Part shown: piece after piece, positions 1 to 64,000 of the stretch | Position numbering within the stretch: the first letter of the stretch is position 1 | Layout: each line of letters starts with the position of its first letter | Source: Candidatus Flemingiibacterium sp. | Lineage (GTDB): Bacteria > Bacillota > Clostridia > Oscillospirales > CAG-272 | DNA: 64,000 nt | Direction of reading: 5' to 3' | NCBI GenBank assembly: GCA_045636265.1 | Contig: JAZTXD010000078.1 | Coordinates: 66,967 to 130,966, forward strand | Program-made: the position numbers and the translations under genes | The notes under the pieces: generated by a model | The model's input: the letters and a program-made list of their open reading frames with translations, nothing else | Database searches by the model: none | Told to the model about the DNA's origin: nothing

Positions 1-156
1 TTTTGCGAGATCTTCCTGTGACCTGCCCGGCTCACGGCATATAGCCAGTGCAAAAGCGTAGTGTCCGCTTTGCAGATCTTCCGCCGAAACTCTGCTGTGC
101 CGATAGATCGCTTGTGAACGGCTGATGTTGTTAAGCATCTTCATAAATTTTGACAT
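1..156 (-). CDS. MarR-family winged-helix regulator, N-terminal part (gene runs off window start)
   Basis: Reverse-strand ATG at 154-156. My translation is MSKFMKMLNNISRSQAIYRHSRVSAEDLQSGHYAFALAICREPGRSQEDLAK, which is MarR-like. Truncated by the window edge, so absent from the ORF track. Confidence 0.5.
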   Translation of the reverse strand, partial: MSKFMKMLNNISRSQAIYRHSRVSAEDLQSGHYAFALAICREPGRSQEDLAK

Positions 157-175
157 AGTATACCTCAAAAACAAA

Positions 176-210
176 ATAGTTGCACCGGAAACAGTTTCCT
201 ATGCAACTAT
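176..210. promoter_or_regulatory. 35-bp near-perfect inverted repeat, candidate operator
   Basis: ATAGTTGCA-CC-GGAAAC-A-GTTTCC-TA-TGCAACTAT lies in the divergent intergenic region between the MarR-like gene and the 331 gene. Confidence 0.45.
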
Positions 211-330
211 TATACAATAAACACTCCGGTATGTCAAGTCTGAATTTATAGCAGAACATTATTGATATTTGGCACAATATATGGTATAATCATTGTGGAT
301 GATTGTAGAACCTAAAATGAGAGATGGATA

Positions 331-849
331 ATGAAAAAAATTATAGTTATCGGCTGTCCGGGAAGCGAAAAAACCACCTTCGCGGAAAAGCTGAACAAAA
401 AAATCGGCATACCGCTGTTTTACCTTGACGCAATCTGGCATAAGCCTGACCGAACCCATATTTCAAGAGAAGAATACGATGCGCGCCTTGCCGAGATTCT
501 CGCGCCTGACTCGTGGATCATAGACGGGAACTACAGTCGAACGGTAGAGCGGCGGATTGCGGCGTGCGACACGGTCTTTCTTTTTGATTTACCTATAGAG
601 GTTTGCCTTGACGGCGCAATTTCACGCCTTGGCAAGGAGCGATACGATATTCCGTGGATCGACACCGAGCTTGACCCGAATCTGAAAAAAGAGATTGAGG
701 AATTCGGTGACAAGAATCTCCCCACTATATACGCGCTGATTGACAAATATAAAGACGGCAAATCGGTTGTAATATTTAAAAGCCGAGAAGAAGCAGACAA
801 ATTTTTAAGTGGAGAAAAACTGTGGGAGAAGGTATGTAACAATGATTAA
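331..849 (+). CDS. P-loop NTPase, adenylate-kinase-like / topology-modulation (FlaR-type) family
   Basis: Walker A IGCPGSEKTT near the N-terminus, WIIDGNY, ~170 aa. Confidence 0.7.
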   Translation: MKKIIVIGCPGSEKTTFAEKLNKKIGIPLFYLDAIWHKPDRTHISREEYDARLAEILAPDSWIIDGNYSRTVERRIAACDTVFLFDLPIEVCLDGAISRLGKERYDIPWIDTELDPNLKKEIEEFGDKNLPTIYALIDKYKDGKSVVIFKSREEADKFLSGEKLWEKVCNND

Positions 850-1267
850 AGAACTTATGCACGATCCGATATTCCTCGCAGGAAAGTCGCAGATCGCTAC
901 AAAAGAGGATTTGCAGATCGCAAATGATCTGCTCGACACACTAACAGCACACAAAGACGCTTGCGTTGGCATGGCGGCGAATATGATCGGCGTAAAAAAG
1001 CGCATAATCGCGTTTCTCGATGAAAGCGGGAAAACTCCTACCTACACAGTAATGCTCAATCCCGAGATCATCAAAAAAGACGGCGCATATGACACAGAAG
1101 AAGGCTGTCTTTCCCTGCTCGGCGGTCCACGCCCCTGCAAACGGTACAAGTCTATAAAGGTACAGTATCAGACAGTAGAAATGCACACGCGCGTGAAGAC
1201 TTACACCGGTTTCACGGCGCAGATCATTCAGCATGAGGTGGATCATTTGAACGGAGTTTTGATATGA
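842..1267 (+). CDS. def: peptide deformylase
   Basis: Motifs GMAANMIGV, EGCLS and HEVDHLNG. ATG at 842 lies 8 nt after GGGAGAAGG. The ORF-track start at 809 is probably too far upstream. Confidence 0.9.
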   Translation: MIKELMHDPIFLAGKSQIATKEDLQIANDLLDTLTAHKDACVGMAANMIGVKKRIIAFLDESGKTPTYTVMLNPEIIKKDGAYDTEEGCLSLLGGPRPCKRYKSIKVQYQTVEMHTRVKTYTGFTAQIIQHEVDHLNGVLI

Positions 1268-1632
1268 GCAAGCTTAAAGAACGCGCGAAAAATCTGAAGT
1301 CGGACATTCCGGCGGTATTCCTCGCGCTAAAAGAAAAAAGAACCCCGTGGTATGCAAAAATCATCGCGGCAGCAGTTGTTGTATATGCGCTGTCGCCGAT
1401 CGACCTCATCCCCGATTTTATACCCGTTCTCGGTTATCTCGATGACCTCATCATTTTGCCTGCGCTGATCACATGGTGTGTCAAATGCATCCCCGACGAT
1501 GTGTTCGCCAATTGCAGAAGCCGGGCACAGGGATTGTGGGGCGGCGGTAAACCGGAAAAATGGTACTATTCCATTCCGTTTATTCTAATTTGGGTGGCAG
1601 TTATTGGCTTGGTTATTATTGCGTTCATTTGA
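1264..1632 (+). CDS. DUF1232 (YkvA-like) membrane protein
   Basis: SPIDLIPDFIPVLGYLDDL signature, C-terminal TM segment, 4-nt overlap with def. Confidence 0.7.
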   Translation: MSKLKERAKNLKSDIPAVFLALKEKRTPWYAKIIAAAVVVYALSPIDLIPDFIPVLGYLDDLIILPALITWCVKCIPDDVFANCRSRAQGLWGGGKPEKWYYSIPFILIWVAVIGLVIIAFI

Positions 1633-1822
1633 GAATAATCAAGCAGAGGGGGTCACATTTCGTGACCTCCGCTGTCTTTGCACTCACATTGCTGAGTATA
1701 CAATTTAGCCTTCATGAAAAACAAAATTAATTCAGATAAACCTCGATATACACTTGATAAATGGAATATTTTGTGATACAATGAAATATGTAGAGCAACA
1801 CCCAACTTACTTGGAGGATAAA

Positions 1823-3787
1823 ATGTACACAATAAATGTAATCACCCTGAATCCCGTGGTGAATTTTGCCGCAGAGGAGCTCAAAAAATATCTTCGCATG
1901 ATGATGCCCGAATGCGGCGAGATATTCATAAATTACGACCGAAATGCAAAGGACGGTTTAAAGCTCGGACTTATGAGCGATTTCGGACTTGACACAGCAG
2001 AGGCCGAGGACATAGTGCTCGACGATATTCTTCACATCGATACGGACGGCGAAAACGGCATTATCGCAGGAAGCAATCCGCGTTCAGTTCTGCTTGCGGT
2101 CTACCGTTACCTAAAGCAAAACGGATGTTTTTGGCTGTTCCCCGGAATCGACGGTGAATATGTGCCGCTTCGCACGGTTGGCGCGGTAAAGTATCATAAA
2201 ATGGCTGAATGCCGTTATCGCGGTCAGTGCAACGAGGGCGCGGAGTTTCAGCAGGATATGATGGACGTCATAGACTTCACGCCAAAGCTTGGCATGAATG
2301 TGTTTATGCTTGAGTTTGACACTCCCAAGGCTTACTATGACCATTACTACAACCACAAATATAATACGGCAAACCGCGAGCCTGAACCTATAACTGCCGC
2401 TACCGTAAAGCAGTGGAAACGTCAGTGCGAGGCGGAAATGGCAAAGAGAGGACTTCAGTTCCACGATATGGGCCATGGATGGACTGCAGAGCCGTTCGGC
2501 ATATCCTCGGTAAACGGCTGGGTAAAAGAGGCTGATAATCCGGTGCCGGAAGAATCCCGCGAAATGCTTGCAATGACAAACGGTGTTCGCGGACTTTGGA
2601 ACGGCGTGGCGCTCAATACACAGTTCTGTATGTCAAACCCCAAGGCTCGTGCTATTGTAGCAGATTATATTGTACAGTACGCAAAAATGCATCAGAATGT
2701 GGACTATCTTCACGTATGGCTTGCGGACGGAGCTCACAACCACTGCGAATGCGATGAATGCCTCAAAAAGACACCGTCTGATTATTACGTAATGCTGCTT
2801 AACGATATCGACGAGCGGCTTACAGCGGCAGGGCTTGACACACGTATTGTATTTATCTGTTACACCGATACAACATGGGCACCGCTCACGGAGAAATTTA
2901 TTAACACCAAACGCTTCTCCTTCATGCTTGCGGCGATAACAAGACTTTACTCTTCCCCCGTTCCGGAATATATTCCACAGGCGAAGCTTGCGCCGTATGA
3001 AAGAAACAAAGCCGATAGCTTCCCTGTTAAGGTTGAGGACTATATTCTTCACTCAAAAGAGTGGAAACGTGCCGGAGAATGCCCCTCCCTTGTATATGAA
3101 TATCACTTCTGGGTACATCAGCACCAGGATCCCGGCATGATGAAGTTTTCAAAGCTTATATACGATGATATCCGCGGATACAGAAAGAATGGCTTTGACG
3201 GACTTATAGAGGACGGTAGTCAGCGCAGCTATTTCCCAAACGGCTTCAATTTCTTTGTGTATGCCGAAACACTTTTTGATACAAGCGTTGACTTTGAGTC
3301 GCTGAAGCAGGACTATTTTTCCCACGCATACGGTAAGATCACAGATGATGTACTCGCATATTTCACCGAAATATCCGAGGCGTTTGATATAAATTACATT
3401 GCCAAGAATCTCAACGCGGCTGTAGGCGGTGACAGAAACGGCATGTGCTTCCATGCGCCGGAAAAAGCGGCTGCGTTCAGAAAAGTTAAAGATATTACGG
3501 CAAAGTATGCTCCTATATTCGATTCTAACAAAAACATGGAATACCGAGTGCAGACAGTGGCAATGCGTCTGCTGCGCCTGCATCTCGAATACTGTGAAAG
3601 TATGGCTGAAATATGGGCACTTGTATGCGAAGGTAAGCTTGATGAGGCGCTCGCCGCTGTTCAGTCTTTTGCGGATGATTTCGGCAAATACGAGCTTGAG
3701 ATAGAAACGTACTTTGACCATCGCATGTGCTTCTATTTCCTCGATCTTTTAATGAATTCGTCCAAAAATTTCTATACTGCAAACTGA
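1823..3787 (+). CDS. DUF4838-like protein (putative glycoside-hydrolase fold)
   Basis: 654-aa ORF with GGAGG 5 nt upstream of ATG 1823. The family call comes from my recollection of N-terminal and central motifs and is tentative. Confidence 0.5.
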   Translation: MYTINVITLNPVVNFAAEELKKYLRMMMPECGEIFINYDRNAKDGLKLGLMSDFGLDTAEAEDIVLDDILHIDTDGENGIIAGSNPRSVLLAVYRYLKQNGCFWLFPGIDGEYVPLRTVGAVKYHKMAECRYRGQCNEGAEFQQDMMDVIDFTPKLGMNVFMLEFDTPKAYYDHYYNHKYNTANREPEPITAATVKQWKRQCEAEMAKRGLQFHDMGHGWTAEPFGISSVNGWVKEADNPVPEESREMLAMTNGVRGLWNGVALNTQFCMSNPKARAIVADYIVQYAKMHQNVDYLHVWLADGAHNHCECDECLKKTPSDYYVMLLNDIDERLTAAGLDTRIVFICYTDTTWAPLTEKFINTKRFSFMLAAITRLYSSPVPEYIPQAKLAPYERNKADSFPVKVEDYILHSKEWKRAGECPSLVYEYHFWVHQHQDPGMMKFSKLIYDDIRGYRKNGFDGLIEDGSQRSYFPNGFNFFVYAETLFDTSVDFESLKQDYFSHAYGKITDDVLAYFTEISEAFDINYIAKNLNAAVGGDRNGMCFHAPEKAAAFRKVKDITAKYAPIFDSNKNMEYRVQTVAMRLLRLHLEYCESMAEIWALVCEGKLDEALAAVQSFADDFGKYELEIETYFDHRMCFYFLDLLMNSSKNFYTAN

Positions 3788-3805
3788 TGCATCTATACTC
3801 TAAAA

Positions 3806-3838
3806 AGGAGGTCACGGAATGTGACCTCCTTTGATTTT
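3806..3838 (+). terminator. rho-independent terminator
   Basis: AGGAGGTCAC-ggaat-GTGACCTCCT followed by TTGATTTT. Confidence 0.7.
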
Positions 3839-3913
3839 CATACAGAGAAAATGGCGGTGACCTTTAATATTTACGTGCAGTCAGAGTGCTAAAGTGGTCA
3901 AGTATGCGCTCGT

Positions 3914-3958
3914 AAAATGCCTCCCGAATTTTCGCGTAAGCTGCGATTCGGGAGACGT
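3914..3958. repeat. 45-nt direct repeat, copy 1 (contains hairpin CTCCCGAAT...ATTCGGGAG)
   Basis: 42/45 identical to 6738-6782 by hand alignment. Confidence 0.8.
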
Positions 3959-3960
3959 TT

Positions 3961-4701
3961 TTACATATCAAATAAAAATAATTCCATTTCTTTTTCAAAC
4001 GAGGATGCATCCGCACTTCGCCAATTTTTGGGACGGCGCCATGCTTCTTTTAATTCTCGTGCTTCCATTGCATCAAGCGCATAAGCTTTGACGAAAAGCA
4101 GTTCCTCCATTTCAAAATAATCACCGAGATACTGTTGACCGGTAGAACGAAGGTACCCTTGAAAGCCATATTTTTTTACAGCCTCTGTATAGCCTCTTGC
4201 AACAGCATAGCAAAGCTCTCTGCCATCAATGGTGTACTGAAATCGTCCTCCTGAATAAAGAAACTCGATTTTTATTGGGTCAGATACATTTTCAGGGAGG
4301 ACTTCTTCATCGGCAGAACGGCGAGAAAGAGTAATATCTATGATTCGGCCTTCTTCATCCCACGTGATAGGAATGGATTTGTAAAAACACTTGCCGTTTT
4401 CATCAGTGGGGTATTCCCACGGATCAACTCCGAATCTTCTCTTCCACAATCTGCGATGTAATCTGTGATAGTCAAATCCTTCGTTGTAAAGGCAATAAAC
4501 CGCAGTTAAAAAAGAAGAAAACTGATCCCCCATAACGCAACTCGGATAGAAATAGTGGTTATCGCCGCCTATCCTGAAGTGGACTTGCATAAAGTCCGCG
4601 CCAATGGGAGTCAGTCTGATTCGTGTCTGATAATTTCTCTTATTCAGTTTCAAAAAAACACCTATGCCATATCGGGCACGCACTACTAAACAGTAATGCA
4701 T
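3961..4701 (-). CDS. hypothetical protein
   Basis: 246-aa ORF with no motif I recognise. Confidence 0.5.
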   Translation of the reverse strand: MHYCLVVRARYGIGVFLKLNKRNYQTRIRLTPIGADFMQVHFRIGGDNHYFYPSCVMGDQFSSFLTAVYCLYNEGFDYHRLHRRLWKRRFGVDPWEYPTDENGKCFYKSIPITWDEEGRIIDITLSRRSADEEVLPENVSDPIKIEFLYSGGRFQYTIDGRELCYAVARGYTEAVKKYGFQGYLRSTGQQYLGDYFEMEELLFVKAYALDAMEARELKEAWRRPKNWRSADASSFEKEMELFLFDM

Positions 4702-4870
4702 TATAGAGTAACTCTTGTTGAGTTCGTTTTTATTATATCATATCTTCAATTGTTTGTCAATACAACTTTTTCTGGCATGAAAAATCAAAAGAAATATACT
4801 TTGCCGTGGCATTTAACGCGCCGCAGCCGACAAAGAAAAGGTGTTCGCACATAATATTCACGCAAAACTG

Positions 4871-4899
4871 TTGAAGTCATTGCCTGAACATGGTATAAT
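4871..4899 (+). promoter_or_regulatory. sigma-A type promoter (TTGAAG-17-TATAAT)
   Basis: Nearly the same sequence as the rhodanese promoter at 13180-13208. Confidence 0.55.
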
Positions 4900-4929
4900 T
4901 ATGGTAACACCAATCACACAGAGGGAGCC

Positions 4930-5075
4930 ATGATAAAGCTAACCCCAAAAATCCAAACGAAAAGCCATAATCACCGCAGTAAAGAGGCGGCGAGAAACTG
5001 GTGGTGCTTGGATATACGAGCATCGTGGAGTTCGGCGGCATCCTCGACCGGACTGGTGCGGTTGTTAGAGGAAAT
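4930..5075 (+). pseudogene. rhodanese-lipoprotein gene remnant (internal ~340-nt deletion plus frameshift)
   Basis: The 5' part aligns to 13242-13290 and the 3' part to 13631-13725 of the intact paralog. The junction falls at the shared CGCCGCAGT microhomology. Confidence 0.75.
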
Positions 5076-5141
5076 TAAGTATAGCGGTTCAATTTGGGGA
5101 CCGTAGCAGGCCAATATAATGACTCGAAAGAGGTGAATAAT

Positions 5142-5999
5142 ATGTCAACACTTAACGGAAAAACAGCGATTGTAACGGGCGCGAATTCGGGCATGGGTAT
5201 GGCAACTGCCGCCGCCCTTGCAGACATGGGCGCGGTTGTTGTCATGCTCTGCAGAAATGAAAAACGAGGCCGGGAAGCGCTGAACAAACTGTCGGAAAAG
5301 TCCGACCGGAAATTGGATCTTATGCTCTGTGACCTTGGGGATCTTTCCTCTGTCAAGGCGTTTACGGATGCATTCCGAGCCAAATACGAAAAACTCGATA
5401 TTCTTGTCAATAACGCAGGTTTCATCTCTCTTGATCGGCAAACCACAAAAGACGGATTTGAGCGGCAATTCGGAGTAAATCATCTCGGTCATTTTCTGCT
5501 GACGCTGAAGCTTGCTCACCTTATTCCAAGCGGCGGCCGAATCGTTAACGTGTCCTCCGGCGCACACAAGACAGGCAAGATTCATTTCGAGGATATCAAC
5601 TTGACCAGAGGCTTTAACGTCATTAAAGCATACTCGCAGAGCAAGCTTGCCAACGTGCTTTTTACACGAGAACTTGCGGCAAGGCTCAAAGATCACGGAA
5701 TTACGGTAAATTGCTGTCATCCGGGAGCGGTTGCCACGAACATCGGTATCAGCCGTGATACGGGCTTTGGAAAGACGGTTACCGGGATGCTGAAGCCGTT
5801 CTTTCAAACGCCAGAGCAAGGCGCGCGTACTGCGATTTATCTTGCGTCCAGCGAGGACGTAAGAGATGTCACTGGTGAGTATTTCTATCAGTGCAAAATT
5901 GCAAAGTCATCGAAACACTCAAAGGATATGGAGCTTGCAAAAAGATTTTTTGAATTCAGCGAACAGCTTGTGGGCTGCAGTTTTGAATTTGGAAATTAA
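5142..5999 (+). CDS. SDR-family oxidoreductase
   Basis: TGANSGMG cofactor motif, NNAG, YSQSK active site. RBS AAAGAGGTG precedes ATG 5142. Confidence 0.85.
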   Translation: MSTLNGKTAIVTGANSGMGMATAAALADMGAVVVMLCRNEKRGREALNKLSEKSDRKLDLMLCDLGDLSSVKAFTDAFRAKYEKLDILVNNAGFISLDRQTTKDGFERQFGVNHLGHFLLTLKLAHLIPSGGRIVNVSSGAHKTGKIHFEDINLTRGFNVIKAYSQSKLANVLFTRELAARLKDHGITVNCCHPGAVATNIGISRDTGFGKTVTGMLKPFFQTPEQGARTAIYLASSEDVRDVTGEYFYQCKIAKSSKHSKDMELAKRFFEFSEQLVGCSFEFGN

Positions 6000-6626
6000 A
6001 ACTGTGCCGCGGCAAACAAAGAAACGGCAATCAAGCCCACGATAACGTAAGTGGCAGACAAGCGATTCTTGTTAGCGACATTCTCGCCACGTGCTATAGT
6101 CAACGTGGTGAATCTTGCAGAGCTAATTTCACTCTTCCGAAGGCTTCATATCGCACTCGTAGGTGACAACGGTGGAGGGCGTTAAGTGCATCCCCGAAAA
6201 AAGCAAACGCCAAGCGTGCAGAAAGGCATGATTGAGCAAATGGCAGATGTGCTGGCTGGAAATCCGGCCATGCTGGCATTAACGCGCTTGCGTCGAGCGT
6301 GATGAGGAAAGAAAAGCTGAAGGCTGATGAAGAAAAGCGCGTTACCGAAATCAAAGCGCACAACGATAGGATCAATGCCCAAATCGCCGAAATAAATACC
6401 GTACTTGCCAAGCAAAAGCAATTTGCGAAGAAAACGCCGGCAAAATTTTCGGTGCCGGATCAAAGCTTAAGAAAGCAGCTAAGGCTGAAAGCAGTAGACT
6501 GGAATCAGAGATTAATTCTCTTAAGTTAAAGTTGAAGTAATTCGAACAAACTTTAGCGCTTAATCTTGCCGCAAATACTTTCGTAGGTAACATTCTGTGG
6601 TAAGATTGTTCATCCGTCAATACATT

Positions 6627-6710
6627 TTGCCGTTTGAATCAACGTCGCAGAAAATGCGGATTAGGTAGGTGCCATTTGGTTTTGAAATAATACTTGCCAT
6701 AGTTTTTCCG
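6627..6710 (-). pseudogene. tyrosine-integrase 5' remnant (27 codons)
   Basis: MASIISKPNGTYLIRIFCDVDSNGKMY* resembles an arm-binding N-terminus. The start and upstream ~60 nt are ~80% identical to the remnant at 30098. Confidence 0.5.
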
Positions 6711-6737
6711 CCTTGATGTCTGAAATTATGCCTTTCA

Positions 6738-6782
6738 AAAATGCCTCCCGAATTTTCGCATAAGCTGCGGTTCGGGAGGCGT
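6738..6782. repeat. 45-nt direct repeat, copy 2
   Basis: See 3914-3958. Confidence 0.8.
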
Positions 6783-6985
6783 GTGTATTGTAACTCTTTC
6801 GGTGGCAGTTGTCAATAGGTTTCGCAGATAACTGTTTGCGTCGCAATAGATAAATAAAAAGGGCGGCGATAGATAACCCATAAATGGTAAAAGCATTGAA
6901 CTACAGGTTATCATTTTATATTGAACTTTTTTCGGAATGTCGCGTGACTGCAGGATATTTCTTCGGCCGCAATATATGAAGATGC

Positions 6986-7900
6986 TCAACCTTTATTCTG
7001 CTTGTACGGGACTCGTGCAGATGGCACTAATTTCGATGCAGAATCCGTATGAACACTTTGATCATCGAAGAAAATATTTGCGCCAAACGCTTTCAAAACC
7101 TCGCTCTTTTCAATTCCGCCGAGGAAGAAGGCTTCATCAATTCGCACATCCCATGCACGCAGTGTGCGAACAACTCTCTCGTGCGCAGGAGCATTTCTCG
7201 CGGTTACAAGTGCTGTACGGATCGGGACGGCATCCTTGGGGAACTGTTGCTGTATGATTGAAATAGTTTTAAGTAGCTTAGCAAAAGGTCCTTCAGGCAA
7301 CGGATTTTTTGCATTTTCCTGTTCATGCTCGGTGAAAGCCTGCAGTCCTTTTTCCTGATAAACACGTTCTGCTTCATCTGAGAAAATTACCGCATCACCG
7401 TCGAATGCTATACGAATTTGAGTTATTTCGTTGTCAGCATTGATCGGGAGCTGATCGTGGCTGCAAATGATACCGGATGCCACATTTGCGTCGATTGCTT
7501 CCTGCACATCGTCCTCATTGGCAGACAAGAACAAATCGGTTTTAAACGCTCCGAGATACGGTGAAATCGAGGCTCCGCTAACCAATGATGCCCTGCTGAT
7601 ATTTAACTTGTAGTGTTCGATGGAATTAAAGATTCTAAGACTCGTATCAGCGCTGTTTTTAGACATAACTATAATTTCTGTCAAATACCGTCCGTCGGCA
7701 TTTAACTGCTGCAGCGCTTTAATCAGCGGGAAGGCGGTGCCGGGCTTTAGAATATCCTTCTCGTGTTCTATTTGATACGCAGAGTATTCTTCCAAACCGG
7801 ATTCTTCAAAAATCTTGTTTTCTGCCTCAAGATCAAATAAAGCTCGAGAAGAAACTCCTATTACCAATTTATCGTCTAACTTCAGCGGCATAACAATCAC
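6986..7900 (-). CDS. 5'-nucleotidase family protein (PF06189-like)
   Basis: KLVIGVSSRALFDL...AYQIEHE...PGTAFPLIKAL pattern typical of this family. Confidence 0.7.
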   Translation of the reverse strand: MIVMPLKLDDKLVIGVSSRALFDLEAENKIFEESGLEEYSAYQIEHEKDILKPGTAFPLIKALQQLNADGRYLTEIIVMSKNSADTSLRIFNSIEHYKLNISRASLVSGASISPYLGAFKTDLFLSANEDDVQEAIDANVASGIICSHDQLPINADNEITQIRIAFDGDAVIFSDEAERVYQEKGLQAFTEHEQENAKNPLPEGPFAKLLKTISIIQQQFPKDAVPIRTALVTARNAPAHERVVRTLRAWDVRIDEAFFLGGIEKSEVLKAFGANIFFDDQSVHTDSASKLVPSARVPYKQNKG

Positions 7901-8322
7901 CTCTCTTTTACAAGTTCCAAAGTCATATCATCCATTTCCCCGTCATAAAAACGTTCCAACACTTTATGAAACACCGAACCGTCTTCGCTGACAAGTGCAA
8001 ACAACGTCATAGATGACCGCAGCTTCAGCGCGTCGGTATGCCCGAATATATCTTTAGGATTTTTATTTTCATGCGCGAGTAATGCCTTACAAATCTCGAT
8101 AATCCGAGCAGACAGAACCGGATGCGCGAGATATGCTCTCGCTTCGGCAAGGTCGGCAATACCGTAGGCGTACGCCATCGAACTCATACCAAGACCGCGT
8201 AGTTGAGGAAAGATGTACCACATCCAATGCGAACGCTTTTTTCCGCGCTTGATTTCATCAAGTGCAGTTGCATATGTATGTTCCTGTGCTTCAATAAATC
8301 TATCTAAAGAATTGATGTCCAT
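7897..8322 (-). CDS. DUF1810 protein
   Basis: RFIEAQ...KRSHWMWYIFPQLRGLG...EARAYLAHPVL signature. Confidence 0.75.
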   Translation of the reverse strand: MDINSLDRFIEAQEHTYATALDEIKRGKKRSHWMWYIFPQLRGLGMSSMAYAYGIADLAEARAYLAHPVLSARIIEICKALLAHENKNPKDIFGHTDALKLRSSMTLFALVSEDGSVFHKVLERFYDGEMDDMTLELVKER

Positions 8323-8387
8323 ATTTTCTCCCGACTCGACTGTTTTTTATAAATCCATTATACCATGCATTTATGAACATTTCAATA

Positions 8388-10391
8388 TCATATGCAATTC
8401 ACGCAAACCTCTACGTGTATCTCTTCGCAGAACGCCTTGAACTTCTCCACAGCATCTTCACCGCCGAATTCTTTTTCAAGCATAGTTGCAAGCTTATTGC
8501 GCGTGCTGTATTTGAGGCGAAGCTGTACAAGAAACCGATTCGTGTTCGCTTCATCGAGCACAAGCGATGCATCATTATCAGTCAGCACTATGGTATTCTT
8601 ACAACTTGACAGAACAATTACTCTGCCGTCTGCCTGATATAATGTGTGCTGGCTGTCCATTATATCGTAGTGATGAGCCTCCCAAAAAGGATCGTTCCAG
8701 TTATCCTCCACACGTTCTGCATACTCTCGGTGAACTCGCTCTGCAGTTTTAGGCACTTGAATTTCTTCCACATTCCATTGCGGTTTACCCTTTTTCAGTA
8801 TGTGAACTTCGCCGCTTACATCAACCTGATACAGAAATCCCTCCTTCTCGTCTATGTAGTATCTTACAAAGAGATCCTTGTAAATATCATTCATCTCCCA
8901 ATGCATATCCTTTGTTTCGGGATAATTCTGCATCTCATACATAGCATCAATAAGTCCACTGTAATACCACGCCTGCATCTCTTTCGGCGCGTTGAATCGT
9001 TCCCACAGCTCATCCCCGATCTCCTTGTAGTCTGCCCACAGTCGGCGAAGGTTGGAGAGCTTATCTGCCATTGCCGACATCTTTACTCGAATATTCTCCT
9101 CGGGGAGCTTTGTAAGTGTATATAGCTTGCGATAATACCAACATCTGCGTTTGTCTTCGGTGTGAGCATTAACGAGCGCAGCTACATCCGTACCGAATTT
9201 TCTGTAAATCTCAAGAAGCGTAGCATCGGTATCCTCAAGCGTGTCGTGGAGAATGCCTGCACAGAGCAGATTGGTGTCGGCGTTCATTCGCGTGAGTATC
9301 TGTAATGCCTCAATAGGATGCAAGATATACGGTGTATTTGTGCCTTTTGCTGATGCGCCTCTGTGACACTCCATAGCGTAGGCAATCGCATCTTCGAGCT
9401 TGCCATTGTTTTCGCGGATTATTTTACGTTCGTTCCACGCTTGTACGTTTCCGTTCCATACTGTGCGATAGTGACTAACCGTGCTCTCATCTCCGATAAA
9501 ACAAAGCGCCATATAGTAACCGCCGTTAATATGCAGCCAATCAGAGAGCGTATGCAGCGCAGTTTCAATCGCTTCATCGGACGAATCTGTGTCGGCAATA
9601 AATGTTGGAACAGATACAATATGGTAATCATTTGCACGAACTTTTTCAAGCTCATTCCACAGAATATCGCCGTTGCCAATTTCAGAAACATTCAGACACG
9701 GTAATGTAGCATCAAGCTCAACACCTTCCGGAACTTCGGCAAAAAAACCAATAAGATTCTGTCGGTCTTCTGGAATCAGCACCTCGAAAATACGCTTTAT
9801 ATTGCTTTTTGATAGCCAGAACGAATTTCCCCACGGATTGATCAGGACACCGTCAACATTGGGATTTTTCATAATCTTATCGAAAAACTTCTCAATTTTT
9901 TCAACCGCTGTGGACGTGTCCTCGCCCATTTTGACTGCGTCTGCGTTCGTAAATGCGGCATAAGCTACTGAATCGTTATCAAGACTGATTGTTCTGATTT
10001 TGAAGCGCATATCTTTATGCGTTTCTATTACCGTACCAACATCCAGACCGTTGGAAAGAAGTGTTTCAACATCTTCATCTGATATTTCTATCGGGACTAT
10101 AAAACTGTCGCCGTTAAGTATTGCCTGGCGAATCGATTCAAGAACCGCAACAAAACTCTCTTGTGTGAAGTTTTCTCCTTCACCGATGAGTACGTCGATT
10201 GTTTTTTCAACTTTGAGAAGTGTTTCTGTCTGCTCGAGTGAGTCGATTCGAATGATAGGTGTTCTCTTGTTGTTTTCTTGCTCACACTCTTTTATAAATT
10301 TCATTGCTTCTTCCTCCGTAATGTCCTCGTAGTCTGTAATCTCGTTCTCAATTTTCCAAAGGTTGGGCATGGGCTCCCACTTTTCTTGCAT
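8388..10391 (-). CDS. Multidomain protein: SseB-like N-terminal region + RelA/SpoT-type HD hydrolase domain + unknown C-terminal domain
   Basis: HD core YILHPIEALQIL...AGILHDTLEDT...FG..VAALVNAHTEDK. N-terminal AAFTNADAV...GVLINPWG is SseB-like (tentative). Confidence 0.65.
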   Translation of the reverse strand: MQEKWEPMPNLWKIENEITDYEDITEEEAMKFIKECEQENNKRTPIIRIDSLEQTETLLKVEKTIDVLIGEGENFTQESFVAVLESIRQAILNGDSFIVPIEISDEDVETLLSNGLDVGTVIETHKDMRFKIRTISLDNDSVAYAAFTNADAVKMGEDTSTAVEKIEKFFDKIMKNPNVDGVLINPWGNSFWLSKSNIKRIFEVLIPEDRQNLIGFFAEVPEGVELDATLPCLNVSEIGNGDILWNELEKVRANDYHIVSVPTFIADTDSSDEAIETALHTLSDWLHINGGYYMALCFIGDESTVSHYRTVWNGNVQAWNERKIIRENNGKLEDAIAYAMECHRGASAKGTNTPYILHPIEALQILTRMNADTNLLCAGILHDTLEDTDATLLEIYRKFGTDVAALVNAHTEDKRRCWYYRKLYTLTKLPEENIRVKMSAMADKLSNLRRLWADYKEIGDELWERFNAPKEMQAWYYSGLIDAMYEMQNYPETKDMHWEMNDIYKDLFVRYYIDEKEGFLYQVDVSGEVHILKKGKPQWNVEEIQVPKTAERVHREYAERVEDNWNDPFWEAHHYDIMDSQHTLYQADGRVIVLSSCKNTIVLTDNDASLVLDEANTNRFLVQLRLKYSTRNKLATMLEKEFGGEDAVEKFKAFCEEIHVEVCVNCI

Positions 10392-10437
10392 AATTATTAT
10401 ACCGCAGCATCAGTCCAAAAAAACGGACACATTTAGA

Positions 10438-10466
10438 TTGACATATCCGTTTTGGCGTGGTATAAT
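10438..10466 (+). promoter_or_regulatory. consensus sigma-A promoter TTGACA-17-TATAAT
   Basis: Read directly from the sequence, 30 nt upstream of the ARH start. Confidence 0.65.
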
Positions 10467-10498
10467 TAATATAATAAATCACATCATCGGAGGTGCCT

Positions 10499-11506
10499 AT
10501 GTCAATCAAGGATAAATACCTCGGATGTCTTATCGGCGGAGCTGTCGGCGATGCGCTTGGATATCCGGTGGAATTTAATACCTACACTCAAATACTCGCG
10601 CGGCACGGCGACGATGGCATAAACGATTATTTCCTCACAAACGACACCGCGCTTATCTCCGACGATACACAAATGACGCTGTTCACTGCCGAAGGTTTGC
10701 TTATGTTCGATGATGACAAACTCACGTCAATATACAACTGTTACCGCGAGTGGGCAGCAATGCAGATTGAGGGATATCCCCTTTCCGAACCGATTTCGCG
10801 CCTTTCTAAATATCCGGAACTTTACGAATCCCGCGAACCCGGACGCACCTGCATATTAAGCCTTGTACATAACGAGCGTGGCAGTGTCGCACATCCTATG
10901 AACGACAGCAAAGGCTGTGGCGGAATAATGCGTGTTGCACCGGTTGGTCTGTATTACAACATAACGAAGACTTCCACCGCTGAAATCTCGAAAATTGCTG
11001 CTGAAGCCGCCGCACTTACCCACGGTCATGAGCTGGGATATATTCCTGCCGCGATACTCGGGCATATGTGTGCTGTTTTGGCTCAAACAGACATGACTGT
11101 TCCCGATGCACTGACAGATGCGGTAAACACCGCAAAAATGCTGTTCGGCGACACAGAGAATATGAAATGTCTGCAAAATCTTATAGAAAAAGCCGTAGAG
11201 CTATCGAAAGCCAACATTCCCGACATTGATGCAATAACACAGCTCGGCGAGGGCTGGGTTGCCGAGGAAACGCTGGCGATAGCGGTGTACTGTTCGCTCA
11301 AATACAGCGACAACTTCGAAAAAACCATAGTTGCGTCGGTCAACCACAGCGGTGACAGCGATTCCACGGGTGCAGTAACGGGTAATATTATGGGTGCACA
11401 TCTGGGACTATCTGCGATACCGCAGAAATACACCGAAAATCTCGAATTGTACGACCTCATAAAGAGCACCGCGGACGAGCTTTACCGTGCCGCATACGAT
11501 ATGTGA
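10499..11506 (+). CDS. ADP-ribosylglycohydrolase family protein
   Basis: DKYLGCLIGGAVGDALGYPVEF N-terminal signature and C-terminal HSGDSDSTGAV metal-site motif. Confidence 0.85.
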   Translation: MSIKDKYLGCLIGGAVGDALGYPVEFNTYTQILARHGDDGINDYFLTNDTALISDDTQMTLFTAEGLLMFDDDKLTSIYNCYREWAAMQIEGYPLSEPISRLSKYPELYESREPGRTCILSLVHNERGSVAHPMNDSKGCGGIMRVAPVGLYYNITKTSTAEISKIAAEAAALTHGHELGYIPAAILGHMCAVLAQTDMTVPDALTDAVNTAKMLFGDTENMKCLQNLIEKAVELSKANIPDIDAITQLGEGWVAEETLAIAVYCSLKYSDNFEKTIVASVNHSGDSDSTGAVTGNIMGAHLGLSAIPQKYTENLELYDLIKSTADELYRAAYDM

Positions 11507-11519
11507 AGGAGAACACAAA

Positions 11520-12500
11520 ATGGCAGGAAACCAGAAAATAAAGATACTCTACCTTATGAAAATACTCCTTGAGGGCACCGATGACGAGCGCGGTATGACG
11601 CTTGAGGAGATTACAAACGCCCTCGCGTCTTACGGCATAAATGCCGAGCGCAAAACGCTGTACGATGATTTTGAAACACTTCGTGTATTCGGTCTGGACA
11701 TCGAGAAGCGTAAGGATAAACAGGTACGCTATCACGTTGTCAGCCGCACATTCGAGCTTCCCGAGCTGAAGCTTCTCGTTGACGCGGTGCAGGCTTCAAA
11801 ATTCATCACGCATAAAAAGAGCATCGAGCTTATCAACAAACTTGAAACGCTCACGAGCGCAAATCAGGCGCGTACACTCAACCGCCAGGTATTCGTTGCT
11901 GGGCGTATTAAGACGATGAACGAGAGTATCTATTACACCGTTGACTACATTCACGAGGCACTGTCAGCGAACAAGAAGCTGTCATTTCACTATTTCGAGT
12001 GGAACGAGAAAAAGGAGCGTGTACTCCGCCACGACGGCAGAGTTTACGTTGTGAGTCCTTTCGCGCTGACGTGGGATGACGAAAACTACTATATGATAGC
12101 ATACGACTCCCTCTCTGAGAGCGTACGGCATTATAGAGTTGATAAAATGCTGAAAATCAAGGTACTCGACGAGCCGCGTGACGGTGCGGAAGCGTTCAAG
12201 GATTTCGATATGGCGGCATACGCGAAGAAGACGTTCGGTATGTTCGGCGGCAAAGAAGAAGCGGTAACGCTTCGCTGCAAAAATCACCTTGCGGGAGTTA
12301 TCATTGACCGCTTCGGAAACGACTTGCTCTTTTCAAAGGTGGACGACGAGCATTTCGAGGTGCGCGTAAAAGTTGCTGCAAGTCCGCTGTTCCTGACATG
12401 GGTTATGAACTTCGGCGCAGATATGCGGATAGTTTCACCGAACAATGTAAAAGACGAGCTTGTGAAGCTTGCAAAGGTTGCGATTGCACAGTATGAATAA
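11520..12500 (+). CDS. HTH + WYL domain transcriptional regulator
   Basis: N-terminal wHTH (ILYLMKILLEGTDDERGMTLEEI), central WYL-type region, RBS GAAGGAG upstream of ATG 11520. Confidence 0.75.
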   Translation: MAGNQKIKILYLMKILLEGTDDERGMTLEEITNALASYGINAERKTLYDDFETLRVFGLDIEKRKDKQVRYHVVSRTFELPELKLLVDAVQASKFITHKKSIELINKLETLTSANQARTLNRQVFVAGRIKTMNESIYYTVDYIHEALSANKKLSFHYFEWNEKKERVLRHDGRVYVVSPFALTWDDENYYMIAYDSLSESVRHYRVDKMLKIKVLDEPRDGAEAFKDFDMAAYAKKTFGMFGGKEEAVTLRCKNHLAGVIIDRFGNDLLFSKVDDEHFEVRVKVAASPLFLTWVMNFGADMRIVSPNNVKDELVKLAKVAIAQYE

Positions 12501-12505
12501 AATTT

Positions 12506-12546
12506 GAGCCGATTGCGTCCCCGCAATCGGCTCTGTCCGTTTTTTA
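12506..12546 (+). terminator. rho-independent terminator
   Basis: GAGCCGATTGCG-tccc-CGCAATCGGCTC followed by a T-run. Confidence 0.8.
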
Positions 12547-12609
12547 GGACTCTTGACGTGGTACAATGTATACAGTAGAAAAAGCTGAACAAAAACGGAG
12601 GACAATCAC

Positions 12610-13014
12610 ATGAAAAACATATTCGTAACAATCACAGGACAGAACCATTACCTCGGCATGAAGCCGTACAAGGTCGGTCGCATCGTAAAGCTTGTGAAGG
12701 ATGTTGATAATGAGCACGATGAAAATGCAATTGCTGTTCTTCTCCCGTTTATAGACGTAATCGGATATGTTGCTAACAGCACCAATACTGTATTCCAGGG
12801 TACATACAGCGCAGGACGCCTTTACGATAAAATAGATGATTCAGCGCTTGCAGAGATAATGTTTATTACTCATTCGAGTGTAATCGCGCGTGTGCTTTCG
12901 GAGGATGAGAAAAGCGAATTCAAGAAAGCGAACGGCATCGGAGTAGATGAGAGTGACAGCGAAACGACGAGAGAAGAACAGAAATCCAAGCCGCTTTCGA
13001 AAATCGGGTTTTAG
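12610..13014 (+). CDS. HIRAN domain protein
   Basis: VTITGQNHY...VKLVKDVDNEHDENAIAV pattern (HIRAN NxxDxNAI core). Confidence 0.65.
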   Translation: MKNIFVTITGQNHYLGMKPYKVGRIVKLVKDVDNEHDENAIAVLLPFIDVIGYVANSTNTVFQGTYSAGRLYDKIDDSALAEIMFITHSSVIARVLSEDEKSEFKKANGIGVDESDSETTREEQKSKPLSKIGF

Positions 13015-13179
13015 TTAAAAATATTTTTCACCTCGCTTGACGCTCCTCTTAGTGTGAATGCTATAATTTCATACGGAGATAAGTATAACAATAGGGATGA
13101 ACGAATCGTTCATCCCTTCAATATTTGCGCCGCAAAAAAGAAAGAAAAAGTGAATCTGTCTATTATTCACGGAAAGTTG

Positions 13180-13208
13180 TTGAAGTGTCCGCCTGAACAT
13201 GGTATAAT
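13180..13208 (+). promoter_or_regulatory. sigma-A type promoter (TTGAAG-17-TATAAT)
   Basis: Read directly from the sequence, upstream of the rhodanese gene. Confidence 0.55.
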
Positions 13209-13241
13209 TATTATAACATACATCATACCACGGAGAAAAGC

Positions 13242-13733
13242 ATGACAAGACCAAATCCAAAAATAAAACAAAAAAGCATAATCGCCGCAGTCATGCTCGT
13301 GCTTGCCGCTGCGATGAGCGCGTGCGCGATGGATTCACATAAAACAACCGATACCGAAGCAAACGGAGAACTTCAAATACAGGAGAGTGAAATTATGAAC
13401 AAAGAACAGACGAACACCTACCGTCAGATCAGCATGGAAGAAGCGGTGATAATGATGCAGGAAGAAAGCGATTACATCATCCTCGACGTGCGCAGAGCCG
13501 ATGAATTCGCCGAGGGGCATATCCCGAACGCAATCAATGTTGCAAACGAGGACATCGGCACGGACGAGATTGGGGAGCTTCCCGACAAGGAGCAGCTTAT
13601 CATGGTCTACTGCCGAAGCGGTCGCCGCAGTAAAGAGGCGGCGGAAAAGCTGGTGGCGCTCGGATATACGAATATCGTGGAGTTCGGCGGTATACTTGAT
13701 TGGACGGGCGATGTTGTTAGTGAAAACGAATGA
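13242..13733 (+). CDS. rhodanese-domain lipoprotein
   Basis: Signal peptide with lipobox AMSAC. Active-site loop CRSGRRS. Confidence 0.85.
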   Translation: MTRPNPKIKQKSIIAAVMLVLAAAMSACAMDSHKTTDTEANGELQIQESEIMNKEQTNTYRQISMEEAVIMMQEESDYIILDVRRADEFAEGHIPNAINVANEDIGTDEIGELPDKEQLIMVYCRSGRRSKEAAEKLVALGYTNIVEFGGILDWTGDVVSENE

Positions 13734-13790
13734 TTTTTCGCGGCTCAAATTTTTAACCGCAGCAATCAAAGACAAAGCGAGGAGATTACA

Positions 13791-14471
13791 ATGAAAGACG
13801 AATGCCTTATTTGCGGCGCACCGCTTAAATACCTTGAAACCGACGAGGTGATGGAATGCGCCGTCTGCCACAAAAAAGAAAACAGCAAGACCGCTTGCGA
13901 AAACGGTCACTACATATGCAACGAGTGCCACACGCAAGGAATGGACAGCATCATCGGCGTATGCCTTGGCGAAAAGTCGAAGAATCCTATTGAGATTATG
14001 CAAAAGATGATGGCACTTCCCTTCTGCCATATGCACGGTCCCGAGCATCATGTTATGGTCGGCTCGGCGCTTCTTACGGCGTACAAGAACGCAGGCGGTG
14101 ATATTGCTCTGCCCAAAGCTTTATCCGAAATGCAGGCGAGGGGCAAGAAAGTTCCCGGCGGTGCTTGCGGATTTTGGGGAGCGTGCGGTGCCGGTATCAG
14201 CGCAGGAATGTTCGTGTCTATCGTGACGGGCTCTACTCCGCTTGCAAATGAAGCATGGGGGCTTTCCAACAAGATGACATCTTCCGCCCTCGGTGCTATC
14301 GGTGAAATCGGCGGTCCACGCTGCTGTAAGCGCGATTCTTACACCGCTATAATCAAGGCGGTGGAGTTTGCGAAGGCACATCTCGGTGTGGAAATGGAGC
14401 TTGACGAGATCAAGTGTATTCATGCGGAGCAGAATAATCAGTGCATCGGCGTGAGGTGCCCCTTTAGATAA
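13791..14471 (+). CDS. Cys-rich protein, DUF5714-like
   Basis: N-terminal CxxC...CxxC zinc-ribbon-like motifs and conserved FCHMHGPEHH. Family name from memory. Confidence 0.5.
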   Translation: MKDECLICGAPLKYLETDEVMECAVCHKKENSKTACENGHYICNECHTQGMDSIIGVCLGEKSKNPIEIMQKMMALPFCHMHGPEHHVMVGSALLTAYKNAGGDIALPKALSEMQARGKKVPGGACGFWGACGAGISAGMFVSIVTGSTPLANEAWGLSNKMTSSALGAIGEIGGPRCCKRDSYTAIIKAVEFAKAHLGVEMELDEIKCIHAEQNNQCIGVRCPFR

Positions 14472-14518
14472 ACAATGTAGGGACAGGCGTCCTCGACTGT
14501 CCGTTAGGGAGTGAAATA

Positions 14519-14896
14519 ATGAAAAAGAAGATAGCATTTATTTGCGTACATAATTCCTGCCGTAGTCAGGTCGCAGAAGCCCTCGGTAAGCATCTGCGCG
14601 GTGATGAGTTCGAATTCTACTCGGCAGGAACCGAAACTAAACCGCAGATCAATCAGGATGCGGTCAGACTGATGAAAGAGCTTTACGGCATAGATATGGA
14701 GCAAACACAGTACAGCAAAACCGTAGACAAGATACCGCCACCCGACGTCGCTATTTCAATGGGATGCGATGTGGGATGCCCGTTCATCGGCAGAGCCTTC
14801 GACGATGATTGGTGTCTGCCCGATCCGACGGGAAAGGACGATGCGGCTTTTATCGAGGTAATCAAGCAGATTGAGGCGAATATCCGCAAGCTGTAG
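14519..14896 (+). CDS. arsC: arsenate reductase / low-molecular-weight phosphatase family
   Basis: CVHNSCRS (CX5R-S) P-loop at the N-terminus and GCDVGCP downstream cysteines. Confidence 0.75.
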   Translation: MKKKIAFICVHNSCRSQVAEALGKHLRGDEFEFYSAGTETKPQINQDAVRLMKELYGIDMEQTQYSKTVDKIPPPDVAISMGCDVGCPFIGRAFDDDWCLPDPTGKDDAAFIEVIKQIEANIRKL

Positions 14897-14935
14897 AGGC
14901 GAGCGGTTAAACATAAATTTACTTGTGAGGATATC

Positions 14936-15237
14936 ATGCTGATCGCTTTAATTGTTGTCGGACTTGTGGGTGCTCTTTTGGTTGTACTTGGCTATCTGAT
15001 ATGGAAAAAAATAACGCTGCTTCACGATTATAATTATTACAAAGTGTCGGCAGAAGACAAAAGGATTTTTGCACAATATCGGGACTTGGGATTTTTACTA
15101 TTGGTATCGTTCTTCTGATTACTGCTGTCATTCTCGGTATTACAAATTCTGAGTGGAGATTCATTGCCTTTGCGGTTGGATTTGTGATAGGAATTGCTCT
15201 CCTTATTTATGCGGAAAACAGATATAAGTCCAAGTAA
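14936..15237 (+). pseudogene. small multi-TM membrane protein interrupted by a frameshift near an A-run (~15056-15062)
   Basis: Frame 1 stops at 15118. The adjacent frame continues ...GLGIFTIGIVLLITAVILGITNSEWRFIAFAVGFVIGIALLIYAENRYKSK* to 15237. Confidence 0.45.
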
Positions 15238-15314
15238 AACGGTAGATAGGAATATGACGAGGAAACTCATACGATATCGATAAATAAAAATGATCGAACT
15301 ATATAAAGCCAAGG

Positions 15315-15350
15315 GGGCTGACAGACGCATACTGTCAGCCCTGAAATTTT
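15315..15350 (+). terminator. rho-independent terminator
   Basis: GGGCTGACAG-acgcata-CTGTCAGCCC followed by TGAAATTTT. Confidence 0.75.
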
Positions 15351-15385
15351 AACTAAAATATTTTTAAGATTTTTTTGAAATTCTC

Positions 15386-15414
15386 TTGACATCCTTTGAG
15401 AAACATGGTAGAAT
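15386..15414 (+). promoter_or_regulatory. sigma-A promoter TTGACA-17-TAGAAT
   Basis: Read directly from the sequence. Confidence 0.55.
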
Positions 15415-15450
15415 TCTAATAGAATCTATAAATTGGGAGGCTCAACCTAT

Positions 15451-15792
15451 ATGAATTATGAAAAGATTATTGTTGAATTGTTGGGAAGAATCCAAGTATT
15501 AGAGGAACAGGTAGCAATATTGATGAAAAATCAAAGTGACGAACAAGAAATCAATAAAATCGGCACAGCACAAATTCGCCAGTATATCGAAGAGTTAAAA
15601 GAATCTGCTAAAAAATCCGGAAAGAAAGAAATTACTTTGAAATCCGGTCACATCCATGAAGATCTCAATCTCAAAAGTGCAATGCCGCAGGTTTGCAATG
15701 CCATGAGGCAATCAATGATAGATGGCGACGTTGTAATACACACCACACCAAGCGGTTATTCCTCAACCATTGAAATTAAATATAATATCTGA
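15451..15792 (+). CDS. hypothetical protein
   Basis: ATG 15451 follows GGGAGG. 113 aa with no recognised motif. Confidence 0.5.
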   Translation: MNYEKIIVELLGRIQVLEEQVAILMKNQSDEQEINKIGTAQIRQYIEELKESAKKSGKKEITLKSGHIHEDLNLKSAMPQVCNAMRQSMIDGDVVIHTTPSGYSSTIEIKYNI

Positions 15793-15914
15793 TAGAGGTT
15801 TACAATGGCAAGAAAAGCGAATAAACCGGGCAGAAGACTGGGGCTATTTATTGGTGGTATGCTTTTTGGTCTTATAAGAGGAATATTCTTCAAAAATAAG
15901 TATTGAGGTTACAT

Positions 15915-16430
15915 ATGCGAACAACCAAAGTCATCGTCCTTCCTTATGATGCGGCATGGAAATCAGCTTTTGAAGAAATAAAGCAAAAAATCGAAGCCGC
16001 AATCGGCGATTTGATCGTCGGCATAGAACACGTGGGAAGCACGTCTGTGGAAGGGATGTCAGCGAAGCCTTGCATTGACATTGATGTGATCATCAAGGAT
16101 TACGGCGTATTTGATGCCGTAGTGCGCAAATTAGAAACGATCGGCTACATCCACGAGGGTGACCTTGGAATTAAGAACAGAGAGGCGTTCAAATATTCGG
16201 AGAAGCCGCATCTCATGAGGCACCATTTGTATGTGTGCCCCGAGTATTCAGAGGAGCTGCACCGACATATTGCGTTCCGAGATTTTCTGCGGAGTAATCC
16301 CGAGGCGGCGAGGAAGTACAGTCAGATAAAAGAAACCGCCGCGCAGTTGTTTCCGGACGATATTGATAAGTACATCGAATATAAATCGCCGTGCATAGAG
16401 GAATTGTATGCGATGTGCAGGTTGAAGTGA
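15915..16430 (+). CDS. GrpB family protein
   Basis: IEHVGSTSVEGMSAKPCIDIDVII signature. Confidence 0.8.
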   Translation: MRTTKVIVLPYDAAWKSAFEEIKQKIEAAIGDLIVGIEHVGSTSVEGMSAKPCIDIDVIIKDYGVFDAVVRKLETIGYIHEGDLGIKNREAFKYSEKPHLMRHHLYVCPEYSEELHRHIAFRDFLRSNPEAARKYSQIKETAAQLFPDDIDKYIEYKSPCIEELYAMCRLK

Positions 16431-16449
16431 GTTTTAAGGAGAAAATGTT

Positions 16450-16845
16450 ATGAGCGCATTTGACAGCAGCGAATTTGAAAAGCATAAGGCTGAAGCAAAA
16501 GAAAAATGGGGTGTGACCGACGCATACAAGGAGCACGCGGAGAAGACGAAGAATTATTCCAAGGATAAGTGGAACGATCTTGTCGGAGAAATGAACGATA
16601 TTTTCGCGGAGTTCGCGGTGTGCATAAAAAACGGTAATGCACCGGATTCTGCCGAAGCACAGGCGCTTGTCAAAGCTCTGCAGAGCCATATCAGCGAGAA
16701 TTACTACACCTGCACAAACGAGATTTTGTCGGGACTTGGTCAGATGTACGTGGCGGACGAGCGGTTCAAGGCTAACATCGACAAGCACGCGGACGGCACG
16801 GCGGCGTTTGTTTGTGAGGCGATTGGAACTTATTGTGGGAAATAA
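16450..16845 (+). CDS. TipAS antibiotic-recognition domain protein (stand-alone)
   Basis: YYTCTNEILSGLGQMYVADERFKANIDKHADGTAAF motif. Confidence 0.7.
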   Translation: MSAFDSSEFEKHKAEAKEKWGVTDAYKEHAEKTKNYSKDKWNDLVGEMNDIFAEFAVCIKNGNAPDSAEAQALVKALQSHISENYYTCTNEILSGLGQMYVADERFKANIDKHADGTAAFVCEAIGTYCGK

Positions 16846-16893
16846 CGGGCAAAATTTGCGCCGCAGTAAACAATGAATAAACGAGGGACGAAT

Positions 16894-17928
16894 ATGCTAA
16901 CCTACACATATATTTCAAAAGGAAAATTCGGCTTGGTTGAGAAACCAAAGCCTACACTTCTGCACAAACGTGATGCAATAGTCCGTGTTACACTCGCCAG
17001 CATCTGCTCCAGCGACCTCCACATCAAGCACGGCAACGTGCCGAGAGCGGTGGAGGGAATCACAGTCGGTCACGAGATGGTCGGTATCGTGGAGGAGGTC
17101 GGCTCTGCGGTGACGAACGTAAAGCCAGGCGACAGAGTTACGGTGAATGTGGAAACCTTCTGCGGCGAGTGCTTCTTCTGCAAGAAGGGATTTGTCAACA
17201 ACTGCACCGACACGAACGGTGGCTGGGCGCTTGGTTGCCGTATTGACGGCGGTCAAGCGGAGTACGTTCGCGTGCCTTTTGCGGATCAGGGGCTTAATAA
17301 GATTCCCGATACTGTGACCGACAGACAAGCTCTGCTCGTTGGCGACGTTCTTGCCACGGGATATTGGGCAGCAAAGATTTCGGAAATTACCGAGGACGAT
17401 ACCGTTCTTATCATCGGCGCAGGCCCCACGGGGATTTGTACGCTTCTTTGCGTGATGCTGGAGAATCCCAAGCGCATTATCGTGTGCGAGAAGGACGAGA
17501 ACCGCATAAAATTTGTGAATGAACATTATCCCGATGTGGTGACGGTTACGCCTGAAGAATGCCTTGATTTCGTTCGCGAGAACAGCGATCACGGCGGCGC
17601 TGATGTAGTGCTTGAGGTTGCAGGTGCGAAGAACACCTTTGAGCTTGCATGGGTGTGCGCGCGACCGAATGCGATTGTGACGGTGGTGGCGCTTTACGAC
17701 AAGGCGCAGACTCTACCTCTGCCCGATATGTACGGCAAGAATCTGACCTTCAAGACCGGCGGCGTTGACGGTTGCGATTGCGAGAAAACGCTGAAGCTCA
17801 TCGCAGATGGCAAGCTCGATACCGCGCCCCTGATCACGCATACCTATCCACTTGCGAAGATCGATGAGGCATATGAGTTGTTTGAAAATAAGCGTGACGG
17901 AGTTATTAAGGTTGCGGTGGAGTGTTGA
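16894..17928 (+). CDS. zinc-dependent alcohol dehydrogenase (MDR family)
   Basis: GHEMVG catalytic-zinc motif, CGECFFCKKG...C structural-zinc motif, GAGPTG Rossmann motif. Confidence 0.85.
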   Translation: MLTYTYISKGKFGLVEKPKPTLLHKRDAIVRVTLASICSSDLHIKHGNVPRAVEGITVGHEMVGIVEEVGSAVTNVKPGDRVTVNVETFCGECFFCKKGFVNNCTDTNGGWALGCRIDGGQAEYVRVPFADQGLNKIPDTVTDRQALLVGDVLATGYWAAKISEITEDDTVLIIGAGPTGICTLLCVMLENPKRIIVCEKDENRIKFVNEHYPDVVTVTPEECLDFVRENSDHGGADVVLEVAGAKNTFELAWVCARPNAIVTVVALYDKAQTLPLPDMYGKNLTFKTGGVDGCDCEKTLKLIADGKLDTAPLITHTYPLAKIDEAYELFENKRDGVIKVAVEC

Positions 17929-17971
17929 TAATTGTTCTGCCGTAAACAAAGAAAAGGCGCAATAAAAGAAA

Positions 17972-18010
17972 GCCGCAGAATTCAAAAATGAGTTCTGCGA
18001 CTTTCATTTT
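17972..18010. terminator. bidirectional terminator between adh (+) and the Ubl operon (-)
   Basis: CGCAGAA/TTCTGCG stem with T-runs on both strands. Confidence 0.6.
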
Positions 18011-18024
18011 TAGATTTACTGCAT

Positions 18025-19188
18025 TTAATCTAAGCTCGGGATGATAAGATTTTGACCGATATATATCTTATTTACATCGGAAATGCCGTTTAGAGCCATT
18101 ATTATCCTGTAGTTTGATAGGTAGTCCAAGCCGTTCTTGATGCAAATTGAAGACAAAGAGTCTCCTGCTTCGACGGTATACATGATGAAGTCAATACTGT
18201 TTTCACTTTGAGAAGGCATATCGGTGCTTGAATTATCCTGTTGTTGTTCGATATAACTTTTTAATTCAGTTAGCAGAATCTCTTGGTTTTCCAATTCGAT
18301 CTCATGATTTTCCAATTTGCTCAATAGATCTGCAGCCGTAGTTTTATCTGAACTATCAAGAATTCCATCAATAAAATAACTTTGTAAAGTTGTTATTTCA
18401 GCACCCTGTCTTTCAATTATATCTCTTTGTGCATCTAATGCTTCATTAAAGTCTGAAACAATCTCATTTTGTTTATCAATACGTTCCTGATAGTCTTTAT
18501 ATAATGAAATCAAGGAAATCCCCATAATTAGCGATATGACACTTAATATAGATACAACAGAAATTAGCGCCTTATTTGAGTTCCGCTTTGGCTGGACTAT
18601 CTCTTTTTTGATTTGTTCAATCTTAATTGGTTTGCCCACATCGTCATAGACATAGTACCCTTTGAGTTTTTCAATTTTTCCGTTTTTCCATTGGAAGAAT
18701 CCACGAATATTTTGAATCGGGTCAATTACATAGGCAATCTGGAATGGAAGATTAAAGAAATTCTCTTGGATAAACATGTCGTAATTTGACAAGAAAATTC
18801 CGTAGTTTGGATGCGTATGCTGCCAACCGATTATCTTCTTGTCCGGATACAAACGCTCGTGTTCCGAATGAATGTAGTCCCATGTCTCATGGGTAAAAGT
18901 AAGGGTGGAGGCAGAGGCGTCCGTGTATTTGGCTTCAACAAAGTTAGAGATTATCACATTTGTTTTTCCGAGCTCTTGACAGTAATCACCGAGGAGGATA
19001 CTGCCAAGTTCTTTGCTTGTGTCTGAAGCTGACAATTTTTCAAGTGCCTTGTAAATATCCTGTTTGATATATACCTTCACATCATCATTCTCAATTTCTC
19101 CGAAAGTCAAGAAATTCATAGGAAGTTGAACACTGCCAGTATCTTCTGTTTTTTCTTCTCCAAATTCTATTTCGAAATTCCTATCCAC
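18025..19188 (-). CDS. membrane-anchored JAB/JAMM (MPN+) metallopeptidase with extracytoplasmic coiled coil and C-terminal LysM domain
   Basis: IIGWQHTHPNYGIFLSNYD (HxH-x7-S-x2-D), one TM (ALISVVSILSVISLIMGISLISL), LysM YTVEAGDSLSSICIKNG...IYIGQNLIIP. GTG start 7 nt after GGAGG. Confidence 0.85.
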   Translation of the reverse strand: MDRNFEIEFGEEKTEDTGSVQLPMNFLTFGEIENDDVKVYIKQDIYKALEKLSASDTSKELGSILLGDYCQELGKTNVIISNFVEAKYTDASASTLTFTHETWDYIHSEHERLYPDKKIIGWQHTHPNYGIFLSNYDMFIQENFFNLPFQIAYVIDPIQNIRGFFQWKNGKIEKLKGYYVYDDVGKPIKIEQIKKEIVQPKRNSNKALISVVSILSVISLIMGISLISLYKDYQERIDKQNEIVSDFNEALDAQRDIIERQGAEITTLQSYFIDGILDSSDKTTAADLLSKLENHEIELENQEILLTELKSYIEQQQDNSSTDMPSQSENSIDFIMYTVEAGDSLSSICIKNGLDYLSNYRIIMALNGISDVNKIYIGQNLIIPSLD

Positions 19189-19200
19189 TATATTACCTCC

Positions 19201-20097
19201 TTATACAAACAGTATCGCAGTTAACAATGCATATCCAATAAGCGTAAGAACAGTAGCAGTAGTATTTACACCGCAATTTTTCAGAATAAACTGCGTTTTA
19301 TACGGCTCGCTCATGGTTTTAGCTTGATTGGCTTTGTTTTCAAGGAATTTCATATAAATATCGTTTCCAAAAACGCCAAGGACAATATACCCTGCAAACA
19401 AGAGCAACGAAAGAAAAACGGAACCAATTAGTGATAGCAAAAACGCCACTCCAAGAAGACCCGCACCATAACCATACATTTTTCGGTATATCATCCAATA
19501 AGGCGTAACCAAAAAAGCTGCCCAGTTCCACGATGTATTCTTGTTGTTTGATTTTAATTCTCGAAATTTTGGGATATAGTATTCCGCCTTAATTCCGATA
19601 AGCTGTTGAACATCATAATCAATGACGGTGCTTTGCTGTGATTGATAGCTATTATACCCATTAGAGTTATAATTGTTTGACGAATCAACATAGGAATAAA
19701 GATTTGTGCTTGCAGGATTTACTCGTGTATAAGCTATGGCCTGATGCTCTTGTTCAAAGCCCGTTGTAAGCCTATTGCCACACTTAGAACAAAACGAAGA
19801 AGAAGCATTGCTTTGTGCTCCGCATTTCGTGCAGTAAACCACACTGGATGGCGTATCATTTCTCCTTACGTCATCATAATTCATGTGGTTTGTGGTAACA
19901 GATGTAATAGTATCATCTGCAGACTTTATTGTACCAAGGCAGCCGAAAGTAGTACAGCCTTGATTTTCAACCCAACAATCTTTGTGGTGTGGCATATCGC
20001 ACTCGCTACAAACAACTATCGCATCATTAGACTTAAATTCGGTTTTGCAGAAAGGACAAATCTTGCCGGTATAATCATTCACCGATATTTCCTCCAT
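19201..20097 (-). CDS. RING/PHD-type (C4HC3) zinc-finger + zinc-ribbon protein with C-terminal multi-TM DUF2628-like domain (E3-like, paralog 3)
   Basis: CPFC-x12-CSEC-x3-HH-x2-C-x6-C-x4-C, then CTKCG-x10-CSKCG, then NWAAFLVTPYWMIYRKMYGYG. ATG 20097 is preceded by GGAGG. The track's longer ORF to 20313 is the alternate frame of the neighbour's repeat. Confidence 0.8.
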   Translation of the reverse strand: MEEISVNDYTGKICPFCKTEFKSNDAIVVCSECDMPHHKDCWVENQGCTTFGCLGTIKSADDTITSVTTNHMNYDDVRRNDTPSSVVYCTKCGAQSNASSSFCSKCGNRLTTGFEQEHQAIAYTRVNPASTNLYSYVDSSNNYNSNGYNSYQSQQSTVIDYDVQQLIGIKAEYYIPKFRELKSNNKNTSWNWAAFLVTPYWMIYRKMYGYGAGLLGVAFLLSLIGSVFLSLLLFAGYIVLGVFGNDIYMKFLENKANQAKTMSEPYKTQFILKNCGVNTTATVLTLIGYALLTAILFV

Positions 20098-21217
20098 CTT
20101 CGTTTGGTTCTTGGAGTGCATCATCTGTTGAAGCATTTGTTGAGTCATCTGTTGAAACATCTGCCGAGTCATCTGTCGAAGCGTCTGCCGAGTCATCTGT
20201 CGAAGCATCTGCTGAGTCATCTGTTGAAGCATCTGCTGAGTCATCCGTTGACTCGTCAGTTGCATCATCGTCAGAAGTGCTATTGTCAGAAGTGCTATTG
20301 TCAGAAGAATCATCTATTGTTTCGCCACCCGGTATAGTTGGCTCAGATTCTGGTTTAACAAAAATTCCCGCCTGGCTCAAAATGTCACTTAAATCTTCAA
20401 TTTGGCTGTTCAGTCCTTCGATTTCGGATGTTTGGGAAGAAATAAGCTGATGCATATATGCAAGACTTTGGTTTGCAGAGTCAACAAGTGTTCGCTGTTG
20501 GCTTTCAATTTTTTCAAGTTTGTTATTCGTTGAAATGTTGGAGAAAATCAAAAATACAACTGCAACGGAAAGGATAGCGAGTAGGATATTTTTTCCACTA
20601 AAAATTGTTGTATCTTCTTTTTGAACTACTTCATCATTCTCCACATCTACATCAATGTTTACACCGGTTTTATCATAAATGTAAAATCCTTTACACTTTT
20701 CGATTTTTCCGTTAATCCAGAAATAGAATCCCTCAATATTCTGGATTGGGTCAACTACGTAAGCAACTTGATGGTCCTCGTTAAAGAAATTTTGATGAAT
20801 AAATCTATCATATTCAGACAGAAAAATACCGAAGTCCGGATGCGTATGAATCCAACCTACAATTTTTTTGCCTTTATGCTTTTTTTCGATTTCTTTATGT
20901 ACATGCTCCCATGTTTCATGGGTGAACTTCAAAGTGGTGGGGGTTGAATCACAATGTTTAGCTTCAACAAAACCGCTAATTACAATATTAGTTTTTCCAA
21001 ATTCTTCAATTACCGAACCAACAAGCATACCGCCACTTTCGTTGGTAGTTTTATTCTCGGTAAAGTTATGAATCTCTTTGTACGCCTTTTGCGAAATATA
21101 TATGTTTTTGTTTTCTTCTACACGCTCGCCAATAGGGAGAATGTTCTGGGGCAGTACGTTCTCCGGCATTTCTGTTGCAATATTCTTTTTTATTTTGTTT
21201 TTTGCTTTCTTAGCCAT
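20075..21217 (-). CDS. membrane-anchored JAB/JAMM metallopeptidase with coiled coil and acidic STDDSADA-repeat tail
   Basis: ESGGMLVG...IVGWIHTHPDFGIFLSEYD, one TM, 8-aa tandem repeats at the C-terminus. ATG 21217 follows GGGAG. Confidence 0.85.
   Translation of the reverse strand: MAKKAKNKIKKNIATEMPENVLPQNILPIGERVEENKNIYISQKAYKEIHNFTENKTTNESGGMLVGSVIEEFGKTNIVISGFVEAKHCDSTPTTLKFTHETWEHVHKEIEKKHKGKKIVGWIHTHPDFGIFLSEYDRFIHQNFFNEDHQVAYVVDPIQNIEGFYFWINGKIEKCKGFYIYDKTGVNIDVDVENDEVVQKEDTTIFSGKNILLAILSVAVVFLIFSNISTNNKLEKIESQQRTLVDSANQSLAYMHQLISSQTSEIEGLNSQIEDLSDILSQAGIFVKPESEPTIPGGETIDDSSDNSTSDNSTSDDDATDESTDDSADASTDDSADASTDDSADASTDDSADVSTDDSTNASTDDALQEPNEDGGNIGE
20121..20300. repeat. coding tandem repeat: 6 x 24 nt (20121-20264) then 2 x 15 nt (20271-20300)
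   Basis: Units TCATCTGTTGAAGCATCTGCTGAG and variants, read directly from the sequence. Confidence 0.9.
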
Positions 21218-21222
21218 CTTTC

Positions 21223-22116
21223 TTACTCCCATACATCAATATCGAAATCCGTTCTTTCCCTCGGATCATATTGTAATGTAATATTTTTCTTTTTTTGATA
21301 TATTAACAAAACAGCAAACACGATATTTCCAATTAAAGATACTCCTGCAATGAAGAACGCAACATAAGTAACCATAGGAAGCTGCTCGTTATCGTAGTAA
21401 TCAGTTTTGTTTTCTTCGTTTTCATTTTCTGCCGTATAAGGCAGAGTTACTTCTGGCACTTCGATGTTTTGCAAAACATTTCCGTTTGTGTTTAACTCAA
21501 TTCCAAGAGATATAAGATAACTGCAAATCCTTGTTATCGGAATTGCCAGACCAATCCCTTCACTATCAAACATTTTTAATGTATTCATTCCAAGAACTTC
21601 GCCAGCATCATTAAGCAAGGGGCCGCCGCTATTACCCTCATTGATAGGGGCATCAATTTGAATATAAGAACGTTTTCCGATTATTCTCTCCTTAGCGGAA
21701 ACGCCACCTTTGGTAAGGGTATAGGCCATGCCCTTGGGGGCACCTATAGCATAAATATCATCACCAGTTTTCATTGTTGAAAGATCAGCAACCGTCAAAA
21801 AAGGAAAACTGACATCATTCACAACCAAAACAGCTATATCTTCATCCTCATTTATACCAAGAACAGATGCACCATACTCAGTACCTCCATAAGTGACGAC
21901 AGAGATACGTTTAGTGTTTTCAATAACGTGTGCGTTAGTTACTATGCAGTTTTCACCGATAGCAAACCCGCTGCCCATAGAATTCCCAGAGTATATGACG
22001 AAAACTGATTCATAAGCGTTTTCGGCTTCAAAGCCTATTGCACTCACGGATAAAGCGGAGGCGAATACTACCGCCACCACAATCATCAAAGAGAGTAATC
22101 CTCTGATTGGTTTCAC
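21223..22116 (-). CDS. exported trypsin-like (S1/HtrA-type) serine protease with C-terminal membrane anchor
   Basis: Signal peptide ...ALSVSA. Catalytic triad contexts TNAHV, DIAVL and GNSGGPL. C-terminal TM. GTG start after AGGAGG. Confidence 0.85.
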   Translation of the reverse strand: MKPIRGLLSLMIVVAVVFASALSVSAIGFEAENAYESVFVIYSGNSMGSGFAIGENCIVTNAHVIENTKRISVVTYGGTEYGASVLGINEDEDIAVLVVNDVSFPFLTVADLSTMKTGDDIYAIGAPKGMAYTLTKGGVSAKERIIGKRSYIQIDAPINEGNSGGPLLNDAGEVLGMNTLKMFDSEGIGLAIPITRICSYLISLGIELNTNGNVLQNIEVPEVTLPYTAENENEENKTDYYDNEQLPMVTYVAFFIAGVSLIGNIVFAVLLIYQKKKNITLQYDPRERTDFDIDVWE

Positions 22117-22140
22117 GATATTACTCGCCTCCTAATCCAT

Positions 22141-24030
22141 TTATTTAGTATTAAACACCAGCACAGAGTTGCCTATTGCAATTGCATCACCTTGACGCAA
22201 TACATGGCGTACTGTTTTCTGACCATTTACGATGGTGCCCATAGGAGTACCGCAGTCGGTCAAAACATACTTGCTACCTTCAAGCTTGATGTCGCAGTGA
22301 TGCGGACCGACAAGCTTATCTTTGAACAGTACAATGGTGTTTTTGCCGTTGTTACCAATGCTCGTGGTTCCTGCAAATACAAGATACTCTTTACCTTCAA
22401 ATTCACCACGGATAACTTTAAGCCATGCAGCTTTTGCAAACTGTTCAAGCAGACCGACACCTACGCCAATCAAAATGCCCATCACACCAATGGCAACACC
22501 TCTGGCAACGACGTCATTGGGGATAACATCGCAAACATAGTTAAACAGGAAACCGCCGATAAAGGCTCCCACCAAACCACCAAGAGCGCAGAAAAGTATA
22601 CGCTTCTTTTCCGGCTTTATTAAGCCGGCCGATACGCCAATACCGAGACCCATGATAGCCCAGCCCAAGCCGCGAATGAGTGCAGCTGTGAAATCGGCAG
22701 GATCATCTCCCAAAAGTTCAGCGTACATCCACTGTGCCAAGTAACCACTTATAAATCCGATAACAAGTGATACACAAGCGCCGATCAGTGCATATTTGAT
22801 TGCCTTTTCTTTAGAACCATAGTAGATTCCTTCACCAATTCCAAGGAACAATCCAATAAAGAGTGCAATAGCAGCAGACCAAAGAGCTGTACTTGTTCTT
22901 GTAACAATCGCCAGCGCATCCCAAAGGTCATCCTCATCTTCATCGTAAGTGTTCTCATACACTTCATAGAGAGCGTCATTTGCTTTATCATCATACGCTG
23001 AATAATCTTCAAGATAATCTATTGCTTTGTCTGATGCTCCATTTGAGAGCCAATCAGTGAAAGTGTTGCTTGCCTCGGCGTTTTTGTTTTCTTTTTTGCA
23101 ATACGCTTCAAATTCGTCGTATGCTTTCTCCCATGCAGAATCGGCTTTTGCTGTATATTCGAGATACTCAACAAATTCTGAACGTCCACAAAGTCTGGCG
23201 GCAGTCACGTCACTTGTAAGATTAGTTTCTGTTAACTCAGAAACACCAAATCCAATAAATGAACCTATTAAAGCCCAAAGTAAACCTTTGACTAAAATAG
23301 TCTTGAAATTCAGCTTGTTACTCTTTACTGTTCCACCGTGAGATACCGTTTGCATTCTCTGAGCAGTGGGGACAAACTCTATCCCGGCAAGTTCTTCAGC
23401 GGTAATCTCGAAGTCGTTCTCGTCAGTTTTTTCCAACACAGCAACAGGAGCAACGGTGGTATCGGGAGCAATATCTGTAGGAACTTCGGGGGCAGTAGTC
23501 GTATCTTCCATTACTGAGCCATCATCCCCAAACAAGTCAATCTCAACAACTTCTTTTGAAGAAGCATAGTCAGCGATATATAGGTCTATATTCCCAACCG
23601 GGAACAAGTGCTTGTTTTCCATAGCCCATTGAGCTGCGTCCGCAGACAGAGGGCTATAAGAGTTCCATGACTTGTACTGAATCATATCACCTATATTTAT
23701 GATAATATCGCTCAAAGATTCTCCCGCACCCCAGATATCTCCAATGCAAATTTGTCCATCACGGAAGTTTGGATGCCAAATGGGTGTAAGAATTTTACAG
23801 ATAGGTTTATAACGAGGATAATCAGCATGGAGAGTTATTTCAATTTCATGCCTACCTAAAGTTTCAATTCTACCGTCTTCTAAGAGGTAAATACCGTTCA
23901 CAAAATATGTAACGTGATATTTTTCCGGCAGCTCATCACCAATGGGCGTAACGATAATATTTTTGTGACCAGTAAAGTCTTTTTTTACTTGCTCATAGTC
24001 AGAGGCAAGTCGTCTCATTCTTGCAGTCAT
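22141..24030 (-). CDS. E2 (UBC-fold) ubiquitin-conjugating-enzyme-like domain fused to a polytopic membrane region and a C-terminal FHA-like domain
   Basis: N-terminus RLASDYEQVKKDF...YPRYKPICKILTPIWHPNFRDGQICIGDIW...SPLSADAAQW (HPN 86-88, Cys95). About 6 predicted TM helices. C-terminus IGNNGKNTIVL...HHCDI...YVLTDCGTPMGTIVNGQK...GDAIAIGNSVLVF. Confidence 0.85.
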   Translation of the reverse strand: MTARMRRLASDYEQVKKDFTGHKNIIVTPIGDELPEKYHVTYFVNGIYLLEDGRIETLGRHEIEITLHADYPRYKPICKILTPIWHPNFRDGQICIGDIWGAGESLSDIIINIGDMIQYKSWNSYSPLSADAAQWAMENKHLFPVGNIDLYIADYASSKEVVEIDLFGDDGSVMEDTTTAPEVPTDIAPDTTVAPVAVLEKTDENDFEITAEELAGIEFVPTAQRMQTVSHGGTVKSNKLNFKTILVKGLLWALIGSFIGFGVSELTETNLTSDVTAARLCGRSEFVEYLEYTAKADSAWEKAYDEFEAYCKKENKNAEASNTFTDWLSNGASDKAIDYLEDYSAYDDKANDALYEVYENTYDEDEDDLWDALAIVTRTSTALWSAAIALFIGLFLGIGEGIYYGSKEKAIKYALIGACVSLVIGFISGYLAQWMYAELLGDDPADFTAALIRGLGWAIMGLGIGVSAGLIKPEKKRILFCALGGLVGAFIGGFLFNYVCDVIPNDVVARGVAIGVMGILIGVGVGLLEQFAKAAWLKVIRGEFEGKEYLVFAGTTSIGNNGKNTIVLFKDKLVGPHHCDIKLEGSKYVLTDCGTPMGTIVNGQKTVRHVLRQGDAIAIGNSVLVFNTK

Positions 24031-24047
24031 ACTATGTCTAATCCTCC

Positions 24048-24521
24048 TTAATCATTTCCTTTAGTAGGCTTTACGACATTGATTTTAAGCGCAGATATAC
24101 AAGCAATGAGAAGTCCCACGCAAATATAAATTCCCTTACTAATCTGAGCAGCCGCAATTTTGCCACCTCTGAGACATGCCTCAATAATGTAATTATAGGC
24201 ATAGCCACCAACATATTCAGTCATAGTGTATGAACTGATGTAATCGGATGGGGCACTGATACCAATACCAACAATTAACATAATAATTCCAACAGCTAAA
24301 CAGCCGACCGGAATAACATTGCTCATTATAGTTTTTTTGACATCAATTTTATCCTTCTGTCCGTTTTTTAGTTTGATGTTCATGTTGTACTGCTGGATGG
24401 GAGTAGGTTCAGATGCCGCCTGTGTATTGCATCTCTCGCCACATTGGGGACAAAAAGATGCATTTATATCAAGTTCTGTTCCGCATTTGAAACAGAACTT
24501 TTTGTTTGCTTCAGTATTCAT
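24048..24521 (-). CDS. zinc-ribbon membrane protein
   Basis: CFKCG-x10-CPQCG followed by 2-3 TM segments. Confidence 0.65.
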   Translation of the reverse strand: MNTEANKKFCFKCGTELDINASFCPQCGERCNTQAASEPTPIQQYNMNIKLKNGQKDKIDVKKTIMSNVIPVGCLAVGIIMLIVGIGISAPSDYISSYTMTEYVGGYAYNYIIEACLRGGKIAAAQISKGIYICVGLLIACISALKINVVKPTKGND

Positions 24522-24538
24522 AATAATTCTCCTTCAAT

Positions 24539-25726
24539 TTACATCCCTTCAAAAACTTCTGCTTCATCTGATGTAAATTCATAATATGTAGTATTCGCAC
24601 CAACCCTGCCACCAATAATGTGTAACACTGGAATACCAATATCAAAAGGCGTTTTATCAAGGAAATCTTCTTCGCCTTTAATGGAATGAACACTATCAAA
24701 AGTCATTTGATTGCCACATTTTGGACAAGTCAGCATATTGCCTTTGAGCTTATGAACCGGCGTGAATAAATCCTTACATTCGCCGCAAGAGCATTTAGCA
24801 GTCGTAGCAATGTCCCTATCAAAATCGAGAACAGCTTTTTCTCCGAGTTCATTTCGGATTTCTGCTAAAATTTCTTTGAGAGTGATTGTTTTAACAGACC
24901 AGGGCTTTTCTACAATCTTTTCGTATGTATCATGGCTCATGCAGTCCTCTTTACGTTGATACTCCACGACATAGGAATCATGTGTTAAACCATTAAATAC
25001 ATATCCCTTGCCTGCAAGAGTAGGAAGATTTCTGTCTGCATGGAGCAACTTCAGCATTTCTTGCACTTGGATGCCTGCGATAATCGATGAAGAAGTTGGA
25101 GTGGTAGGAATTTTACCCTCCGCCATCTGCTCGTGGGTAAGCAAAGCGCAGGATTTGCGCTTGTTAATCAGCATCCAGTCCGTTTCGGTCATGGTGCATT
25201 CATAGCAAGCCCCCTGCCCGGGGATGAAGACGCGGGCAAAGCCGTTAAGCGCTTCGATAGCGCCATCAATCCAAGGTCGATCCACCTTGTAGCATGACTG
25301 GTTAATGGAAAGACGTGCCTCACGGTTATCCAAACCACCCAAAACCACATTCATTCTGCGGAACACACCCAAGCCAACATCATCAATAATGTTAGCAATA
25401 AACGCCTTAGCCTTGACATCAGGATTCATTTCCTTAGCCCGCTCGGCAGCAACTTCCGCCTTATAACGGCCCACATCACGCGCTCTGTAAAGAACTGATC
25501 GAGTGAGGTTGGTGCTTTCAATGGCATCCATATCGTATACAAGGATTCTACCGATGCCCAACAAAGCCAGATTCTTAATCAATTCATTTCCGATAGCACC
25601 AGCGCCTACGACCATGATAGTTGCATTTTTTAGCCGCTCCTGATCCCACCAGGGAATCAGCCGAAGACGAGCGTAGCGGTCTTCTTCAAAGTCAGAGCTT
25701 TTCAGCTCAAGGGTATCATTCTCCAT
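24539..25726 (-). CDS. E1-like adenylyltransferase (ThiF/MoeB/UBA family)
   Basis: VVGAGAIGNE nucleotide loop, NLTRS, GLDNREAR, CYEC and CSCGEC...CPKCG zinc motifs, candidate crossover-loop Cys in KRKSCALL. Confidence 0.9.
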   Translation of the reverse strand: MENDTLELKSSDFEEDRYARLRLIPWWDQERLKNATIMVVGAGAIGNELIKNLALLGIGRILVYDMDAIESTNLTRSVLYRARDVGRYKAEVAAERAKEMNPDVKAKAFIANIIDDVGLGVFRRMNVVLGGLDNREARLSINQSCYKVDRPWIDGAIEALNGFARVFIPGQGACYECTMTETDWMLINKRKSCALLTHEQMAEGKIPTTPTSSSIIAGIQVQEMLKLLHADRNLPTLAGKGYVFNGLTHDSYVVEYQRKEDCMSHDTYEKIVEKPWSVKTITLKEILAEIRNELGEKAVLDFDRDIATTAKCSCGECKDLFTPVHKLKGNMLTCPKCGNQMTFDSVHSIKGEEDFLDKTPFDIGIPVLHIIGGRVGANTTYYEFTSDEAEVFEGM

Positions 25727-26001
25727 TACATTGCACCTGCTGTAATTTCAGGCTGAAGACGAAGAACATCACCGTCTTTGATACCAGCTTCGGCAAGTGT
25801 TTGAGCTTCAAGCAGCTGCCTGCCGGTGACCTTATGGATAAACTTATAGCTAATGGGGTTGCCATCGGGACCGACAGAGGGGAGTTTAATTTTCTCCACA
25901 AGCTTTACCATGATAATGCCGCACTTAATGTCGTCCGGCAGACCAACTTTCTGTTCTTTGTTGCCAGTAGCATCCACAATAATTACATTAACTTTTGCCA
26001 T
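25726..26001 (-). CDS. ubiquitin-like beta-grasp protein (Ubl)
   Basis: 91 aa. ...TLAEAGIKDGDVLRLQPEITAGAM* is the classic Ubl C-terminal pattern. Its stop overlaps the E1 start (ATGTAATGG). Confidence 0.75.
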   Translation of the reverse strand: MAKVNVIIVDATGNKEQKVGLPDDIKCGIIMVKLVEKIKLPSVGPDGNPISYKFIHKVTGRQLLEAQTLAEAGIKDGDVLRLQPEITAGAM

Positions 26002-26031
26002 TTTAGTATTCTCCTTATTATTTTAGTTGCA

Positions 26032-26907
26032 TTAATCTAATAAGTTTTCGAGTGCTCTGTAGCAGGCGAGAAACTCATCAGTAATTTCGTTGTTATTATC
26101 ACTATATGAGTTGTAGTTGCCGGAAGGGTCTGTTGCAAGGCTGTAAAATTCTGTATACACGTTATACAAATCTTTTACTGCGTCACAGAGGTCTTCAATC
26201 TCATCTAAATCTTCTTCAGAAATATGTTCGGGAACTTTTTTGAGTTCAGAGTATAAGTCCTTCATTTGAGTGTCATACTCTCCAGCCTGGTCGATTTCAT
26301 CAGACTTATCAATCAACGCAAGCAAAATTGCAGTATCGATATCAGCTCCGTGCTTGTCTTCCCAAATGTTCTCATACCAATACTTCTGGACAGTATCGGC
26401 AATGTCTTCAAGATTAGCCCCGGCAGTTATAGACAAGGTAAGGAAATCTTCGACATTTTCAATGTACTCTTTCCTTGCTTCCTCAGCCTTCTTTTCACCT
26501 ATTGTTTTAGAAATGAAGAAACCGAGAGCAGCAACGACTACCAAAACAACTGCAATTACAATGGGGAGAGCTTTCGATTTTGCCTTTTTCTTTTCAATCC
26601 CCGTATTGAACTGGCTGATAGCAGTGTTGACATTAGTATCTACGGCCATGCCAACTTTTTGTCCACACTTAGAACAGAACTCCTGTCCGGCACCCAATGT
26701 AGCTCCGCAATTATTGCAGGCAGCAATAGGATTAGTTCCTTTTTCTTCGTAATGCTGCTCAGAGCAACCGAAAGTAGTGCACCCCTTGTTTTCTTCCCAA
26801 CACCCATCGTGGTGGGGAATGTTGCAAGCAGGGCATACTTTCACACCGTCTCCTTCTTTAATCTCCGTTTTGCAAAACGGACAAGTTTTTCCCACATAGT
26901 TTTCCAT
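26032..26907 (-). CDS. RING/PHD-type (C4HC3) zinc-finger + zinc-ribbon single-pass membrane protein (E3-like, paralog 2)
   Basis: CPFC-x12-CPAC-x3-HH-x2-C-x6-C-x4-C, CNNCG-x10-CSKCG, TM ALPIVIAVVLVVVAALGFFI, acidic helical C-terminal domain. Confidence 0.8.
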   Translation of the reverse strand: MENYVGKTCPFCKTEIKEGDGVKVCPACNIPHHDGCWEENKGCTTFGCSEQHYEEKGTNPIAACNNCGATLGAGQEFCSKCGQKVGMAVDTNVNTAISQFNTGIEKKKAKSKALPIVIAVVLVVVAALGFFISKTIGEKKAEEARKEYIENVEDFLTLSITAGANLEDIADTVQKYWYENIWEDKHGADIDTAILLALIDKSDEIDQAGEYDTQMKDLYSELKKVPEHISEEDLDEIEDLCDAVKDLYNVYTEFYSLATDPSGNYNSYSDNNNEITDEFLACYRALENLLD

Positions 26908-26932
26908 ATTATCAAACCTCCATAATTAATAA

Positions 26933-28153
26933 TTAGTCCCATTTATATTCAGAAACTTTACTTGTAATTTTCGAGTTCTGCTTCTTTACATTAGAAATAG
27001 CATTGTCTACACTTTTTTCCTTGGTATCTTTACTCGAATAATACGTTGAATAAGCAACGGAAGGCCGCTTATTTATGTAGTTGTGATAGTCTTCGTATTT
27101 TTTATACAGCTCATTTAATGAAGAATATAATTTCTTATATTCTTCAGGTGCGTGCTTCAGTTCCAGCATAATTAATTCCAACGCACTCATATTTTGGTTT
27201 GCTATAGAAAGAGAATTTTCGAAAGCTTGCGCAGTATCAGCATCTACTACATAAGTATAGCCGTTTGCATACCGTGACCAATAATAATAGACCATATAAG
27301 AAGAACCGCTGTAAAGCCTGGACATAGCAGTTGAAATATCAGCATCATAAAGATCGGTATACAAAAGCGTGTTGTATACACAACCGCCAAGCACTTTATC
27401 AAGGTCATATCCTCGCGAAATCAGAGCATATGCAATCTGAGCATCCGATAAATAATCGTTTTTTATCTCTGCGATCTTGCTTTCGCTGTCCGAAAAGCCT
27501 TCAAGTGAAAGAAGAATCTCAATTGCATCAAAATGATTGTTGTTTTCGAACAGCTTAATTGCATCATCATATTTTTCTTGTTTTATGGCATTTTCGCAAT
27601 TTATGATTTGTTCTTCGCTGTCCTTAAAACCTCCTAATTCCTTGAATAAACTAATCGCACTTTCGTAGTCGCCGTTGGTGTACATTTCCTTTGCTTCTTG
27701 ATATTTAGCATTCGGAGCAAAATATAAGAACCAAGAAACAACAATACCGGCAATAACAGCACACACGATAATCGGCAACCATATAGTCAAAAACCTTTTT
27801 TTCTTTTTCTTGGCATTTGTAATATTGCGATTGAATTCTTCTATCGAGCGGTTTGCCTCATGTGTAACCGCAGTGTTGTTGCCGCAAGATGGACAGAACA
27901 AATCTCCGTCATTAAATATTGCTCCGCAGATTGTACATTTCTTTTCTGTCATTATCGCGTTTTGCTCAACGCCTGTTGCAGGTTCGCCTTCCAAGGTGTT
28001 ATGCTGTGAACAGTTTGGCGAAGAACAGCCTTTGTTTTCTTCCCAACAACCGCTGTGATGGGGAATGTTGCAAGCAGGGCAGACTTTTACATTATCTTCC
28101 TCTTTGATTTCCGTTTTGCAAAACGGACAAATTTTCCCAATGTAGTTTCCCAT
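26933..28153 (-). CDS. RING/PHD-type (C4HC3) zinc-finger + zinc-ribbon single-pass membrane protein with TPR-like repeats (E3-like, paralog 1)
   Basis: Same Cys/His spacing. CTICG-x10-CPSCG. One TM. Repeats ...GDYESAISLFKELGGFKDSEE... and ...HFDAIEILLSLEGFSDSES... Confidence 0.8.
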   Translation of the reverse strand: MGNYIGKICPFCKTEIKEEDNVKVCPACNIPHHSGCWEENKGCSSPNCSQHNTLEGEPATGVEQNAIMTEKKCTICGAIFNDGDLFCPSCGNNTAVTHEANRSIEEFNRNITNAKKKKKRFLTIWLPIIVCAVIAGIVVSWFLYFAPNAKYQEAKEMYTNGDYESAISLFKELGGFKDSEEQIINCENAIKQEKYDDAIKLFENNNHFDAIEILLSLEGFSDSESKIAEIKNDYLSDAQIAYALISRGYDLDKVLGGCVYNTLLYTDLYDADISTAMSRLYSGSSYMVYYYWSRYANGYTYVVDADTAQAFENSLSIANQNMSALELIMLELKHAPEEYKKLYSSLNELYKKYEDYHNYINKRPSVAYSTYYSSKDTKEKSVDNAISNVKKQNSKITSKVSEYKWD

Positions 28154-28224
28154 GGAAATCCTCCTAAAGACAAACTTGTTTTATTGCTTAAGTCGCCCTG
28201 CGACATTATAACAATAGGTAGTGA

Positions 28225-28914
28225 TTACTTTAAATCATGCGGCAGACACATATCACACGGTTCATACTCGCCGTTTTCAAGCTCTTCAATCGTCATCCGA
28301 CGAATATTGTTTTTTCCCTTTACAAAAATGCATTTTTCTTCGTGATACTTATTTCCGGCTGAAGTCAAATAGTATTCGCCATAATAGTGGTGTTCCTTTT
28401 GAATGGCGTTAAATACTGTTAAACCGATTGCAGATACTATAAGCAGAGCGACTACAATGCTGACAACCTTTCTATGGCTCTTGATAGTATTGAGAGCTTT
28501 ACGACCAATACCGTTGCTTAAAATATAATGGGTAAATTCGTTCGCTTCATATTCCTCAACAACATCTTTTCCTATAACGGGATAGGAGGAAAGATGTCCA
28601 CAGTATATGTGCCCCTCCTCGTGAGCCAACACCAAGCGTTTTTCATCATCAGAAAGGTCTTCGTGCAAAAAAACGAGTCGCCGTTGCTTATCAGCAAAGG
28701 TAAAGCCTTTTGATTTGTCTATAGCTTCTTCAATACCCAATGCTTCAATTAACGTGGTTACGTTTTCATCATTGAATATATGGTTATATTCAATGATGGT
28801 ATATCCTTGCAACTTGATGATTCGACATAAATCTTCAAGTGTCACCTCATTCAAGTTATATTCGATGAGAAACGCTCTCGCTTTTGCTTTAATGTCATTC
28901 TTCATTGATATCAT
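28225..28914 (-). CDS. ImmA/IrrE-family zinc metallopeptidase with TM segment and C-terminal Cys-rich tail
   Basis: HEXXH motif in LVLAHEEGHIYCGH, TM VVSIVVALLIVSAIGLTVF, tail KYHEEKC...PCDMC. Confidence 0.8.
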   Translation of the reverse strand: MISMKNDIKAKARAFLIEYNLNEVTLEDLCRIIKLQGYTIIEYNHIFNDENVTTLIEALGIEEAIDKSKGFTFADKQRRLVFLHEDLSDDEKRLVLAHEEGHIYCGHLSSYPVIGKDVVEEYEANEFTHYILSNGIGRKALNTIKSHRKVVSIVVALLIVSAIGLTVFNAIQKEHHYYGEYYLTSAGNKYHEEKCIFVKGKNNIRRMTIEELENGEYEPCDMCLPHDLK

Positions 28915-29452
28915 TTTTTTGGATAGACCTTAATGCTTTCATAGCTTCAACATCCTTGGAAGAAGGTATAGCATTCAACAAGCTGATTCCGCCAAAAGAT
29001 TTTACGACGGCTTCACTGGGGAGTTGTGTGCACCTCGCATACTCTACCATAATCATTGAATTGATTGCTTGTTTGGCTTTCTCATCCAGGTATTCAAGAA
29101 TATCCTCTGCTTGATTTCCCAAAATTGAGCTGAGACCGAAACTGGAATAGTCCATACCATCATTAAACCGAATAACTAACTCCTTGGGAAATAAGGAAAG
29201 CATACGCAGCATTTTATGTGTTTTTTGATTGTGATCAAAAAACAACACTAAAGAAAGATATGTGCTCCACGACATTCTTCTGACTTTACGTTCAATCGCA
29301 CTGTAAGTTTGGCGAGAAACGCCTATAAGATTTGCCAATTCTTCTTGTGATATTTCCGCGTGTGTTCTTAGTGCAGGCAAGTTTGGCGTAAGTGTTGCAA
29401 TAAACTCGTCCTTTTCTGCATCAGTCAGCAACCATTTTGATACAGATTCCAT
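28895..29452 (-). CDS. XRE-family HTH regulator (first gene of the Ubl operon)
   Basis: ISQEELANLIGVSRQTYSAIERKVRRMSWSTY. Confidence 0.8.
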   Translation of the reverse strand: MESVSKWLLTDAEKDEFIATLTPNLPALRTHAEISQEELANLIGVSRQTYSAIERKVRRMSWSTYLSLVLFFDHNQKTHKMLRMLSLFPKELVIRFNDGMDYSSFGLSSILGNQAEDILEYLDEKAKQAINSMIMVEYARCTQLPSEAVVKSFGGISLLNAIPSSKDVEAMKALRSIQKNDINEE

Positions 29453-29540
29453 CTAAAGACTCCCTTCCTCATAGTTTAGTTTATTGATTTTATAAAACAT
29501 TTAAATTGATAACAAAGTAAGATTCACAACTATATATATG

Positions 29541-29569
29541 ATTATACACCATGTTGTCAGATTTGTCAA
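29541..29569 (-). promoter_or_regulatory. perfect consensus sigma-A promoter TTGACA-17-TATAAT for the Ubl operon, with a TTGACAA-ATC-TGACAA direct half-site repeat over the -35
   Basis: The reverse strand reads TTGACAaatctgacaacatggtgTATAAT, ~90 nt upstream of the XRE start. Confidence 0.65.
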
Positions 29570-29689
29570 TATGCTATCAAAAAAAGAATAAAAATGTCGC
29601 AAAAACGTCGTAGATTTTACATTACAATCTGAATTGCCATCGTTTTTTATTTTAACCGTAACATCTTCTATCAACATACCTCTAAATTT

Positions 29690-30098
29690 TTACGCGGGGC
29701 AATTCCATATTTTTCTATAAAAAAAGTGAATCATTTTAGAATCGGGCGAATCAATGTACAATTTTAACTTAATGGTATTTGTAAAACGCCCAAAAGCGTA
29801 AAACACAAAATAGGATTTTAGTCCCACGATCTCGCCGCAGCGACAGCCGGTGAACAACACAACTTCGATCACAGCACGGATAGTGTAGCGTCTCACTTTC
29901 AAGCGCTGTGAGCGTCCGATGTCATCCTCGATATATTCGAGCTTGTACGCGGAGCGGAGCACAAGTCGTATACCGCTTGACTGTGCTTGCGGCGAGATTT
30001 CCTTCGCGTCCGTCAAATCTCTTTTTCGCGGTGGAGAGATACTGAATAAATTGCTGAATATGGGAGATACCGTTTGGTCTTAAAATAATGCTTGCCAT
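29690..30098 (-). pseudogene. tyrosine recombinase remnant (frameshifted and truncated)
   Basis: MASIILRPNG... then the SAM-like segment ...LAASTVKRY..., then in another frame ...VVLFTGCRCGEIVGLK. No catalytic C-terminal half. Confidence 0.65.
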
Positions 30099-30278
30099 AG
30101 ATTTCCCTCCTTGATGGCTAAGATTATGCACCTCAGAAATGAACGAATCGTTATTTCTTCCCAAGGGTAGAACCGATAGCCTCTACCATTTGCAGACTGC
30201 GACATTTGAAACCTATGTACTAAACTATGTACTGGCGTCTACCATCGGCAAATTCAGTGTAAGGAGCAAAACAAAAAA

Positions 30279-30298
30279 TCCGCACCTCAAAGTGCGGA
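30279..30298 (-). terminator. terminator after the serine recombinase gene
   Basis: TCCGCAC/GTGCGGA stem followed by a T-run on the reverse strand. Confidence 0.65.
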
Positions 30299-30303
30299 AA
30301 AAG

Positions 30304-31836
30304 TCAGTGAATACAAAGAAAAATCGGGAATCGTAAGATTCCCGATCCTGGTCTAACACCTTTAGTTATATCCGAACTTTTTAGATCTGAAAACAGAACT
30401 GTTTTTGCATCACGTTTGTAGTTGAATGTGAAAAGAAGACGGTCGTTATAAACGAATATGGCATTGACGAAGGTATCGATCAATCGTTTGCGCTGTTCCA
30501 ACACTGTTATGTCGTATTCGCGCATACGCTCGAACCAAAATCTCACTTGTTCCTCGGTAAGTAGTGGACGCTTCATCTTTTCTTTAATGATCTCTGTTTC
30601 AATGTTGCGGTGCTTTTCTTCAAGCGCATCCAATCGTTTCTTGGTCATAGGGGTAATGATACCTTGTTCAATGGCATTCAGCATATTGTTGATTGCCTTT
30701 TTCGCTTCGGCAAGCTCGTGTTCAAGATGGGGAATAACAGTGTTTTCTTTTTGCTGAAACTCCATAAACATATGAACAATATCGTCAATCAGGTTATCAT
30801 CGTGTAGTGCCTTTCTTATTTCCTCCACGACAATATCCTCGATCCAAGCCTTGCGTAGAGGTTTCATATGACAACCTGTATGTTTTTTTGCGCTGACACA
30901 CTTGTAATAATGATACACCTGCTTGGTTGCACTTGTGCCGGATTCTCCCACCATTAAGGACTTACATTCACCACAGAACAATTTTGTAGTGAGAATATAA
31001 TCGTCTTCTGCTTTGTGACGAGCGGGAGCTTTTTTGTTTTTAGCGATTTTCTCTTGAACTCGGTCAAACAAATCTTTTGGAACGATAGCAGGGATACCAT
31101 CGGGGACAACGATATCACGATAAATGTATTCGCCTATATAACGTCGATTTTTTAAAAGACTTGCCACGTTGTCTATACTGATACGACCGCCGCGCGTATT
31201 CTTGACTTCGTGCTGATTCAGTATAGCGGCAATCTCACTCATTGTCATACCTTCATCATAGTTTTGATATGCTTCTAAAACAAAAGGTGCGGTAAGCGGA
31301 TCGATATGATAATTTTGTTCCTTGTCGGTCGTATATCCGATAGGAAGTGTGCCGCCGTTATATTTGCATTTCAGCGCGTTCTCGGTGTGTCCGCGAATAA
31401 CCTTTTCGGATAGATCGGCAGAGTAGTATTCCGCCATACCTTCAAGTACGGATTCCAAAAGAATACCTTCAGAGCCTTCGGAGATAGATTCTGTCGCTGA
31501 CATAACCTTAACGCCATTGCGCTTTAGAACCGCTTTGTAGTTTGCGGAGTCGTAACGGTTACGTGCAAAACGGTCGAGTTTCCATACGATGGCTAAATCG
31601 AAGTTGCGCTTTGCGCTGTCCTTAATCATCTTTTGAAAATCGGGGCGTTTATCTGTCTTAGCAGAGAAGGCACGGTCAATATACTCACCAACTACCGAGA
31701 TATCATTCTTTCGCGCAAAGGCATAACACTCGCGAAGCTGACCTTCAATAGACTCTTCACGCTGATTTTCACTTGAATAACGCGCATATATCACGGCTCG
31801 CATAGAACTCTCGTTGTTTATTTTCTTCTTTGTCAT
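30304..31836 (-). CDS. large serine recombinase
   Basis: AVIYARYSSENQ catalytic-Ser motif, resolvase domain, recombinase domain, Cys-rich zinc ribbon CGEC...YYKC, C-terminal coiled coil. Confidence 0.9.
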   Translation of the reverse strand: MTKKKINNESSMRAVIYARYSSENQREESIEGQLRECYAFARKNDISVVGEYIDRAFSAKTDKRPDFQKMIKDSAKRNFDLAIVWKLDRFARNRYDSANYKAVLKRNGVKVMSATESISEGSEGILLESVLEGMAEYYSADLSEKVIRGHTENALKCKYNGGTLPIGYTTDKEQNYHIDPLTAPFVLEAYQNYDEGMTMSEIAAILNQHEVKNTRGGRISIDNVASLLKNRRYIGEYIYRDIVVPDGIPAIVPKDLFDRVQEKIAKNKKAPARHKAEDDYILTTKLFCGECKSLMVGESGTSATKQVYHYYKCVSAKKHTGCHMKPLRKAWIEDIVVEEIRKALHDDNLIDDIVHMFMEFQQKENTVIPHLEHELAEAKKAINNMLNAIEQGIITPMTKKRLDALEEKHRNIETEIIKEKMKRPLLTEEQVRFWFERMREYDITVLEQRKRLIDTFVNAIFVYNDRLLFTFNYKRDAKTVLFSDLKSSDITKGVRPGSGILRFPIFLCIH

Positions 31837-31901
31837 GATATCACATCCTTTCTGCCAAGAGTATAACAGATACTAAATTTTCTTGCAAATGTGCGAGATA
31901 A

Positions 31902-32774
31902 TTATGCCGAAAATTTTTCAGTAATTTGTTTTTTGATTCTCTCAATACGCTTTCTGATACCGCTTGCATTGGCATATCCGTAATCTTTTGCAAGCGCAGT
32001 ATAGGTCTCTCCATTGGCATGGCGCACCAAGAGCTCACGATCTTCGGGTGAAAGTAAAGCAAGACATTGTTCAAGATACACTTTGTCGATGACCTCGGAG
32101 GTAACGTCTGTTGCATCATCCAAAGGATATGGTGTATATTGACCGCTTGCATCTTTGGGCCCACCGCGCTCAATAGATACCTTTTCTACAAGCTGACCGC
32201 CGCTCATGTGCTCAATTTTGCGCTTAGCGTTTTGCAGAGAGTAATTGTTAGGCTTGCCATGATTGTAGTCCGAATAGTCGGGCAACTCTTTGAAAATCTC
32301 TGCGATCTGAGGAAGATTCATCAAATAAGCGTTTATATCCCACTCGCGTTTCAAAAGCTCATCAATATTATCCTCGGTATATCCCTTGTCTGCCATTGCT
32401 TTGATCAGCGCATCACGAACCTCGGGTGTGCCTTGGATAAGGGTAGTGTAATAAGTAACGGTATCGTAAAACGCTTTATAAAACAACATCAGCGGATTAT
32501 CTTCGCCCGAAAAGTGTGATGGCGGAAACGCCAAACTCAAATCGTGGCGCGTATCCATACTTGTCGCTTTAACCATCTGCACAAGATCCTTAAGATATTT
32601 TACCACCTCTGGCGGCATTTCTTTAAGAGGAAGGGAGACTGCGATATTAGATATGTCAAGCGCATCGTCTCTGTTTTTATCTACGACCTCCTGCACAGTT
32701 CCGTTACCAATCGTGTTTACAAGCGCAGTTACAAATTCATCCGCACTTTGTTGAATAGTTCTTTCTTCTGCCAA
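31902..32774 (-). CDS. hypothetical protein with C-terminal sigma-70 region-4-like HTH
   Basis: LLSPEDRELLVRHANGETYTALAKDYGYANASGIRKRIERI. Confidence 0.55.
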   Translation of the reverse strand: MAEERTIQQSADEFVTALVNTIGNGTVQEVVDKNRDDALDISNIAVSLPLKEMPPEVVKYLKDLVQMVKATSMDTRHDLSLAFPPSHFSGEDNPLMLFYKAFYDTVTYYTTLIQGTPEVRDALIKAMADKGYTEDNIDELLKREWDINAYLMNLPQIAEIFKELPDYSDYNHGKPNNYSLQNAKRKIEHMSGGQLVEKVSIERGGPKDASGQYTPYPLDDATDVTSEVIDKVYLEQCLALLSPEDRELLVRHANGETYTALAKDYGYANASGIRKRIERIKKQITEKFSA

Positions 32775-32779
32775 TAGTT

Positions 32780-33394
32780 TTACCTCCTGTTAATTCTTTT
32801 CAAAACGTGCTCTGCCACGCCTTGAATGATAATGTTATCGTAGATCTGATTTGGATAGCTCTCCTTATCTTCATTCTCTGCAATCAATATAACCTTGCGC
32901 TTGGAGCGATCATAGGATAGTGTTTTGAGAGTAGCCGAGTCATCGATCAATGCAACTACGATATCTCCCTCATTAGCGGTGTTCTGCTTACGGATCAACA
33001 CTAAGTCGCCGCTATCGATTCCTGCGTTAATCATAGAATGACCTTTTGCTCGAAGCCAAAAGTATTCGCCTTTGCCGATGAAATCGGTTGGAATCGGTAA
33101 AGAATCATCGTACTGCTCCTCTGCATAGATCGGAGAGCCGCAGGCGATATCACCGCTGATTGGTGCGTGGAACTTGCCTTGCAGTTCTTCAATGTAGGGT
33201 GTAATGATGTGTCGCCCGTCAAAATACAGTTTGTCCATTTCTGTCATACGGTGCAGATATTTGTGTACCGTTCCCACCGCCAAAGAGAGGCTTCGCGAGA
33301 TCTCCGCAATCGTCGGAGAGTAGCTGTTTTCGTTGTAATATTCGTCTACAAAGGCGATAATCCTCTGCATCGTTTCTTCGCTTAAATATCGCAT
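32780..33394 (-). CDS. LexA-like repressor (wHTH + S24 peptidase)
   Basis: N-terminal PTIAEISRSLSLAVGTVHKYL. Cleavage-region analog GDIACGSPI. GHSM (Ser) and ATLKTL (Lys). Confidence 0.8.
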   Translation of the reverse strand: MRYLSEETMQRIIAFVDEYYNENSYSPTIAEISRSLSLAVGTVHKYLHRMTEMDKLYFDGRHIITPYIEELQGKFHAPISGDIACGSPIYAEEQYDDSLPIPTDFIGKGEYFWLRAKGHSMINAGIDSGDLVLIRKQNTANEGDIVVALIDDSATLKTLSYDRSKRKVILIAENEDKESYPNQIYDNIIIQGVAEHVLKRINRR

Positions 33395-33436
33395 ATGTGT
33401 ACCTCAACGCATAAATGAAAATATATTCGCGATAGA

Positions 33437-33465
33437 ATTATAGCATACTTTTGAGAGTTTGTCAA
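33437..33465 (-). promoter_or_regulatory. perfect consensus promoter TTGACA-17-TATAAT for the LexA-like gene
   Basis: The reverse strand reads TTGACAaactctcaaaagtatgcTATAAT. Confidence 0.65.
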
Positions 33466-33596
33466 TAGGGCAGCGATATTTTTAGCATTGAGCTTTAGCA
33501 TTGAAAAATAGTGAAAATAGTGGACGCAATTTTCGCAATCGCAAACTTTCTGTTTGAAAGCGAAAACCAAAAATTCGACAATTTTATATATAACCC

Positions 33597-33625
33597 TTGA
33601 AATTTTTGCCTCATTATGTTATAAT
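33597..33625 (+). promoter_or_regulatory. promoter TTGAAA-17-TATAAT for the helicase/R-M operon
   Basis: Read directly from the sequence, 43 nt upstream of ATG 33668. Confidence 0.65.
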
Positions 33626-33667
33626 GTATACTGTATTATTATTTCATTTGTTTTTTAGGAGTGTAAT

Positions 33668-33880
33668 ATGGCTGCAAGTTATAAAAAACTCTGGAAATTG
33701 CTGATTGACCGTGATATGAAGAAGAAAGATCTTCGTGAACTGACTAAACTCAGCTCCTCAACCATTGCCAAAATGACAAAGAATGAACCCGTTAGTACCG
33801 ACGTCCTTATTAAAATCTGCTCGGTACTTAATTGTGATGTCGGAGATATTATGGAGATCGTTCCCGATAGTAAGGAGTGA
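33668..33880 (+). CDS. small XRE-family HTH protein (controller-like)
   Basis: LWKLLIDRDMKKKDLRELTKLSSSTIAKMTKNEPVSTDVLIKICSVLNCDVGDIMEIV. 4-nt overlap with the next gene. Confidence 0.8.
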   Translation: MAASYKKLWKLLIDRDMKKKDLRELTKLSSSTIAKMTKNEPVSTDVLIKICSVLNCDVGDIMEIVPDSKE

Positions 33881-36800
33881 TTATGGAGCTTTTAGATAAT
33901 GTAAATAAAACGCTCAAAGACGATTTGAGTGATACAATACGGGAAGGAAGTCGCGTGTCTATTGCTGCGGCGTGCTTCTCTATGTATGCTTTTCAAGAAC
34001 TGAAAAAGCAGCTTGAAGGTATTGACGAGTTAAGATTTATATTTACCTCTCCAACCTTTACCACCGAGAAAACGAAAAAGGAAAGCCGTGAATTCTACAT
34101 TCCAAGACTGAGCCGCGAGAAGAGCTTATATGGAACAGAGTTTGAGGTTCGTCTGCGCAATGAGCTTACGCAGAAAGCGATTGCCAAGGAATGTGCAGAA
34201 TGGATCAGGAGCAAGGTTGCGTTCAAGTCCAACATTACTGGCGAAATGCTGATGGGCTTTGCAAATGTCGATGAGACAAGCTATTCGCCCATCAATGGCT
34301 TTACAACGGTTGACCTCGGTTGTGAGCGCGGAAACAATATGTTCACTGCTATTATGAAGACCTCTGCTGTTGAAAATAGTCGTTATTACCTCAGTAAATT
34401 TGATGAGATTTGGAGTGACCCTTCTCGCCTTCAGGACGTAACAGAAGAGGTTATCGAGAGCATTTCTACGGCATACAACGAGAACTCTCCCGACTTCATT
34501 TACTTTGTAACGTTGTTCAATATTTTCAGCGAGTTTCTTGAGGATATTTCCGAGGACGTTCTTCCCAATGAAGCTACCGGATTCAAGGAAAGCAAGATTT
34601 GGAGCATGCTCTACAACTTCCAAAGAGATGCCGTTCTTGCAATCATCAATAAGCTTGAAAAATTCAACGGTTGTATTCTTGCGGACAGCGTAGGTCTCGG
34701 TAAAACATTTACCGCTCTGGCTGTTATCAAATACTACGAGAACAGAAACAAGTCCGTTCTTGTTCTTTGTCCCAAAAAGCTTTCAAACAACTGGAACACC
34801 TTCAAGGACAACTACCTTAATAACCCTATCGCATCGGATAGACTGCGCTACGACGTGCTTTATCACACCGACCTTTCGAGAACTCACGGAACGTCGAACG
34901 GTCTTGATCTTGACCGCTTGAATTGGGGCAACTACGACTTGGTGGTTATTGATGAATCGCACAACTTCCGCAACGGAGGAAAATCCGACATTGAAAATGA
35001 GAAAGAAAATCGTTACCTCAGACTGCTCAACAAGGTTATCCGTCAAGGAGTTAAGACTAAGGTTTTGATGCTCTCGGCAACTCCGGTTAATAACCGCTTC
35101 AACGATCTTAAAAACCAGCTTGCGCTTGCCTACGAGGGCAATTCCTCTCTAATTAACGGAAAGCTCAATACAAAGAACTCCATTGAAGAGATCTTCCGTC
35201 AGGCACAGCGAGCATTCAATGCTTGGAGCAAGCAGGAGCCTCAAAATAGAACAACCGAAAATCTTCTTAAGATGCTCGACTTTGATTTCTTTGAGGTTCT
35301 TGACTCGGTAACGATTGCACGTTCCAGAAAGCACATTGAAAAATACTACGATACAACCGACGTGGGCTCGTTCCCACAGCGCCTCAGACCGATATCGCTC
35401 TATCCTCCGCTCACCGACTTGGAGGGTGCTATAAACTACAACGAGATATTCGAGCAGCTTATGCTTCTGAATCTCGCAATCTACACTCCCTCTCACTACA
35501 TACTTGACAGCAAGAAAATCAAGTACGCTGAGCTCTATGACGATGAGAGAGTCAGCGTAGGATTTACACAGGCGAACCGTGAGCAAGGTATTCGCCGCTT
35601 GATGGCTATCAATTTGATGAAGCGTATGGAAAGCTCTGTGGCTTCCTTCAGACTCACACTCGGCAGAATTGATGACCTGATTAAAACCACTATTGAAACA
35701 ATTGACAACTTTAATAAGTACGCTGATACGCAGCTTAATCTTGAGGATATTTCTCACCTTACCGACTTTGACTTCGATGATCAGAACGCCGATGAGCTCT
35801 TCTCGTTTGGCAAAAAAGTTAAAATCAGTCTGGGAGATATGGACTATCTCTCATGGCGAAGAGATTTGAACAAGGATAAAGAAATCCTTGACTTGCTTAC
35901 CGTAATGGTGGCGGACATTACTCCCGAGCACGATAGTAAGCTTCAAGAGCTGTTTGACGTCCTCAAGAACAAGATTGAGAACCCCATCAATCCCGATAAC
36001 CGCAAGGTGATTATCTTCACTGCGTTCTCGGATACGGCAGAATATCTGTACGAGAACGTAAGCAAGTACATTCTCAAGAAATTCCGCTTGAATACGGCTA
36101 TGGTTACGGGCTCGGTTGAGGGACGCTCAACTGTACCGCGCCTGCGCTGTGATCTTAACAATGTTCTAACGTGCTTCTCACCCATATCCAAGGGTAAGGC
36201 GCTTTTGATGCCGAATGATAATACCGAGATTGACGTGCTCATCGCAACAGACTGTATCTCGGAAGGTCAGAACCTTCAGGACTGCGATTTCCTCATCAAC
36301 TACGATATTCACTGGAACCCCGTTCGTATTATTCAGCGATTCGGACGTATCGACCGTATTGGCAGTAAGAATGAGCGCATCCAGCTTGTGAACTTCTGGC
36401 CCGATGTTACTCTTGACGAATATATCGACCTCAAGGCGCGTGTTGAAACTCGTATGAAGATCGTTGACATGACGGCGACCGGTGATGACAACATCCTTGC
36501 TGAGGAAAAGGCAGAGCTTGAATACAGAAAAGCTCAGCTCAAGCGCTTGCAGGAAGAGGTTGTTGACATTGAGGAAATGTCCAGCGGTATTTCAATTATG
36601 GATCTCGGTCTTAATGAGTTCCGCCTTGACTTGCTTGAATACGTAAAGACAAATCCCGATCTTGATAAGACTCCGTTTGGACTTCATGCAGTAGCAGAAG
36701 CAAAAGAGGATTGTCCTCCCGGTGTCGTATTTATCTTAAAGAATCGCTCCAACAGCGTAAATATCGATAATCAGAACAGACTCCATCCGTTCTATATGGT

Positions 36801-37503
36801 TTATATCAGCGAGGACGGAGAGGTCGTCTGTGATCACTTGTCTCCAAAGGCTATGCTTGATAAGCTTAGATTCCTTTGCAAAGGCAAGACGGCTCCCGTT
36901 CCGGAGCTTTACCGTCAGTTCAATAAGGAAACAAAGGACGGACGTGATATGGCGGACATCTCAGCATTGCTTGGCGATGCAATTTCCTCCGTCATTCAAA
37001 CCAAGGAAGAAAGCGAGATTGACGCATTTCTTGGTGGCAGTCAGATGAGTTTCCTTTCAAATGAAATCAAGGGACTTGATGACTTCGAACTTATCTGCTT
37101 CCTCGTTATTAAAGAGCCAAGCACTCCAATCGTAAAAAAGACTCCGTTCAGATTGGTTGTTGCAGGCGGTCGCGAGTTCGAGAACTACAAGCTTCTTTCA
37201 ACTCAGCTCGACAAGTATCTCCCCGACATCATCAAAACCCATGACATTATCATTCTCAGCGGTTGCGCTAAAGGTGCCGATAGTCTGGGTGAGCAGTATG
37301 CTCGTGAGCACGGATTTGCGATTGAACAGCATCCGGCTGCCTGGGAGCGTTACGGCAATGCTGCAGGCCCTATCAGAAACAAGGAAATGACAGGTGTAGC
37401 AGATGCAGTTGTTGTTTTCTGGGATGGAAAGTCCAGAGGAAGCAGAAGTATGATCAACTGCGCCAAGGAACAAGGCATTCCTTGCAAGATCGTAAGATAC
37501 TAA
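33877..37503 (+). CDS. SNF2-family helicase with C-terminal SLOG/DUF2493-like domain
   Basis: ILADSVGLGKTF (I), VVIDESHNFRN (II), LSATPVNN (III), QRFGRIDRIG (VI). C-terminal ~125 aa carry SGCAKGADSLGEQYA...AAGPIRNKEM...VVVFWDGKSRGS. Confidence 0.85.
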   Translation: MIMELLDNVNKTLKDDLSDTIREGSRVSIAAACFSMYAFQELKKQLEGIDELRFIFTSPTFTTEKTKKESREFYIPRLSREKSLYGTEFEVRLRNELTQKAIAKECAEWIRSKVAFKSNITGEMLMGFANVDETSYSPINGFTTVDLGCERGNNMFTAIMKTSAVENSRYYLSKFDEIWSDPSRLQDVTEEVIESISTAYNENSPDFIYFVTLFNIFSEFLEDISEDVLPNEATGFKESKIWSMLYNFQRDAVLAIINKLEKFNGCILADSVGLGKTFTALAVIKYYENRNKSVLVLCPKKLSNNWNTFKDNYLNNPIASDRLRYDVLYHTDLSRTHGTSNGLDLDRLNWGNYDLVVIDESHNFRNGGKSDIENEKENRYLRLLNKVIRQGVKTKVLMLSATPVNNRFNDLKNQLALAYEGNSSLINGKLNTKNSIEEIFRQAQRAFNAWSKQEPQNRTTENLLKMLDFDFFEVLDSVTIARSRKHIEKYYDTTDVGSFPQRLRPISLYPPLTDLEGAINYNEIFEQLMLLNLAIYTPSHYILDSKKIKYAELYDDERVSVGFTQANREQGIRRLMAINLMKRMESSVASFRLTLGRIDDLIKTTIETIDNFNKYADTQLNLEDISHLTDFDFDDQNADELFSFGKKVKISLGDMDYLSWRRDLNKDKEILDLLTVMVADITPEHDSKLQELFDVLKNKIENPINPDNRKVIIFTAFSDTAEYLYENVSKYILKKFRLNTAMVTGSVEGRSTVPRLRCDLNNVLTCFSPISKGKALLMPNDNTEIDVLIATDCISEGQNLQDCDFLINYDIHWNPVRIIQRFGRIDRIGSKNERIQLVNFWPDVTLDEYIDLKARVETRMKIVDMTATGDDNILAEEKAELEYRKAQLKRLQEEVVDIEEMSSGISIMDLGLNEFRLDLLEYVKTNPDLDKTPFGLHAVAEAKEDCPPGVVFILKNRSNSVNIDNQNRLHPFYMVYISEDGEVVCDHLSPKAMLDKLRFLCKGKTAPVPELYRQFNKETKDGRDMADISALLGDAISSVIQTKEESEIDAFLGGSQMSFLSNEIKGLDDFELICFLVIKEPSTPIVKKTPFRLVVAGGREFENYKLLSTQLDKYLPDIIKTHDIIILSGCAKGADSLGEQYAREHGFAIEQHPAAWERYGNAAGPIRNKEMTGVADAVVVFWDGKSRGSRSMINCAKEQGIPCKIVRY

Positions 37504-37520
37504 AATAAGGAGACGTTGAA

Positions 37521-38123
37521 ATGCTCGGTTTTCCAAAGAAATCGGAACTGCGAAAGCCGCTTCATAAGAAGGCGATTTTCGAGAGATTAAAACTGAATAC
37601 AGCTCAGCAGGATCGAGTGGATACCGACATTTCACGACTCTACTTCGTCAATGAGATCTCGCCGTTCAGCGTGGGTATTGCAGAGGGCGAGACGGTAAAA
37701 ATGTTCCACGTCATTCTCGTGTCCCTCAAGCGAAAGGACTATGATGAGCGAACCATCTCAATGTTATTCCGTTTGATCGACAACAATATGGTTCTCGTGC
37801 TTGAGTATGAGAATGAAAGCCGTGTAGCTATTTATCACGGAAAGTTGATACAGACCGAATGGAAGCCTACCGAGTCATTTTCTTACGCTTTGCAAGGACT
37901 TGATCTTGATTCGGTTTGGAATAACCTGATCATTCAAATCGGCAACATCGAAATGGATGAGGGCAACACAATTGACGAACAGATTGCCGTAGACGAGCAG
38001 CGCGCAAAACTTCTCAAAGAAATAGATAGACTTGAAAAGCTCGCCCGCGCTGAAAAGCAGCCGAAGAAAAAATTTGAGTTGGTGCAACAGATAAACAAAC
38101 TAAAGGATGGTGAAAATAAGTGA
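37521..38123 (+). CDS. DUF4391 domain protein
   Basis: MLGFPKKSELRKPLHKKAIFE... and overall pattern recalled for DUF4391. Always seen by me next to SNF2 + methylase genes. Confidence 0.65.
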   Translation: MLGFPKKSELRKPLHKKAIFERLKLNTAQQDRVDTDISRLYFVNEISPFSVGIAEGETVKMFHVILVSLKRKDYDERTISMLFRLIDNNMVLVLEYENESRVAIYHGKLIQTEWKPTESFSYALQGLDLDSVWNNLIIQIGNIEMDEGNTIDEQIAVDEQRAKLLKEIDRLEKLARAEKQPKKKFELVQQINKLKDGENK

Positions 38124-38968
38124 GAAAAAGTATATTTGATATTGCATCTGCGTCTATAAATATTTCAAATGAAGTTGACCGAATTGTTTCCATGTCTATT
38201 AACGAAAAGACCACTTACTATTCACCATACGACCTCTCGCTTTTTGAGTTTGTAGATAAACGTTGTTTTCGTGATTGGATTTATAGAGGTCACTTTGTTG
38301 ATGTGAAAGATTTTTTGGATGCTATCAATTATAATGAAATTAAAAAAGCCTCCAAAAATGATAATGTTGATGCCTTTATGACACTAATAGAGGTGACATA
38401 TAATTTTTGGAATTTAGCACATCGCGATATTGTTGATGAAAAAACAGGGAGTAAGTGGCAAAACAATTTTTATCATTTACGAGATGTTATGCTTGATAAT
38501 TTAGAGAAATACAACCACAAAGCTTATATTGACGATGAACGAGTTTTAATTATTGAAGATAAGCCCGAAGTCACTGCGGTGGCAGAAATTGTTGAACAAG
38601 ATTTGGCAATAGACATTATCCGGTACAATCATCGTTCTCTGCAAGGTGAATTGGATTTGAAGAAGACCATTTTGCTTTCACTTGGTGCTGAATTAGAGCC
38701 AAGGCGAAAAGAATTGCAGGTGCTTAACAAACAGCTGTCTGAAGATATTTTCTTTATGCTGAACAATCTTAATGTAAGACATAACAACAGAAGCAAGAAG
38801 GATAAGAATTACAAAGAATATGTGGCAAAAATGCGAAAAGACCGTCTCGAAAAATGGTACGATGAATTGTATGAAATGATGTTGCTTGCGTTTTTGCTTT
38901 TGGATAATGTTGAGCGAACATCCCAAGTAAAAGAATTGAAGGACAAAATTGTGGGAGGAACAAACTAA
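38120..38968 (+). CDS. hypothetical protein (AT-rich insert)
   Basis: 282-aa ORF overlapping both neighbours by 1-4 nt. No recognised motif. Confidence 0.55.
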   Translation: MRKSIFDIASASINISNEVDRIVSMSINEKTTYYSPYDLSLFEFVDKRCFRDWIYRGHFVDVKDFLDAINYNEIKKASKNDNVDAFMTLIEVTYNFWNLAHRDIVDEKTGSKWQNNFYHLRDVMLDNLEKYNHKAYIDDERVLIIEDKPEVTAVAEIVEQDLAIDIIRYNHRSLQGELDLKKTILLSLGAELEPRRKELQVLNKQLSEDIFFMLNNLNVRHNNRSKKDKNYKEYVAKMRKDRLEKWYDELYEMMLLAFLLLDNVERTSQVKELKDKIVGGTN

Positions 38969-40848
38969 TGGATAAATTAAAAATGCACAGTCTGAACAAG
39001 GTTGACGATAATATAAAGAAGATTGGAGCCCTGTTCCCGAACTGCTTGACCGAGAGGAAGAACGACGCGGGTGAGGTAGAGTATGCCATTGATTTTGAAT
39101 TGCTGAAGCAAGAGCTTTCTACCGTTATTGTAGAGGGCAACGAGGAACGCTATCAGTTTACTTGGCCCGACAAGAAGAAGTCTATACTTGCTGCCAATGC
39201 TCCAATCAGCGATACTTTACGCCCCTGTCGTGAGGAAAGTGTGGATTTTGACAATACCGAAAATCTCTATATTGAAGGCGATAATCTCGCGGTTCTCAAA
39301 CTTCTTCAGGAAACATATCTCGGTAAGATTAAGATGATCTATATTGATCCTCCCTATAATACAGGCAACGACTTCGTTTATAATGACGATTTTGCAGAGA
39401 GCGTGGATGAATATCTTGCGCATAGTGGTCAGTTTGATGACGAAGGAAATAGGCTTTTCTCAAATACAGAAAATAACGGTAGATTTCATACGGATTGGCT
39501 AAATATGCTTTATCCTCGACTTAAATTAGCCAAAGACCTCCTTACGGATGATGGCGTTATTTTCATAAGCATTGATGAAAACGAAGTGCAAAATCTCAGA
39601 AAGCTATGCGATGAAATTTTCGGCGAACATAATTTCATTTCACAATTAGGCTGGCAGAAGGTATACTCTCCCAAAAATCAAGCGCGATACTTTTCCAATG
39701 ATTACGAATTCATTTTGTGCTACTGCAAAAACATTGAACACTTTTCATTAAGATTGCTTCCCAGAACGGCAGAAATGAACGCGCGCTACAAAAATCCTGA
39801 TAATGATCCTCGTGGAGATTGGAAACCGGGAGATTGTGTTGGAAGTGGAGAAAGAAAGAACGGATACTATGATGTTATTAGTCCTATAACAGGAAAAGTG
39901 TTCAATGTTCCACAGGGCAAACACTGGGTATATGCACCTGAAACAATGAAGCAATTACTTGAAGATAATCGAATCTATTTTGGTAAGGACGGTAATGCTT
40001 TCCCTGCAGTAAAACAATTCTTGTGTGACGTGAGTGGTCGAAGAGCTTCCAGTTTGTTAATGTATGAAGATTACGGTCATACTGACATGGCGAAAAAGGA
40101 CTTAATAAAATTGTTCCAAGATCTTGTGAAGGTTCCGTTTGATACACCAAAGCCTGTAAAGTTGATTAAGATGTTGAGTATTTTAGGAAGTAACGAAAAC
40201 GATATTATTCTTGACTTCTTCTCGGGATCAGCTACCACTGCACAGTCAATTTTTGAATTGAATGCAGAAGATGAAAAAAGTAATAGAAAATTTATCTTGG
40301 TACAACTCCCTGAGCCCTTAGAAAACAACGATGGTGCGGCTAAAATAGGACTTCACACCATAAGTGATGTTGGAAAGGAAAGAATTAGACGCGCGGCGGA
40401 AAAAGTAAAAGAGGAAAATGGAATAATGGCTCATGATCTCGATCTTGGCTTCCGTGTTCTCAAGGTTGATTCTTCCAATATGAAAGATGTTTACTATAAT
40501 CCCGCCGAATATGAACTTAGCATATTTGATATGCTTACCGACAATATCAAGGAAGATAGAACCCCCGAGGATCTTTTGTTCCAAGTGATGCTTGACCTTG
40601 GCGTGCTTCTTTCCAGCAAGATTGAGGAAACAACTATCGCGGGCAAGAGAGTATTCAATGTAGCTGACGGATTCCTTATTGCTTGCTTTGACGAGCTTGT
40701 AACCGAGGAGACCATTACCGCTATCGCAAAGCAGAAACCCTATTACTTTGTAATGCGCGACAGCTCTATGGCATCCGACAGTGTTGCAACCAACTTTGAG
40801 CAAATCTTCGCAACGTATAGCCCTGATACAGAAAGAAAGGTGCTGTAA
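38968..40848 (+). CDS. mod: site-specific DNA methyltransferase, type III Mod-like (beta-class N6A/N4C)
   Basis: Motif IV IYIDPPYNTGNDF precedes motif I LDFFSGSATTAQS. Confidence 0.9.
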   Translation: MDKLKMHSLNKVDDNIKKIGALFPNCLTERKNDAGEVEYAIDFELLKQELSTVIVEGNEERYQFTWPDKKKSILAANAPISDTLRPCREESVDFDNTENLYIEGDNLAVLKLLQETYLGKIKMIYIDPPYNTGNDFVYNDDFAESVDEYLAHSGQFDDEGNRLFSNTENNGRFHTDWLNMLYPRLKLAKDLLTDDGVIFISIDENEVQNLRKLCDEIFGEHNFISQLGWQKVYSPKNQARYFSNDYEFILCYCKNIEHFSLRLLPRTAEMNARYKNPDNDPRGDWKPGDCVGSGERKNGYYDVISPITGKVFNVPQGKHWVYAPETMKQLLEDNRIYFGKDGNAFPAVKQFLCDVSGRRASSLLMYEDYGHTDMAKKDLIKLFQDLVKVPFDTPKPVKLIKMLSILGSNENDIILDFFSGSATTAQSIFELNAEDEKSNRKFILVQLPEPLENNDGAAKIGLHTISDVGKERIRRAAEKVKEENGIMAHDLDLGFRVLKVDSSNMKDVYYNPAEYELSIFDMLTDNIKEDRTPEDLLFQVMLDLGVLLSSKIEETTIAGKRVFNVADGFLIACFDELVTEETITAIAKQKPYYFVMRDSSMASDSVATNFEQIFATYSPDTERKVL

Positions 40849-41387
40849 TGCTTCCTCAAATGAGCTTTAACTTCAACGGCTTTTATCAAACATGGCTTAT
40901 GCTTGACGAAAAAGTAAAAAACGGTAAAACCGATTGCTATTTGATACCTTGGATCGTCAATGGAGCGTTTGCGTGTGAAGTTGGAATAAAATATATATTG
41001 GCTCAAAATCAAATTGGCTTTAAAAAAGAACACCTCTTACATGAGCTATATAATTTGTTGCCGGATAAGCACAAAGCGGAAATATCAAAAGATTTGTACG
41101 AACAATGTCCCGGATATACATTGGAGCATTTCAATCAAGAAATTTTATTATTATCCGATTCATTCTGCAATTTCAGATATTCTTACGAAAACACGCTAAC
41201 GTTAGATATCAATTTTTTCAAGATTTGGTGTCAAGCAATTTTTAAGCAAGTAAATGCTTATCCAATATATGATTTGGTGGAACGTACCGGCGAATCTGAT
41301 ATTACCGAAGATGAACTTGACCAAAAGCTGCTGGAAGCACAGAACGAAATGCTTTGTAAGCTAAAGAAGAAGGAAAAGCGGAAATAA
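40848..41387 (+). CDS. hypothetical protein (AT-rich insert)
   Basis: 179-aa ORF, TAATG overlap with mod. Confidence 0.5.
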   Translation: MLPQMSFNFNGFYQTWLMLDEKVKNGKTDCYLIPWIVNGAFACEVGIKYILAQNQIGFKKEHLLHELYNLLPDKHKAEISKDLYEQCPGYTLEHFNQEILLLSDSFCNFRYSYENTLTLDINFFKIWCQAIFKQVNAYPIYDLVERTGESDITEDELDQKLLEAQNEMLCKLKKKEKRK

Positions 41388-41422
41388 CAAAAGGTAAATT
41401 TCAATGAAAGGATAACAAAACA

Positions 41423-42121
41423 ATGAGATATCATAGACACATGCGAAATTGGATGACAGCGATTTCTGCTATATTTCTTCTTACAACTATTCTTTTTTCT
41501 TACTTGCAAGAAAAATATTCATGCATTACCGTTTTTGCAATAATAAATAACATTTCGATTTGTATCCTTACAGGCTGTTTAATAGCATTGTTGCAGTTTA
41601 TCATAGGTTATCACAATGCAAAACATGATCACCTTTTGTTGTTTTATAAAAGCATAATTTTGCTTGAGGACAAAATCATTTATTATCCCTATCAACGTTT
41701 GGGGTTTGTTGATGCCGTTTCTGGATTGAAAGATATAAGAGAAGTATTAAATTTTTATTCTGAATCAGTAATTTCATCTTATCGACAAATTGATTTTGAT
41801 GGACGTTGTGACAAGGCGTTGATTTCTGCTCAAACATTATTCACACTATACAAAGATCAGATTGAACCTTTCAAAGAATTCAGAGATACGCTTTGTGATG
41901 GAATTAGATTTATGGACAAAACAGAAGTGGATTTAATTTGCGAAGGAGTCATAGATATTCCAGATGCTACAAGAAAAATGAATGAACTACTGCAAGAAAA
42001 AGAAAAAGCCGTCCAAGATGCTTACAACGATGAAAATGCACGAAAAAAACGTAATGAGGCATACGAAATCTTAGAAACCTATTTGTTTGGCAAATCATCC
42101 AAACAGAAGAAATCAAAATAA
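41423..42121 (+). CDS. hypothetical membrane protein (AT-rich insert)
   Basis: Two or three N-terminal TM segments (AISAIFLLTTILFSYL, ICILTGCLIALLQFIIGY). Confidence 0.5.
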   Translation: MRYHRHMRNWMTAISAIFLLTTILFSYLQEKYSCITVFAIINNISICILTGCLIALLQFIIGYHNAKHDHLLLFYKSIILLEDKIIYYPYQRLGFVDAVSGLKDIREVLNFYSESVISSYRQIDFDGRCDKALISAQTLFTLYKDQIEPFKEFRDTLCDGIRFMDKTEVDLICEGVIDIPDATRKMNELLQEKEKAVQDAYNDENARKKRNEAYEILETYLFGKSSKQKKSK

Positions 42122-42152
42122 GCGATACTATTGCTTAAAAGGAGGTGGACAA

Positions 42153-42884
42153 ATGACGGAACGCATATACCCTGAAGGAGCAAGAAATAATATGCTCGCA
42201 GGAATGTATAGCGAAATCGCTATGGAAGCATATTTCCATGCTACAAAATATTATCGCGTTATTCGAGAAAACGATTATTCTGCTTTTGTAGGATATGAAT
42301 TGTCAGAACTGAATAAGTACATAGTCAAAACTGTTGTTTTTTCTGCCATGTCCATAGAATCTTTTCTAAATGATTATGCTGCTGCATGTTTGGGCGATTC
42401 GGAGTTCTATTCTAATTTTGACAAATTATCTACCATTGGAAAATTTCAGTTGATTGCAAAGTTTATCTTAAAAAGTAAAGTTGAAAAGGACAAGAAATAT
42501 TACTTTTATTTAAAAACGTTGTTTACATTAAGAGATTCTTACATACATAACAAAAGCACTTCATTTGATACTGAGGGCTATGCTACCTTGGAAGAATATT
42601 TGGATTACGCACAAGAAGCATACAAAGAAGAGTTGTCAGAAAAATCATGGAGTTTTGATAAGGACGAAATTGACACCGATTATAGAGGAGCAACCAATGC
42701 CTTGAAAGCAATTAAAGAAATTGCTCTGTATTTTGATGAAAACGATGCAAGGCAAATTGCAATGCATAGATTATTTCATCCGTTGGGATTGCAATTAGGT
42801 AGTGAAAAGGAAAAAGAATACAAGGCAATGGTGTTTTCAGAATTAGGCATTAAGGTGGACGAAAATTATGAAATTCAAATTTAA
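42153..42884 (+). CDS. hypothetical protein with possible HEPN-type Rx4H motif (AT-rich insert)
   Basis: ATG 42153 follows AAGGAGG. LFTLRDSYIHNKS contains R-x4-H. All-helical composition. Confidence 0.45.
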   Translation: MTERIYPEGARNNMLAGMYSEIAMEAYFHATKYYRVIRENDYSAFVGYELSELNKYIVKTVVFSAMSIESFLNDYAAACLGDSEFYSNFDKLSTIGKFQLIAKFILKSKVEKDKKYYFYLKTLFTLRDSYIHNKSTSFDTEGYATLEEYLDYAQEAYKEELSEKSWSFDKDEIDTDYRGATNALKAIKEIALYFDENDARQIAMHRLFHPLGLQLGSEKEKEYKAMVFSELGIKVDENYEIQI

Positions 42885-45800
42885 GATACAACAATACCAA
42901 ACCGACGCGGTTGATGCGGTTGTCCGCGTATTTGATGGACAGCCCTATCAAGATCACGTCAGTTACAGAAGAGATATAGGACAAGCTCAAGTACAGCAAA
43001 TGACATTTTCCGTTGGCGAAAACGGAGAAGTTGAGGATATTGAAACCGGCTTCAAGAACGCGAGTCTTGAGCTTTCCGACGATCAGCTTCTCAGGACAAT
43101 ACAGAAAATTCAGTCGCAGAACAACATTAAGCTCTCTTCGAGCTTGATTAGCGGTAAAAACTGCGGTCGATGCAGCCTTGATATCGAGATGGAAACAGGT
43201 ACAGGTAAGACGTACGTTTATATCAAGACGATGTTCGAGCTGAACAAGAAATACGGCTGGTCCAAGTTCATTGTCGTAGTTCCTTCCATTGCTATTCGTG
43301 AGGGCGTTAAGAAATCATTCGAGATTACCGCCGATCACTTTATGGAGCACTATGGCAAGAAAGCGCGTTTCTTTATCTACAATAGCGCAAACCTTGAACA
43401 GCTTGATAACTTCTCGTCGAGCTCCGGCATCAACGTCATGATCATCAATACTCAGGCGTTCGCCGCTTCGCTCAAAGAAGACGGAAGAAGCAAAGAAGCA
43501 CGTATTATCTTCACTAAGCGTGATAACTTTGGCTCCCGTAAGCCCATTGAAGTTATTGCTGCCAGCCGTCCTATCATCATTATGGACGAACCGCAGAAAA
43601 TGGGCGGCGAGGTGACACAGAATGCGCTGAAGAACTTTAATCCGCTCTTTACCATTAACTATTCTGCAACACACAAAACCCAGCACAACCTTGTTTACGT
43701 GCTTGACGCGCTTGATGCATTCAACAAGCGTTTGGTAAAGAAGATCGAGGTTAAGGGCTTTGAAGTTAAAAACTTCCGTGGAACCGATAAGTACCTCTAT
43801 TTCGAGAGCATCATTCTTTCCAAGAAGAAGCCGCCTATGGCTCGTATCGAGCTTGAGATCGGTTACAACAAGTCCATTAACCGTGAGACTCGTATTCTCG
43901 GTGTAGGCGATGATCTGTTCTATATCTCGCAGGAAATGGAGCAGTATCGTGGTTATACGATATCCGAGGTGGATCCTATCAGAAACACCGTTACCTTTAC
44001 AAACGGCGAAACAATGAAAGCCGGAGAAATTGTCGGTGATATATCCGAAAAGGATATGCGCCGCATCCAGATCAGAGAGACTATTATTTCTCACTTTGAA
44101 AAGGAAGAAAAGCTCTTTAATATGGGCATTAAGACGCTTTCTCTGTTCTTCATTGACGAGGTTGCCAAGTACCGTCAGTATGATGAGAACGGCGACGAGG
44201 TTCTCGGAGAGTACGGTCGTATGTTCGAGGAAGAATATATCAGTGTTCTCAACGAATACACCACGCTCCTTGATACGCCTTATCAGAGATATCTTCGTGA
44301 GACTTGCTCGGACGTTTCTGCCGTACATAGAGGATACTTCAGTATTGATAAGAAGACCGGTCGTAGCATAAACAGTGAGCTCAAGCGTGGTAGTGAGTTC
44401 TCTGACGATATTTCGGCTTACGACTTGATTCTCAAGAACAAGGAAAGACTGCTTTCCTTTGATGAACCTACAAGATTTATCTTCTCACATTCCGCTCTCC
44501 GGGAAGGCTGGGATAACCCCAACGTATTTCAGATCTGTACCTTGAAGCACTCCGACAGCCAAACGGCAAAACGCCAAGAGGTTGGTCGTGGCCTTCGTTT
44601 GTGCGTAAGCCAGTCCGGTAACAGAATGGACGCTGAGAGCTGCGGCCCTACTGTACACGATATAAACCTGCTTACCGTTATTGCGAGCGAGAGCTACCGT
44701 AACTTCGTAACCGATCTTCAGTCCGATATTAAGACCGTTCTTTACGATAGACCTACAGTCGCTACCAGTGAATACTTCAACGGCAAGTACGTTAAGGTCA
44801 ACGACGTTCCTACGCTCATTGATAAGACAACTGCCGACACCATTGAATTCTACCTCATAAGCAACGGCTACGTTGATATGAAGCGTAAAATCACAGATAA
44901 GTATCGCATGGACGTTCAGATGGGAACTGTTGCTCCACTTCCTGAAGAGCTCCTTCCTATGACCGAGGGCGTTCAGGCACTTATTCAGTCGGTTTACGAT
45001 GATTCTATTCTTGACGATATGTTTGCCGATGCAAAGGAAGCTGCCGTTACGGATAACCCCTTGAACGATAACTTCGCTAAGAAAGAGTTCCAAGCACTCT
45101 GGAAACAGATCAATCACCGCTACGCCTACACTGTTGACTTTGACAGTGCAGAGCTGATTGCCAAGGCGATTGCTCACATTGATGAAAAGCTCTTCGTATT
45201 CGAGCTTCAGTACACCACTTCTATCGGAAGACAGAAAACCGAAATGAACGAGTACGAGGTTGGAAGAGGCGATTCATTCGGTTCTGTTAAGACGAGAACT
45301 CAGACGCTTCATCAGGCGGCAACGAGTCAGATCAAGTACGACCTTATCGGTAAAATCGCCGCAGGTACGACTTTGACGAGAAAAACTATTGCAGCGATCC
45401 TCAAGGGATTACGTCAGGATAAGATTTATATGTTCAAGAATAACCCGGAGGAATTTATCTCTAAGGTTATCAAGCTTATCAACGAGCAGAAGGCGACTAT
45501 GATCGTTGAGCATATTTCCTACAACCCCATTGAGGGAGAGTTTGACAGCGGTATCTTTACTGCGGAAAAGAGCAAACAGGCCTTTGATAAAGCGTTTAGA
45601 GCTGAGAAGGCTATTCAGGACTACGTATTTACCGACGGTTCTGCCGAGCAAAGCATCGAGCGCAGATTTGCGCAGGATCTTGATGCTGCCGCAGAGGTTT
45701 GTGTGTACGCAAAGCTCCCCAAGGGCTTCCATATACCCACTCCCGTTGGCAACTACTCGCCTGACTGGGCTATTGCTTTCTACGAGGGCTCTGTGAAGCA

Positions 45801-45978
45801 TATCTACTTTGTTGCGGAAACGAAAGGCACTATGGAGAGCCTTAATCTTCGTCCTATTGAGCAAGCAAAGATTTCCTGTGCAAAGAGACTCTTCAACGAG
45901 ATCTCCACAAGTCAGGTAAGATATCACGACGTTGATAGTTACCAAAGTTTGCTGAACATTATGGGGGCGTTAAAATAA
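42868..45978 (+). CDS. res: type III restriction enzyme Res subunit (helicase + PD-ExK nuclease)
   Basis: METGTGKTYVY (Walker A), IIMDEPQK (DEAH-like), SALREGWDNPNV, C-terminal YSPDW...FVAETKG nuclease motif. Confidence 0.9.
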   Translation: MKFKFKIQQYQTDAVDAVVRVFDGQPYQDHVSYRRDIGQAQVQQMTFSVGENGEVEDIETGFKNASLELSDDQLLRTIQKIQSQNNIKLSSSLISGKNCGRCSLDIEMETGTGKTYVYIKTMFELNKKYGWSKFIVVVPSIAIREGVKKSFEITADHFMEHYGKKARFFIYNSANLEQLDNFSSSSGINVMIINTQAFAASLKEDGRSKEARIIFTKRDNFGSRKPIEVIAASRPIIIMDEPQKMGGEVTQNALKNFNPLFTINYSATHKTQHNLVYVLDALDAFNKRLVKKIEVKGFEVKNFRGTDKYLYFESIILSKKKPPMARIELEIGYNKSINRETRILGVGDDLFYISQEMEQYRGYTISEVDPIRNTVTFTNGETMKAGEIVGDISEKDMRRIQIRETIISHFEKEEKLFNMGIKTLSLFFIDEVAKYRQYDENGDEVLGEYGRMFEEEYISVLNEYTTLLDTPYQRYLRETCSDVSAVHRGYFSIDKKTGRSINSELKRGSEFSDDISAYDLILKNKERLLSFDEPTRFIFSHSALREGWDNPNVFQICTLKHSDSQTAKRQEVGRGLRLCVSQSGNRMDAESCGPTVHDINLLTVIASESYRNFVTDLQSDIKTVLYDRPTVATSEYFNGKYVKVNDVPTLIDKTTADTIEFYLISNGYVDMKRKITDKYRMDVQMGTVAPLPEELLPMTEGVQALIQSVYDDSILDDMFADAKEAAVTDNPLNDNFAKKEFQALWKQINHRYAYTVDFDSAELIAKAIAHIDEKLFVFELQYTTSIGRQKTEMNEYEVGRGDSFGSVKTRTQTLHQAATSQIKYDLIGKIAAGTTLTRKTIAAILKGLRQDKIYMFKNNPEEFISKVIKLINEQKATMIVEHISYNPIEGEFDSGIFTAEKSKQAFDKAFRAEKAIQDYVFTDGSAEQSIERRFAQDLDAAAEVCVYAKLPKGFHIPTPVGNYSPDWAIAFYEGSVKHIYFVAETKGTMESLNLRPIEQAKISCAKRLFNEISTSQVRYHDVDSYQSLLNIMGALK

Positions 45979-45990
45979 GATTATAATAAC

Positions 45991-46027
45991 AGCCGCGGTA
46001 TGAGCACGATGCGCTCATACCGCGGCT
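45991..46027. terminator. bidirectional terminator (14-bp perfect stem)
   Basis: GCCGCGGTATGAGC...GCTCATACCGCGGC between the convergent res and tnpV genes. Confidence 0.8.
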
Positions 46028-46033
46028 TGTTCG

Positions 46034-46384
46034 TTAATGGAAAATTGTTTCGTTTATCACGATTTCTTCTGCATCGTGTTTGGCGTTGTTCATTTCTTGA
46101 ACCCACAGGAGAGGGTTTGTAGCTTTGAGTTCTTCTGTGATGCTGCGATCTTTCGCCAAGCGGGAGATGGTGAGTTCGATCTGTCGCTTTGCTTCCTGCT
46201 CGGTGTCGTAGAGGTGCTGATTGAGCGTGCACGAGGTAAGGAGCGTGGTGTAGGTGCCGCGGCGGTGCTTCTTGAGATAGTCGAGGCGCAGTTTGCCATA
46301 CTTTCCGATGGGGTAATTGGTCTGCTTGGGGAGAGTCAAGTCGGGATACATAATGCCGTTTCTTTCTGTGTAAGTTAATTCCAT
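46034..46384 (-). CDS. tnpV: TnpV-like protein
   Basis: MELTYTERNGIMYPDLTLP...GKYGKLRLDYLKKHRRGTYTTLL pattern of Tn4451-family TnpV. Confidence 0.75.
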   Translation of the reverse strand: MELTYTERNGIMYPDLTLPKQTNYPIGKYGKLRLDYLKKHRRGTYTTLLTSCTLNQHLYDTEQEAKRQIELTISRLAKDRSITEELKATNPLLWVQEMNNAKHDAEEIVINETIFH

Positions 46385-46635
46385 AATCAAATTCTCCAAT
46401 CAAATATTTTTTACAAGGTCATTTTACCATTTTTGTCGAACGTCGGCAAATGTGTGAAATGGCTTTTTCTTTTTTTACTCCGAAAACTTCGGAGCAAGTT
46501 GCGCTGAAGATGGGAATAAAAAATATTTTTTGAAGCTCAGGACAAATTTCGCGTTTTCGATACGGTGTATTAGTGAGAGAACTTCGGTGCAACTTGCACC
46601 GAAGTAAAAAAGCAAAATTTGAAGGAGAAAACAAA

Positions 46636-47559
46636 ATGAACGAAATGCTTGAACAATTGAAGATTGATCCCGAATTTGAAAAGGTCATCCCACCGCTGAC
46701 CAAAGACGAGTACCATCAGCTTGAAGAAAATATTCTTGACGATGGCAGGATCATGATGCCGATTGCCGTGTGGGGTGACATCATTGTGGACGGACACAAC
46801 CGCTATCGTATCGCCCGTGAGTATGGGGATATTCCGTTCTCAACAACACAGCTAACCTTTGCCAATCGTCACGAGGCGATTGCTTGGATATGTAAAAACC
46901 AGCTTGGCAGGCGCAATCTGAGCGATGAGCAGAAGGCATATTTGCTCGGTAAACGCTATTCCGCCGAGAAGCAGATCGAGATGCTACGCGATGAAAACGG
47001 CAGGTTTACTCCGTTGGGACAAAATGACCCAACGGGTGATAGCGTTCGTACAAGCGAGCGTATTGCAAAAGAAATTGGCAAGAGCGAGAAGTACGTAAGA
47101 CGGGCAGATGAATACGCGCGAGCGCTTGATCTTGCAGATAGCGTTTGTCCCGGTGTTAAGAAAGATATATTGTTTGGCGTAATCAATCCTACGACCAAAG
47201 AGGTGGTTGCATTGCTGAAAGCAAACGAGAATGAATTTCCCGATATGATTGATGAGCTTCGAGGAATTAAAAAGCAGGATGAAGAGAAGCTCGAAGAAAG
47301 AGAGCCGTTAAGACGACCTATTGAGGAGAGTATTGTCGATGTAAGTATGGTTGGACTCGCCAATATGTTCATCGACGGTATAAACAATTATCTTACAAGA
47401 TTTCCAAAGTTGCGACTTGATCCTGCGTATATTCCTCGCACGTTAGAAGTAATCGAAGCTGTTCACGATTATTTGGATGAGGTGAAAAAAGATCTTTTGG
47501 ATGCGCTCGCAGAAAGTAATGTTAATACGGACAAACCTCAATCGGAGCAAGAATTATAA
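46636..47559 (+). CDS. ParB-like N-terminal domain protein
   Basis: IIVDGHNRYRIAREYG motif. ATG 46636 follows GAAGGAG. Confidence 0.7.
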   Translation: MNEMLEQLKIDPEFEKVIPPLTKDEYHQLEENILDDGRIMMPIAVWGDIIVDGHNRYRIAREYGDIPFSTTQLTFANRHEAIAWICKNQLGRRNLSDEQKAYLLGKRYSAEKQIEMLRDENGRFTPLGQNDPTGDSVRTSERIAKEIGKSEKYVRRADEYARALDLADSVCPGVKKDILFGVINPTTKEVVALLKANENEFPDMIDELRGIKKQDEEKLEEREPLRRPIEESIVDVSMVGLANMFIDGINNYLTRFPKLRLDPAYIPRTLEVIEAVHDYLDEVKKDLLDALAESNVNTDKPQSEQEL

Positions 47560-47865
47560 CCTCGTGCCAAGATGGCACGAAGCGAAATAGAGAGTGGTAT
47601 GGGTCAAAATGACCCATACCAAAACGAAAATCCTCCATACATAGTGCTTATGCACACCGCCTAAGACCACGCCGTAAATCTTCAAGGAAGGAGGCTCAAC
47701 ATAGTCTGCGGTACGGTTGACGGCAAGAACGAGGGAGATTAGAGACGAGCCACCTTACGGTATAGGGCTCTGTCCTATACTGTAACAAGCATAGCAAACG
47801 TGGCTACGCCCGCTTGCCCGTCTTTGCTTCGGCGCAAAGACACTTTAGGGAGGTGTCCCTAATAC
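47560..47865 (+). promoter_or_regulatory. hairpin-rich non-coding region, oriT candidate
   Basis: Five inverted repeats: 47562-47580, 47595-47621 (11-bp stem), ~47761-47779, 47820-47841 and 47845-47862. They lie immediately upstream of mobC and the relaxase gene. Confidence 0.45.
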
Positions 47866-48161
47866 CCTCGGAATCTACAACACAGGAGGACAATATTATC
47901 GAAAACAAAAAGAAAGAAGAAGTGATCCGCTTCAAGACAACGACGGATCATAAAGCAAAAATCGAACGTGCTGCCGAAAAGCGAGGACTTACGGTATCCG
48001 AGTATCTTCGCCAATCGGTCAATGCAAAGATGAGTCGCGAACGTCCGATGGATTGGTATCCCACCATTGAACGTCTTGAAACCATCTGCGCGGGAGCAGA
48101 TGGAGAAACGAGAGCAGCACTAATTGATCTCATCCGTTCACTCTACAAAGGGGGGGCTTGA
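47814..48161 (+). CDS. mobC: MobC-like ribbon-helix-helix relaxosome accessory protein (start uncertain)
   Basis: IRFKTTTDHKAKIERAAEKRGLTVSEYLRQSV. The track start is TTG 47814. AGGAGG at 47885-47890 suggests a start nearer 47895-47922. Confidence 0.65.
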   Translation: MPVFASAQRHFREVSLIPSESTTQEDNIIENKKKEEVIRFKTTTDHKAKIERAAEKRGLTVSEYLRQSVNAKMSRERPMDWYPTIERLETICAGADGETRAALIDLIRSLYKGGA

Positions 48162-49549
48162 TGGCAGTAACGTCAATATGGGCGGTGCATCGGTCTATCA
48201 AGGATGCTTTGGATTACGCTGCCAATCCCGAAAAGACCGAGAACCCGAATGAAGAAGATCTCCGTCGTCTTATGGATTACGCCGAAAATCCCGACAAGAC
48301 GGAACAAAGGTATCTGATCAGCGGTGTGAACTGTCTGCCCGAGTTTGCCTATGAACGAATGATGGAGACCAAGCGAAGATACGGAAAGTACGGCGGTATC
48401 GTCGCCTACCACGGATACCAAAGCTTCAAGCCCGGTGAGGTCACACCTGAGCAATGCCACGCGCTCGGGGTGGAGCTTGCCAAACGGTTGTGGGGTGACA
48501 AATATGAGGTGCTTGTAGCCAGCCACCGAGATCATGAGCATCTGCACAACCACTTTATTCTCAATAGCGTTAGCTTCAAGGACGGAGAAAAATTCCATTG
48601 CCCGCCGTACTATCACGATACAGTAATGGCACCTGAGTCGGACAAGCTCTGTCTTGAACACAATCTCTCGGTTATTCAGAACCCACAGAGAAAACGCGCT
48701 CCATACGTCGCGTATATGGCTGAGAAGAAAGGTAAGCCATCTCACAGAACGCTATTGAAGATGGACATCGACGATGCTATCGCGGATTGTATGTTGCCAA
48801 GTCATTTGCAATTTGCATTAATCCGCCGCGGTTACACCTATTTGCGAGGGAAGGAGTACAAGCATCCGTGTGTGATCGCAAAAGGATGGAAGCGCCCTAT
48901 CCGTATTGACAATCTCGGGGAGCGTTACACACCCGAAGCTATCGAGAAAAGGATTCTTTCAAGGCGGGAATATCGCACGCCGTACTATCCGAGCCGCCCG
49001 CCGCTTTACGAGATTTGGAAACGGCGCAAGGGATACGATCAGCACAATACCGTGGAGCTTATTTTTATGATCGTGCTTGAACTATTCGGCATTGATACAA
49101 GCGGCAAAGTGATTCCGAACGACAACTACCAAGAGCCGCTTTCACCCGCCATGCGCCAAGAGCAGATCTATTTAGAGCGATATATGGAAACGGTCAATCT
49201 TATCAATCGCAATGATCTTGGTGCTACCGAAAAAGTACAGGAGTTCATCAACGACAAGGAGGCAGAGATGGCTATGATGCTTTCGGCACGTAACAAGATC
49301 GACAACCGCCGCCGCAGAGCCACTACCGATGCTGAAAAAGACGAATGTTCACTTAAGCGTAAAGCAATCTCAAAAGAATTGAAAATGCTTCGCCACGATA
49401 TCAACTTGGCTAAGGGGATATTCCCAATGATCGACAATCTAAAAGAAAAGCTCCGCATCGAAATGGAGCAAGAACAAGAAATGTTCCCGAGAGAAACGGG
49501 AGCGCAAATCAAATCTAAAATTAAAAGAAATGAGGGCAGAAACAGATGA
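48161..49549 (+). CDS. relaxase / mobilization nuclease
   Basis: His-cluster SHRDHEHLHNHFILN and N-terminal SIKDALDYAANPEKT. Confidence 0.85.
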   Translation: MAVTSIWAVHRSIKDALDYAANPEKTENPNEEDLRRLMDYAENPDKTEQRYLISGVNCLPEFAYERMMETKRRYGKYGGIVAYHGYQSFKPGEVTPEQCHALGVELAKRLWGDKYEVLVASHRDHEHLHNHFILNSVSFKDGEKFHCPPYYHDTVMAPESDKLCLEHNLSVIQNPQRKRAPYVAYMAEKKGKPSHRTLLKMDIDDAIADCMLPSHLQFALIRRGYTYLRGKEYKHPCVIAKGWKRPIRIDNLGERYTPEAIEKRILSRREYRTPYYPSRPPLYEIWKRRKGYDQHNTVELIFMIVLELFGIDTSGKVIPNDNYQEPLSPAMRQEQIYLERYMETVNLINRNDLGATEKVQEFINDKEAEMAMMLSARNKIDNRRRRATTDAEKDECSLKRKAISKELKMLRHDINLAKGIFPMIDNLKEKLRIEMEQEQEMFPRETGAQIKSKIKRNEGRNR

Positions 49550-50445
49550 TAACCAATTCAAACAAAAGAATCGAGACCACCGTTAATTACAATTTGGATA
49601 TGTTCACTCCGATGAACAACCACCCATTCCAAGTCCGCGATGACAGCGATATGCAGCAGTTGATGGAGAGCATCAAGGAGTACGGCGTAATTGTGCCGAT
49701 CCTTGTCCGCCCCAATCCAATTGAGGGCGGAGCAAAGTATGAGATCGTTTCGGGACACCGTCGATATGAAGCCTGCAAGCGTCTTGGCATTGAGGATATC
49801 CCCGTGATCGTTCGCAACTTGGATGATGACGAGGCAATTCTTGCAATGGTGGATTCTAATCTTCACAGAGAGCAATTGCTCCCCTCAGAAAAAGCATTCG
49901 CGTACAAAATGAAGTTTGATGCACTCAAACGGCAGGGAGCAAGGAGTGATTTAACTTCGGAGCAAGTTGCACCAAAGTTATCGACCGAGATTATCGCAGA
50001 ACAAGAGAACACGAGCAAGGACACGATCAAACGGTATATCCGTTTGACAAAGCTGATCAAGCCCCTGCTTGATTTAGTGGACGAGGGTAAAATCGCACTG
50101 ACACCTGCTGAAAAATTATCTTTTCTCAAGGAGGAAGAACAACGCGCTCTTGCTGAGTTGATTCAAGACTATGAAGCCACCCCGTCGCTTTCTCAGGCGG
50201 TAAAGCTGAAAGAAATGAGCGCGATGCAGCTGCTTGACGCGGATATGATGTTCGAGATTATGAGCAGCCCGAAGCCAAATCAAAAAGAAATGCTAAAGCT
50301 TGATTTGGAAGCACTTCGAGATTTCTTTCCCGATTATACTCCGAAAGATATTGAAAGTGCAATTCTGCGAATCTTAAGCGAGTGGAAAAAGAAAGAACTA
50401 AACAAAGTTCAGAGCCGCAACAGTTGGGATAGAGACGGGAGGTAA
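49546..50445 (+). CDS. ParB/RepB/Spo0J family protein
   Basis: EIVSGHRRYEACKRLG and LLPSEKAFAYK. Confidence 0.85.
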   Translation: MITNSNKRIETTVNYNLDMFTPMNNHPFQVRDDSDMQQLMESIKEYGVIVPILVRPNPIEGGAKYEIVSGHRRYEACKRLGIEDIPVIVRNLDDDEAILAMVDSNLHREQLLPSEKAFAYKMKFDALKRQGARSDLTSEQVAPKLSTEIIAEQENTSKDTIKRYIRLTKLIKPLLDLVDEGKIALTPAEKLSFLKEEEQRALAELIQDYEATPSLSQAVKLKEMSAMQLLDADMMFEIMSSPKPNQKEMLKLDLEALRDFFPDYTPKDIESAILRILSEWKKKELNKVQSRNSWDRDGR

Positions 50446-50459
50446 AATATTTGGAATTG

Positions 50460-50678
50460 ATGAAGCGAACAATATATTTTCTGTTATGGCTGATTCAAGA
50501 TAAAAGTGCCGAATATAAACCTCGTTCTTATATTCCAAAGCACGAGATCGAAGCAATCGTTCGTACCTTCTTTCCGGCGGTAGCAGCATTCTTTGAAACA
50601 GAAGAAGGCAATCGCGAGTTTGAGGAATGGAAGGCAAAGAAAGAAGCTGAGAAGAACGCCAAGGAGAAATCCGCCTAA
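50460..50678 (+). CDS. tnpW: TnpW-like small protein, copy 1
   Basis: WLIQDKSAEYKPRSYIPKHEIEAIVRTFFPAVAAFF.... Only 2 aa differ from copy 2 over the shared region. Confidence 0.65.
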   Translation: MKRTIYFLLWLIQDKSAEYKPRSYIPKHEIEAIVRTFFPAVAAFFETEEGNREFEEWKAKKEAEKNAKEKSA

Positions 50679-50914
50679 ACAGAAAACCTGTGCCGCGTAT
50701 CGCGACACAGGCATACATAAAAGCTTCATCATAAACTTAATGAAACCGTACCCGATAGGTAATTGCTTGTCGGGTACGGTTTTCCTTTTTATCTACAGCT
50801 ATGTTGTGTGCAAAAAACAAAGAATCCGAACGCATCCCCAATTAGGAATAAGTTCGGATTATCTTTGTTTGGTCTGAGTGAAGTGACTTGAACTTGCGGC
50901 CTCTACCACCCCAA
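50485..50914. repeat. ~430-nt direct repeat, copy 1 (tnpW 3' part + two terminator hairpins + third hairpin + tRNA-Pro 3' fragment)
   Basis: Hand alignment to 54977-55408 gives ~17 mismatches in the first ~165 nt and ~6 in the last ~265 nt. Confidence 0.9.
50869..50914 (-). other. degenerate copy of the tRNA-Pro 3' segment (att-like site A)
   Basis: TGGTCTGAGTGAagtGACTTGAACTTGCGGCCTCTACCACCCCAA versus 59081-59125, 3 mismatches. Confidence 0.8.
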
Positions 50915-50919
50915 TGGGC

Positions 50920-51101
50920 CTATGCACCAGGATTTTGAGGCTTTATCGTGCCATATCTCGGAATATCGTGCCGTATTTACGCTTTTTACGCCCTTTTTGG
51001 CGATTTTCGTGTTACCCCTTCTATGTACATTTGGTGCATAATCATACCTACTATGCACCAACACTATGCACCAACACTATACACTGAATCACTATGCAAT
51101 C
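50920..51101. repeat. cluster of short direct repeats (CTATGCAC-type x5; TATCGTGCC x2 spaced 20 nt)
   Basis: ACTATGCACCAAC at 51050 and 51063. Variants at 50920, 51076 and 51091. TATCGTGCC at 50944 and 50964. Confidence 0.7.
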
Positions 51102-51262
51102 GGCAAAATCGGGGGCTTCGGTACTTTTATTGTAACTTTGTTTGGTTCATTTGTCAAGTGCATTTGGGAAAATTCCTTATTGTTTATATTTATGTCCATA
51201 CGCCAACCACTTACTAAAACATTGATTTTGCAAAGAATTAACAAATGCTTGCAGTATTCTTC

Positions 51263-51291
51263 TTGACAAAGCGAGTATAATAAGCTATAAT
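51263..51291 (+). promoter_or_regulatory. perfect consensus promoter TTGACA-17-TATAAT
   Basis: Read directly from the sequence, upstream of 51342. Confidence 0.6.
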
Positions 51292-51341
51292 ATTGTTACA
51301 ATATTATTGCACTGCAACAAATCACTAAACGAGGTGTCAGC

Positions 51342-52631
51342 ATGAAAGTAATCGAAAGAAAAAAGTATCTTGATGAGCTTATCGCAAAAAAGGAAAATGG
51401 CTCAATCAAAATTATTACCGGTATCAGAAGATGCGGAAAAAGTTTTTTGCTTTTTGAAATATATTATGACTACCTATATTCACTTGGAATCGACAAGGAT
51501 CACATAATCACTCTTGCTCTTGATGATGACGCAAATCGTGAATACCGTGATCCGGATAAGCTATCAGAGTATTTACGCTCAAAAGTAACAGATAAAGAAA
51601 AAACATACTACATTTTACTCGATGAAGTGCAGTTTGCCATATCGGATGAAGAACTGAAAAGCGGTGAGCAAATCAGACTATACGGTGTTCTCAATGGACT
51701 TTTACGATTAAGAAACGTTGATATTTATGTCACCGGAAGTAACTCTAAGTTTTTATCCTCCGATGTTATGACAGAATTCCGGGGCAGAGGCGATGAAGTA
51801 CGTGTTCTTCCTCTTTCTTTTGCTGAATTTTTTTCTGCATACGATGGGGACAAATACGAGGCGTTCAATGAGTATTCCACTTACGGTGGTTTGCCATTGG
51901 TGCTGGCACGCAAAGGTGATAAAGAAAAATCGAAGTACTTGACGGATCTGCTTAACAATCTGTATATAAAAGATGTAATAGAGCGAAACAAGCTTCAGGG
52001 AAACGTTATTATGGAGTCACTTGTTGATATCTTGGCTTCTTCCGTCGGATCACTGACCAATCCGCCCAAGCTCGCAAATACATTTTCTTCAAATCAGTTA
52101 AAAACAAATGCCAATACCATATCCACTTATATAGAACATTTAAGAAACGCATTTATATTAGAACGTGCGGAAAGATACGATGTTAAGGGTAAAAAGTATA
52201 TCAGTAGCCCGTACAAATATTATTTTACCGACATCGGAATCCGTAATGCTAAGTTGAATTTTCGCCAACAGGAACAAACTCACATTATGGAAAACATTAT
52301 CTACAACGAGCTTATAATGCGCGGGTACAATGTGGACGTCGGAGTTGTGGATTACTTCGGTACTGATAAAACCGGAAAGCGTGTTTTAATTCATTCGGAA
52401 GTAGATTTTGTTTGCAATGTAGGTAGTCAAAGATACTATATTCAGTCTGCTTTTTCAATTCCAGACGAAGAAAAAATGAAGCAAGAGCAGGCTTCTCTCG
52501 ATCATATAGGAGATTCGTTCAAGAAAATTATTATTGTACAGGACCATGTTAAGGCTTGGAGAAATGAAAAAGGCTATTTAATTATGAATATATTGGATTT
52601 CTTACTTGATGAAAACAGCCTTGATAATTGA
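51342..52631 (+). CDS. AAA-superfamily ATPase with DUF4143-type C-terminal domain
   Basis: Walker A GIRRCGKSF, Walker B ILLDEVQ, ~430 aa COG1373-like architecture. Confidence 0.75.
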   Translation: MKVIERKKYLDELIAKKENGSIKIITGIRRCGKSFLLFEIYYDYLYSLGIDKDHIITLALDDDANREYRDPDKLSEYLRSKVTDKEKTYYILLDEVQFAISDEELKSGEQIRLYGVLNGLLRLRNVDIYVTGSNSKFLSSDVMTEFRGRGDEVRVLPLSFAEFFSAYDGDKYEAFNEYSTYGGLPLVLARKGDKEKSKYLTDLLNNLYIKDVIERNKLQGNVIMESLVDILASSVGSLTNPPKLANTFSSNQLKTNANTISTYIEHLRNAFILERAERYDVKGKKYISSPYKYYFTDIGIRNAKLNFRQQEQTHIMENIIYNELIMRGYNVDVGVVDYFGTDKTGKRVLIHSEVDFVCNVGSQRYYIQSAFSIPDEEKMKQEQASLDHIGDSFKKIIIVQDHVKAWRNEKGYLIMNILDFLLDENSLDN

Positions 52632-52867
52632 TATTTTTTACGAAAGACTAATGGTACAGCCTTTATATAGAAATAGAATGACAGAAAATGAGCATAGACT
52701 AAGACTTCAATTCCTCCGCAAAGTAATATCATTATACGACAGTTTGTCAAATTACGATTATTGTATTACAAAAGTTATCGCCGAGAATAGCGTAAAGACT
52801 AATCTCGGCGGCATTCTTTTAGTCGATTATTACTCACTACATAATTCCAGCAATAAACGCGACAACA

Positions 52868-53010
52868 ATCACAAAATTCCGGCTCAATTTGCCTCAAAAA
52901 TCACAAAATTCCGAAATAACATAATTATTTCGCAAAATTTCGCAAAAAACACTGTAGATTTCGTTATCGTTTCGCTAAATTTTGTTATCATTTCGCTAAA
53001 TTTCGCTATT
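52868..53010. repeat. iteron-like direct repeats
   Basis: ATCACAAAATTCCG x2 (52868, 52900), TTTCGCAAAA x2 (52928, 52938), 21-nt GTTATC(G/A)TTTCGCTAAATTT x2 in tandem (52963, 52984). Confidence 0.75.
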
Positions 53011-53020
53011 ATGCGAAATC

Positions 53021-54364
53021 TCACTCCCGAATCCGCCTCTCATACTCCTCAATTCGCACCTTCCCGGCAATCGCCTTATCTCTATACATCTTTGCCCAAT
53101 CCGACCAGGTCCGAAATTCGGACTTGGTCATTTTCTTTTTGAGAACCCTTGCATAGTGATTCTTGTACGCCCGATTGTACGCAAGCCAAACAGGATCGCT
53201 CTTGCACTTCTCCTCATACTTCTTGTGCGCACCAATATCGCGGCAGGTTTTGCCGCTTGTTCCCTTCACTGCACGCTCGCAGAAGTCGTAGTACCGCCCC
53301 GATGTCAGCAGGAAATACTTGCCGCAATGCACACACCGCTTGGGAATAAATCCGCTACGCAGTCCGCGAAAGAAATCGAAGTATAGAAACGCCGACAGGC
53401 TGTTGAACGTATATACATCGCACCAGAGGGATTTGTTTCCTTGCTTGATTGGCTTACATTCAAGCGACATCACGCCAGAGGGCTTGATGATTTGCCGTTC
53501 CTCCACCTTTACATATTTCTCGTAAACCTCTGCAATCTCTGCATCCGTCAAAAACTTGACACGTGAGTGAATGTATTCATCGAGAAATCGCCCGTAGGTA
53601 TCCGCCAAATGTGTCAGCGTGTCGAGCAGATCGATGTACGGCTCAATCAGCGCACGCAGATCGTTGTTGAGAAGCTCCGCGCCGAGATAATCCTCCAGCT
53701 CCTGATCGTCGTTGTACCAGTAAGGCTGAAAGTGACGCATATCGTCCTTTGACGTCAAAACCGATTCGAGCACGTGGCTGTCGTAGAAGCCGTAGTCACG
53801 CTCCTTATACCTTACATCCTCATGAAAAGAGTACTGCTCGGTGGGATCTTCAAAGCCTTCCTCGTAATCTTCTTCATCCTCCTCGAGGGGATCGAACATT
53901 TTCTTTATGGTATCTTCGGGTACACCACGCTCGCGCATTTTTTCTTTCTCATCATCCTGCTCCGCACGTGTTGCTCGGTCGTCGTAGTGCTTATCAAACA
54001 TCGACGAGTGCAGACTGAGGCAGTGAATCAGATCCTCGTGATCAAACGTGTCTGGATTCGTTATATACCGGTACAGCGGGAGCTTACACAAAAGCTCCTT
54101 CACGTCGTTCAGAACCTTTTGCGCTCTGTATACGTTCTTGTCGTAATTCTCCCAAGCGCTGTAATTTACATCAAATTTGAACAGCATAGTCTGCAGTAAG
54201 GATTTTAACTCATCACGCATAAGTGCGAGATCATGCTCGGGATGATAATCGAACAGCTTGCAGAGCACCTCGCAAGTTTGATAATGATGCTTTTTATCTA
54301 TGATACAAGTATTCCCCGAATAATACGCGGTAATCTTAAACGGATTCTGCGGCAGCTTCGCCAT
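53021..54364 (-). CDS. hypothetical protein with C-terminal Cys cluster
   Basis: 447-aa ORF. CVHCGKYF...DFCER...GKTC motif near the C-terminus. No confident family assignment. Confidence 0.55.
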   Translation of the reverse strand: MAKLPQNPFKITAYYSGNTCIIDKKHHYQTCEVLCKLFDYHPEHDLALMRDELKSLLQTMLFKFDVNYSAWENYDKNVYRAQKVLNDVKELLCKLPLYRYITNPDTFDHEDLIHCLSLHSSMFDKHYDDRATRAEQDDEKEKMRERGVPEDTIKKMFDPLEEDEEDYEEGFEDPTEQYSFHEDVRYKERDYGFYDSHVLESVLTSKDDMRHFQPYWYNDDQELEDYLGAELLNNDLRALIEPYIDLLDTLTHLADTYGRFLDEYIHSRVKFLTDAEIAEVYEKYVKVEERQIIKPSGVMSLECKPIKQGNKSLWCDVYTFNSLSAFLYFDFFRGLRSGFIPKRCVHCGKYFLLTSGRYYDFCERAVKGTSGKTCRDIGAHKKYEEKCKSDPVWLAYNRAYKNHYARVLKKKMTKSEFRTWSDWAKMYRDKAIAGKVRIEEYERRIRE

Positions 54365-54713
54365 GAAAAATCACTCCCTCACGCAAAAATAGTCGAAAAA
54401 TTTACAAACTTTTTTATTTCTGTTTAGCAATCTCGTTGTCATCAAAAAATATTTTTCGCCAAAAAATCTTTTCAAAATGTCAGATAAATGAGTTTAATTG
54501 TGTCAAAAAGCATTGCTGTATAAGGCAAAATCAAATATATGAATATTTTGTAAATCTGTGTCGGTTAGATAACAAAATAGATAACCGTAGAGATAGTATA
54601 CATTATCTATTGTGTTTTGTCAAGATGTGTGGTAAAATTTTGTTGTCGACAAAACAAGGCTCCGACGATCTGCGCAGAGTATGTTCGGAGTACAAAAAAC
54701 ACGGAGGTAAATA

Positions 54714-54976
54714 TTGAACGGAGAATTTAATTTCGATGAAGAATTACGACGGCAGCAGCTTGAGTTCCTTGGACTCGCAGGCCTTGATACACGGGATGCG
54801 GACACGCTGGTGAGCACGCCGATGAAGTCAACGCCCTTCGTTGTGTCCGAGCTGATACCGCAGGGGCTTCACATCATCGGCGGCGCATCGAAGATCGGTA
54901 AATCGTGGCTGATGCTTTGGCTCGGGTTACGGGTTGCACGCGGTGAGCCGATATGGAATTATGAAACAAGTCAAGG
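54714..54976 (+). pseudogene. 5' fragment of an AAA (RepA/AAA_25-like) ATPase gene truncated at the repeat junction
   Basis: ...LIPQGLHIIGGASKIGKSWLMLWLGLRVARGEPIW... includes the Walker A, then the sequence switches to the tnpW repeat at ~54977. Confidence 0.6.
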
Positions 54977-55170
54977 TATGGTTGATTCAAGATAAAAGTG
55001 CTGAATATAAACCTCGCTCTTATGTCCCAAAATATGAGATCGAAGCAATCGTTCGTACTTTCTTCCCAGCGGTAGCTGCATTCTTTGAAACCGAAGAAGG
55101 TAATCGTGAGTTTGAGGAATGGAAGGCTAAGAAAGAAGCAGAGAAGAACGCCAAGGAGAAATCCGCCTAA
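54961..55170 (+). CDS. tnpW: TnpW-like small protein, copy 2 (chimeric 5' end)
   Basis: MKQVKVWLIQDKSAEYKPRSYVPKYEIEAIV.... The first ~5 codons come from the truncated AAA gene read in another frame. Confidence 0.5.
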   Translation: MKQVKVWLIQDKSAEYKPRSYVPKYEIEAIVRTFFPAVAAFFETEEGNREFEEWKAKKEAEKNAKEKSA

Positions 55171-55408
55171 ACAGAAAACCTGTGCCGCGTATCGCGACAC
55201 AGGCATACATAAAAGCTTCATCATAAACTTAATGAAACCGTACCCGATAGGTGGTTGCTTGTCGGGTACGTTTTTCCTTTTTATCTACAGCTATGTTGTG
55301 TGCAAAAAACAAAGAATCCGAACGCATCCCCAATTAGGAATAAGTTCGGATTATCTTTGTTTGGTCTGAGTGACAAGACTTGAACTTGCGGCCTCTACCA
55401 CCCCAAGG
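54977..55408. repeat. ~430-nt direct repeat, copy 2
   Basis: See 50485-50914. Confidence 0.9.
55362..55408 (-). other. exact 47-nt copy of the tRNA-Pro 3' segment (att-like site B)
   Basis: Identical to 59081-59127. Confidence 0.9.
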
Positions 55409-55759
55409 CAAATTTTGCGTTTGCTGTTCCCTGCTCTTTTCACATATCAGAGCGCGAGTCCCGCGCGGTTGGTATTCCAAGCAAAAAGCAATGTTCGCAC
55501 TATCTATTGTCGCGTGCATTGTTCATTATCCGAAAGTATACACAGCCGTCCGCGTCCTATTCAGCCATAGCCATATAAACGCATACAGCAAAACCAAATC
55601 TCGCCATAGCGAATAGTACACAAAGAAATACAGCAATGCCCCTGTAACGCTCGTACACGCGATACAAGGGCTTTTTTGCTGTTTATATACATCCATGCAC
55701 CCCACAGTGTTAGAATGTATTTTTGGATTGGCTGTAGGGTTTTGCATAGGGTGTATCAG

Positions 55760-56227
55760 TTATTGCGTTAGCATTTTGTGAGGCTGATATTTTATTCCTT
55801 TTTCTTTTGCTTCTTTTATTTTTTGTAAATTATATCCGTTTACATATGTGTTTTCCTCTGTATTGAAAAATGGTTTTCTTTCACGGTGAAATCCCGTAAT
55901 CCAATCGATTGATATATTATAAAATAATGCTATTAGAGATAATTTCATTATGTTCACTGAATACCCCTCTTGTTCATATCTCCAATATTCTTTTTGTGAT
56001 ACATCAAGTATATTTGCAAGTTCTTCTTGTGTAAGTTTGTTTTCTTTACGTAATAGTTTAATATTCCTATTTATCATTGTGTATTCAGATGTTTTGTATC
56101 TTTCTATGTGTGGTAGTTGTGCTATTGCCTCATCCATTCCAAGTTCTTTTTTTGTTTGCTGGAATTTTTCCCATTGCTCCGCTGTTAGTTCTTCTTTTAG
56201 TATCGTATCGTTTAAAATATTTGACAT
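55760..56227 (-). CDS. XRE-family HTH regulator
   Basis: LRKENKLTQEELANILDVSQKEYWRYEQEGYSVNIMKL. Confidence 0.8.
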   Translation of the reverse strand: MSNILNDTILKEELTAEQWEKFQQTKKELGMDEAIAQLPHIERYKTSEYTMINRNIKLLRKENKLTQEELANILDVSQKEYWRYEQEGYSVNIMKLSLIALFYNISIDWITGFHRERKPFFNTEENTYVNGYNLQKIKEAKEKGIKYQPHKMLTQ

Positions 56228-56255
56228 ATATACCTCACAAATTTTTATTTACCCC

Positions 56256-56310
56256 TTGACAAACGGCACATCTGCCGTTATAATATAAATATGGCATATC
56301 TGCCGTAAAT
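56256..56310 (+). promoter_or_regulatory. perfect consensus promoter TTGACA-17-TATAAT with two palindromic operator copies
   Basis: ACGGCAcatcTGCCGT fills the spacer (56263-56278). tGGCAtatcTGCCGT is repeated at 56292-56306. The XRE gene lies divergently. Confidence 0.65.
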
Positions 56311-56379
56311 ACATTATAGCGCATGTTTTATTGTTTGTCAAGGATTTTTTAATAAATTAAAAGTTCAAAGGAGAATCAC

Positions 56380-56640
56380 ATGCAACAATACACACACCTT
56401 AATCCCGATGATGCATACCACGCTACAGTAGAAACAGAAAACCATGATTTTGTGGTCCATGTTGCAACAAACGACCTTGATGCATTCTTGTATTGGCTTA
56501 ATAGTTTTTGCAATATGTTCCCTAACGTCTATTGGATATCACACGGCATAGGCAAAGCAGATGCAAAGTCTGCCGAGTGTCCTATATATGACCGTGTATA
56601 CTACATGAGGGAAAGGATTTTGAAAGGGTGGTCCATATGA
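56380..56640 (+). CDS. hypothetical protein
   Basis: 86-aa ORF after AAAGGAG, first gene downstream of the promoter. Confidence 0.5.
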   Translation: MQQYTHLNPDDAYHATVETENHDFVVHVATNDLDAFLYWLNSFCNMFPNVYWISHGIGKADAKSAECPIYDRVYYMRERILKGWSI

Positions 56641-56963
56641 CATTTTCAACTTCAGACATACAAAACCGCATACAAGAAATAGAGCGCGACTACTTCGAGC
56701 TTGCAGGACATGTGTTCGTCCGAGAGTGCATTGACCTTTATTTGAATGGCGAATTACAAAACATAGGCAAATATGACACAGAAGCAATATTGTTTTTGCG
56801 TGATGATAATATCGACCATATGCGGCAGATGCTTGAAGCAATGGAAACCAATATGCGAGTAGTACATACTTTTGCTAATTCCATGGCGCATAAGGCATCC
56901 AAAAATAAGACGATACGTCTTGTTAACTACAAGAATAATCCGAAATATTTCAATCGCAAATAA
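56628..56963 (+). CDS. hypothetical protein
   Basis: 111-aa ORF overlapping the previous stop. Confidence 0.5.
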   Translation: MVHMTFSTSDIQNRIQEIERDYFELAGHVFVRECIDLYLNGELQNIGKYDTEAILFLRDDNIDHMRQMLEAMETNMRVVHTFANSMAHKASKNKTIRLVNYKNNPKYFNRK

Positions 56964-57051
56964 GACGAAACGTCTTGTTTTACTGTCCAATAAAACGGAC
57001 AGTACCATGTTGCATATCGTGACATGGTTTACAGTCTACATACCTTCCATA

Positions 57052-57112
57052 ACGCTACGCGCCGCAACGCGCACCGCGCGTGCGCGCGAAGCGTAGAAGG
57101 CGAAAGCCTTCT
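57052..57112. promoter_or_regulatory. GC-rich nested palindromes, candidate rolling-circle origin
   Basis: GCGCAC-cgcgc-GTGCGC and AGAAGGC-gaaa-GCCTTCT sit in otherwise AT-rich DNA, 60 nt upstream of rep. Three AT-rich hairpins precede them at 56964-57040. Confidence 0.4.
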
Positions 57113-57171
57113 ATTTAACTTGATTATATATGAATATTAGGGTAAATCTGTTAGAAAGGTGATAATTTCAC

Positions 57172-58197
57172 ATGGGTATCAAATGCGGATATGTTTTCAA
57201 TGATAAGACTGGCGAACGTGTAAACATACGCCCATATAAACGAGATATCGTCACACTTATAGAGAGTGGAAATATAACAGAGATACGCTATACTGACGTT
57301 TATTCACACGGGGGAACTATAAGACGTATATCAAAAGATGAGTACTTTGATATACGTGACGGAGAAGTCAAACAAATAGAGCATCACGTAAAACGTGTTG
57401 ATGATACACAATCTGTAAAGCGTTCTATGAAGCAAGCACGCGATATTATCAATGCAAATTGTACTGTCCCTGATAACTGTTTATGGATTACCTTTACATA
57501 TGCCGATAATATGCGAGATAGGAATAAACTGTATAATGATTTCAAAAACTTCAAGAAAAAGTTTGATATAACATACTCATATGACCGCTATATTCTCGCT
57601 GTAGAACCACAAGAGCGTGGAGCATGGCATATTCACATGATTGCAATATTTACCAAAAAAGCGCCGTTTATTCCTAATGAACTACTTCGTAAATTATGGG
57701 GACACGGTTTTGTTAGTATAAAAGCTCTTGACAATGTTGATAATGTCGGTGCATATCTTACGTCCTATCTATCCGATATCCCCGTAGAGGAGTACAGCGG
57801 ACAAGCAAAAGGCGAAATAAAAGAAGTAGAAACTACAGACGAAAACGGAAACAAGGTCACAAAGAAATATATCAAAGGTGCACGCCTTAAAATGTACCCA
57901 GCTGGCATGCATATTTTTAGGTGGTCGCGCAACTGTGTAAAGCCTACAATCACAAAGACTACAGCTGAAATAGCCGAAAAGAAAGTTGAGGGTTTAACAC
58001 CTACATATGAAACTACAAAGAGCATACAGAGCGAAGAAACTGATTTTTCAGCGATTATCAATATTCGAGCATACAACCGGGTAAGGAGCGACAAATGCAA
58101 TTCACAGAATATGTCAAAGAATGGCTTGAACTCAAAAAGACAGAATTACGTAAATCCACATATGATGCATATTGCAACTACATATACAGACACATAA
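57172..58197 (+). CDS. rep: rolling-circle replication initiator (HUH endonuclease)
   Basis: Motif I CLWITFTYA, motif II (HUH) GAWHIHMIAIF, motif III VGAYLTSYLSD (Y-x3-Y). Confidence 0.7.
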   Translation: MGIKCGYVFNDKTGERVNIRPYKRDIVTLIESGNITEIRYTDVYSHGGTIRRISKDEYFDIRDGEVKQIEHHVKRVDDTQSVKRSMKQARDIINANCTVPDNCLWITFTYADNMRDRNKLYNDFKNFKKKFDITYSYDRYILAVEPQERGAWHIHMIAIFTKKAPFIPNELLRKLWGHGFVSIKALDNVDNVGAYLTSYLSDIPVEEYSGQAKGEIKEVETTDENGNKVTKKYIKGARLKMYPAGMHIFRWSRNCVKPTITKTTAEIAEKKVEGLTPTYETTKSIQSEETDFSAIINIRAYNRVRSDKCNSQNMSKNGLNSKRQNYVNPHMMHIATTYTDT

Positions 58198-59036
58198 TAC
58201 CATACTTTTTACATCTTCAAGTGGAATTAGAAAATCTAACCCCGTTAATGATAAAGAAGTATGTCAATGATAAACTGCAAGGCGGTCGGCTTGACGGTAA
58301 AATAGGCGGTCTAACTGACGTATCGGTTCGCAAGCATCTTAACGTAATAAAACAAGCTCTTAACGATGCTGTTTTATATGGCTACATATCCGTAAACCCT
58401 GCGCAAGCAGTAAAAATGCGGCGAAGATTTACGCCGTTATCAGATAATATAAATTATCTTACAACCGATGAAGCAAAAGCAATATTGTCAATGCTTGAAC
58501 AATACCCCGTGATACATCTTGCTGTTATGCTCTCCTTGTTTTACGGTCTGCGTAAATCCGAAGTTCTCGGTTTGCGTTGGTCTGCGATAGACTTTGAATA
58601 TGATGTTTTTTGTATAAACCATACTGTAGTAAAAAGTAACACTATAGAAGCTGGGAACCAAACAAAGACAGAGGGAAGCAAGGCAAGATATCAATTACTC
58701 CCGATTGTAAAAAACGCTCTGCAAGCGCACAAAGCACGCACAGAGCATATACAGAGCGAATACGTCTTTACACGGTCGGACGGTTCTGTAATGCGACCTG
58801 ACAGCCTTACACGCACATTTCAACGGTGTTTAAAACGTCATGGTTTTAAAAAGATGCGATTTCACGACCTGCGGCACAGTACCGCTACCATACTATTTGA
58901 CCAAGGTTGGAGTATCGAAGATGTTCGACAATGGTTACGGCATAGCGACATAGAAACGACTTTTAATATCTACAATCACTATCAAGAGTATCGAAAAATC
59001 CTTGTAGGAAAAGACATTTCAAAAATATTTGCATAG
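58095..59036 (+). CDS. int: tyrosine site-specific integrase
   Basis: GLRKSEVLGLRW (Arg), RFHDLRHSTAT (HxxR), LRHSDIETTFNIYNHY (H...Y). Confidence 0.9.
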   Translation: MQFTEYVKEWLELKKTELRKSTYDAYCNYIYRHIIPYFLHLQVELENLTPLMIKKYVNDKLQGGRLDGKIGGLTDVSVRKHLNVIKQALNDAVLYGYISVNPAQAVKMRRRFTPLSDNINYLTTDEAKAILSMLEQYPVIHLAVMLSLFYGLRKSEVLGLRWSAIDFEYDVFCINHTVVKSNTIEAGNQTKTEGSKARYQLLPIVKNALQAHKARTEHIQSEYVFTRSDGSVMRPDSLTRTFQRCLKRHGFKKMRFHDLRHSTATILFDQGWSIEDVRQWLRHSDIETTFNIYNHYQEYRKILVGKDISKIFA

Positions 59037-59051
59037 TAAAAAAGCAAAAAA

Positions 59052-59080
59052 GCGGTGGATTACCTCCACCGCCCTTTTGT
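59052..59080 (+). terminator. terminator after int
   Basis: GCGGTGGA-ttacc-TCCACCGC followed by CCTTTTGTT. Confidence 0.7.
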
Positions 59081-59156
59081 TGGTCTGAGTGACAAGACTT
59101 GAACTTGCGGCCTCTACCACCCCAAGGTAGCGCGCTACCAACTGCGCCACACCCAG
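59081..59156 (-). tRNA. tRNA-Pro (anticodon GGG)
   Basis: Hand-folded 76 nt: acceptor CTGGGTG/CACTCAG, D arm GCGC-AGTTGGTA-GCGC, anticodon arm CTACC-TTGGGGT-GGTAG, T arm GCAAG-TTCAAGT-CTTGT, discriminator A, encoded CCA. Confidence 0.85.
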
Positions 59157-59240
59157 ATACCCAACGCATAATATTATATCACACCAGAATGCGTTTGTCA
59201 ATAGTTTTTTATAATATTTCTAATTTTTTTGACAATAAAA

Positions 59241-59276
59241 AGCAGTATGCTCCGTATCGCCGCGGCACATACTGCT
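59241..59276 (-). terminator. terminator after sigE
   Basis: AGCAGTATG/CATACTGCT stem followed by TTTTTATT on the reverse strand. Confidence 0.7.
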
Positions 59277-59281
59277 TTTAT

Positions 59282-60034
59282 TTATACCTTACTGCGAAGC
59301 TCTTCTTGAAGCCTTGCAAGAATCTTCTTCTCAAGCCGAGAAATGTACGACTGCGATATACCAAGCATATCCGCAACCTCCTTTTGCGTAAGCTCCTTCC
59401 CTCCTCCGATGCCGTAACGTAATTTTATTATTTCCCTCTCGCGCTCATTAAGATTTGACAGCGCCTCGTTTATCGTCCTCTTTTCTTCTATCGCCTCTAT
59501 CCCACGAGATACATCATCTTCATCAGCACCAAGCACGTCTGAAAGCAGCAGCTCATTCCCGTCCCAATCCACACTTAACGGCTCGTCTATCGATATATCG
59601 TGATGCCCCGACCATTTGCGTATGTACATTAAAATTTCATTCTCGATGCACCTTGACGCGTACGTCGCAAGCTTGATATTCTTGTCCGCGCGGAACGTGT
59701 TCACCGCTTTGATAAGTCCGATAGTCCCTATGGATATCAGATCCTCAAGACCTGCCCCCGTATTTTCAAACTTCTTGGCTATATACACAACCAGCCGCAA
59801 GTTGTGCTCCACAAGCTTACTTCGCGCCCCAGAACAAATCTCCGTGTTTTCATCCTCAAGCATCTCAATAACAGCCGATTCCTCTTCCGGTGTCAGCGGC
59901 GGTGGAAGTGTGTCCGCTCCGTTCACGTAATAAACTCCGTGTGTCGAGCCTGTGGATGCAAGCGTATCGATTATACGTTTTGATAAGCGAAGTCCGCACT
60001 CGCGTATGTAAAAAATCAAATCATACAGCTTCAT
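59282..60034 (-). CDS. sigE: sporulation sigma factor SigE (pro-sigma-E)
   Basis: Pro-sequence then [31 protein letters not shown], region 4 [21 protein letters not shown]. Lies directly downstream of spoIIGA. Confidence 0.9.
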
Positions 60035-60046
60035 ATGATTACCCTT

Positions 60047-60979
60047 TCATAAATTCAGTAATATCTGTGGGATTATGCCGTCACATCCGTCATATTCCCC
60101 ACCGTTTACATCAATCCCAACAAGCGCATCAATATCTTTGCCGTCAACCGAAAGCTTATCCGGACGAAAGCAAAGCATTATTCCCTGCCCCATCACGCTT
60201 CTTATAGGGACAAATCTGGCACCGCACAGCATCTCATCTGGTACAGCCGTAATCTTATCCGGTGCCATTGCGCCGTCAATAAGTGCCACCGGGAGAATAC
60301 CGTACAGCTTCGATACGGATACTATTATCACCGGCTTCCCTGAAATCGGGTCGCGCAGTAAGTTTCCGCTGTCCGACAAAAGCTCAAGTGTCACACTTTT
60401 TTGATAAGCCCCAAGCGTCAGCGTCACATGTTCGCGCGACAGCTTATGGTCCCGAATCTTTCCGTATACAAGACTCACCGTACCTGCCGCTGCCGCCGCA
60501 AATATAAAGATAAGCGGTGACATATCCGCAGCGCCGTAATCCTGACGGTACGCCGAAACATTAGCCCCACGGCTCATAAATCCGTACAGCACGGTCATAG
60601 CACCGCCAAGCCCCACGCTTACAGCTATATAAGACAGCGTCAATACCGGTAACACAGTACGTTTCCCGGTTGCCGCAGACGTCATAACAGCGGCACACAG
60701 TACAGCGCCTATAAATATCACAATCTGCCAAAAAGGGGACGCGGTATAAGGTTCAAGGAGCGCAATCATCAGCGACCAAAGTGCGCCGATAACACAGGCA
60801 ATACTCATTCGCCCGGGGCGTATCTTTGTATGCGAGAGCTTAAACGTTATGTAAAGCGCCAGGAAATCCATTGAAAAATTTACGATCAGCAATGAATCGG
60901 CGTATATAACCGTGGCGCTCCCCCCTTGTTTACCGGATGCTATAATTATACACCCGGCGGCACAAAAAATTTGTCGCAA
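60047..60979 (-). CDS. spoIIGA: sigma-E processing peptidase SpoIIGA (start uncertain)
   Basis: VIYADSLLIVNFSMDFLALYITFKL N-terminal pattern, 5 TM, C-terminal aspartic-protease-type domain. The true start is probably near 60910, after GGGGGGAG and a TGTATAAT -10 element. Confidence 0.8.
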   Translation of the reverse strand: MRQIFCAAGCIIIASGKQGGSATVIYADSLLIVNFSMDFLALYITFKLSHTKIRPGRMSIACVIGALWSLMIALLEPYTASPFWQIVIFIGAVLCAAVMTSAATGKRTVLPVLTLSYIAVSVGLGGAMTVLYGFMSRGANVSAYRQDYGAADMSPLIFIFAAAAAGTVSLVYGKIRDHKLSREHVTLTLGAYQKSVTLELLSDSGNLLRDPISGKPVIIVSVSKLYGILPVALIDGAMAPDKITAVPDEMLCGARFVPIRSVMGQGIMLCFRPDKLSVDGKDIDALVGIDVNGGEYDGCDGIIPQILLNL

Positions 60980-61087
60980 AAAAACGGCAAAACATTAAAA
61001 AATATCCTGCCGGGTTACGTATAATTTCGCTGCACATCGGAGAAAATTATTGTGTACCTCATAAAGCTTTATGAAAGGAAATTATAT

Positions 61088-61309
61088 ATGTTAGACAAAA
61101 TCGCACTTATTTTAGCCATAATCGGCGGCCTCAACTGGGGAAGCATTGGCATTTTCAAGTTTGACCTTGTCGCGTGGATCTGCGGCGGTCAGGGCACGCT
61201 CTTCGCGCGCATCATCTACACAATAGTAGGTCTTGCGGCGGTATGGTGCATTTCCCTTTTATTCCGCGAAACCGATCACGTTGAAGAAGACGTTTCCATG
61301 AGAAGCTGA
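61088..61309 (+). CDS. DUF378 membrane protein
   Basis: LILAIIGGLNWGSIGIFKFDLVAWICGG. Confidence 0.8.
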   Translation: MLDKIALILAIIGGLNWGSIGIFKFDLVAWICGGQGTLFARIIYTIVGLAAVWCISLLFRETDHVEEDVSMRS

Positions 61310-61319
61310 AACAAAACGA

Positions 61320-61345
61320 GCCTCCCTCTACGAGGGAGGCTTTTT
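61320..61345 (+). terminator. rho-independent terminator
   Basis: GCCTCCCTC-tac-GAGGGAGGC followed by TTTTT. Confidence 0.85.
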
Positions 61346-61467
61346 ACTGTAAAATCAATTCACAATAGAGTTTTTCTCAATTAACGAGATGTAGACAACT
61401 GCCAAAATTTACTGTATAATATAATTACAATCGGGCCGACAAGTAATTTATTTGGAGGACATATACT

Positions 61468-62562
61468 ATGAGTTTTGGTAAAATAATAAAAAAACTTCGC
61501 CGCGAGCGCGACATGACGCAGGAACGGCTCGCCGAAATTTTGTCGATTTCTCCCCAGGCAGTGAGCCGTTGGGAAACTGATATGGCAATGCCTGATATCT
61601 CGCTGATTGCTTCACTCTGTAATCTCTTTAACATCACATCTGACGAGCTTTTGGAGATTGATCTTTCTCACAAGAAAGAGAATGTCAAAGCCATCTGTAA
61701 GGAGGCAGAAAAATATTCTGATAGAGGCTACTTGGAAGAAGCCAGAAAAATACTTGAAGACGGGCTGAACAAATATCCCAACGACCTCGAAATAGTATAT
61801 AATCTTATGTACTTATCTTCCTTCCAACGCGATAAAACTGGGGATAAGAAGTATCTGGATGAGGCAATCAAATGGGGCGAAAAACTTCTTGCACAGAGCA
61901 CCGACGATACCCAAAGACATGGCGCCATTCAAATTCTATGCTATTCTTATCGGGATGCCGGACGCTTGAACGAAGCTGTTAGGATGGCAGAATCCATGCC
62001 GTTTATGTGCATTTCCCAAGAATCGCTGCTTAGTACTATTTATTCCGGGGATAAAGAGTATGCTTCAAAACAGAGGGAGGCTATAAATTTGTTACAGTTC
62101 CTATCCAACAGTTTATCTTCTCTGCAAACAAAGTTAGATTCCGGTGACTACGCTTACACTGACGGTGAATGTGCCATCCTACGCGACAAACGCATAGCAC
62201 TGCTGAATTTGTTTTTTGAGAACGGTGATTTTGGATTTTACCACACACATCTTTATGACACGCACAGAGATCAGGCTATATACTATGCAAAGAAGTGCGA
62301 GGATGATATGGCGCTAAAGCATCTGCACTCAGCGGCGGAGCACGCCATTAAATTTATCACCTCACATGATGAGCAGAGGACCTCGCTTGTATTTCGCGGC
62401 ATGAGTGGCGGAAGCTGGTCAACGAACACTACAGATAATGATGCCAGCCGTATGCTTGCGACTATGGGAAGCTCTGTTTTTGACAGAGTTCGTGAAAGAG
62501 ATGATTTTGTTAAAATCAAAGAACAACTTCGTGAGTATTCCGGTGCGTGGGATGTGAAATAA
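61468..62562 (+). CDS. XRE-family HTH protein with TPR-like C-terminal region
   Basis: IIKKLRRERDMTQERLAEILSISPQAVSRWETDMAMPDISLI. Confidence 0.75.
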   Translation: MSFGKIIKKLRRERDMTQERLAEILSISPQAVSRWETDMAMPDISLIASLCNLFNITSDELLEIDLSHKKENVKAICKEAEKYSDRGYLEEARKILEDGLNKYPNDLEIVYNLMYLSSFQRDKTGDKKYLDEAIKWGEKLLAQSTDDTQRHGAIQILCYSYRDAGRLNEAVRMAESMPFMCISQESLLSTIYSGDKEYASKQREAINLLQFLSNSLSSLQTKLDSGDYAYTDGECAILRDKRIALLNLFFENGDFGFYHTHLYDTHRDQAIYYAKKCEDDMALKHLHSAAEHAIKFITSHDEQRTSLVFRGMSGGSWSTNTTDNDASRMLATMGSSVFDRVRERDDFVKIKEQLREYSGAWDVK

Positions 62563-62605
62563 CCGGATACCTTTGTTAATGCTAAGTTGACAGAATATAA
62601 AGGTT

Positions 62606-62633
62606 GCCTCCGATAAAGACGCTTATCGGAGGC
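62606..62633. terminator. bidirectional terminator
   Basis: GCCTCCGATAA...TTATCGGAGGC between convergent genes. Confidence 0.75.
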
Positions 62634-62666
62634 TCACTTATATTCAAAATTTCTTTTGGGGTATTC

Positions 62667-64000
62667 TCAAATATTAAACAGCAGCGCGTCGTATGTCGGG
62701 AAGGGCCAATACTCTTCGCTGACTATTGCTTCAAGCTCGTCAGCGGCAGCACGAACGCTGTTCATTGTGGGAATGATCTCGTCGCGGATGAAGAACATAA
62801 GCTCATAGTGTCCCTCTATCTTGTGGCTCTCGGAAACCGCGTACTCCAGCGCACCTATTCCCTCGTGAAGCTCGCTTGCAAGCGTGGAGAGCTTGTTTAC
62901 AAGCTCACATTCAACATCAACGGGTGCACCAATAGCCTTTGCCGCCACAGCGGTTTCGGAAATGTCGCGTATATACTTCATAACCGCTGGAACTATCTGT
63001 TTTTTTGCCATATCGAGCATTGTAAGCGCCTCGATATTGATAGTCTTGCAGTAGCTCTCCATGTGTATATCGTCACGTGAGTGCATTTCGGTTTCGGTAA
63101 AGACCTTATGGCGCTCATACATAGCGATATTCTTCTCTGCAACAAAGCAAGGAAGTGCATCGGGAGTTGTTCGCAGGTTAAGAAGTCCGCGGCGCTCTGC
63201 CTCGGCAACCCACTCGTCGGAATAGTTGTTTCCATTGAAGATAATACGCTTATGCTGGTGATATATGTCCTTGATAAGCTTTCCGACAGCTTTGTTGAAG
63301 TCCTCGCCTGCCGCAACTGCCGCTTCGAGTCTGTCCGCAATACGCGAAAGCTCCTCGGCAACTATGGTATTAAGCGTAAGATTCGGTCCGGATACGGAGT
63401 GTGATGCGCCGACGCTTCTGAATTCAAACTTGTTTCCGGTGAATGCAAACGGAGATGTACGGTTTCTGTCGGTTGTATCCTTTGCGAATTTCGGAAGCAC
63501 ATCCGCTCCGATTTCCATAAACGCACGCTTATGTACATCGTATTCGGTATCGTTTTCGATAGATTCGAGAATTTCCGTAAGCTCGTCGCCAAGGAACATG
63601 GAAATTATCGCGGGGGGGGCTTCATTTGCACCAAGGCGGTGATCGTTGCCTGCGCTCGCCACAGATACACGGAGAAGATCCTGGAAATCGTCAACCGCGG
63701 CTATAACTGCACACAGGAACAAAAGGAACTGTGCGTTCTCGGAAGGTGTGTCGCCCGGCTCAAGAAGGTTCACGCCTTCTTTTGTGGCGATAGCCCAGTT
63801 ATTATGCTTACCGGAACCGTTTACGCCTGCAAACGGCTTTTCATGGAGAAGGCATACCAGTCCGTGACGTCCGGCTATCTTCTTCATGGTTTCCATTGTT
63901 AACTGATTATGGTCAGTGGCAAGGTTTGTGGTACCGTAAATCGGAGCTAACTCATGCTGTGCCGGAGCCGCCTCGTTATGCTCTGTCTTGGCAAGGACGC
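62667..64000 (-). CDS. glnA: glutamine synthetase type III, C-terminal part (continues past window end)
   Basis: ...EHNEAAPAQHELAPIYGTTNLATDHNQLTMETMKKIAGRHGLVCLLHEKPFAGVNGSGKHNNW.... The frame is open to position 64000. Confidence 0.9.
   Translation of the reverse strand, partial: VLAKTEHNEAAPAQHELAPIYGTTNLATDHNQLTMETMKKIAGRHGLVCLLHEKPFAGVNGSGKHNNWAIATKEGVNLLEPGDTPSENAQFLLFLCAVIAAVDDFQDLLRVSVASAGNDHRLGANEAPPAIISMFLGDELTEILESIENDTEYDVHKRAFMEIGADVLPKFAKDTTDRNRTSPFAFTGNKFEFRSVGASHSVSGPNLTLNTIVAEELSRIADRLEAAVAAGEDFNKAVGKLIKDIYHQHKRIIFNGNNYSDEWVAEAERRGLLNLRTTPDALPCFVAEKNIAMYERHKVFTETEMHSRDDIHMESYCKTINIEALTMLDMAKKQIVPAVMKYIRDISETAVAAKAIGAPVDVECELVNKLSTLASELHEGIGALEYAVSESHKIEGHYELMFFIRDEIIPTMNSVRAAADELEAIVSEEYWPFPTYDALLFNI

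Follow-up and report, generated by a model that had tools for sequence, protein, structure and literature searches.

The window, by which we mean the whole 64-kb stretch of DNA that was analyzed, carries an operon on its minus strand, the strand of all features described below. Its genes follow one another in the order HTH, M78, RING-B, RING-A, Ubl, E1, Zn-ribbon membrane protein, E2, HtrA-like, JAB, RING-C and JAB-LysM, and they either overlap or are separated by gaps of at most 71 nt. A promoter-like site, TTGACA-17-TATAAT (29541-29569), lies upstream of the HTH gene and was recognized by consensus match only (12 of 12 sigma-70 consensus positions). The first gene of the operon (28895-29452) encodes an XRE-type HTH regulator of 185 aa (Pfam HTH_3, 32.3 bits). 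It is followed by a gene for a membrane-anchored M78 (ImmA/IrrE-like) metallopeptidase of 229 aa (28225-28914; Peptidase_M78, 29.8 bits), with an HEEGH motif, a single TM helix and, at the C-terminus, a conserved module that contains Cys; the same architecture was found in 17 orthologues. Of the 77 related loci fetched for neighbourhood comparison, 22 carry HTH and/or M78 genes upstream of the cassette, with both genes in 16 loci.

A gene at 25726-26001 encodes a YukD-like beta-grasp protein of 91 aa (Ubl; Pfam YukD, 47.1 bits) that ends in ...LRLQPEITAG followed by AM. The motif [LI]QPEITAG was detected in 52 of 53 Ubl ORFs of the fetched loci, with a tail of 0-9 aa in 42 and of 79-318 aa in 10. 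The E1-like adenylating enzyme (24539-25726, 395 aa) belongs to the ThiF family (Pfam ThiF, 185 bits), and 46-47 of 47 orthologues retain its GxGxxG and D..NL.R motifs, C193 and CxxC pairs. Next to it lies the gene for a small Zn-ribbon protein of 157 aa with two TM helices (24048-24521; Zn_Ribbon_1, 28.3 bits). This protein is homologous to a polypeptide fused behind Ubl elsewhere, as seen with the Ubl tail of locus L007 (BLASTP E=1e-11, 27% identity, full length). The E2 protein (22141-24030, 629 aa) combines a canonical UBC domain with HPN and Cys95, about six TM helices whose outside loop is acidic, and, at the C-terminus, an FHA-like domain of non-canonical type (UQ_con 35.3 bits with a cut-off of 27, FHA 44.9, Yop-YscD_cpl 44.0). 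HPN and C95 are present in all 47 orthologues, and the best PDB sequence matches are the eukaryotic UBE2C, UBE2A/B and UBC13. A canonical phospho-dependent role of the FHA-like domain was rejected, since nearly all orthologues have other residues in place of the phosphate-binding Arg, Ser and Asn.

The HtrA/DegP-like serine protease (21223-22116, 297 aa; Trypsin_2 102 bits, with DegP/HtrA-type matches in NCBIfam) has a signal anchor at the N-terminus and a TM helix at the C-terminus, and residues H63, D93 and S163 are found in 42 of 42 orthologues. Two JAB/JAMM peptidases share a layout of JAB domain, one TM helix and coiled region. JAB peptidase 2 (20075-21232, 385 aa; Pfam JAB, 39.4 bits) also contains an acidic STDDSADA tandem repeat, encoded by 5.5 units of 24 nt at 20121-20251, and all 40 of its 40 orthologues keep the E, HxH, S and D residues unchanged. 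JAB peptidase 1 (18025-19188, 387 aa; JAB 26.4 bits, LysM 37.3 bits) ends in a C-terminal LysM domain, and its JAMM residues are invariant in 39 of 39 orthologues. Judged from its motifs, the operon is complete for Ubl conjugation, with an exposable C-terminal Gly and intact E1, E2 and JAMM motifs.

The order RING-A, Ubl, E1, E2, protease, JAB, RING-C and JAB-LysM recurs in 49 of the 77 related loci, mostly from Clostridia, and the cassette is common in gut Clostridia. The recombinase, R-M and relaxase genes that neighbour it in the window are not kept beside it in other loci, so the cassette is not tied to this particular mobile element. A tblastn search with E2 against plasmid and phage collections gave no match. 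A scan of viral contigs returned five weak matches, all to RING-A residues 64-288 (Zn ribbon to ectodomain) and without the RING. These results give no support to an origin from a phage or plasmid.

The three RING genes encode proteins that each begin with a finger followed by a zinc ribbon. RING-A (26032-26907, 291 aa) has its finger at aa 9-48, the ribbon at C64-C81 and a TM helix at about aa 114-132 (TM prediction). The remainder is a C-terminal ectodomain which AF2 modelled as a helical bundle with pLDDT above 93 (aa 140-291); a Foldseek search with full-length RING-A retrieved generic helical bundles and chemoreceptor 4HB domains at E-values of at least 0.011, a weak lead. In RING-B (26933-28153, 406 aa), finger and ribbon are followed by a single TM helix, which is K-rich on its N-terminal flank, and by a TPR-like ectodomain. 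Its repeats comprise two copies of A-x-x-LF-x-x-L-x-GF-x-DSE, and their matches to TPR/ANAPC3 are all sub-threshold. RING-C (19201-20082/20097, 293-298 aa) continues into a DUF2628 multi-TM domain (25.2 bits, cut-off 23). As the initial annotation had described, a C-x2-C-x10-C-x2-C zinc ribbon follows the RING in each protein (Pfam Zn_Ribbon_1/3 at or just below threshold) and TM helices lie downstream of the ribbon, with one hydrophobic segment in RING-A, one in RING-B and three to four in RING-C. The C-terminal regions are likewise mutually unrelated, being a helical bundle, GF-x-DSE repeats and DUF2628, respectively. Pfam searches gave nothing significant for the ectodomains of RING-A and RING-B, the E2 outside loop or the M78 C-terminal module. 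The single TM helix with its K/R-rich N-flank places the RING in the cytoplasm. The third copy, first assigned to 19201-20097, proved real, but its start probably has to be moved from ATG 20097 to GTG 20082, the most likely start given a GGAGG located 8 nt upstream and the alignment with the starts of RING-A and RING-B. A longer RING-C ORF reaching 20313 was discarded as an out-of-frame reading of the tandem repeat in the upstream JAB gene.

The identical ligand spacing claimed for the three proteins, C-x2-C-x12-C-x2-C-x3-HH-x2-C-x6-C-x4-C, was recovered exactly three times by a six-frame regex over the whole window, at 26764-26883 (RING-A), 28010-28129 (RING-B) and 19939-20058 (RING-C). A looser 8-ligand pattern gave no further match in the 64 kb. 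Ligand conservation was scored on 40 diverse homologues of the finger; a search with the 56-aa RING of RING-B alone had yielded six candidates, too few for diversity, and RING-A has 449 homologues. C9, C12, C25, C28, H33, C36, C43 and C48 are invariant in the 40 homologues, in agreement with the proposed eight ligands. H32, the first His of the HH pair, is conserved in about 90% of them only; H33 is thus the ligand and the order is C4HC3. Of 99 RING copies taken from related loci, 98 have a C1-C8 span of exactly 40 residues. Among 108 distinct homologue fingers, most have F or Y at C1+2 (F11), a few have V and P0112 has A, and W37, which sits at C6+1 compared with C6+4 in RING-H2, is invariant. 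In RING-type E3s, the surface that binds E2 is formed by a hydrophobic C1+2 residue together with an aromatic one on the helix.

The search with the Prok-RING profiles that had been suggested assigned all three proteins to Prok-RING_1 (PF14446), a family already catalogued in Pfam: RING-A, RING-B and RING-C scored 42.1, 54.8 and 48.6 bits (E-values of 8e-11, 9e-15 and 8e-13) against a curated gathering threshold of 29.1 bits. Given these E-values, a chance origin of the motif is excluded. The Pfam HMMs zf-RING, PHD, C1, Prok-RING_2 and Prok-RING_4 gave no match to the three proteins at E<=0.1. Other finger classes were also set aside by spacing. The RING-CH/RINGv class (C3-x-C4-x7-H, long C6-C7 loop) is ruled out by C3-x2-C4-x4-H and C6-x6-C7. 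For a PHD finger, C-x2-C-x(8-21)-C-x(2-4)-C-x(4-5)-H-x2-C-x(12-46)-C-x2-C, the first six ligands fit, but the last loop has 6 residues instead of at least 12 and the last pair is C-x4-C; in the profile and Foldseek searches described below, PHD fingers are weak neighbours only. For a C1 domain, H-x12-C-x2-C-x13/14-C-x2-C-x4-H-x2-C-x7-C, the N-terminal His is missing and there is an extra C-terminal Cys instead.

The fold of the finger was then predicted with AF2, whose models contain no zinc. The model (pLDDT 83.7) shows a treble-clef knuckle, a hairpin (22-24/31-33) and a helix (34-40). Leaving aside a few chains that belong to larger complexes, the best 50 Foldseek matches of the 60-residue model are fingers of the RING or PHD type, and they include the RINGs of RNF126, EL5, RNF165, RNF12, RNF38 and RNF13, several of them in E2~Ub complexes; probabilities reach 0.99, yet the best E-value, 9.6e-3, is non-significant. 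A profile search of the PDB returned only binuclear treble clefs (C1, RING-H2, PHD) at the top. These results speak for a cross-braced finger and not for the two independent zinc ribbons named earlier as the outcome that would contradict it. Natural variation points in the same direction: in three degenerate copies, which occur in two unrelated proteins, ligands 2, 5 and 6 are gone and 3, 4, 7 and 8 remain, and a joint loss of ligands 2, 5 and 6 is what a cross-brace predicts. Pairs 1+3 and 2+4 are accordingly each predicted to bind one Zn, with indirect support from the invariant ligands, the AF2 fold with its RING and PHD neighbours, and the degenerate copies.

We consider it probable (about 0.7) that the products of the three genes are E3-like proteins of the RING type (Prok-RING_1 family) anchored in the membrane, and that the genes form part of an operon for complete membrane-embedded Ubl conjugation. 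The alternative that deserves most attention accepts the cross-brace and regards the finger as a PHD/C1-like binding module that recognizes Ubl, a peptide tail or a membrane surface; in that case the system would use the RING proteins as scaffolds or receptors, or would even have them as its substrates. It draws on the best PDB sequence match of the finger, which is not a RING but the C1 domain of ARHGEF2 (full length, E=5.5e-5), on the PHD fingers interleaved with RINGs among the Foldseek matches, and on the PHD/C1-like spacing C-x2-C-x4-H-x2-C, with C3-x2-C4-x4-H as in PHD fingers. PHD fingers generally have no ligase activity. Moreover, no linchpin Arg/Lys directly follows C8 in RING-A, RING-B or RING-C: position 49 is Ser in RING-A and RING-B and Leu in RING-C, and the family consensus reads ...GCSEQ. 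The linchpin is present in most active RINGs, but not in all. The finger also lies about 60 residues from the membrane helix. Against such a binding role, the finger is strictly co-located with the UBC E2, E1 and Ubl in 49 loci, the curated family is Prok-RING_1 with no match to the PHD and C1 HMMs, several of the top structural matches are RINGs solved with E2~Ub, and the finger keeps F/Y at C1+2 and the Trp after C6, residues needed in an archaeal homologue. On balance, we regard a pure binding module as unlikely.

A second alternative grants that the proteins are real E3s but sees in them redundant products of a recent duplication instead of specialized adaptors. The high similarity noted for the first ~120 nt of RING-A and RING-B was reproduced, at 83% over 118 nt and at most 50% after nt 120. 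Third-codon-position identity is 0.59 between these two genes, as a recent duplication would leave it, and 0.37-0.39 between either of them and RING-C. The fingers of RING-A and RING-B have 33 of 40 core residues in common; only RING-B carries a copy of the A-type finger, and RING-B-type genes occur in some loci only, as redundancy would allow. Conversely, A-type and C-type fingers share 0.69-0.73 identity within type and 0.60 between types, whether or not they come from the same locus. Each signature is kept across about 40 loci (38 for the C-type), so the A-type and C-type are not redundant. The C-terminal domains are unrelated, and both RING-A and RING-C are retained in minimal cassettes, which makes mere redundancy very improbable. 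The initial proposal of three E3-like adaptors built on one shared module is supported in its adaptor reading, which the Ubl/E1/E2/JAB operon in 49 of 77 loci favours, but "one module" is slightly too simple, given the A-type and C-type subfamilies. The sensor or substrate role that it gave to the C-terminal domains is putative.

Finally, it is extremely unlikely that ligands 1-4 and 5-8 form two independent serial zinc ribbons, as in many Firmicutes Zn-ribbon membrane proteins: a true ribbon does directly follow the finger in each protein, the RING HMM gives 357 partial 'CCCC' matches on such ribbons and AF2 does not model the metal, but H33 and C36 are predicted at a treble-clef-like strand-helix junction, the structural neighbours are RING and PHD fingers instead of ribbons, the loss of ligands 2, 5 and 6 would ruin both serial sites and one cross-brace site only, and all three proteins score above the Prok-RING_1 threshold.

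If the three proteins are RING-type E3s, the operon could work as follows. A JAB peptidase would trim the short Ubl tail and expose the Gly of ...LQPEITAG, an invariant motif that carries variable tails. The ThiF-type E1 would then adenylate this Gly, and Ubl would be passed as a thioester to Cys95 of E2, as the chemistry of these families suggests. The cytoplasmic N-terminal RING of A, B or C, which by its ligands, predicted fold and degenerate copies should bind two Zn in a cross-brace, may dock the E2~Ubl conjugate and help to pass Ubl on to lysines of proteins that lie at the inner membrane face. In loop 4, E2 has an Arg where UbcH5-type E2s carry a RING-contacting Phe, so docking, if any, would be no simple copy of the eukaryotic interface. 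Since their domains beyond the membrane helix differ, RING-A, RING-B and RING-C are most likely alternative E3 adaptors or receptors for one membrane-bound E2, and they may choose when or on what this single E2 acts. Two JABs, one with an outside LysM, together with the outward-facing HtrA-like protease and the M78 and HTH proteins suggest a reversible, envelope-coupled system.

We compared the cassette with known systems. Bacterial members of Prok-RING_1 have TM helices after the finger and Ubl, E1, E2 and JAB neighbours. The family was reportedly defined in silico by Burroughs, Iyer and Aravind (Mol Biosyst 2011), bacterial RING-type E3s being said to have been predicted in silico in that year. 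The proteins described here resemble it in their above-threshold scores, in TM helices C-terminal to the finger and in their Ubl/E1/E2/JAB neighbours, and nothing disqualifies them. In the Ubl/E1/E2/srfp/Rpn11 operon of Caldiarchaeum subterraneum, conjugation in vitro depends on a small RING and is impaired when the hydrophobic residue at C1+2 or the Trp in the helix of this RING is mutated (Hennell James et al. 2017, PMC5654768). The counterparts of these residues, F/Y11 and W37, are conserved in the cassette fingers. Both systems are encoded by a single operon with a ThiF-type E1, a canonical UBC E2 and a Ubl C-terminal extension, which is removed by JAB/Rpn11 in the archaeon. The archaeal proteins are soluble, their one RING is a RING-H2 (C3H2C3) with linchpin Arg and their Ubl terminates in GG, whereas the cassette has C4HC3 fingers without linchpin, a Ubl ending in AG, and an E2, three E3s, two DUBs and a protease that are all membrane-anchored.

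In eukaryotic ERAD, Doa10/MARCH RING-CH proteins with Ubc6, and Hrd1, are membrane RING ligases that work with membrane E2s. The cassette similarly places a cytoplasmic C4HC3 RING variant on a membrane protein beside a membrane-anchored E2 and would tag at the membrane face. However, homology is confined to the finger and the UBC domain, most of the bacterial proteins cross the membrane once and carry domains on the outside, and the operon includes no proteasome or Cdc48 partner. The bacterial Bil, Bub and type II CBASS (Cap2/Cap3) systems also comprise E1, E2, Ubl and JAB, with the JAB processing the Ubl, and lie in mobile or variable loci, but they are soluble and have no RING protein; Bub moreover has DUF6527 proteases and fused enzymes (PMC11601603). 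PADLOC returned generic E1-E2, JAB and protease matches, with weak scores for BilD and BilC (28 and 15 bits). The RING, Ubl and E2 proteins matched no specific PADLOC model, the RING and Ubl proteins matching none of any kind, and the cassette is not assignable to Bil, Bub or CBASS type II; it is not known to act against phages. NCBIfam holds no system-specific family for the cassette proteins.

Our literature search found no experimental study of Prok-RING systems, and the bacterial ubiquitin-like defence systems on which work has recently appeared (Bil, Bub, CBASS) have no E3. The cassette raises the questions of whether a bacterial RING stimulates its E2, what gets tagged, and whether membrane-coupled ubiquitination predates eukaryotes. 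The genome collection contains 419 relatives and 8570 cluster representatives match the RING profile, so a model locus is easy to get. In the cassette, the functions are naturally divided among three E3s, two DUBs and one E2, which allows clean genetic tests.

The biological role would be either that of a conflict/defence module or that of envelope surveillance. One possible, rather doubtful extension is a transmembrane Ubl signalling/defence machine in which a change at the envelope, such as phage attack or wall damage, switches Ubl tagging at the inner membrane face. If true, bacteria would have their own counterpart of receptor-coupled or ERAD-like ubiquitination, and the linear Ubl-Zn-ribbon fusions may be a built-in substrate or precursor. 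In such a machine, the E3s, the DUBs, E2, a protease and even the anti-repressor of transcription would cross the membrane once or several times and carry outside domains. The latter would be a helical bundle resembling chemoreceptor sensors, TPR-like repeats, LysM, the HtrA-like protease and a small Cys module.

Three minus-strand genes in the window, RING-A (26032-26907, 291 aa), RING-B (26933-28153, 406 aa) and RING-C (19201-20097, 298 aa from the ORF listing), encode proteins that open with the same cysteine-rich finger. A six-frame regular-expression scan of the window for C-x2-C-x12-C-x2-C-x3-HH-x2-C-x6-C-x4-C returned exactly three matches, each at the N-terminus of one of these proteins. 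C-terminal of the finger, all three carry a C-x2-C-x10-C-x2-C zinc ribbon, followed by hydrophobic helices (one in RING-A, one in RING-B and three to four in RING-C) and by C-terminal parts that are mutually unrelated. Both the identical ligand spacing and this architecture had been proposed in the initial annotation, as had a DNA-level likeness of the two tandem gene starts, and all were borne out. The first 118 nt of RING-A and RING-B are 83% identical, and the genes are unrelated past that point. Identity at third codon positions was 59% between A and B versus 37-39% between either of them and C, which indicates that the RING-B finger is a younger copy of the A type. Translation of RING-C probably starts at the GTG at 20082, given a GGAGG 8 nt upstream and the alignment with the RING-A and RING-B starts. 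The 72 additional N-terminal residues of the longer RING-C ORF (MTQQMLQQ...) were rejected, as they correspond to the JAB-gene repeat read in another frame. The 3' end of this JAB peptidase gene (20121-20307, minus strand) holds a 24-nt tandem repeat (5.5 copies, acidic STDDSADA units), as well as a 15-nt repeat.

The three fingers scored 42.1 (RING-A), 54.8 (RING-B) and 48.6 bits (RING-C) against the Pfam model Prok-RING_1 (PF14446), above its curated threshold of 29.1 bits, and the Pfam search returned no other RING, PHD or C1 model at E<=0.1 for any of them. The definition of Prok-RING_1 is reportedly due to Burroughs, Iyer and Aravind (2011). Among 40 diverse homologues, C9, C12, C25, C28, H33, C36, C43 and C48 (ligands 1 to 8), together with W37 and G42, were invariant. 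Since H33 is invariant and H32 variable, the ligand order is C4HC3, as first read. In an AlphaFold2 model of residues 1-60 (mean pLDDT 83.7), the second Cys pair lies at the turn of a beta-hairpin (22-24/31-33) and a helix (34-40) extends from the H33/C36 pair, a predicted geometry that is that of a treble clef. Foldseek comparison of this model with the PDB retrieved nearly exclusively RING fingers (RNF126, EL5, RNF165, RNF12, RNF38, RNF13, Arkadia) or PHD fingers (MLL3, Pygopus), with probabilities up to 0.99 and non-significant E-values (at least 9.6e-3), as expected for a 60-residue model. A search of the PDB with a sequence profile of the finger ranked a C1 domain first (E=5.5e-5), followed by the RING-H2 finger of EL5 (7e-4) and then by PHD and RING fingers; by this profile ranking, the top matches are all binuclear treble clefs.

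Several of the RING structures matched by Foldseek were solved with E2~Ub. A simple copy of a RING E3 is argued against by the finger and by the E2 encoded in the same operon: no linchpin Arg/Lys follows the last Cys ligand (C8), the Trp stands at C6+1 and not at C6+4, the spacing of the middle ligands is PHD-like, and loop 4 of the E2 has an Arg where UbcH5 has the RING-contacting Phe. A precedent exists in the archaeal Ubl operon of Caldiarchaeum, whose small RING protein is needed for conjugation via hydrophobic and Trp residues equivalent to those of the window fingers (PMC5654768). As a separate check on cross-bracing, the collected proteins and locus ORFs were searched with a RING profile. 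Three of the copies, spread over two unrelated proteins (P0168 copy 3; P0219 copies 1 and 2), proved degenerate: they have lost ligands 2, 5 and 6 and kept 3, 4, 7 and 8, as expected for metal sites {1,2,5,6} and {3,4,7,8}. Two serial zinc ribbons, the other way to read the finger, do not fit this pattern, which would wreck both of their sites. The treble-clef model, the RING/PHD structural neighbours and the ligand-loss pattern thus favour the cross-brace arrangement suggested by the initial annotation. Multi-finger members of the family (P0168, P0219, P0066, P0088) contain two to four Prok-RING_1 fingers per protein, some of which have lost one Zn site; the four fingers of P0168 precede an apparent repeat region (possibly a beta-propeller), and the whole RING and ribbon unit is duplicated in P0066 and P0088.

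The RING genes are members of one operon. In the ORF listing, the genes of a minus-strand run from 29452 to 18025 lie close together or overlap. In order of transcription, they encode an XRE-type HTH regulator (28895-29452), a membrane-anchored M78 (ImmA/IrrE-like) peptidase (28225-28914), RING-B, RING-A, a YukD-like Ubl (25726-26001), a ThiF-type E1 (24539-25726), a 157-aa Zn-ribbon protein with two TM helices (24048-24521) and an E2 (22141-24030) whose canonical UBC domain is followed by about six TM helices and, at the C-terminus, an FHA-like domain. Next come an HtrA-like protease (21223-22116), which bears a signal anchor as well as a C-terminal TM helix, a JAB peptidase (20075-21232) carrying a TM helix and an acidic repeat, RING-C, and a further JAB peptidase (18025-19188) that combines a TM helix with LysM. 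The HTH gene is preceded by a promoter-like site matching the sigma-70 consensus perfectly (TTGACA-17-TATAAT, 29541-29569, minus strand). Another promoter-like site on the same strand (28205-28234; 10/12 matches, extended -10 TG) is located just upstream of RING-B, where the M78 gene ends; from this putative promoter, the conjugation genes could be transcribed independently of the regulators.

To place the cassette in a wider context, 77 related loci were collected via RING-A homologues (449 matches), and their ORFs were compared with the window proteins. RING genes stood beside E1 and E2 genes in 49 of the 77 loci, most commonly in the order RING-A, Ubl, E1, E2, protease, JAB, RING-C, JAB-LysM, and HTH-M78 and a further, larger RING protein often precede the cassette. 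Most hosts belong to Oscillospiraceae, Acutalibacteraceae, Lachnospiraceae or other Clostridia; Synergistaceae and others account for a few. Among cultured organisms in these loci, Tissierella creatinini BN11 and Lachnospiraceae bacterium MC2017 have the operon, and Hominifimenecus sp. rT4P-3 has an orphan RING gene only. Across 39-47 orthologues, the HPN motif and Cys95 of the E2, the nucleotide motif, Cys193 and Zn cysteines of the E1, the complete JAMM motif in each of the two JABs and the protease triad are invariant. The UBC domain is closest to eukaryotic UBE2C, UBE2A/B and UBC13. With the RING profile, 8570 cluster representatives were found at E<=1e-3, and the trio are new members of this large, computationally described family and not a new kind. 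Literature searches found no experimental study of Prok-RING systems, and bacterial RING-containing Ubl operons are still described as rare and uncharacterised (PMC10557695). The existence of such a system would be no surprise to specialists. Gut bacteria carry the cassette in abundance, and it lends itself well to the question of whether RINGs from bacteria act as true E3s.

Comparison of the loci separated the fingers into types. The A type carries the signature ...VKVCPxCGIPHHExCWEENKGC and the C type ...IVVCSxCDMPHHK[DE]CW[IV]ENQGC, while a third type is found on TPR-like proteins of 700-830 aa; 98 of 99 RING copies have a C1-C8 span of exactly 40 residues. A and C fingers are about 60% identical, whether from the same locus or not, versus 69-73% for orthologous fingers of one type, suggesting that A and C are old, separately maintained partners of one E2. 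RING-B of the window bears an A-type finger (33/40 identical) on a different ectodomain. The proposal of E3-like adaptors fits context and family; the notion of one shared module is a little too simple, given the separate A and C types. Taken together, the observations are best read as a trio of alternative RING-type E3 adaptors serving one membrane-bound E2, in which the fingers would dock E2~Ubl and the ectodomains would bear on substrates and trigger.

K/R-rich N-flanks of the TM helices would place the fingers in the cytoplasm, like the UBC and JAB domains, and the C-terminal domains outside. The outside domain of RING-A is modelled as a helical bundle (pLDDT >93) that weakly resembles chemoreceptor 4HB sensor domains; the TPR-like repeats of RING-B, the LysM and the protease domain are also predicted outside. 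So is a Cys-containing C-terminal module of the M78 peptidase, which is conserved in 17/17 orthologues. This module of about 50 aa (YYGEYY.T..G.KYHE..C.FVK...N..R.T.EEFESG.YEPC..CLP) matched no Pfam family, and its pattern recalls the Ada-type Zn-binding motif. In almost all of the 47 orthologues, the FHA-like domain of the E2 (aa 535-629) has replacements at the phosphate-/pThr-binding residues (Arg->Asn, Ser->Gly/Ala, Asn->Met), and the YscD cytoplasmic-domain model scores this domain equally well. It probably mediates interactions independently of phosphorylation, as the YscD type does.

Of 53 Ubl ORFs, 52 contain [LI]QPEITAG at the Ubl end, followed by 0-9 variable residues in 42 and by a long polypeptide in ten, a pattern that reads as the signature of a precursor trimmed to expose Gly. 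In the latter loci (L007, L022, L013, L054, L012, L025, L050-L052, L056), the polypeptide is fused straight after ...ITAG. The partner is a Zn-ribbon and 2-TM protein homologous to the product of 24048-24521 in six fusions (BLASTP E=1e-11) and a signal-peptide/lipobox protein of about 300 aa in the other four. All ten are natural linear Ubl fusions, which bring to mind the eukaryotic fusions of ubiquitin to Zn-ribbon ribosomal proteins.

The cassette sits in a low-GC stretch of the window. On one side of the operon, the region 30304-50445 encodes a large serine recombinase, a LexA-like S24 repressor and an SNF2 helicase carrying a YAcAr/SLOG domain. Further on are DUF4391, an N6/N4 DNA methylase and a ResIII helicase that includes an endonuclease domain, together making up a restriction-type cluster, and beyond these a MobA/VirD2 relaxase and ParB. 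Recombinase and repressor, restriction-type cluster, relaxase and ParB point to an integrative mobilisable element, and the region looks like one with defence cargo. The flanking genes of the window are not conserved beside the cassette at other loci, and searches of plasmid and phage collections did not turn up the cassette. Five IMG/VR viral contigs (L078-L082) encode proteins 26-27% identical to RING-A residues 64-288 (Zn ribbon, TM helix and helical ectodomain) and devoid of the RING finger. Pairs of HTH and M78 proteins are known to regulate defence operons (CapH/CapP literature); the window pair differs from these in having a membrane-bound peptidase. Among the PADLOC models, none covers the RING or Ubl proteins of the cassette. 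The role of the cassette may lie in defence/conflict or in envelope surveillance. Upstream in the window (6986-13014), a 5'-nucleotidase-family protein, a 667-aa HD_4-domain protein, an ADP-ribosylglycohydrolase, a WYL-WCX regulator and a HIRAN-domain protein are encoded together; this cluster is possibly a conflict or stress module centred on nucleotides or ADP-ribose.

Follow-up and report, generated by a model that had tools for sequence, protein, structure and literature searches.

Does the type III restriction-modification (R-M) pair encoded in the window (the whole stretch of 64,000 nucleotides of Candidatus Flemingiibacterium sp. DNA that was analysed) act as a plain type III enzyme, or does it belong to a larger system together with the SNF2-family ATPase and the DUF4391 protein encoded ahead of it? 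The preliminary description of this DNA had suggested an augmented R-M or defence system rather than a plain type III enzyme, and our comparative genomics, from which all the support comes, favours the view that the operon is an augmented type III R-M. We lean, with slightly better than even confidence, towards a two-ATPase, methylation-based restriction system in which SNF2-DUF4391 would be a loader or licensing module and which would carry embedded abortive-infection effectors.

Organization of the operon and its mobile-element setting

The operon comprises nine open reading frames, all on the + strand, in a transcription unit bounded by one promoter and one terminator. The preliminary description was partly confirmed: its five genes (HTH, SNF2, DUF4391, Mod and Res) are all present at the positions assigned to them on the + strand, but this count was too low, since four operon genes (about 2.8 kb) had been left unnamed. 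Its start coordinate, 33597, coincides with the -35 box of the promoter (33597-33625, +; TTGAAA-17 nt-TG-TATAAT, an extended -10 promoter with an 11/12 consensus match), and the pattern TTGa-N17-TGnTATAAT recurs, in alignment, ahead of the HTH gene at more than 20 related loci. An intrinsic, bidirectional terminator-like hairpin (45991-46027), whose stem of 15-17 bp includes 10-11 GC pairs, lies 3' of Res and closes the operon; no other site of this kind between 33.3 and 46.7 kb is as strong. The genes are tightly packed. The overlaps reported at 38120-38123, 38968, 40848 and 42868-42884 are real, although each involves one of the four unnamed genes, whereas that at 33877-33880 depends on a GTG start of the SNF2 gene that would leave AGGAG without any spacer. 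Translation more likely starts at ATG 33883, since AGGAG stands 6 nt upstream of it and homologues begin with MEL.DN, so that HTH and SNF2 would not overlap.

A survey anchored on DUF4391 in 80 GTDB species genomes gave the conserved backbone order [HTH]-SNF2-DUF4391-Mod-Res. The HTH gene (33668-33880, +) encodes a 70-aa Cro/C1-type protein (Pfam HTH_26, E = 1e-21), a putative transcriptional regulator of the operon, whose homologues head the operon in 26 of the 80 loci; plasmid versions have other HTH or WYL regulators in this position. No conserved operator that would back the earlier term "controller" was found at related loci.

On the minus strand upstream of the operon are located a serine recombinase gene (30304-31836; Pfam Resolvase/Recombinase/Zn_ribbon_recom) and a divergent gene for a LexA-like S24 repressor (32780-33394; Pfam Peptidase_S24), with a 290-aa ORF of unknown function between them (within 30304-33394) and a minus-strand promoter (33465-33437, 12/12 match). 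Locus L095 has the same recombinase-HTH-SNF2 layout. Genes for a NikA-like protein, a MobA/VirD2 relaxase and ParB (47814-50445, +; Pfam NikA-like, Relaxase, ParB_N) as well as a rolling-circle Rep follow downstream of the operon, with host genes on either side of the region, at about 17 kb and 60 kb. These neighbours fit the proposal that the operon is cargo of a mobilizable element; the system is nearly always found on plasmids or integrative elements.

The Mod and Res proteins

The PADLOC matches bear out the earlier identification of a type III R-M pair. Mod (38968-40848, +; Pfam N6_N4_Mtase; PADLOC MTase_III, E = 5e-232) is a type III-type beta-class N6-adenine methyltransferase and specificity subunit with the motif DPPY at 127 followed by FSGSA at 418. 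Between them lies a variable TRD (about residues 200-400, nt 39565-40167, +): among 48 loci, the centre of Mod is 26-33% conserved versus 75-88% in the flanking parts. Res (42868-45978, +; Pfam ResIII, RE_endonuc; PADLOC REase_III, E = 4e-295) combines an SF2 ATPase with a C-terminal PD-(D/E)xK endonuclease (GTGKT 111, DEPQ 240, PD...ETK 965-986) and reaches 402 bits against NCBIfam PRK15483, under the cut-off of 564.

The SNF2 and DUF4391 proteins

The SNF2-family ATPase (33883-37503, +; ORF opening at GTG 33877; Pfam SNF2-rel_dom, Helicase_C, YAcAr) matches the PADLOC model PDLC01075 'HKD+Snf2' over residues 4-1077 (E = 3e-131). It consists of an N-terminal domain (about residues 1-235) of degenerate HKD/PLD-like type, the two SNF2 lobes (245-413 and 704-829) with intact ATPase motifs (GLGKT 273, DESH 359, QRFGRIDR 820), a stretch of uncharacterised sequence (about 850-1080) and, at the C-terminus, a YAcAr/SLOG domain (1092-1159, nt 37150-37353, +; Pfam YAcAr), a tail shared by 13 of the 48 complete loci. 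Homology to HKD-SNF2 proteins is supported by the PADLOC match and by collinearity with a PLDc_2/NgoFVII-SNF2 protein, but the sequence evidence for an HKD-like N-domain is weak: a PDB profile search gave no match and the AF2 model has a pLDDT of 45. The HxK motif is absent in every family member examined, which leaves Res as the one evident nuclease within the conserved backbone.

DUF4391 (37521-38123, +; 200 aa) matches PF14335 (E = 1e-28), the number given in the preliminary description. Its AF2 model (pLDDT 90) has an alpha/beta domain and a C-terminal helical hairpin; searches of PDB and BFVD by structure or sequence gave no relatives, and no conserved catalytic residues were found. Conservation across phyla is limited to EKQxN(K/R)K, a basic C-terminal helix motif, and a few N-terminal residues, and in three loci the protein is fused to ASCH (PUA-like reader). 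On account of the confident model, the lack of structural relatives and the lack of conserved catalytic residues, DUF4391 most likely has no enzymatic activity and serves the SNF2 ATPase as an adaptor or co-regulator. The remark that the pair had no assigned mechanism was fair, since no PADLOC model matches DUF4391 and no paper in the literature searched treats it in an R-M or SNF2 context; nor did we find a published test of what SNF2-DUF4391 does.

Interchangeable cargo genes

The four genes missing from the earlier gene list are interchangeable cargo, inserted in two cassette hotspots, between DUF4391 and Mod (slot 1) and between Mod and Res (slot 2). In metagenome contigs that share 90-95% identity with the backbone, precisely 38101-38966 and 40850-42867 are missing. 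Slot 1 holds the gene of a 282-aa protein (38120-38968, +) that has no Pfam, PADLOC, NCBIfam or PHROG match and whose homologues occur in just 9 of the 80 loci, in slot 1 every time; in metagenome relatives its depth is near zero (at most 0.65), with joints at 38101>38966 and 38104>38956. The first gene of slot 2 (40848-41387, +) encodes a 179-aa protein that may be weakly HEPN-like by sequence (Pfam HEPN, E = 0.023, below threshold) and has no homologue among the 80 loci; in metagenome relatives there is zero depth beyond 41078 and a joint at 40850>42867/8. It is followed by a 232-aa two-TM protein (41423-42121, +; N-terminal hydrophobic segments at residues 10-29 and 32-64 in a hydropathy scan), for which neither a Pfam, PADLOC, NCBIfam or PHROG match, nor a homologue in the 80 loci, nor an exact copy on record was found.

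The third slot-2 gene encodes a 243-aa protein (42153-42884, +; the ORF opens at TTG 42087, and AGGAGG precedes ATG 42153 by 4 nt). Its family (97 clusters, about 240 aa) has invariant E69, N73, Y75, R127, K134 and S135 and a near-invariant H132; the Rx4H motif looks HEPN-like, an assignment that stays sub-threshold. This is a stand-alone gene of defence islands. It is the sole slot-2 cargo in a further operon of this kind, and in other settings it neighbours either a type I R-M that includes a Schlafen-like helicase or an RT-trypsin gene. Across loci the cargo amounts to about 144 proteins in 80 clusters, including TIR, RhuM, AbiJ, Abi_C, AbiH, HEPN/Abi, AAA_13, SIR2, Fic, RES, McrBC and HerA, with slot-specific families in two, occasionally three, fixed positions. 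Slot 1 is empty in 13/66 loci and slot 2 in 12/59, and cargo is absent from five of six complete plasmid copies; all of these loci keep SNF2-DUF4391.

Distribution and co-evolution

The recurrence of SNF2 and DUF4391 next to Mod and Res, mentioned in the preliminary description, proved to be an association far beyond chance. A full-length SNF2 gene lies directly upstream of DUF4391 in 65 of the 68 loci with enough upstream DNA (median gap 10 nt; at most 30 nt in 54/65), and of the 60 loci whose downstream DNA extends for 9 kb or more, 49 have intact, co-oriented Mod and Res there. SNF2-DUF4391-Mod-Res is also present on annotated plasmids from four phyla (Pseudomonadota, Bacillota and Actinomycetota among them), with carriers in E. 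coli, Listeria, Enterococcus, Bacillus and Mycolicibacterium. The distances of SNF2, DUF4391 and Res correlate (rho 0.71-0.75), while Mod diverges through its TRD; mean pairwise identity is 56% for DUF4391 versus 77% for SNF2 and Res.

Mod-Res pairs with a related Res occur without SNF2-DUF4391 on a 14-kb S. hominis plasmid, an Aeromonas plasmid and a Lactococcus plasmid, the last with a Res 98% identical to the Listeria copy, which has SNF2-DUF4391; Mod/Res may therefore be self-sufficient. These small-plasmid pairs would suit two independent systems that travel together through defence-gene clustering, one a type III R-M that suffices by itself and the other an SNF2-DUF4391 module for defence or maintenance, and so would the few loci that retain SNF2-DUF4391 after decay of Mod/Res and the slots themselves, which show that unrelated defence genes gather in the operon. 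We nevertheless regard this explanation as rather unlikely, because the fixed order, single promoter and co-orientation extend over more than 60 species and several phyla, SNF2, DUF4391 and Res co-evolve, no effector is evident in the pair itself because its HKD domain lacks HxK, and the loci without Mod/Res hold Mod or Res remnants or lie near contig ends.

Proposed function

In the two-ATPase restriction system that we favour, the operon would be transcribed as one unit from a mobilizable island that has integrated into the genome of a spore-forming Firmicute. Mod, with its swappable TRD, would recognise a short sequence and mark host DNA, and Res (SF2 ATPase and PD-ExK nuclease) would cut unmarked DNA. 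SNF2, an active-looking dsDNA translocase whose HKD nuclease-like N-domain is presumably catalytically dead, and DUF4391, its probable small, fast-evolving, non-enzymatic partner, would add a second checkpoint, dependent on ATP, at which Mod/Res is loaded, licensed or regulated on DNA; the pair would be analogous to MtsA-MtsB (MANTIS) or DrmD (class 1 DISARM) and not a nuclease of its own. The slots may hold interchangeable stand-alone effectors of the abortive-infection type that form a second defensive line and might be released on inhibition of the R-M, like PrrC in the EcoprrI locus. Of all this, the gene content, the motifs, the synteny and the exchange of cassettes were observed directly, while a physical complex, what SNF2-DUF4391 does and the way in which the cargo is triggered are inferred from them.

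SNF2-DUF4391 might instead protect the host, as a remodeller that would strip Mod/Res from self DNA or hold it in check there and would serve restriction alleviation or, with the HTH protein, establishment control. Such protection would matter most on entry of the mobile element into a new host whose DNA is unmethylated. Removal of proteins from DNA is typical of SNF2 enzymes, and the PDB matches are RapA and remodellers; moreover, SNF2 and DUF4391 are transcribed ahead of Mod and Res, with Res last, and the near-constant location on plasmids and integrative elements would agree with such a role. The stand-alone Mod-Res pairs cut both ways, as Mod/Res can exist without SNF2-DUF4391 but can then evidently be carried without protection by the pair, and the fast evolution of DUF4391 and its ASCH fusions resemble an interface with a changing target, not housekeeping; hence we give this possibility a similarly small chance. 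Still less probable is that SNF2-DUF4391 is a sensor that, for example, detects phage DNA or anti-restriction proteins and releases TIR, HEPN or membrane effectors behind Mod/Res as a first-line R-M, since, although the slot-specific cargo effectors mostly have no obvious sensors of their own and the SLOG tail and TIR or deoxyribosyltransferase-like cargo belong to nucleotide/NAD-centred signalling families (PMC7824862), the pair is kept beside empty slots and in the cargo-less plasmid copies, cargo families differ greatly from one another, the 243-aa gene is found in addition at sites remote from any SNF2 gene, and loci compared by inspection, without statistics, gave no obvious link between SLOG tail and cargo.

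Comparison with known systems

The favoured licensing or loading role can be set against four kinds of known systems. Like classical type III R-M (EcoP1I/EcoP15I), the window encodes a beta-class N6-adenine Mod with a central TRD upstream of a Res with SF2 ATPase motifs and a C-terminal PD-(D/E)xK nuclease. Unlike in these, the pair is preceded by the conserved SNF2-DUF4391 and three cargo genes split Mod from Res; the window Res is about 28% identical to EcoP1/P15-type Res on plasmids and under the NCBIfam equivalog cut-off. Abortive-infection-type genes between modification and restriction genes are shared with EcoprrI-PrrC and with effectors embedded in type I R-M/BREX, and the cargo families AAA_13, HEPN/Abi, RhuM, Schlafen and TIR with BREX/BR loci, whereas here the carrier is type III-like, two (occasionally three) fixed slots take slot-specific families, and the window's own cargo belongs to unannotated families.

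Class 1 DISARM/ARMADA II (DrmD-like SNF2, adenine MTase and DrmA/DrmB-type helicase), of which ARMADA II is experimentally protective (10.1101/2025.09.22.677730), resembles the window system in combining an SNF2 ATPase, an adenine methyltransferase and a second SF2 helicase, and B. cereus plasmids place the four-gene core directly downstream of DrmA and a DUF1998 DrmB. However, the window operon has no DrmA, DrmB/DUF1998 or separate PLD gene, the match to NCBIfam DrmD reaches 158 bits, with the cut-off at 610, and DUF4391 and Res are not among the components named in 10.1101/2025.09.22.677730.

The closest characterised analogue is MANTIS (Gao_RL), a BREX-related type 2 system composed of the AAA+ protein MtsA, the small protein MtsB, the MTase MtsC and the HKD-SF2 helicase-nuclease MtsD (bioRxiv 10.64898/2026.09.23.753747; PMC12839542). 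The window operon differs in having no DUF499 AAA+ gene, a PF01555 type III Mod as MTase, a DUF4391 that was not matched to DUF3780/3870 in the searches run, and an HKD domain without the catalytic motif, its nuclease being the separate type III Res. MANTIS is, and the window system would be, a four-protein, two-ATPase, methylation-based restriction system; both have an HKD + SF2/SNF2 architecture within one subunit, and ASCH fusions are reported for DUF3780 and were observed here for DUF4391. Both also have a small protein without structural relatives adjoining an ATPase, and in MANTIS methyltransferase activation needs these two (bioRxiv 10.64898/2026.09.23.753747). The arrangement SNF2-DUF4391-Mod-Res with swappable defence cargo is widespread in bacteria.

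Organization of the operon

The plus strand from 33597 to 46027 carries nine tightly packed open reading frames, five of which could be identified by profile scans against Pfam, PADLOC and NCBIfam. These five encode a Cro/C1-type HTH protein of 70 aa at the operon head, an SNF2 ATPase of 1206/1208 aa with a C-terminal YAcAr/SLOG domain, a DUF4391 protein of 200 aa, a beta-class N6-adenine methyltransferase (Mod; PADLOC MTase_III, E = 5e-232; PF01555, E = 2e-33) and a Res protein with ResIII and RE_endonuc domains (PADLOC REase_III, E = 4e-295). The scans confirmed both the family number given for DUF4391 (PF14335) and, through PADLOC, the classification of Mod and Res. A 282-aa ORF between DUF4391 and Mod, and ORFs of 179, 232 and 243 aa between Mod and Res, gave no family above threshold in the same three collections. 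The preliminary description had therefore picked the right five genes and left these four out of its inventory; among the gene overlaps that it listed, the GTGA, TAATG and 17-nt ones are real, and each of these involves a gene that it had not named.

A near-consensus extended -10 promoter begins exactly at 33597, where the preliminary description had placed the start of the operon, and Res is followed by a terminator-like hairpin stronger than any other in the region. In more than 20 loci an alignable copy of the promoter precedes the HTH gene. A C-protein-controlled restriction-modification (R-M) system has a small HTH gene at its head and a conserved palindromic operator (C-box) in the promoter of that gene; the HTH gene is present here, and an alignment of 24 upstream regions, in which the promoter itself is conserved, revealed no conserved operator for it. 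The SNF2 gene most likely starts at the ATG at 33883 rather than at the GTG at 33877, and the gene for the 243-aa protein most likely at the ATG at 42153.

Conservation of the four-gene core

The nine proteins of the window were mapped onto 80 DUF4391 loci from species-representative genomes, mostly of gut Clostridia and also from Spirochaetota and Bacteroidota bins. A full-length SNF2 gene adjoins DUF4391 in 65 of the 68 loci with at least 3.4 kb of upstream sequence, the median gap between the two genes being 10 nt. Where at least 9 kb was available downstream, Mod was found in 54, Res in 50 and both in 49 of 60 loci; the exceptions are frameshifted or have been moved away by long inserts. 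Together with the plasmid copies, these counts bear out the recurrent association of DUF4391 with SNF2, Mod and Res that the preliminary description had noted for many genomes, and the comparative evidence supports the earlier reading of the operon as an augmented R-M or defence system.

A tblastn search of plasmids with DUF4391 gave no matches, though annotated DUF4391 genes exist there, because the plasmid genes are too divergent; the N-terminal half of SNF2 was used as probe in its place. Annotated plasmids of E. coli, Listeria, Mycolicibacterium, B. cereus, Raoultella, E. faecium and Acetobacter carry the core in the order helicase-related/SNF2 gene, DUF4391, methyltransferase, DEAD/DEAH Res. 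The small protein is unannotated in the Listeria copy, and the Acetobacter copy, beside an IS element, has lost Res. The lineage is also present on Acinetobacter plasmids and in integrated elements of gut Clostridia, and the four-gene core was found in 10 of 5,426 complete E. coli genomes. The E. coli copy on pHH194M-140K (L082, 9007-18035) has no cargo genes, and strains HS30-1 and STK39-3-E have an identical one. DUF4391 itself has 3,257 close relatives in a database clustered at 90% identity, and its profile retrieved 1,800 clusters at 50% identity, almost all of them stand-alone proteins of about 200 aa.

The Mod and Res proteins

Mod has the features of a type III methyltransferase: it is a beta-class N6-adenine enzyme with intact motifs, in which motif IV (DPPY, at 127) precedes motif I (FSGSA at 418, matching FxGxA), and it contains an internal target recognition domain (residues 200-400), the variable centre in which Mod divergence is concentrated. 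No phase-variation repeats were seen in Mod. Res combines intact SF2 ATPase motifs (GTGKT, DEPQ) with a C-terminal PD-(D/E)xK endonuclease, whose PD...ExK motif (ETK) is likewise intact. Its score of 402 bits against NCBIfam PRK15483, below the cut-off of 564, places it in a divergent group; Res proteins 44-62% identical to that of the window are mostly annotated merely as DEAD/DEAH helicases, and EcoP1/P15-type Res is about 28% identical to it.

SNF2-DUF4391 is missing beside the Mod-Res pairs of this lineage that a 14-kb S. hominis plasmid and a Lactococcus plasmid carry, and beside a more distantly related pair on an Aeromonas plasmid, whose Res is 33% identical. Since such pairs exist, Mod/Res may be self-sufficient and the SNF2-DUF4391 pair an add-on. 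The lactococcal Res is 98% identical to a Listeria Res whose locus has SNF2-DUF4391, and no remnants of the pair were found on the Lactococcus plasmid; the difference between the two is a recent separation by gain or loss. Loss from the Lactococcus plasmid is plausible, because an IS6-family element lies directly upstream of Mod. A Rhizobium plasmid locus (L090, NZ_CP072872.1, 1648-10976) shows the order HTH, SNF2, methyltransferase, DUF262, Res, with a related Res and without DUF4391; its SNF2 belongs to a different family and has no N-terminal domain.

The SNF2 and DUF4391 proteins

The best PADLOC model for the SNF2 protein was 'HKD+Snf2', which matched over the full length (E = 3e-131), and from residue 5 onwards the protein is collinear with a cyanobacterial PLDc_2/NgoFVII-SNF2 protein. 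The ATPase motifs GLGKT, DESH and QxxGRxxR are intact. The HxK motif is absent from the window protein and from 15 homologues of four phyla, and the N-terminal domain is for that reason best read as a putatively inactivated HKD nuclease domain. An AF2 model of this domain (residues 1-240, 51 sequences) was unusable (pLDDT 45), and its profile found no matches among PDB sequences. The tail encoding the SLOG domain is present in only 13 of 48 complete loci and has low depth in related metagenome contigs.

DUF4391 gave a confident AF2 model (pLDDT 90), in which an alpha/beta domain precedes a long helical hairpin. Foldseek searches of PDB and BFVD returned nothing at E <= 0.001, the best matches being at E = 0.08 and TM < 0.2 in PDB and at E = 0.004 and TM 0.29 in BFVD; the profile found no matches among PDB sequences, and scans of PADLOC and PHROGs gave none either. 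Across phyla, conservation is limited to the motif EKQxN(K/R)K in the C-terminal part and to a few residues in the N-terminal part, which argues for a predicted adaptor rather than an enzyme. A PD-(D/E)xK nuclease was considered from the locally invariant D34, D36, E45 and K70, and was rejected, as none of them is conserved across phyla. Over the 48 complete loci, mean pairwise identity is 77% for SNF2, 77% for Res, 56% for DUF4391 and 60% for Mod, and DUF4391 distances track those of SNF2 and Res (rho 0.71), not those of Mod (0.47).

Three loci, L037 (9992-11107), L047 (5070-6197) and L058 (9992-11107), encode DUF4391 fused at its C-terminal end to an ASCH domain, as a protein of 371-375 aa; an unannotated protein of 410-480 aa follows, and Mod/Res are truncated or missing there. 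For related systems, this PUA-like module has been considered as a reader of modified bases (PMC12839542). Only two papers mentioning DUF4391 were found in the searchable literature, neither concerning an SNF2-DUF4391-Mod-Res system.

Exchangeable genes within the operon

All four extra genes of the operon are exchangeable cargo. Among the 80 loci, 9 have a homologue of the 282-aa protein and 2 have one of the 243-aa protein, and none has a homologue of the 179-aa or 232-aa protein. Nevertheless, the positions themselves are regularly occupied: at least one co-oriented gene lies between DUF4391 and Mod (slot 1) in 53 of 66 loci and between Mod and Res (slot 2) in 47 of 59. About 144 cargo proteins fell into 80 clusters, none of which was found in both slots; cluster representatives include TIR, DUF4365, DUF6680, RhuM, AbiJ, Abi_C, AbiH, AAA_13, KAP NTPase, SIR2, ThsB-TIR, Fic, RES, SieB, Schlafen/AlbA_2, HerA, EC042_2821, McrBC and a UvrD-like helicase. 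At a rarer third insertion position, between SNF2 and DUF4391 (slot 0), about 8 of 65 loci (L030, L040, L047, L048, L053, L057, L066 and L080) contain one or two additional genes of 90-368 aa. The Raoultella plasmid locus (L086, 8102-19908) has a 900-aa UvrD-like helicase resembling ArmD of ARMADA II in slot 1, and a WYL-domain regulator in place of the HTH protein at the operon head.

Independent support for cargo exchange comes from public gut-metagenome contigs 90-95% identical to the operon. They cover all four core genes; depth is zero or near zero (at most 0.65) across 38131-38972, and almost all bins across 41078-42761 have a depth of zero. Joints lie at 38101>38966, 38104>38956 and 40850>42867/8, with 992 different bases in between in one of the contigs.

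Comparison of the window's four cargo proteins with all 80 clusters by hhalign gave no probability above 27%, a PHROGs scan of cargo proteins gave no matches, and the 232-aa protein, which has two predicted transmembrane segments, was not on record in an exact-match look-up. The family of the 243-aa protein comprises 97 clusters with an invariant R127 and a near-invariant H132 (Rx4H), preceded by invariant E, N and Y; it had no Pfam match, and its profile found nothing among PDB sequences. The 179-aa protein matched Pfam HEPN at E = 0.023, and a HEPN identity of these two proteins would be a sub-threshold assignment. A member of the 243-aa family stands alone in slot 2 of another such operon, and in a pair of loci (L093, 6472-8732; L097, 8001-10445) a homologue adjoins a Schlafen-group-3-like helicase that follows a type I R-M system, or a reverse transcriptase-trypsin fusion in an integrase island. 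Because the family also occurs alone in these three other settings, the 243-aa protein fits an autonomous defence-island gene. PrrC of the EcoprrI locus is an abortive-infection effector embedded in an R-M operon. Auxiliary abortive-infection effectors embedded in R-M or BREX operons have been described (PMC12839542).

Genomic surroundings

Upstream of the operon, the minus strand encodes a prokaryotic ubiquitin-like conjugation cluster (18025-28153) with two Prok-RING_1 proteins, a ThiF/E1 protein, a zinc-ribbon protein, an E2 (UQ_con)-FHA fusion, a trypsin-like peptidase, a JAB protein and a JAB+LysM protein; the Ub-like substrate of the cluster could be encoded by a 91-aa ORF at 25726-26001. 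On the same strand follow an M78 (IrrE-like) peptidase and HTH pair (28225-29452) and a LexA-like S24 repressor (32780-33394), divergent from the operon, with a promoter matching the consensus at 12/12 positions at 33465-33437. Between Res and the NikA/relaxase genes lies a 328-aa protein (46573-47559) with weak ParB-like PHROG matches, and an AAA_14/DUF4143 ATPase, a DUF6076 protein and a rolling-circle Rep (REP_ORF2-G2P) at 51342-58197 stand ahead of a tRNA-Pro (59081-59156), the only Rfam family found between 28 and 60 kb of the window. Outside the island, at 8388-11506, the minus strand encodes a 667-aa HD-domain protein next to an ADP-ribosylglycohydrolase gene.

Proposed mechanism and significance

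On balance, we consider it somewhat more likely than not that the operon encodes a methylation-based restriction system with two ATPases, an SNF2-DUF4391 step and backup effectors. Mod and Res would provide specificity, marking and cleavage, a part of the reading that their sequences show. We infer for SNF2-DUF4391 an ATP-dependent step of loading, licensing or regulation, any single one of these roles being by itself rather unlikely, and for the two slots a supply of interchangeable backup effectors that would have to be triggered.

A stricter version, which we put forward tentatively as a possibility short of an expectation, is that SNF2, with its inactivated HKD domain, DUF4391, Mod and Res form a distinct and obligatorily four-component class of methylation-based defence. 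The SNF2 translocase and a small adaptor of previously unseen fold would then be needed for the loading or licensing of a type III-like Mod/Res, and PrrC-like guard effectors in the slots would fire once the machinery is inhibited. If so, the principle of ATP-dependent methyltransferase loading known from MANTIS would extend to the type III lineage.

This is a large lineage in which Mod/Res are nearly always accompanied by an SNF2 motor and by DUF4391, a protein with a confident model and no detectable relative. If methylation or restriction depends on the pair, annotation pipelines labelling such loci 'type III R-M' overlook half of the machine, the obstacle that these mobile elements present to phage therapy and gene transfer would rest on two extra targets, and the system would be an independent example of the ATPase-gated epigenetic self-marking of MANTIS and BREX. 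The two slots offer a ready catalogue of candidate single-gene defence effectors, among them several unannotated families including the four of the window.

Comparison with known systems

Type III R-M is regarded as a system of two proteins. Type III enzymes hemimethylate an asymmetric site, and their ATP-dependent cleavage requires two unmodified sites in inverse orientation. Judged by its Mod and Res sequences, the window locus passes as type III; however, type III systems consist of two adjacent genes, Mod and Res alone, whereas here three genes separate the two and SNF2-DUF4391 precede them. The locus differs in this from the two-gene system, and its Res is divergent.

DISARM class 1 was rejected since DrmA and DrmB are missing: no DUF1998/DrmB or DrmA-type gene was found among the nine operon proteins or in the scanned flanks. 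The window SNF2 scored 158 bits against NCBIfam DISARM_DrmD, below the equivalog cut-off of 610, and its PADLOC DrmD matches are partial, covering the ATPase lobes only. A B. cereus plasmid locus (L085, NZ_AP022858.1, 4134-17876) has DrmA and a DUF1998 DrmB directly upstream of the SNF2-DUF4391-methyltransferase-Res core, which suggests a composite DISARM-like six-gene system. ARMADA was rejected as ArmC is missing.

Identity with MANTIS (Gao_RL, BREX-related type 2) was likewise rejected for want of the DUF499 ATPase, no AAA+/DUF499 (MtsA) protein having been found in the operon by Pfam, PADLOC or NCBIfam. The HKD (PLD) nuclease-SF2 helicase fusion of MANTIS has its catalytic His, whereas the window SNF2 is collinear with HKD-SNF2 proteins and lacks HxK; the small co-regulator MtsB is a DUF3780/3870 protein, and the small protein of the operon belongs to DUF4391 (PF14335), both without structural relatives. 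Activation of the adenine methyltransferase of MANTIS requires an ATPase together with a small protein that lacks structural relatives; the effector is the HKD-SF2 protein, and restriction favours inverted sites (bioRxiv 10.64898/2026.09.23.753747). By analogy of these parts, MANTIS is the closest functional analogue of the system predicted here.
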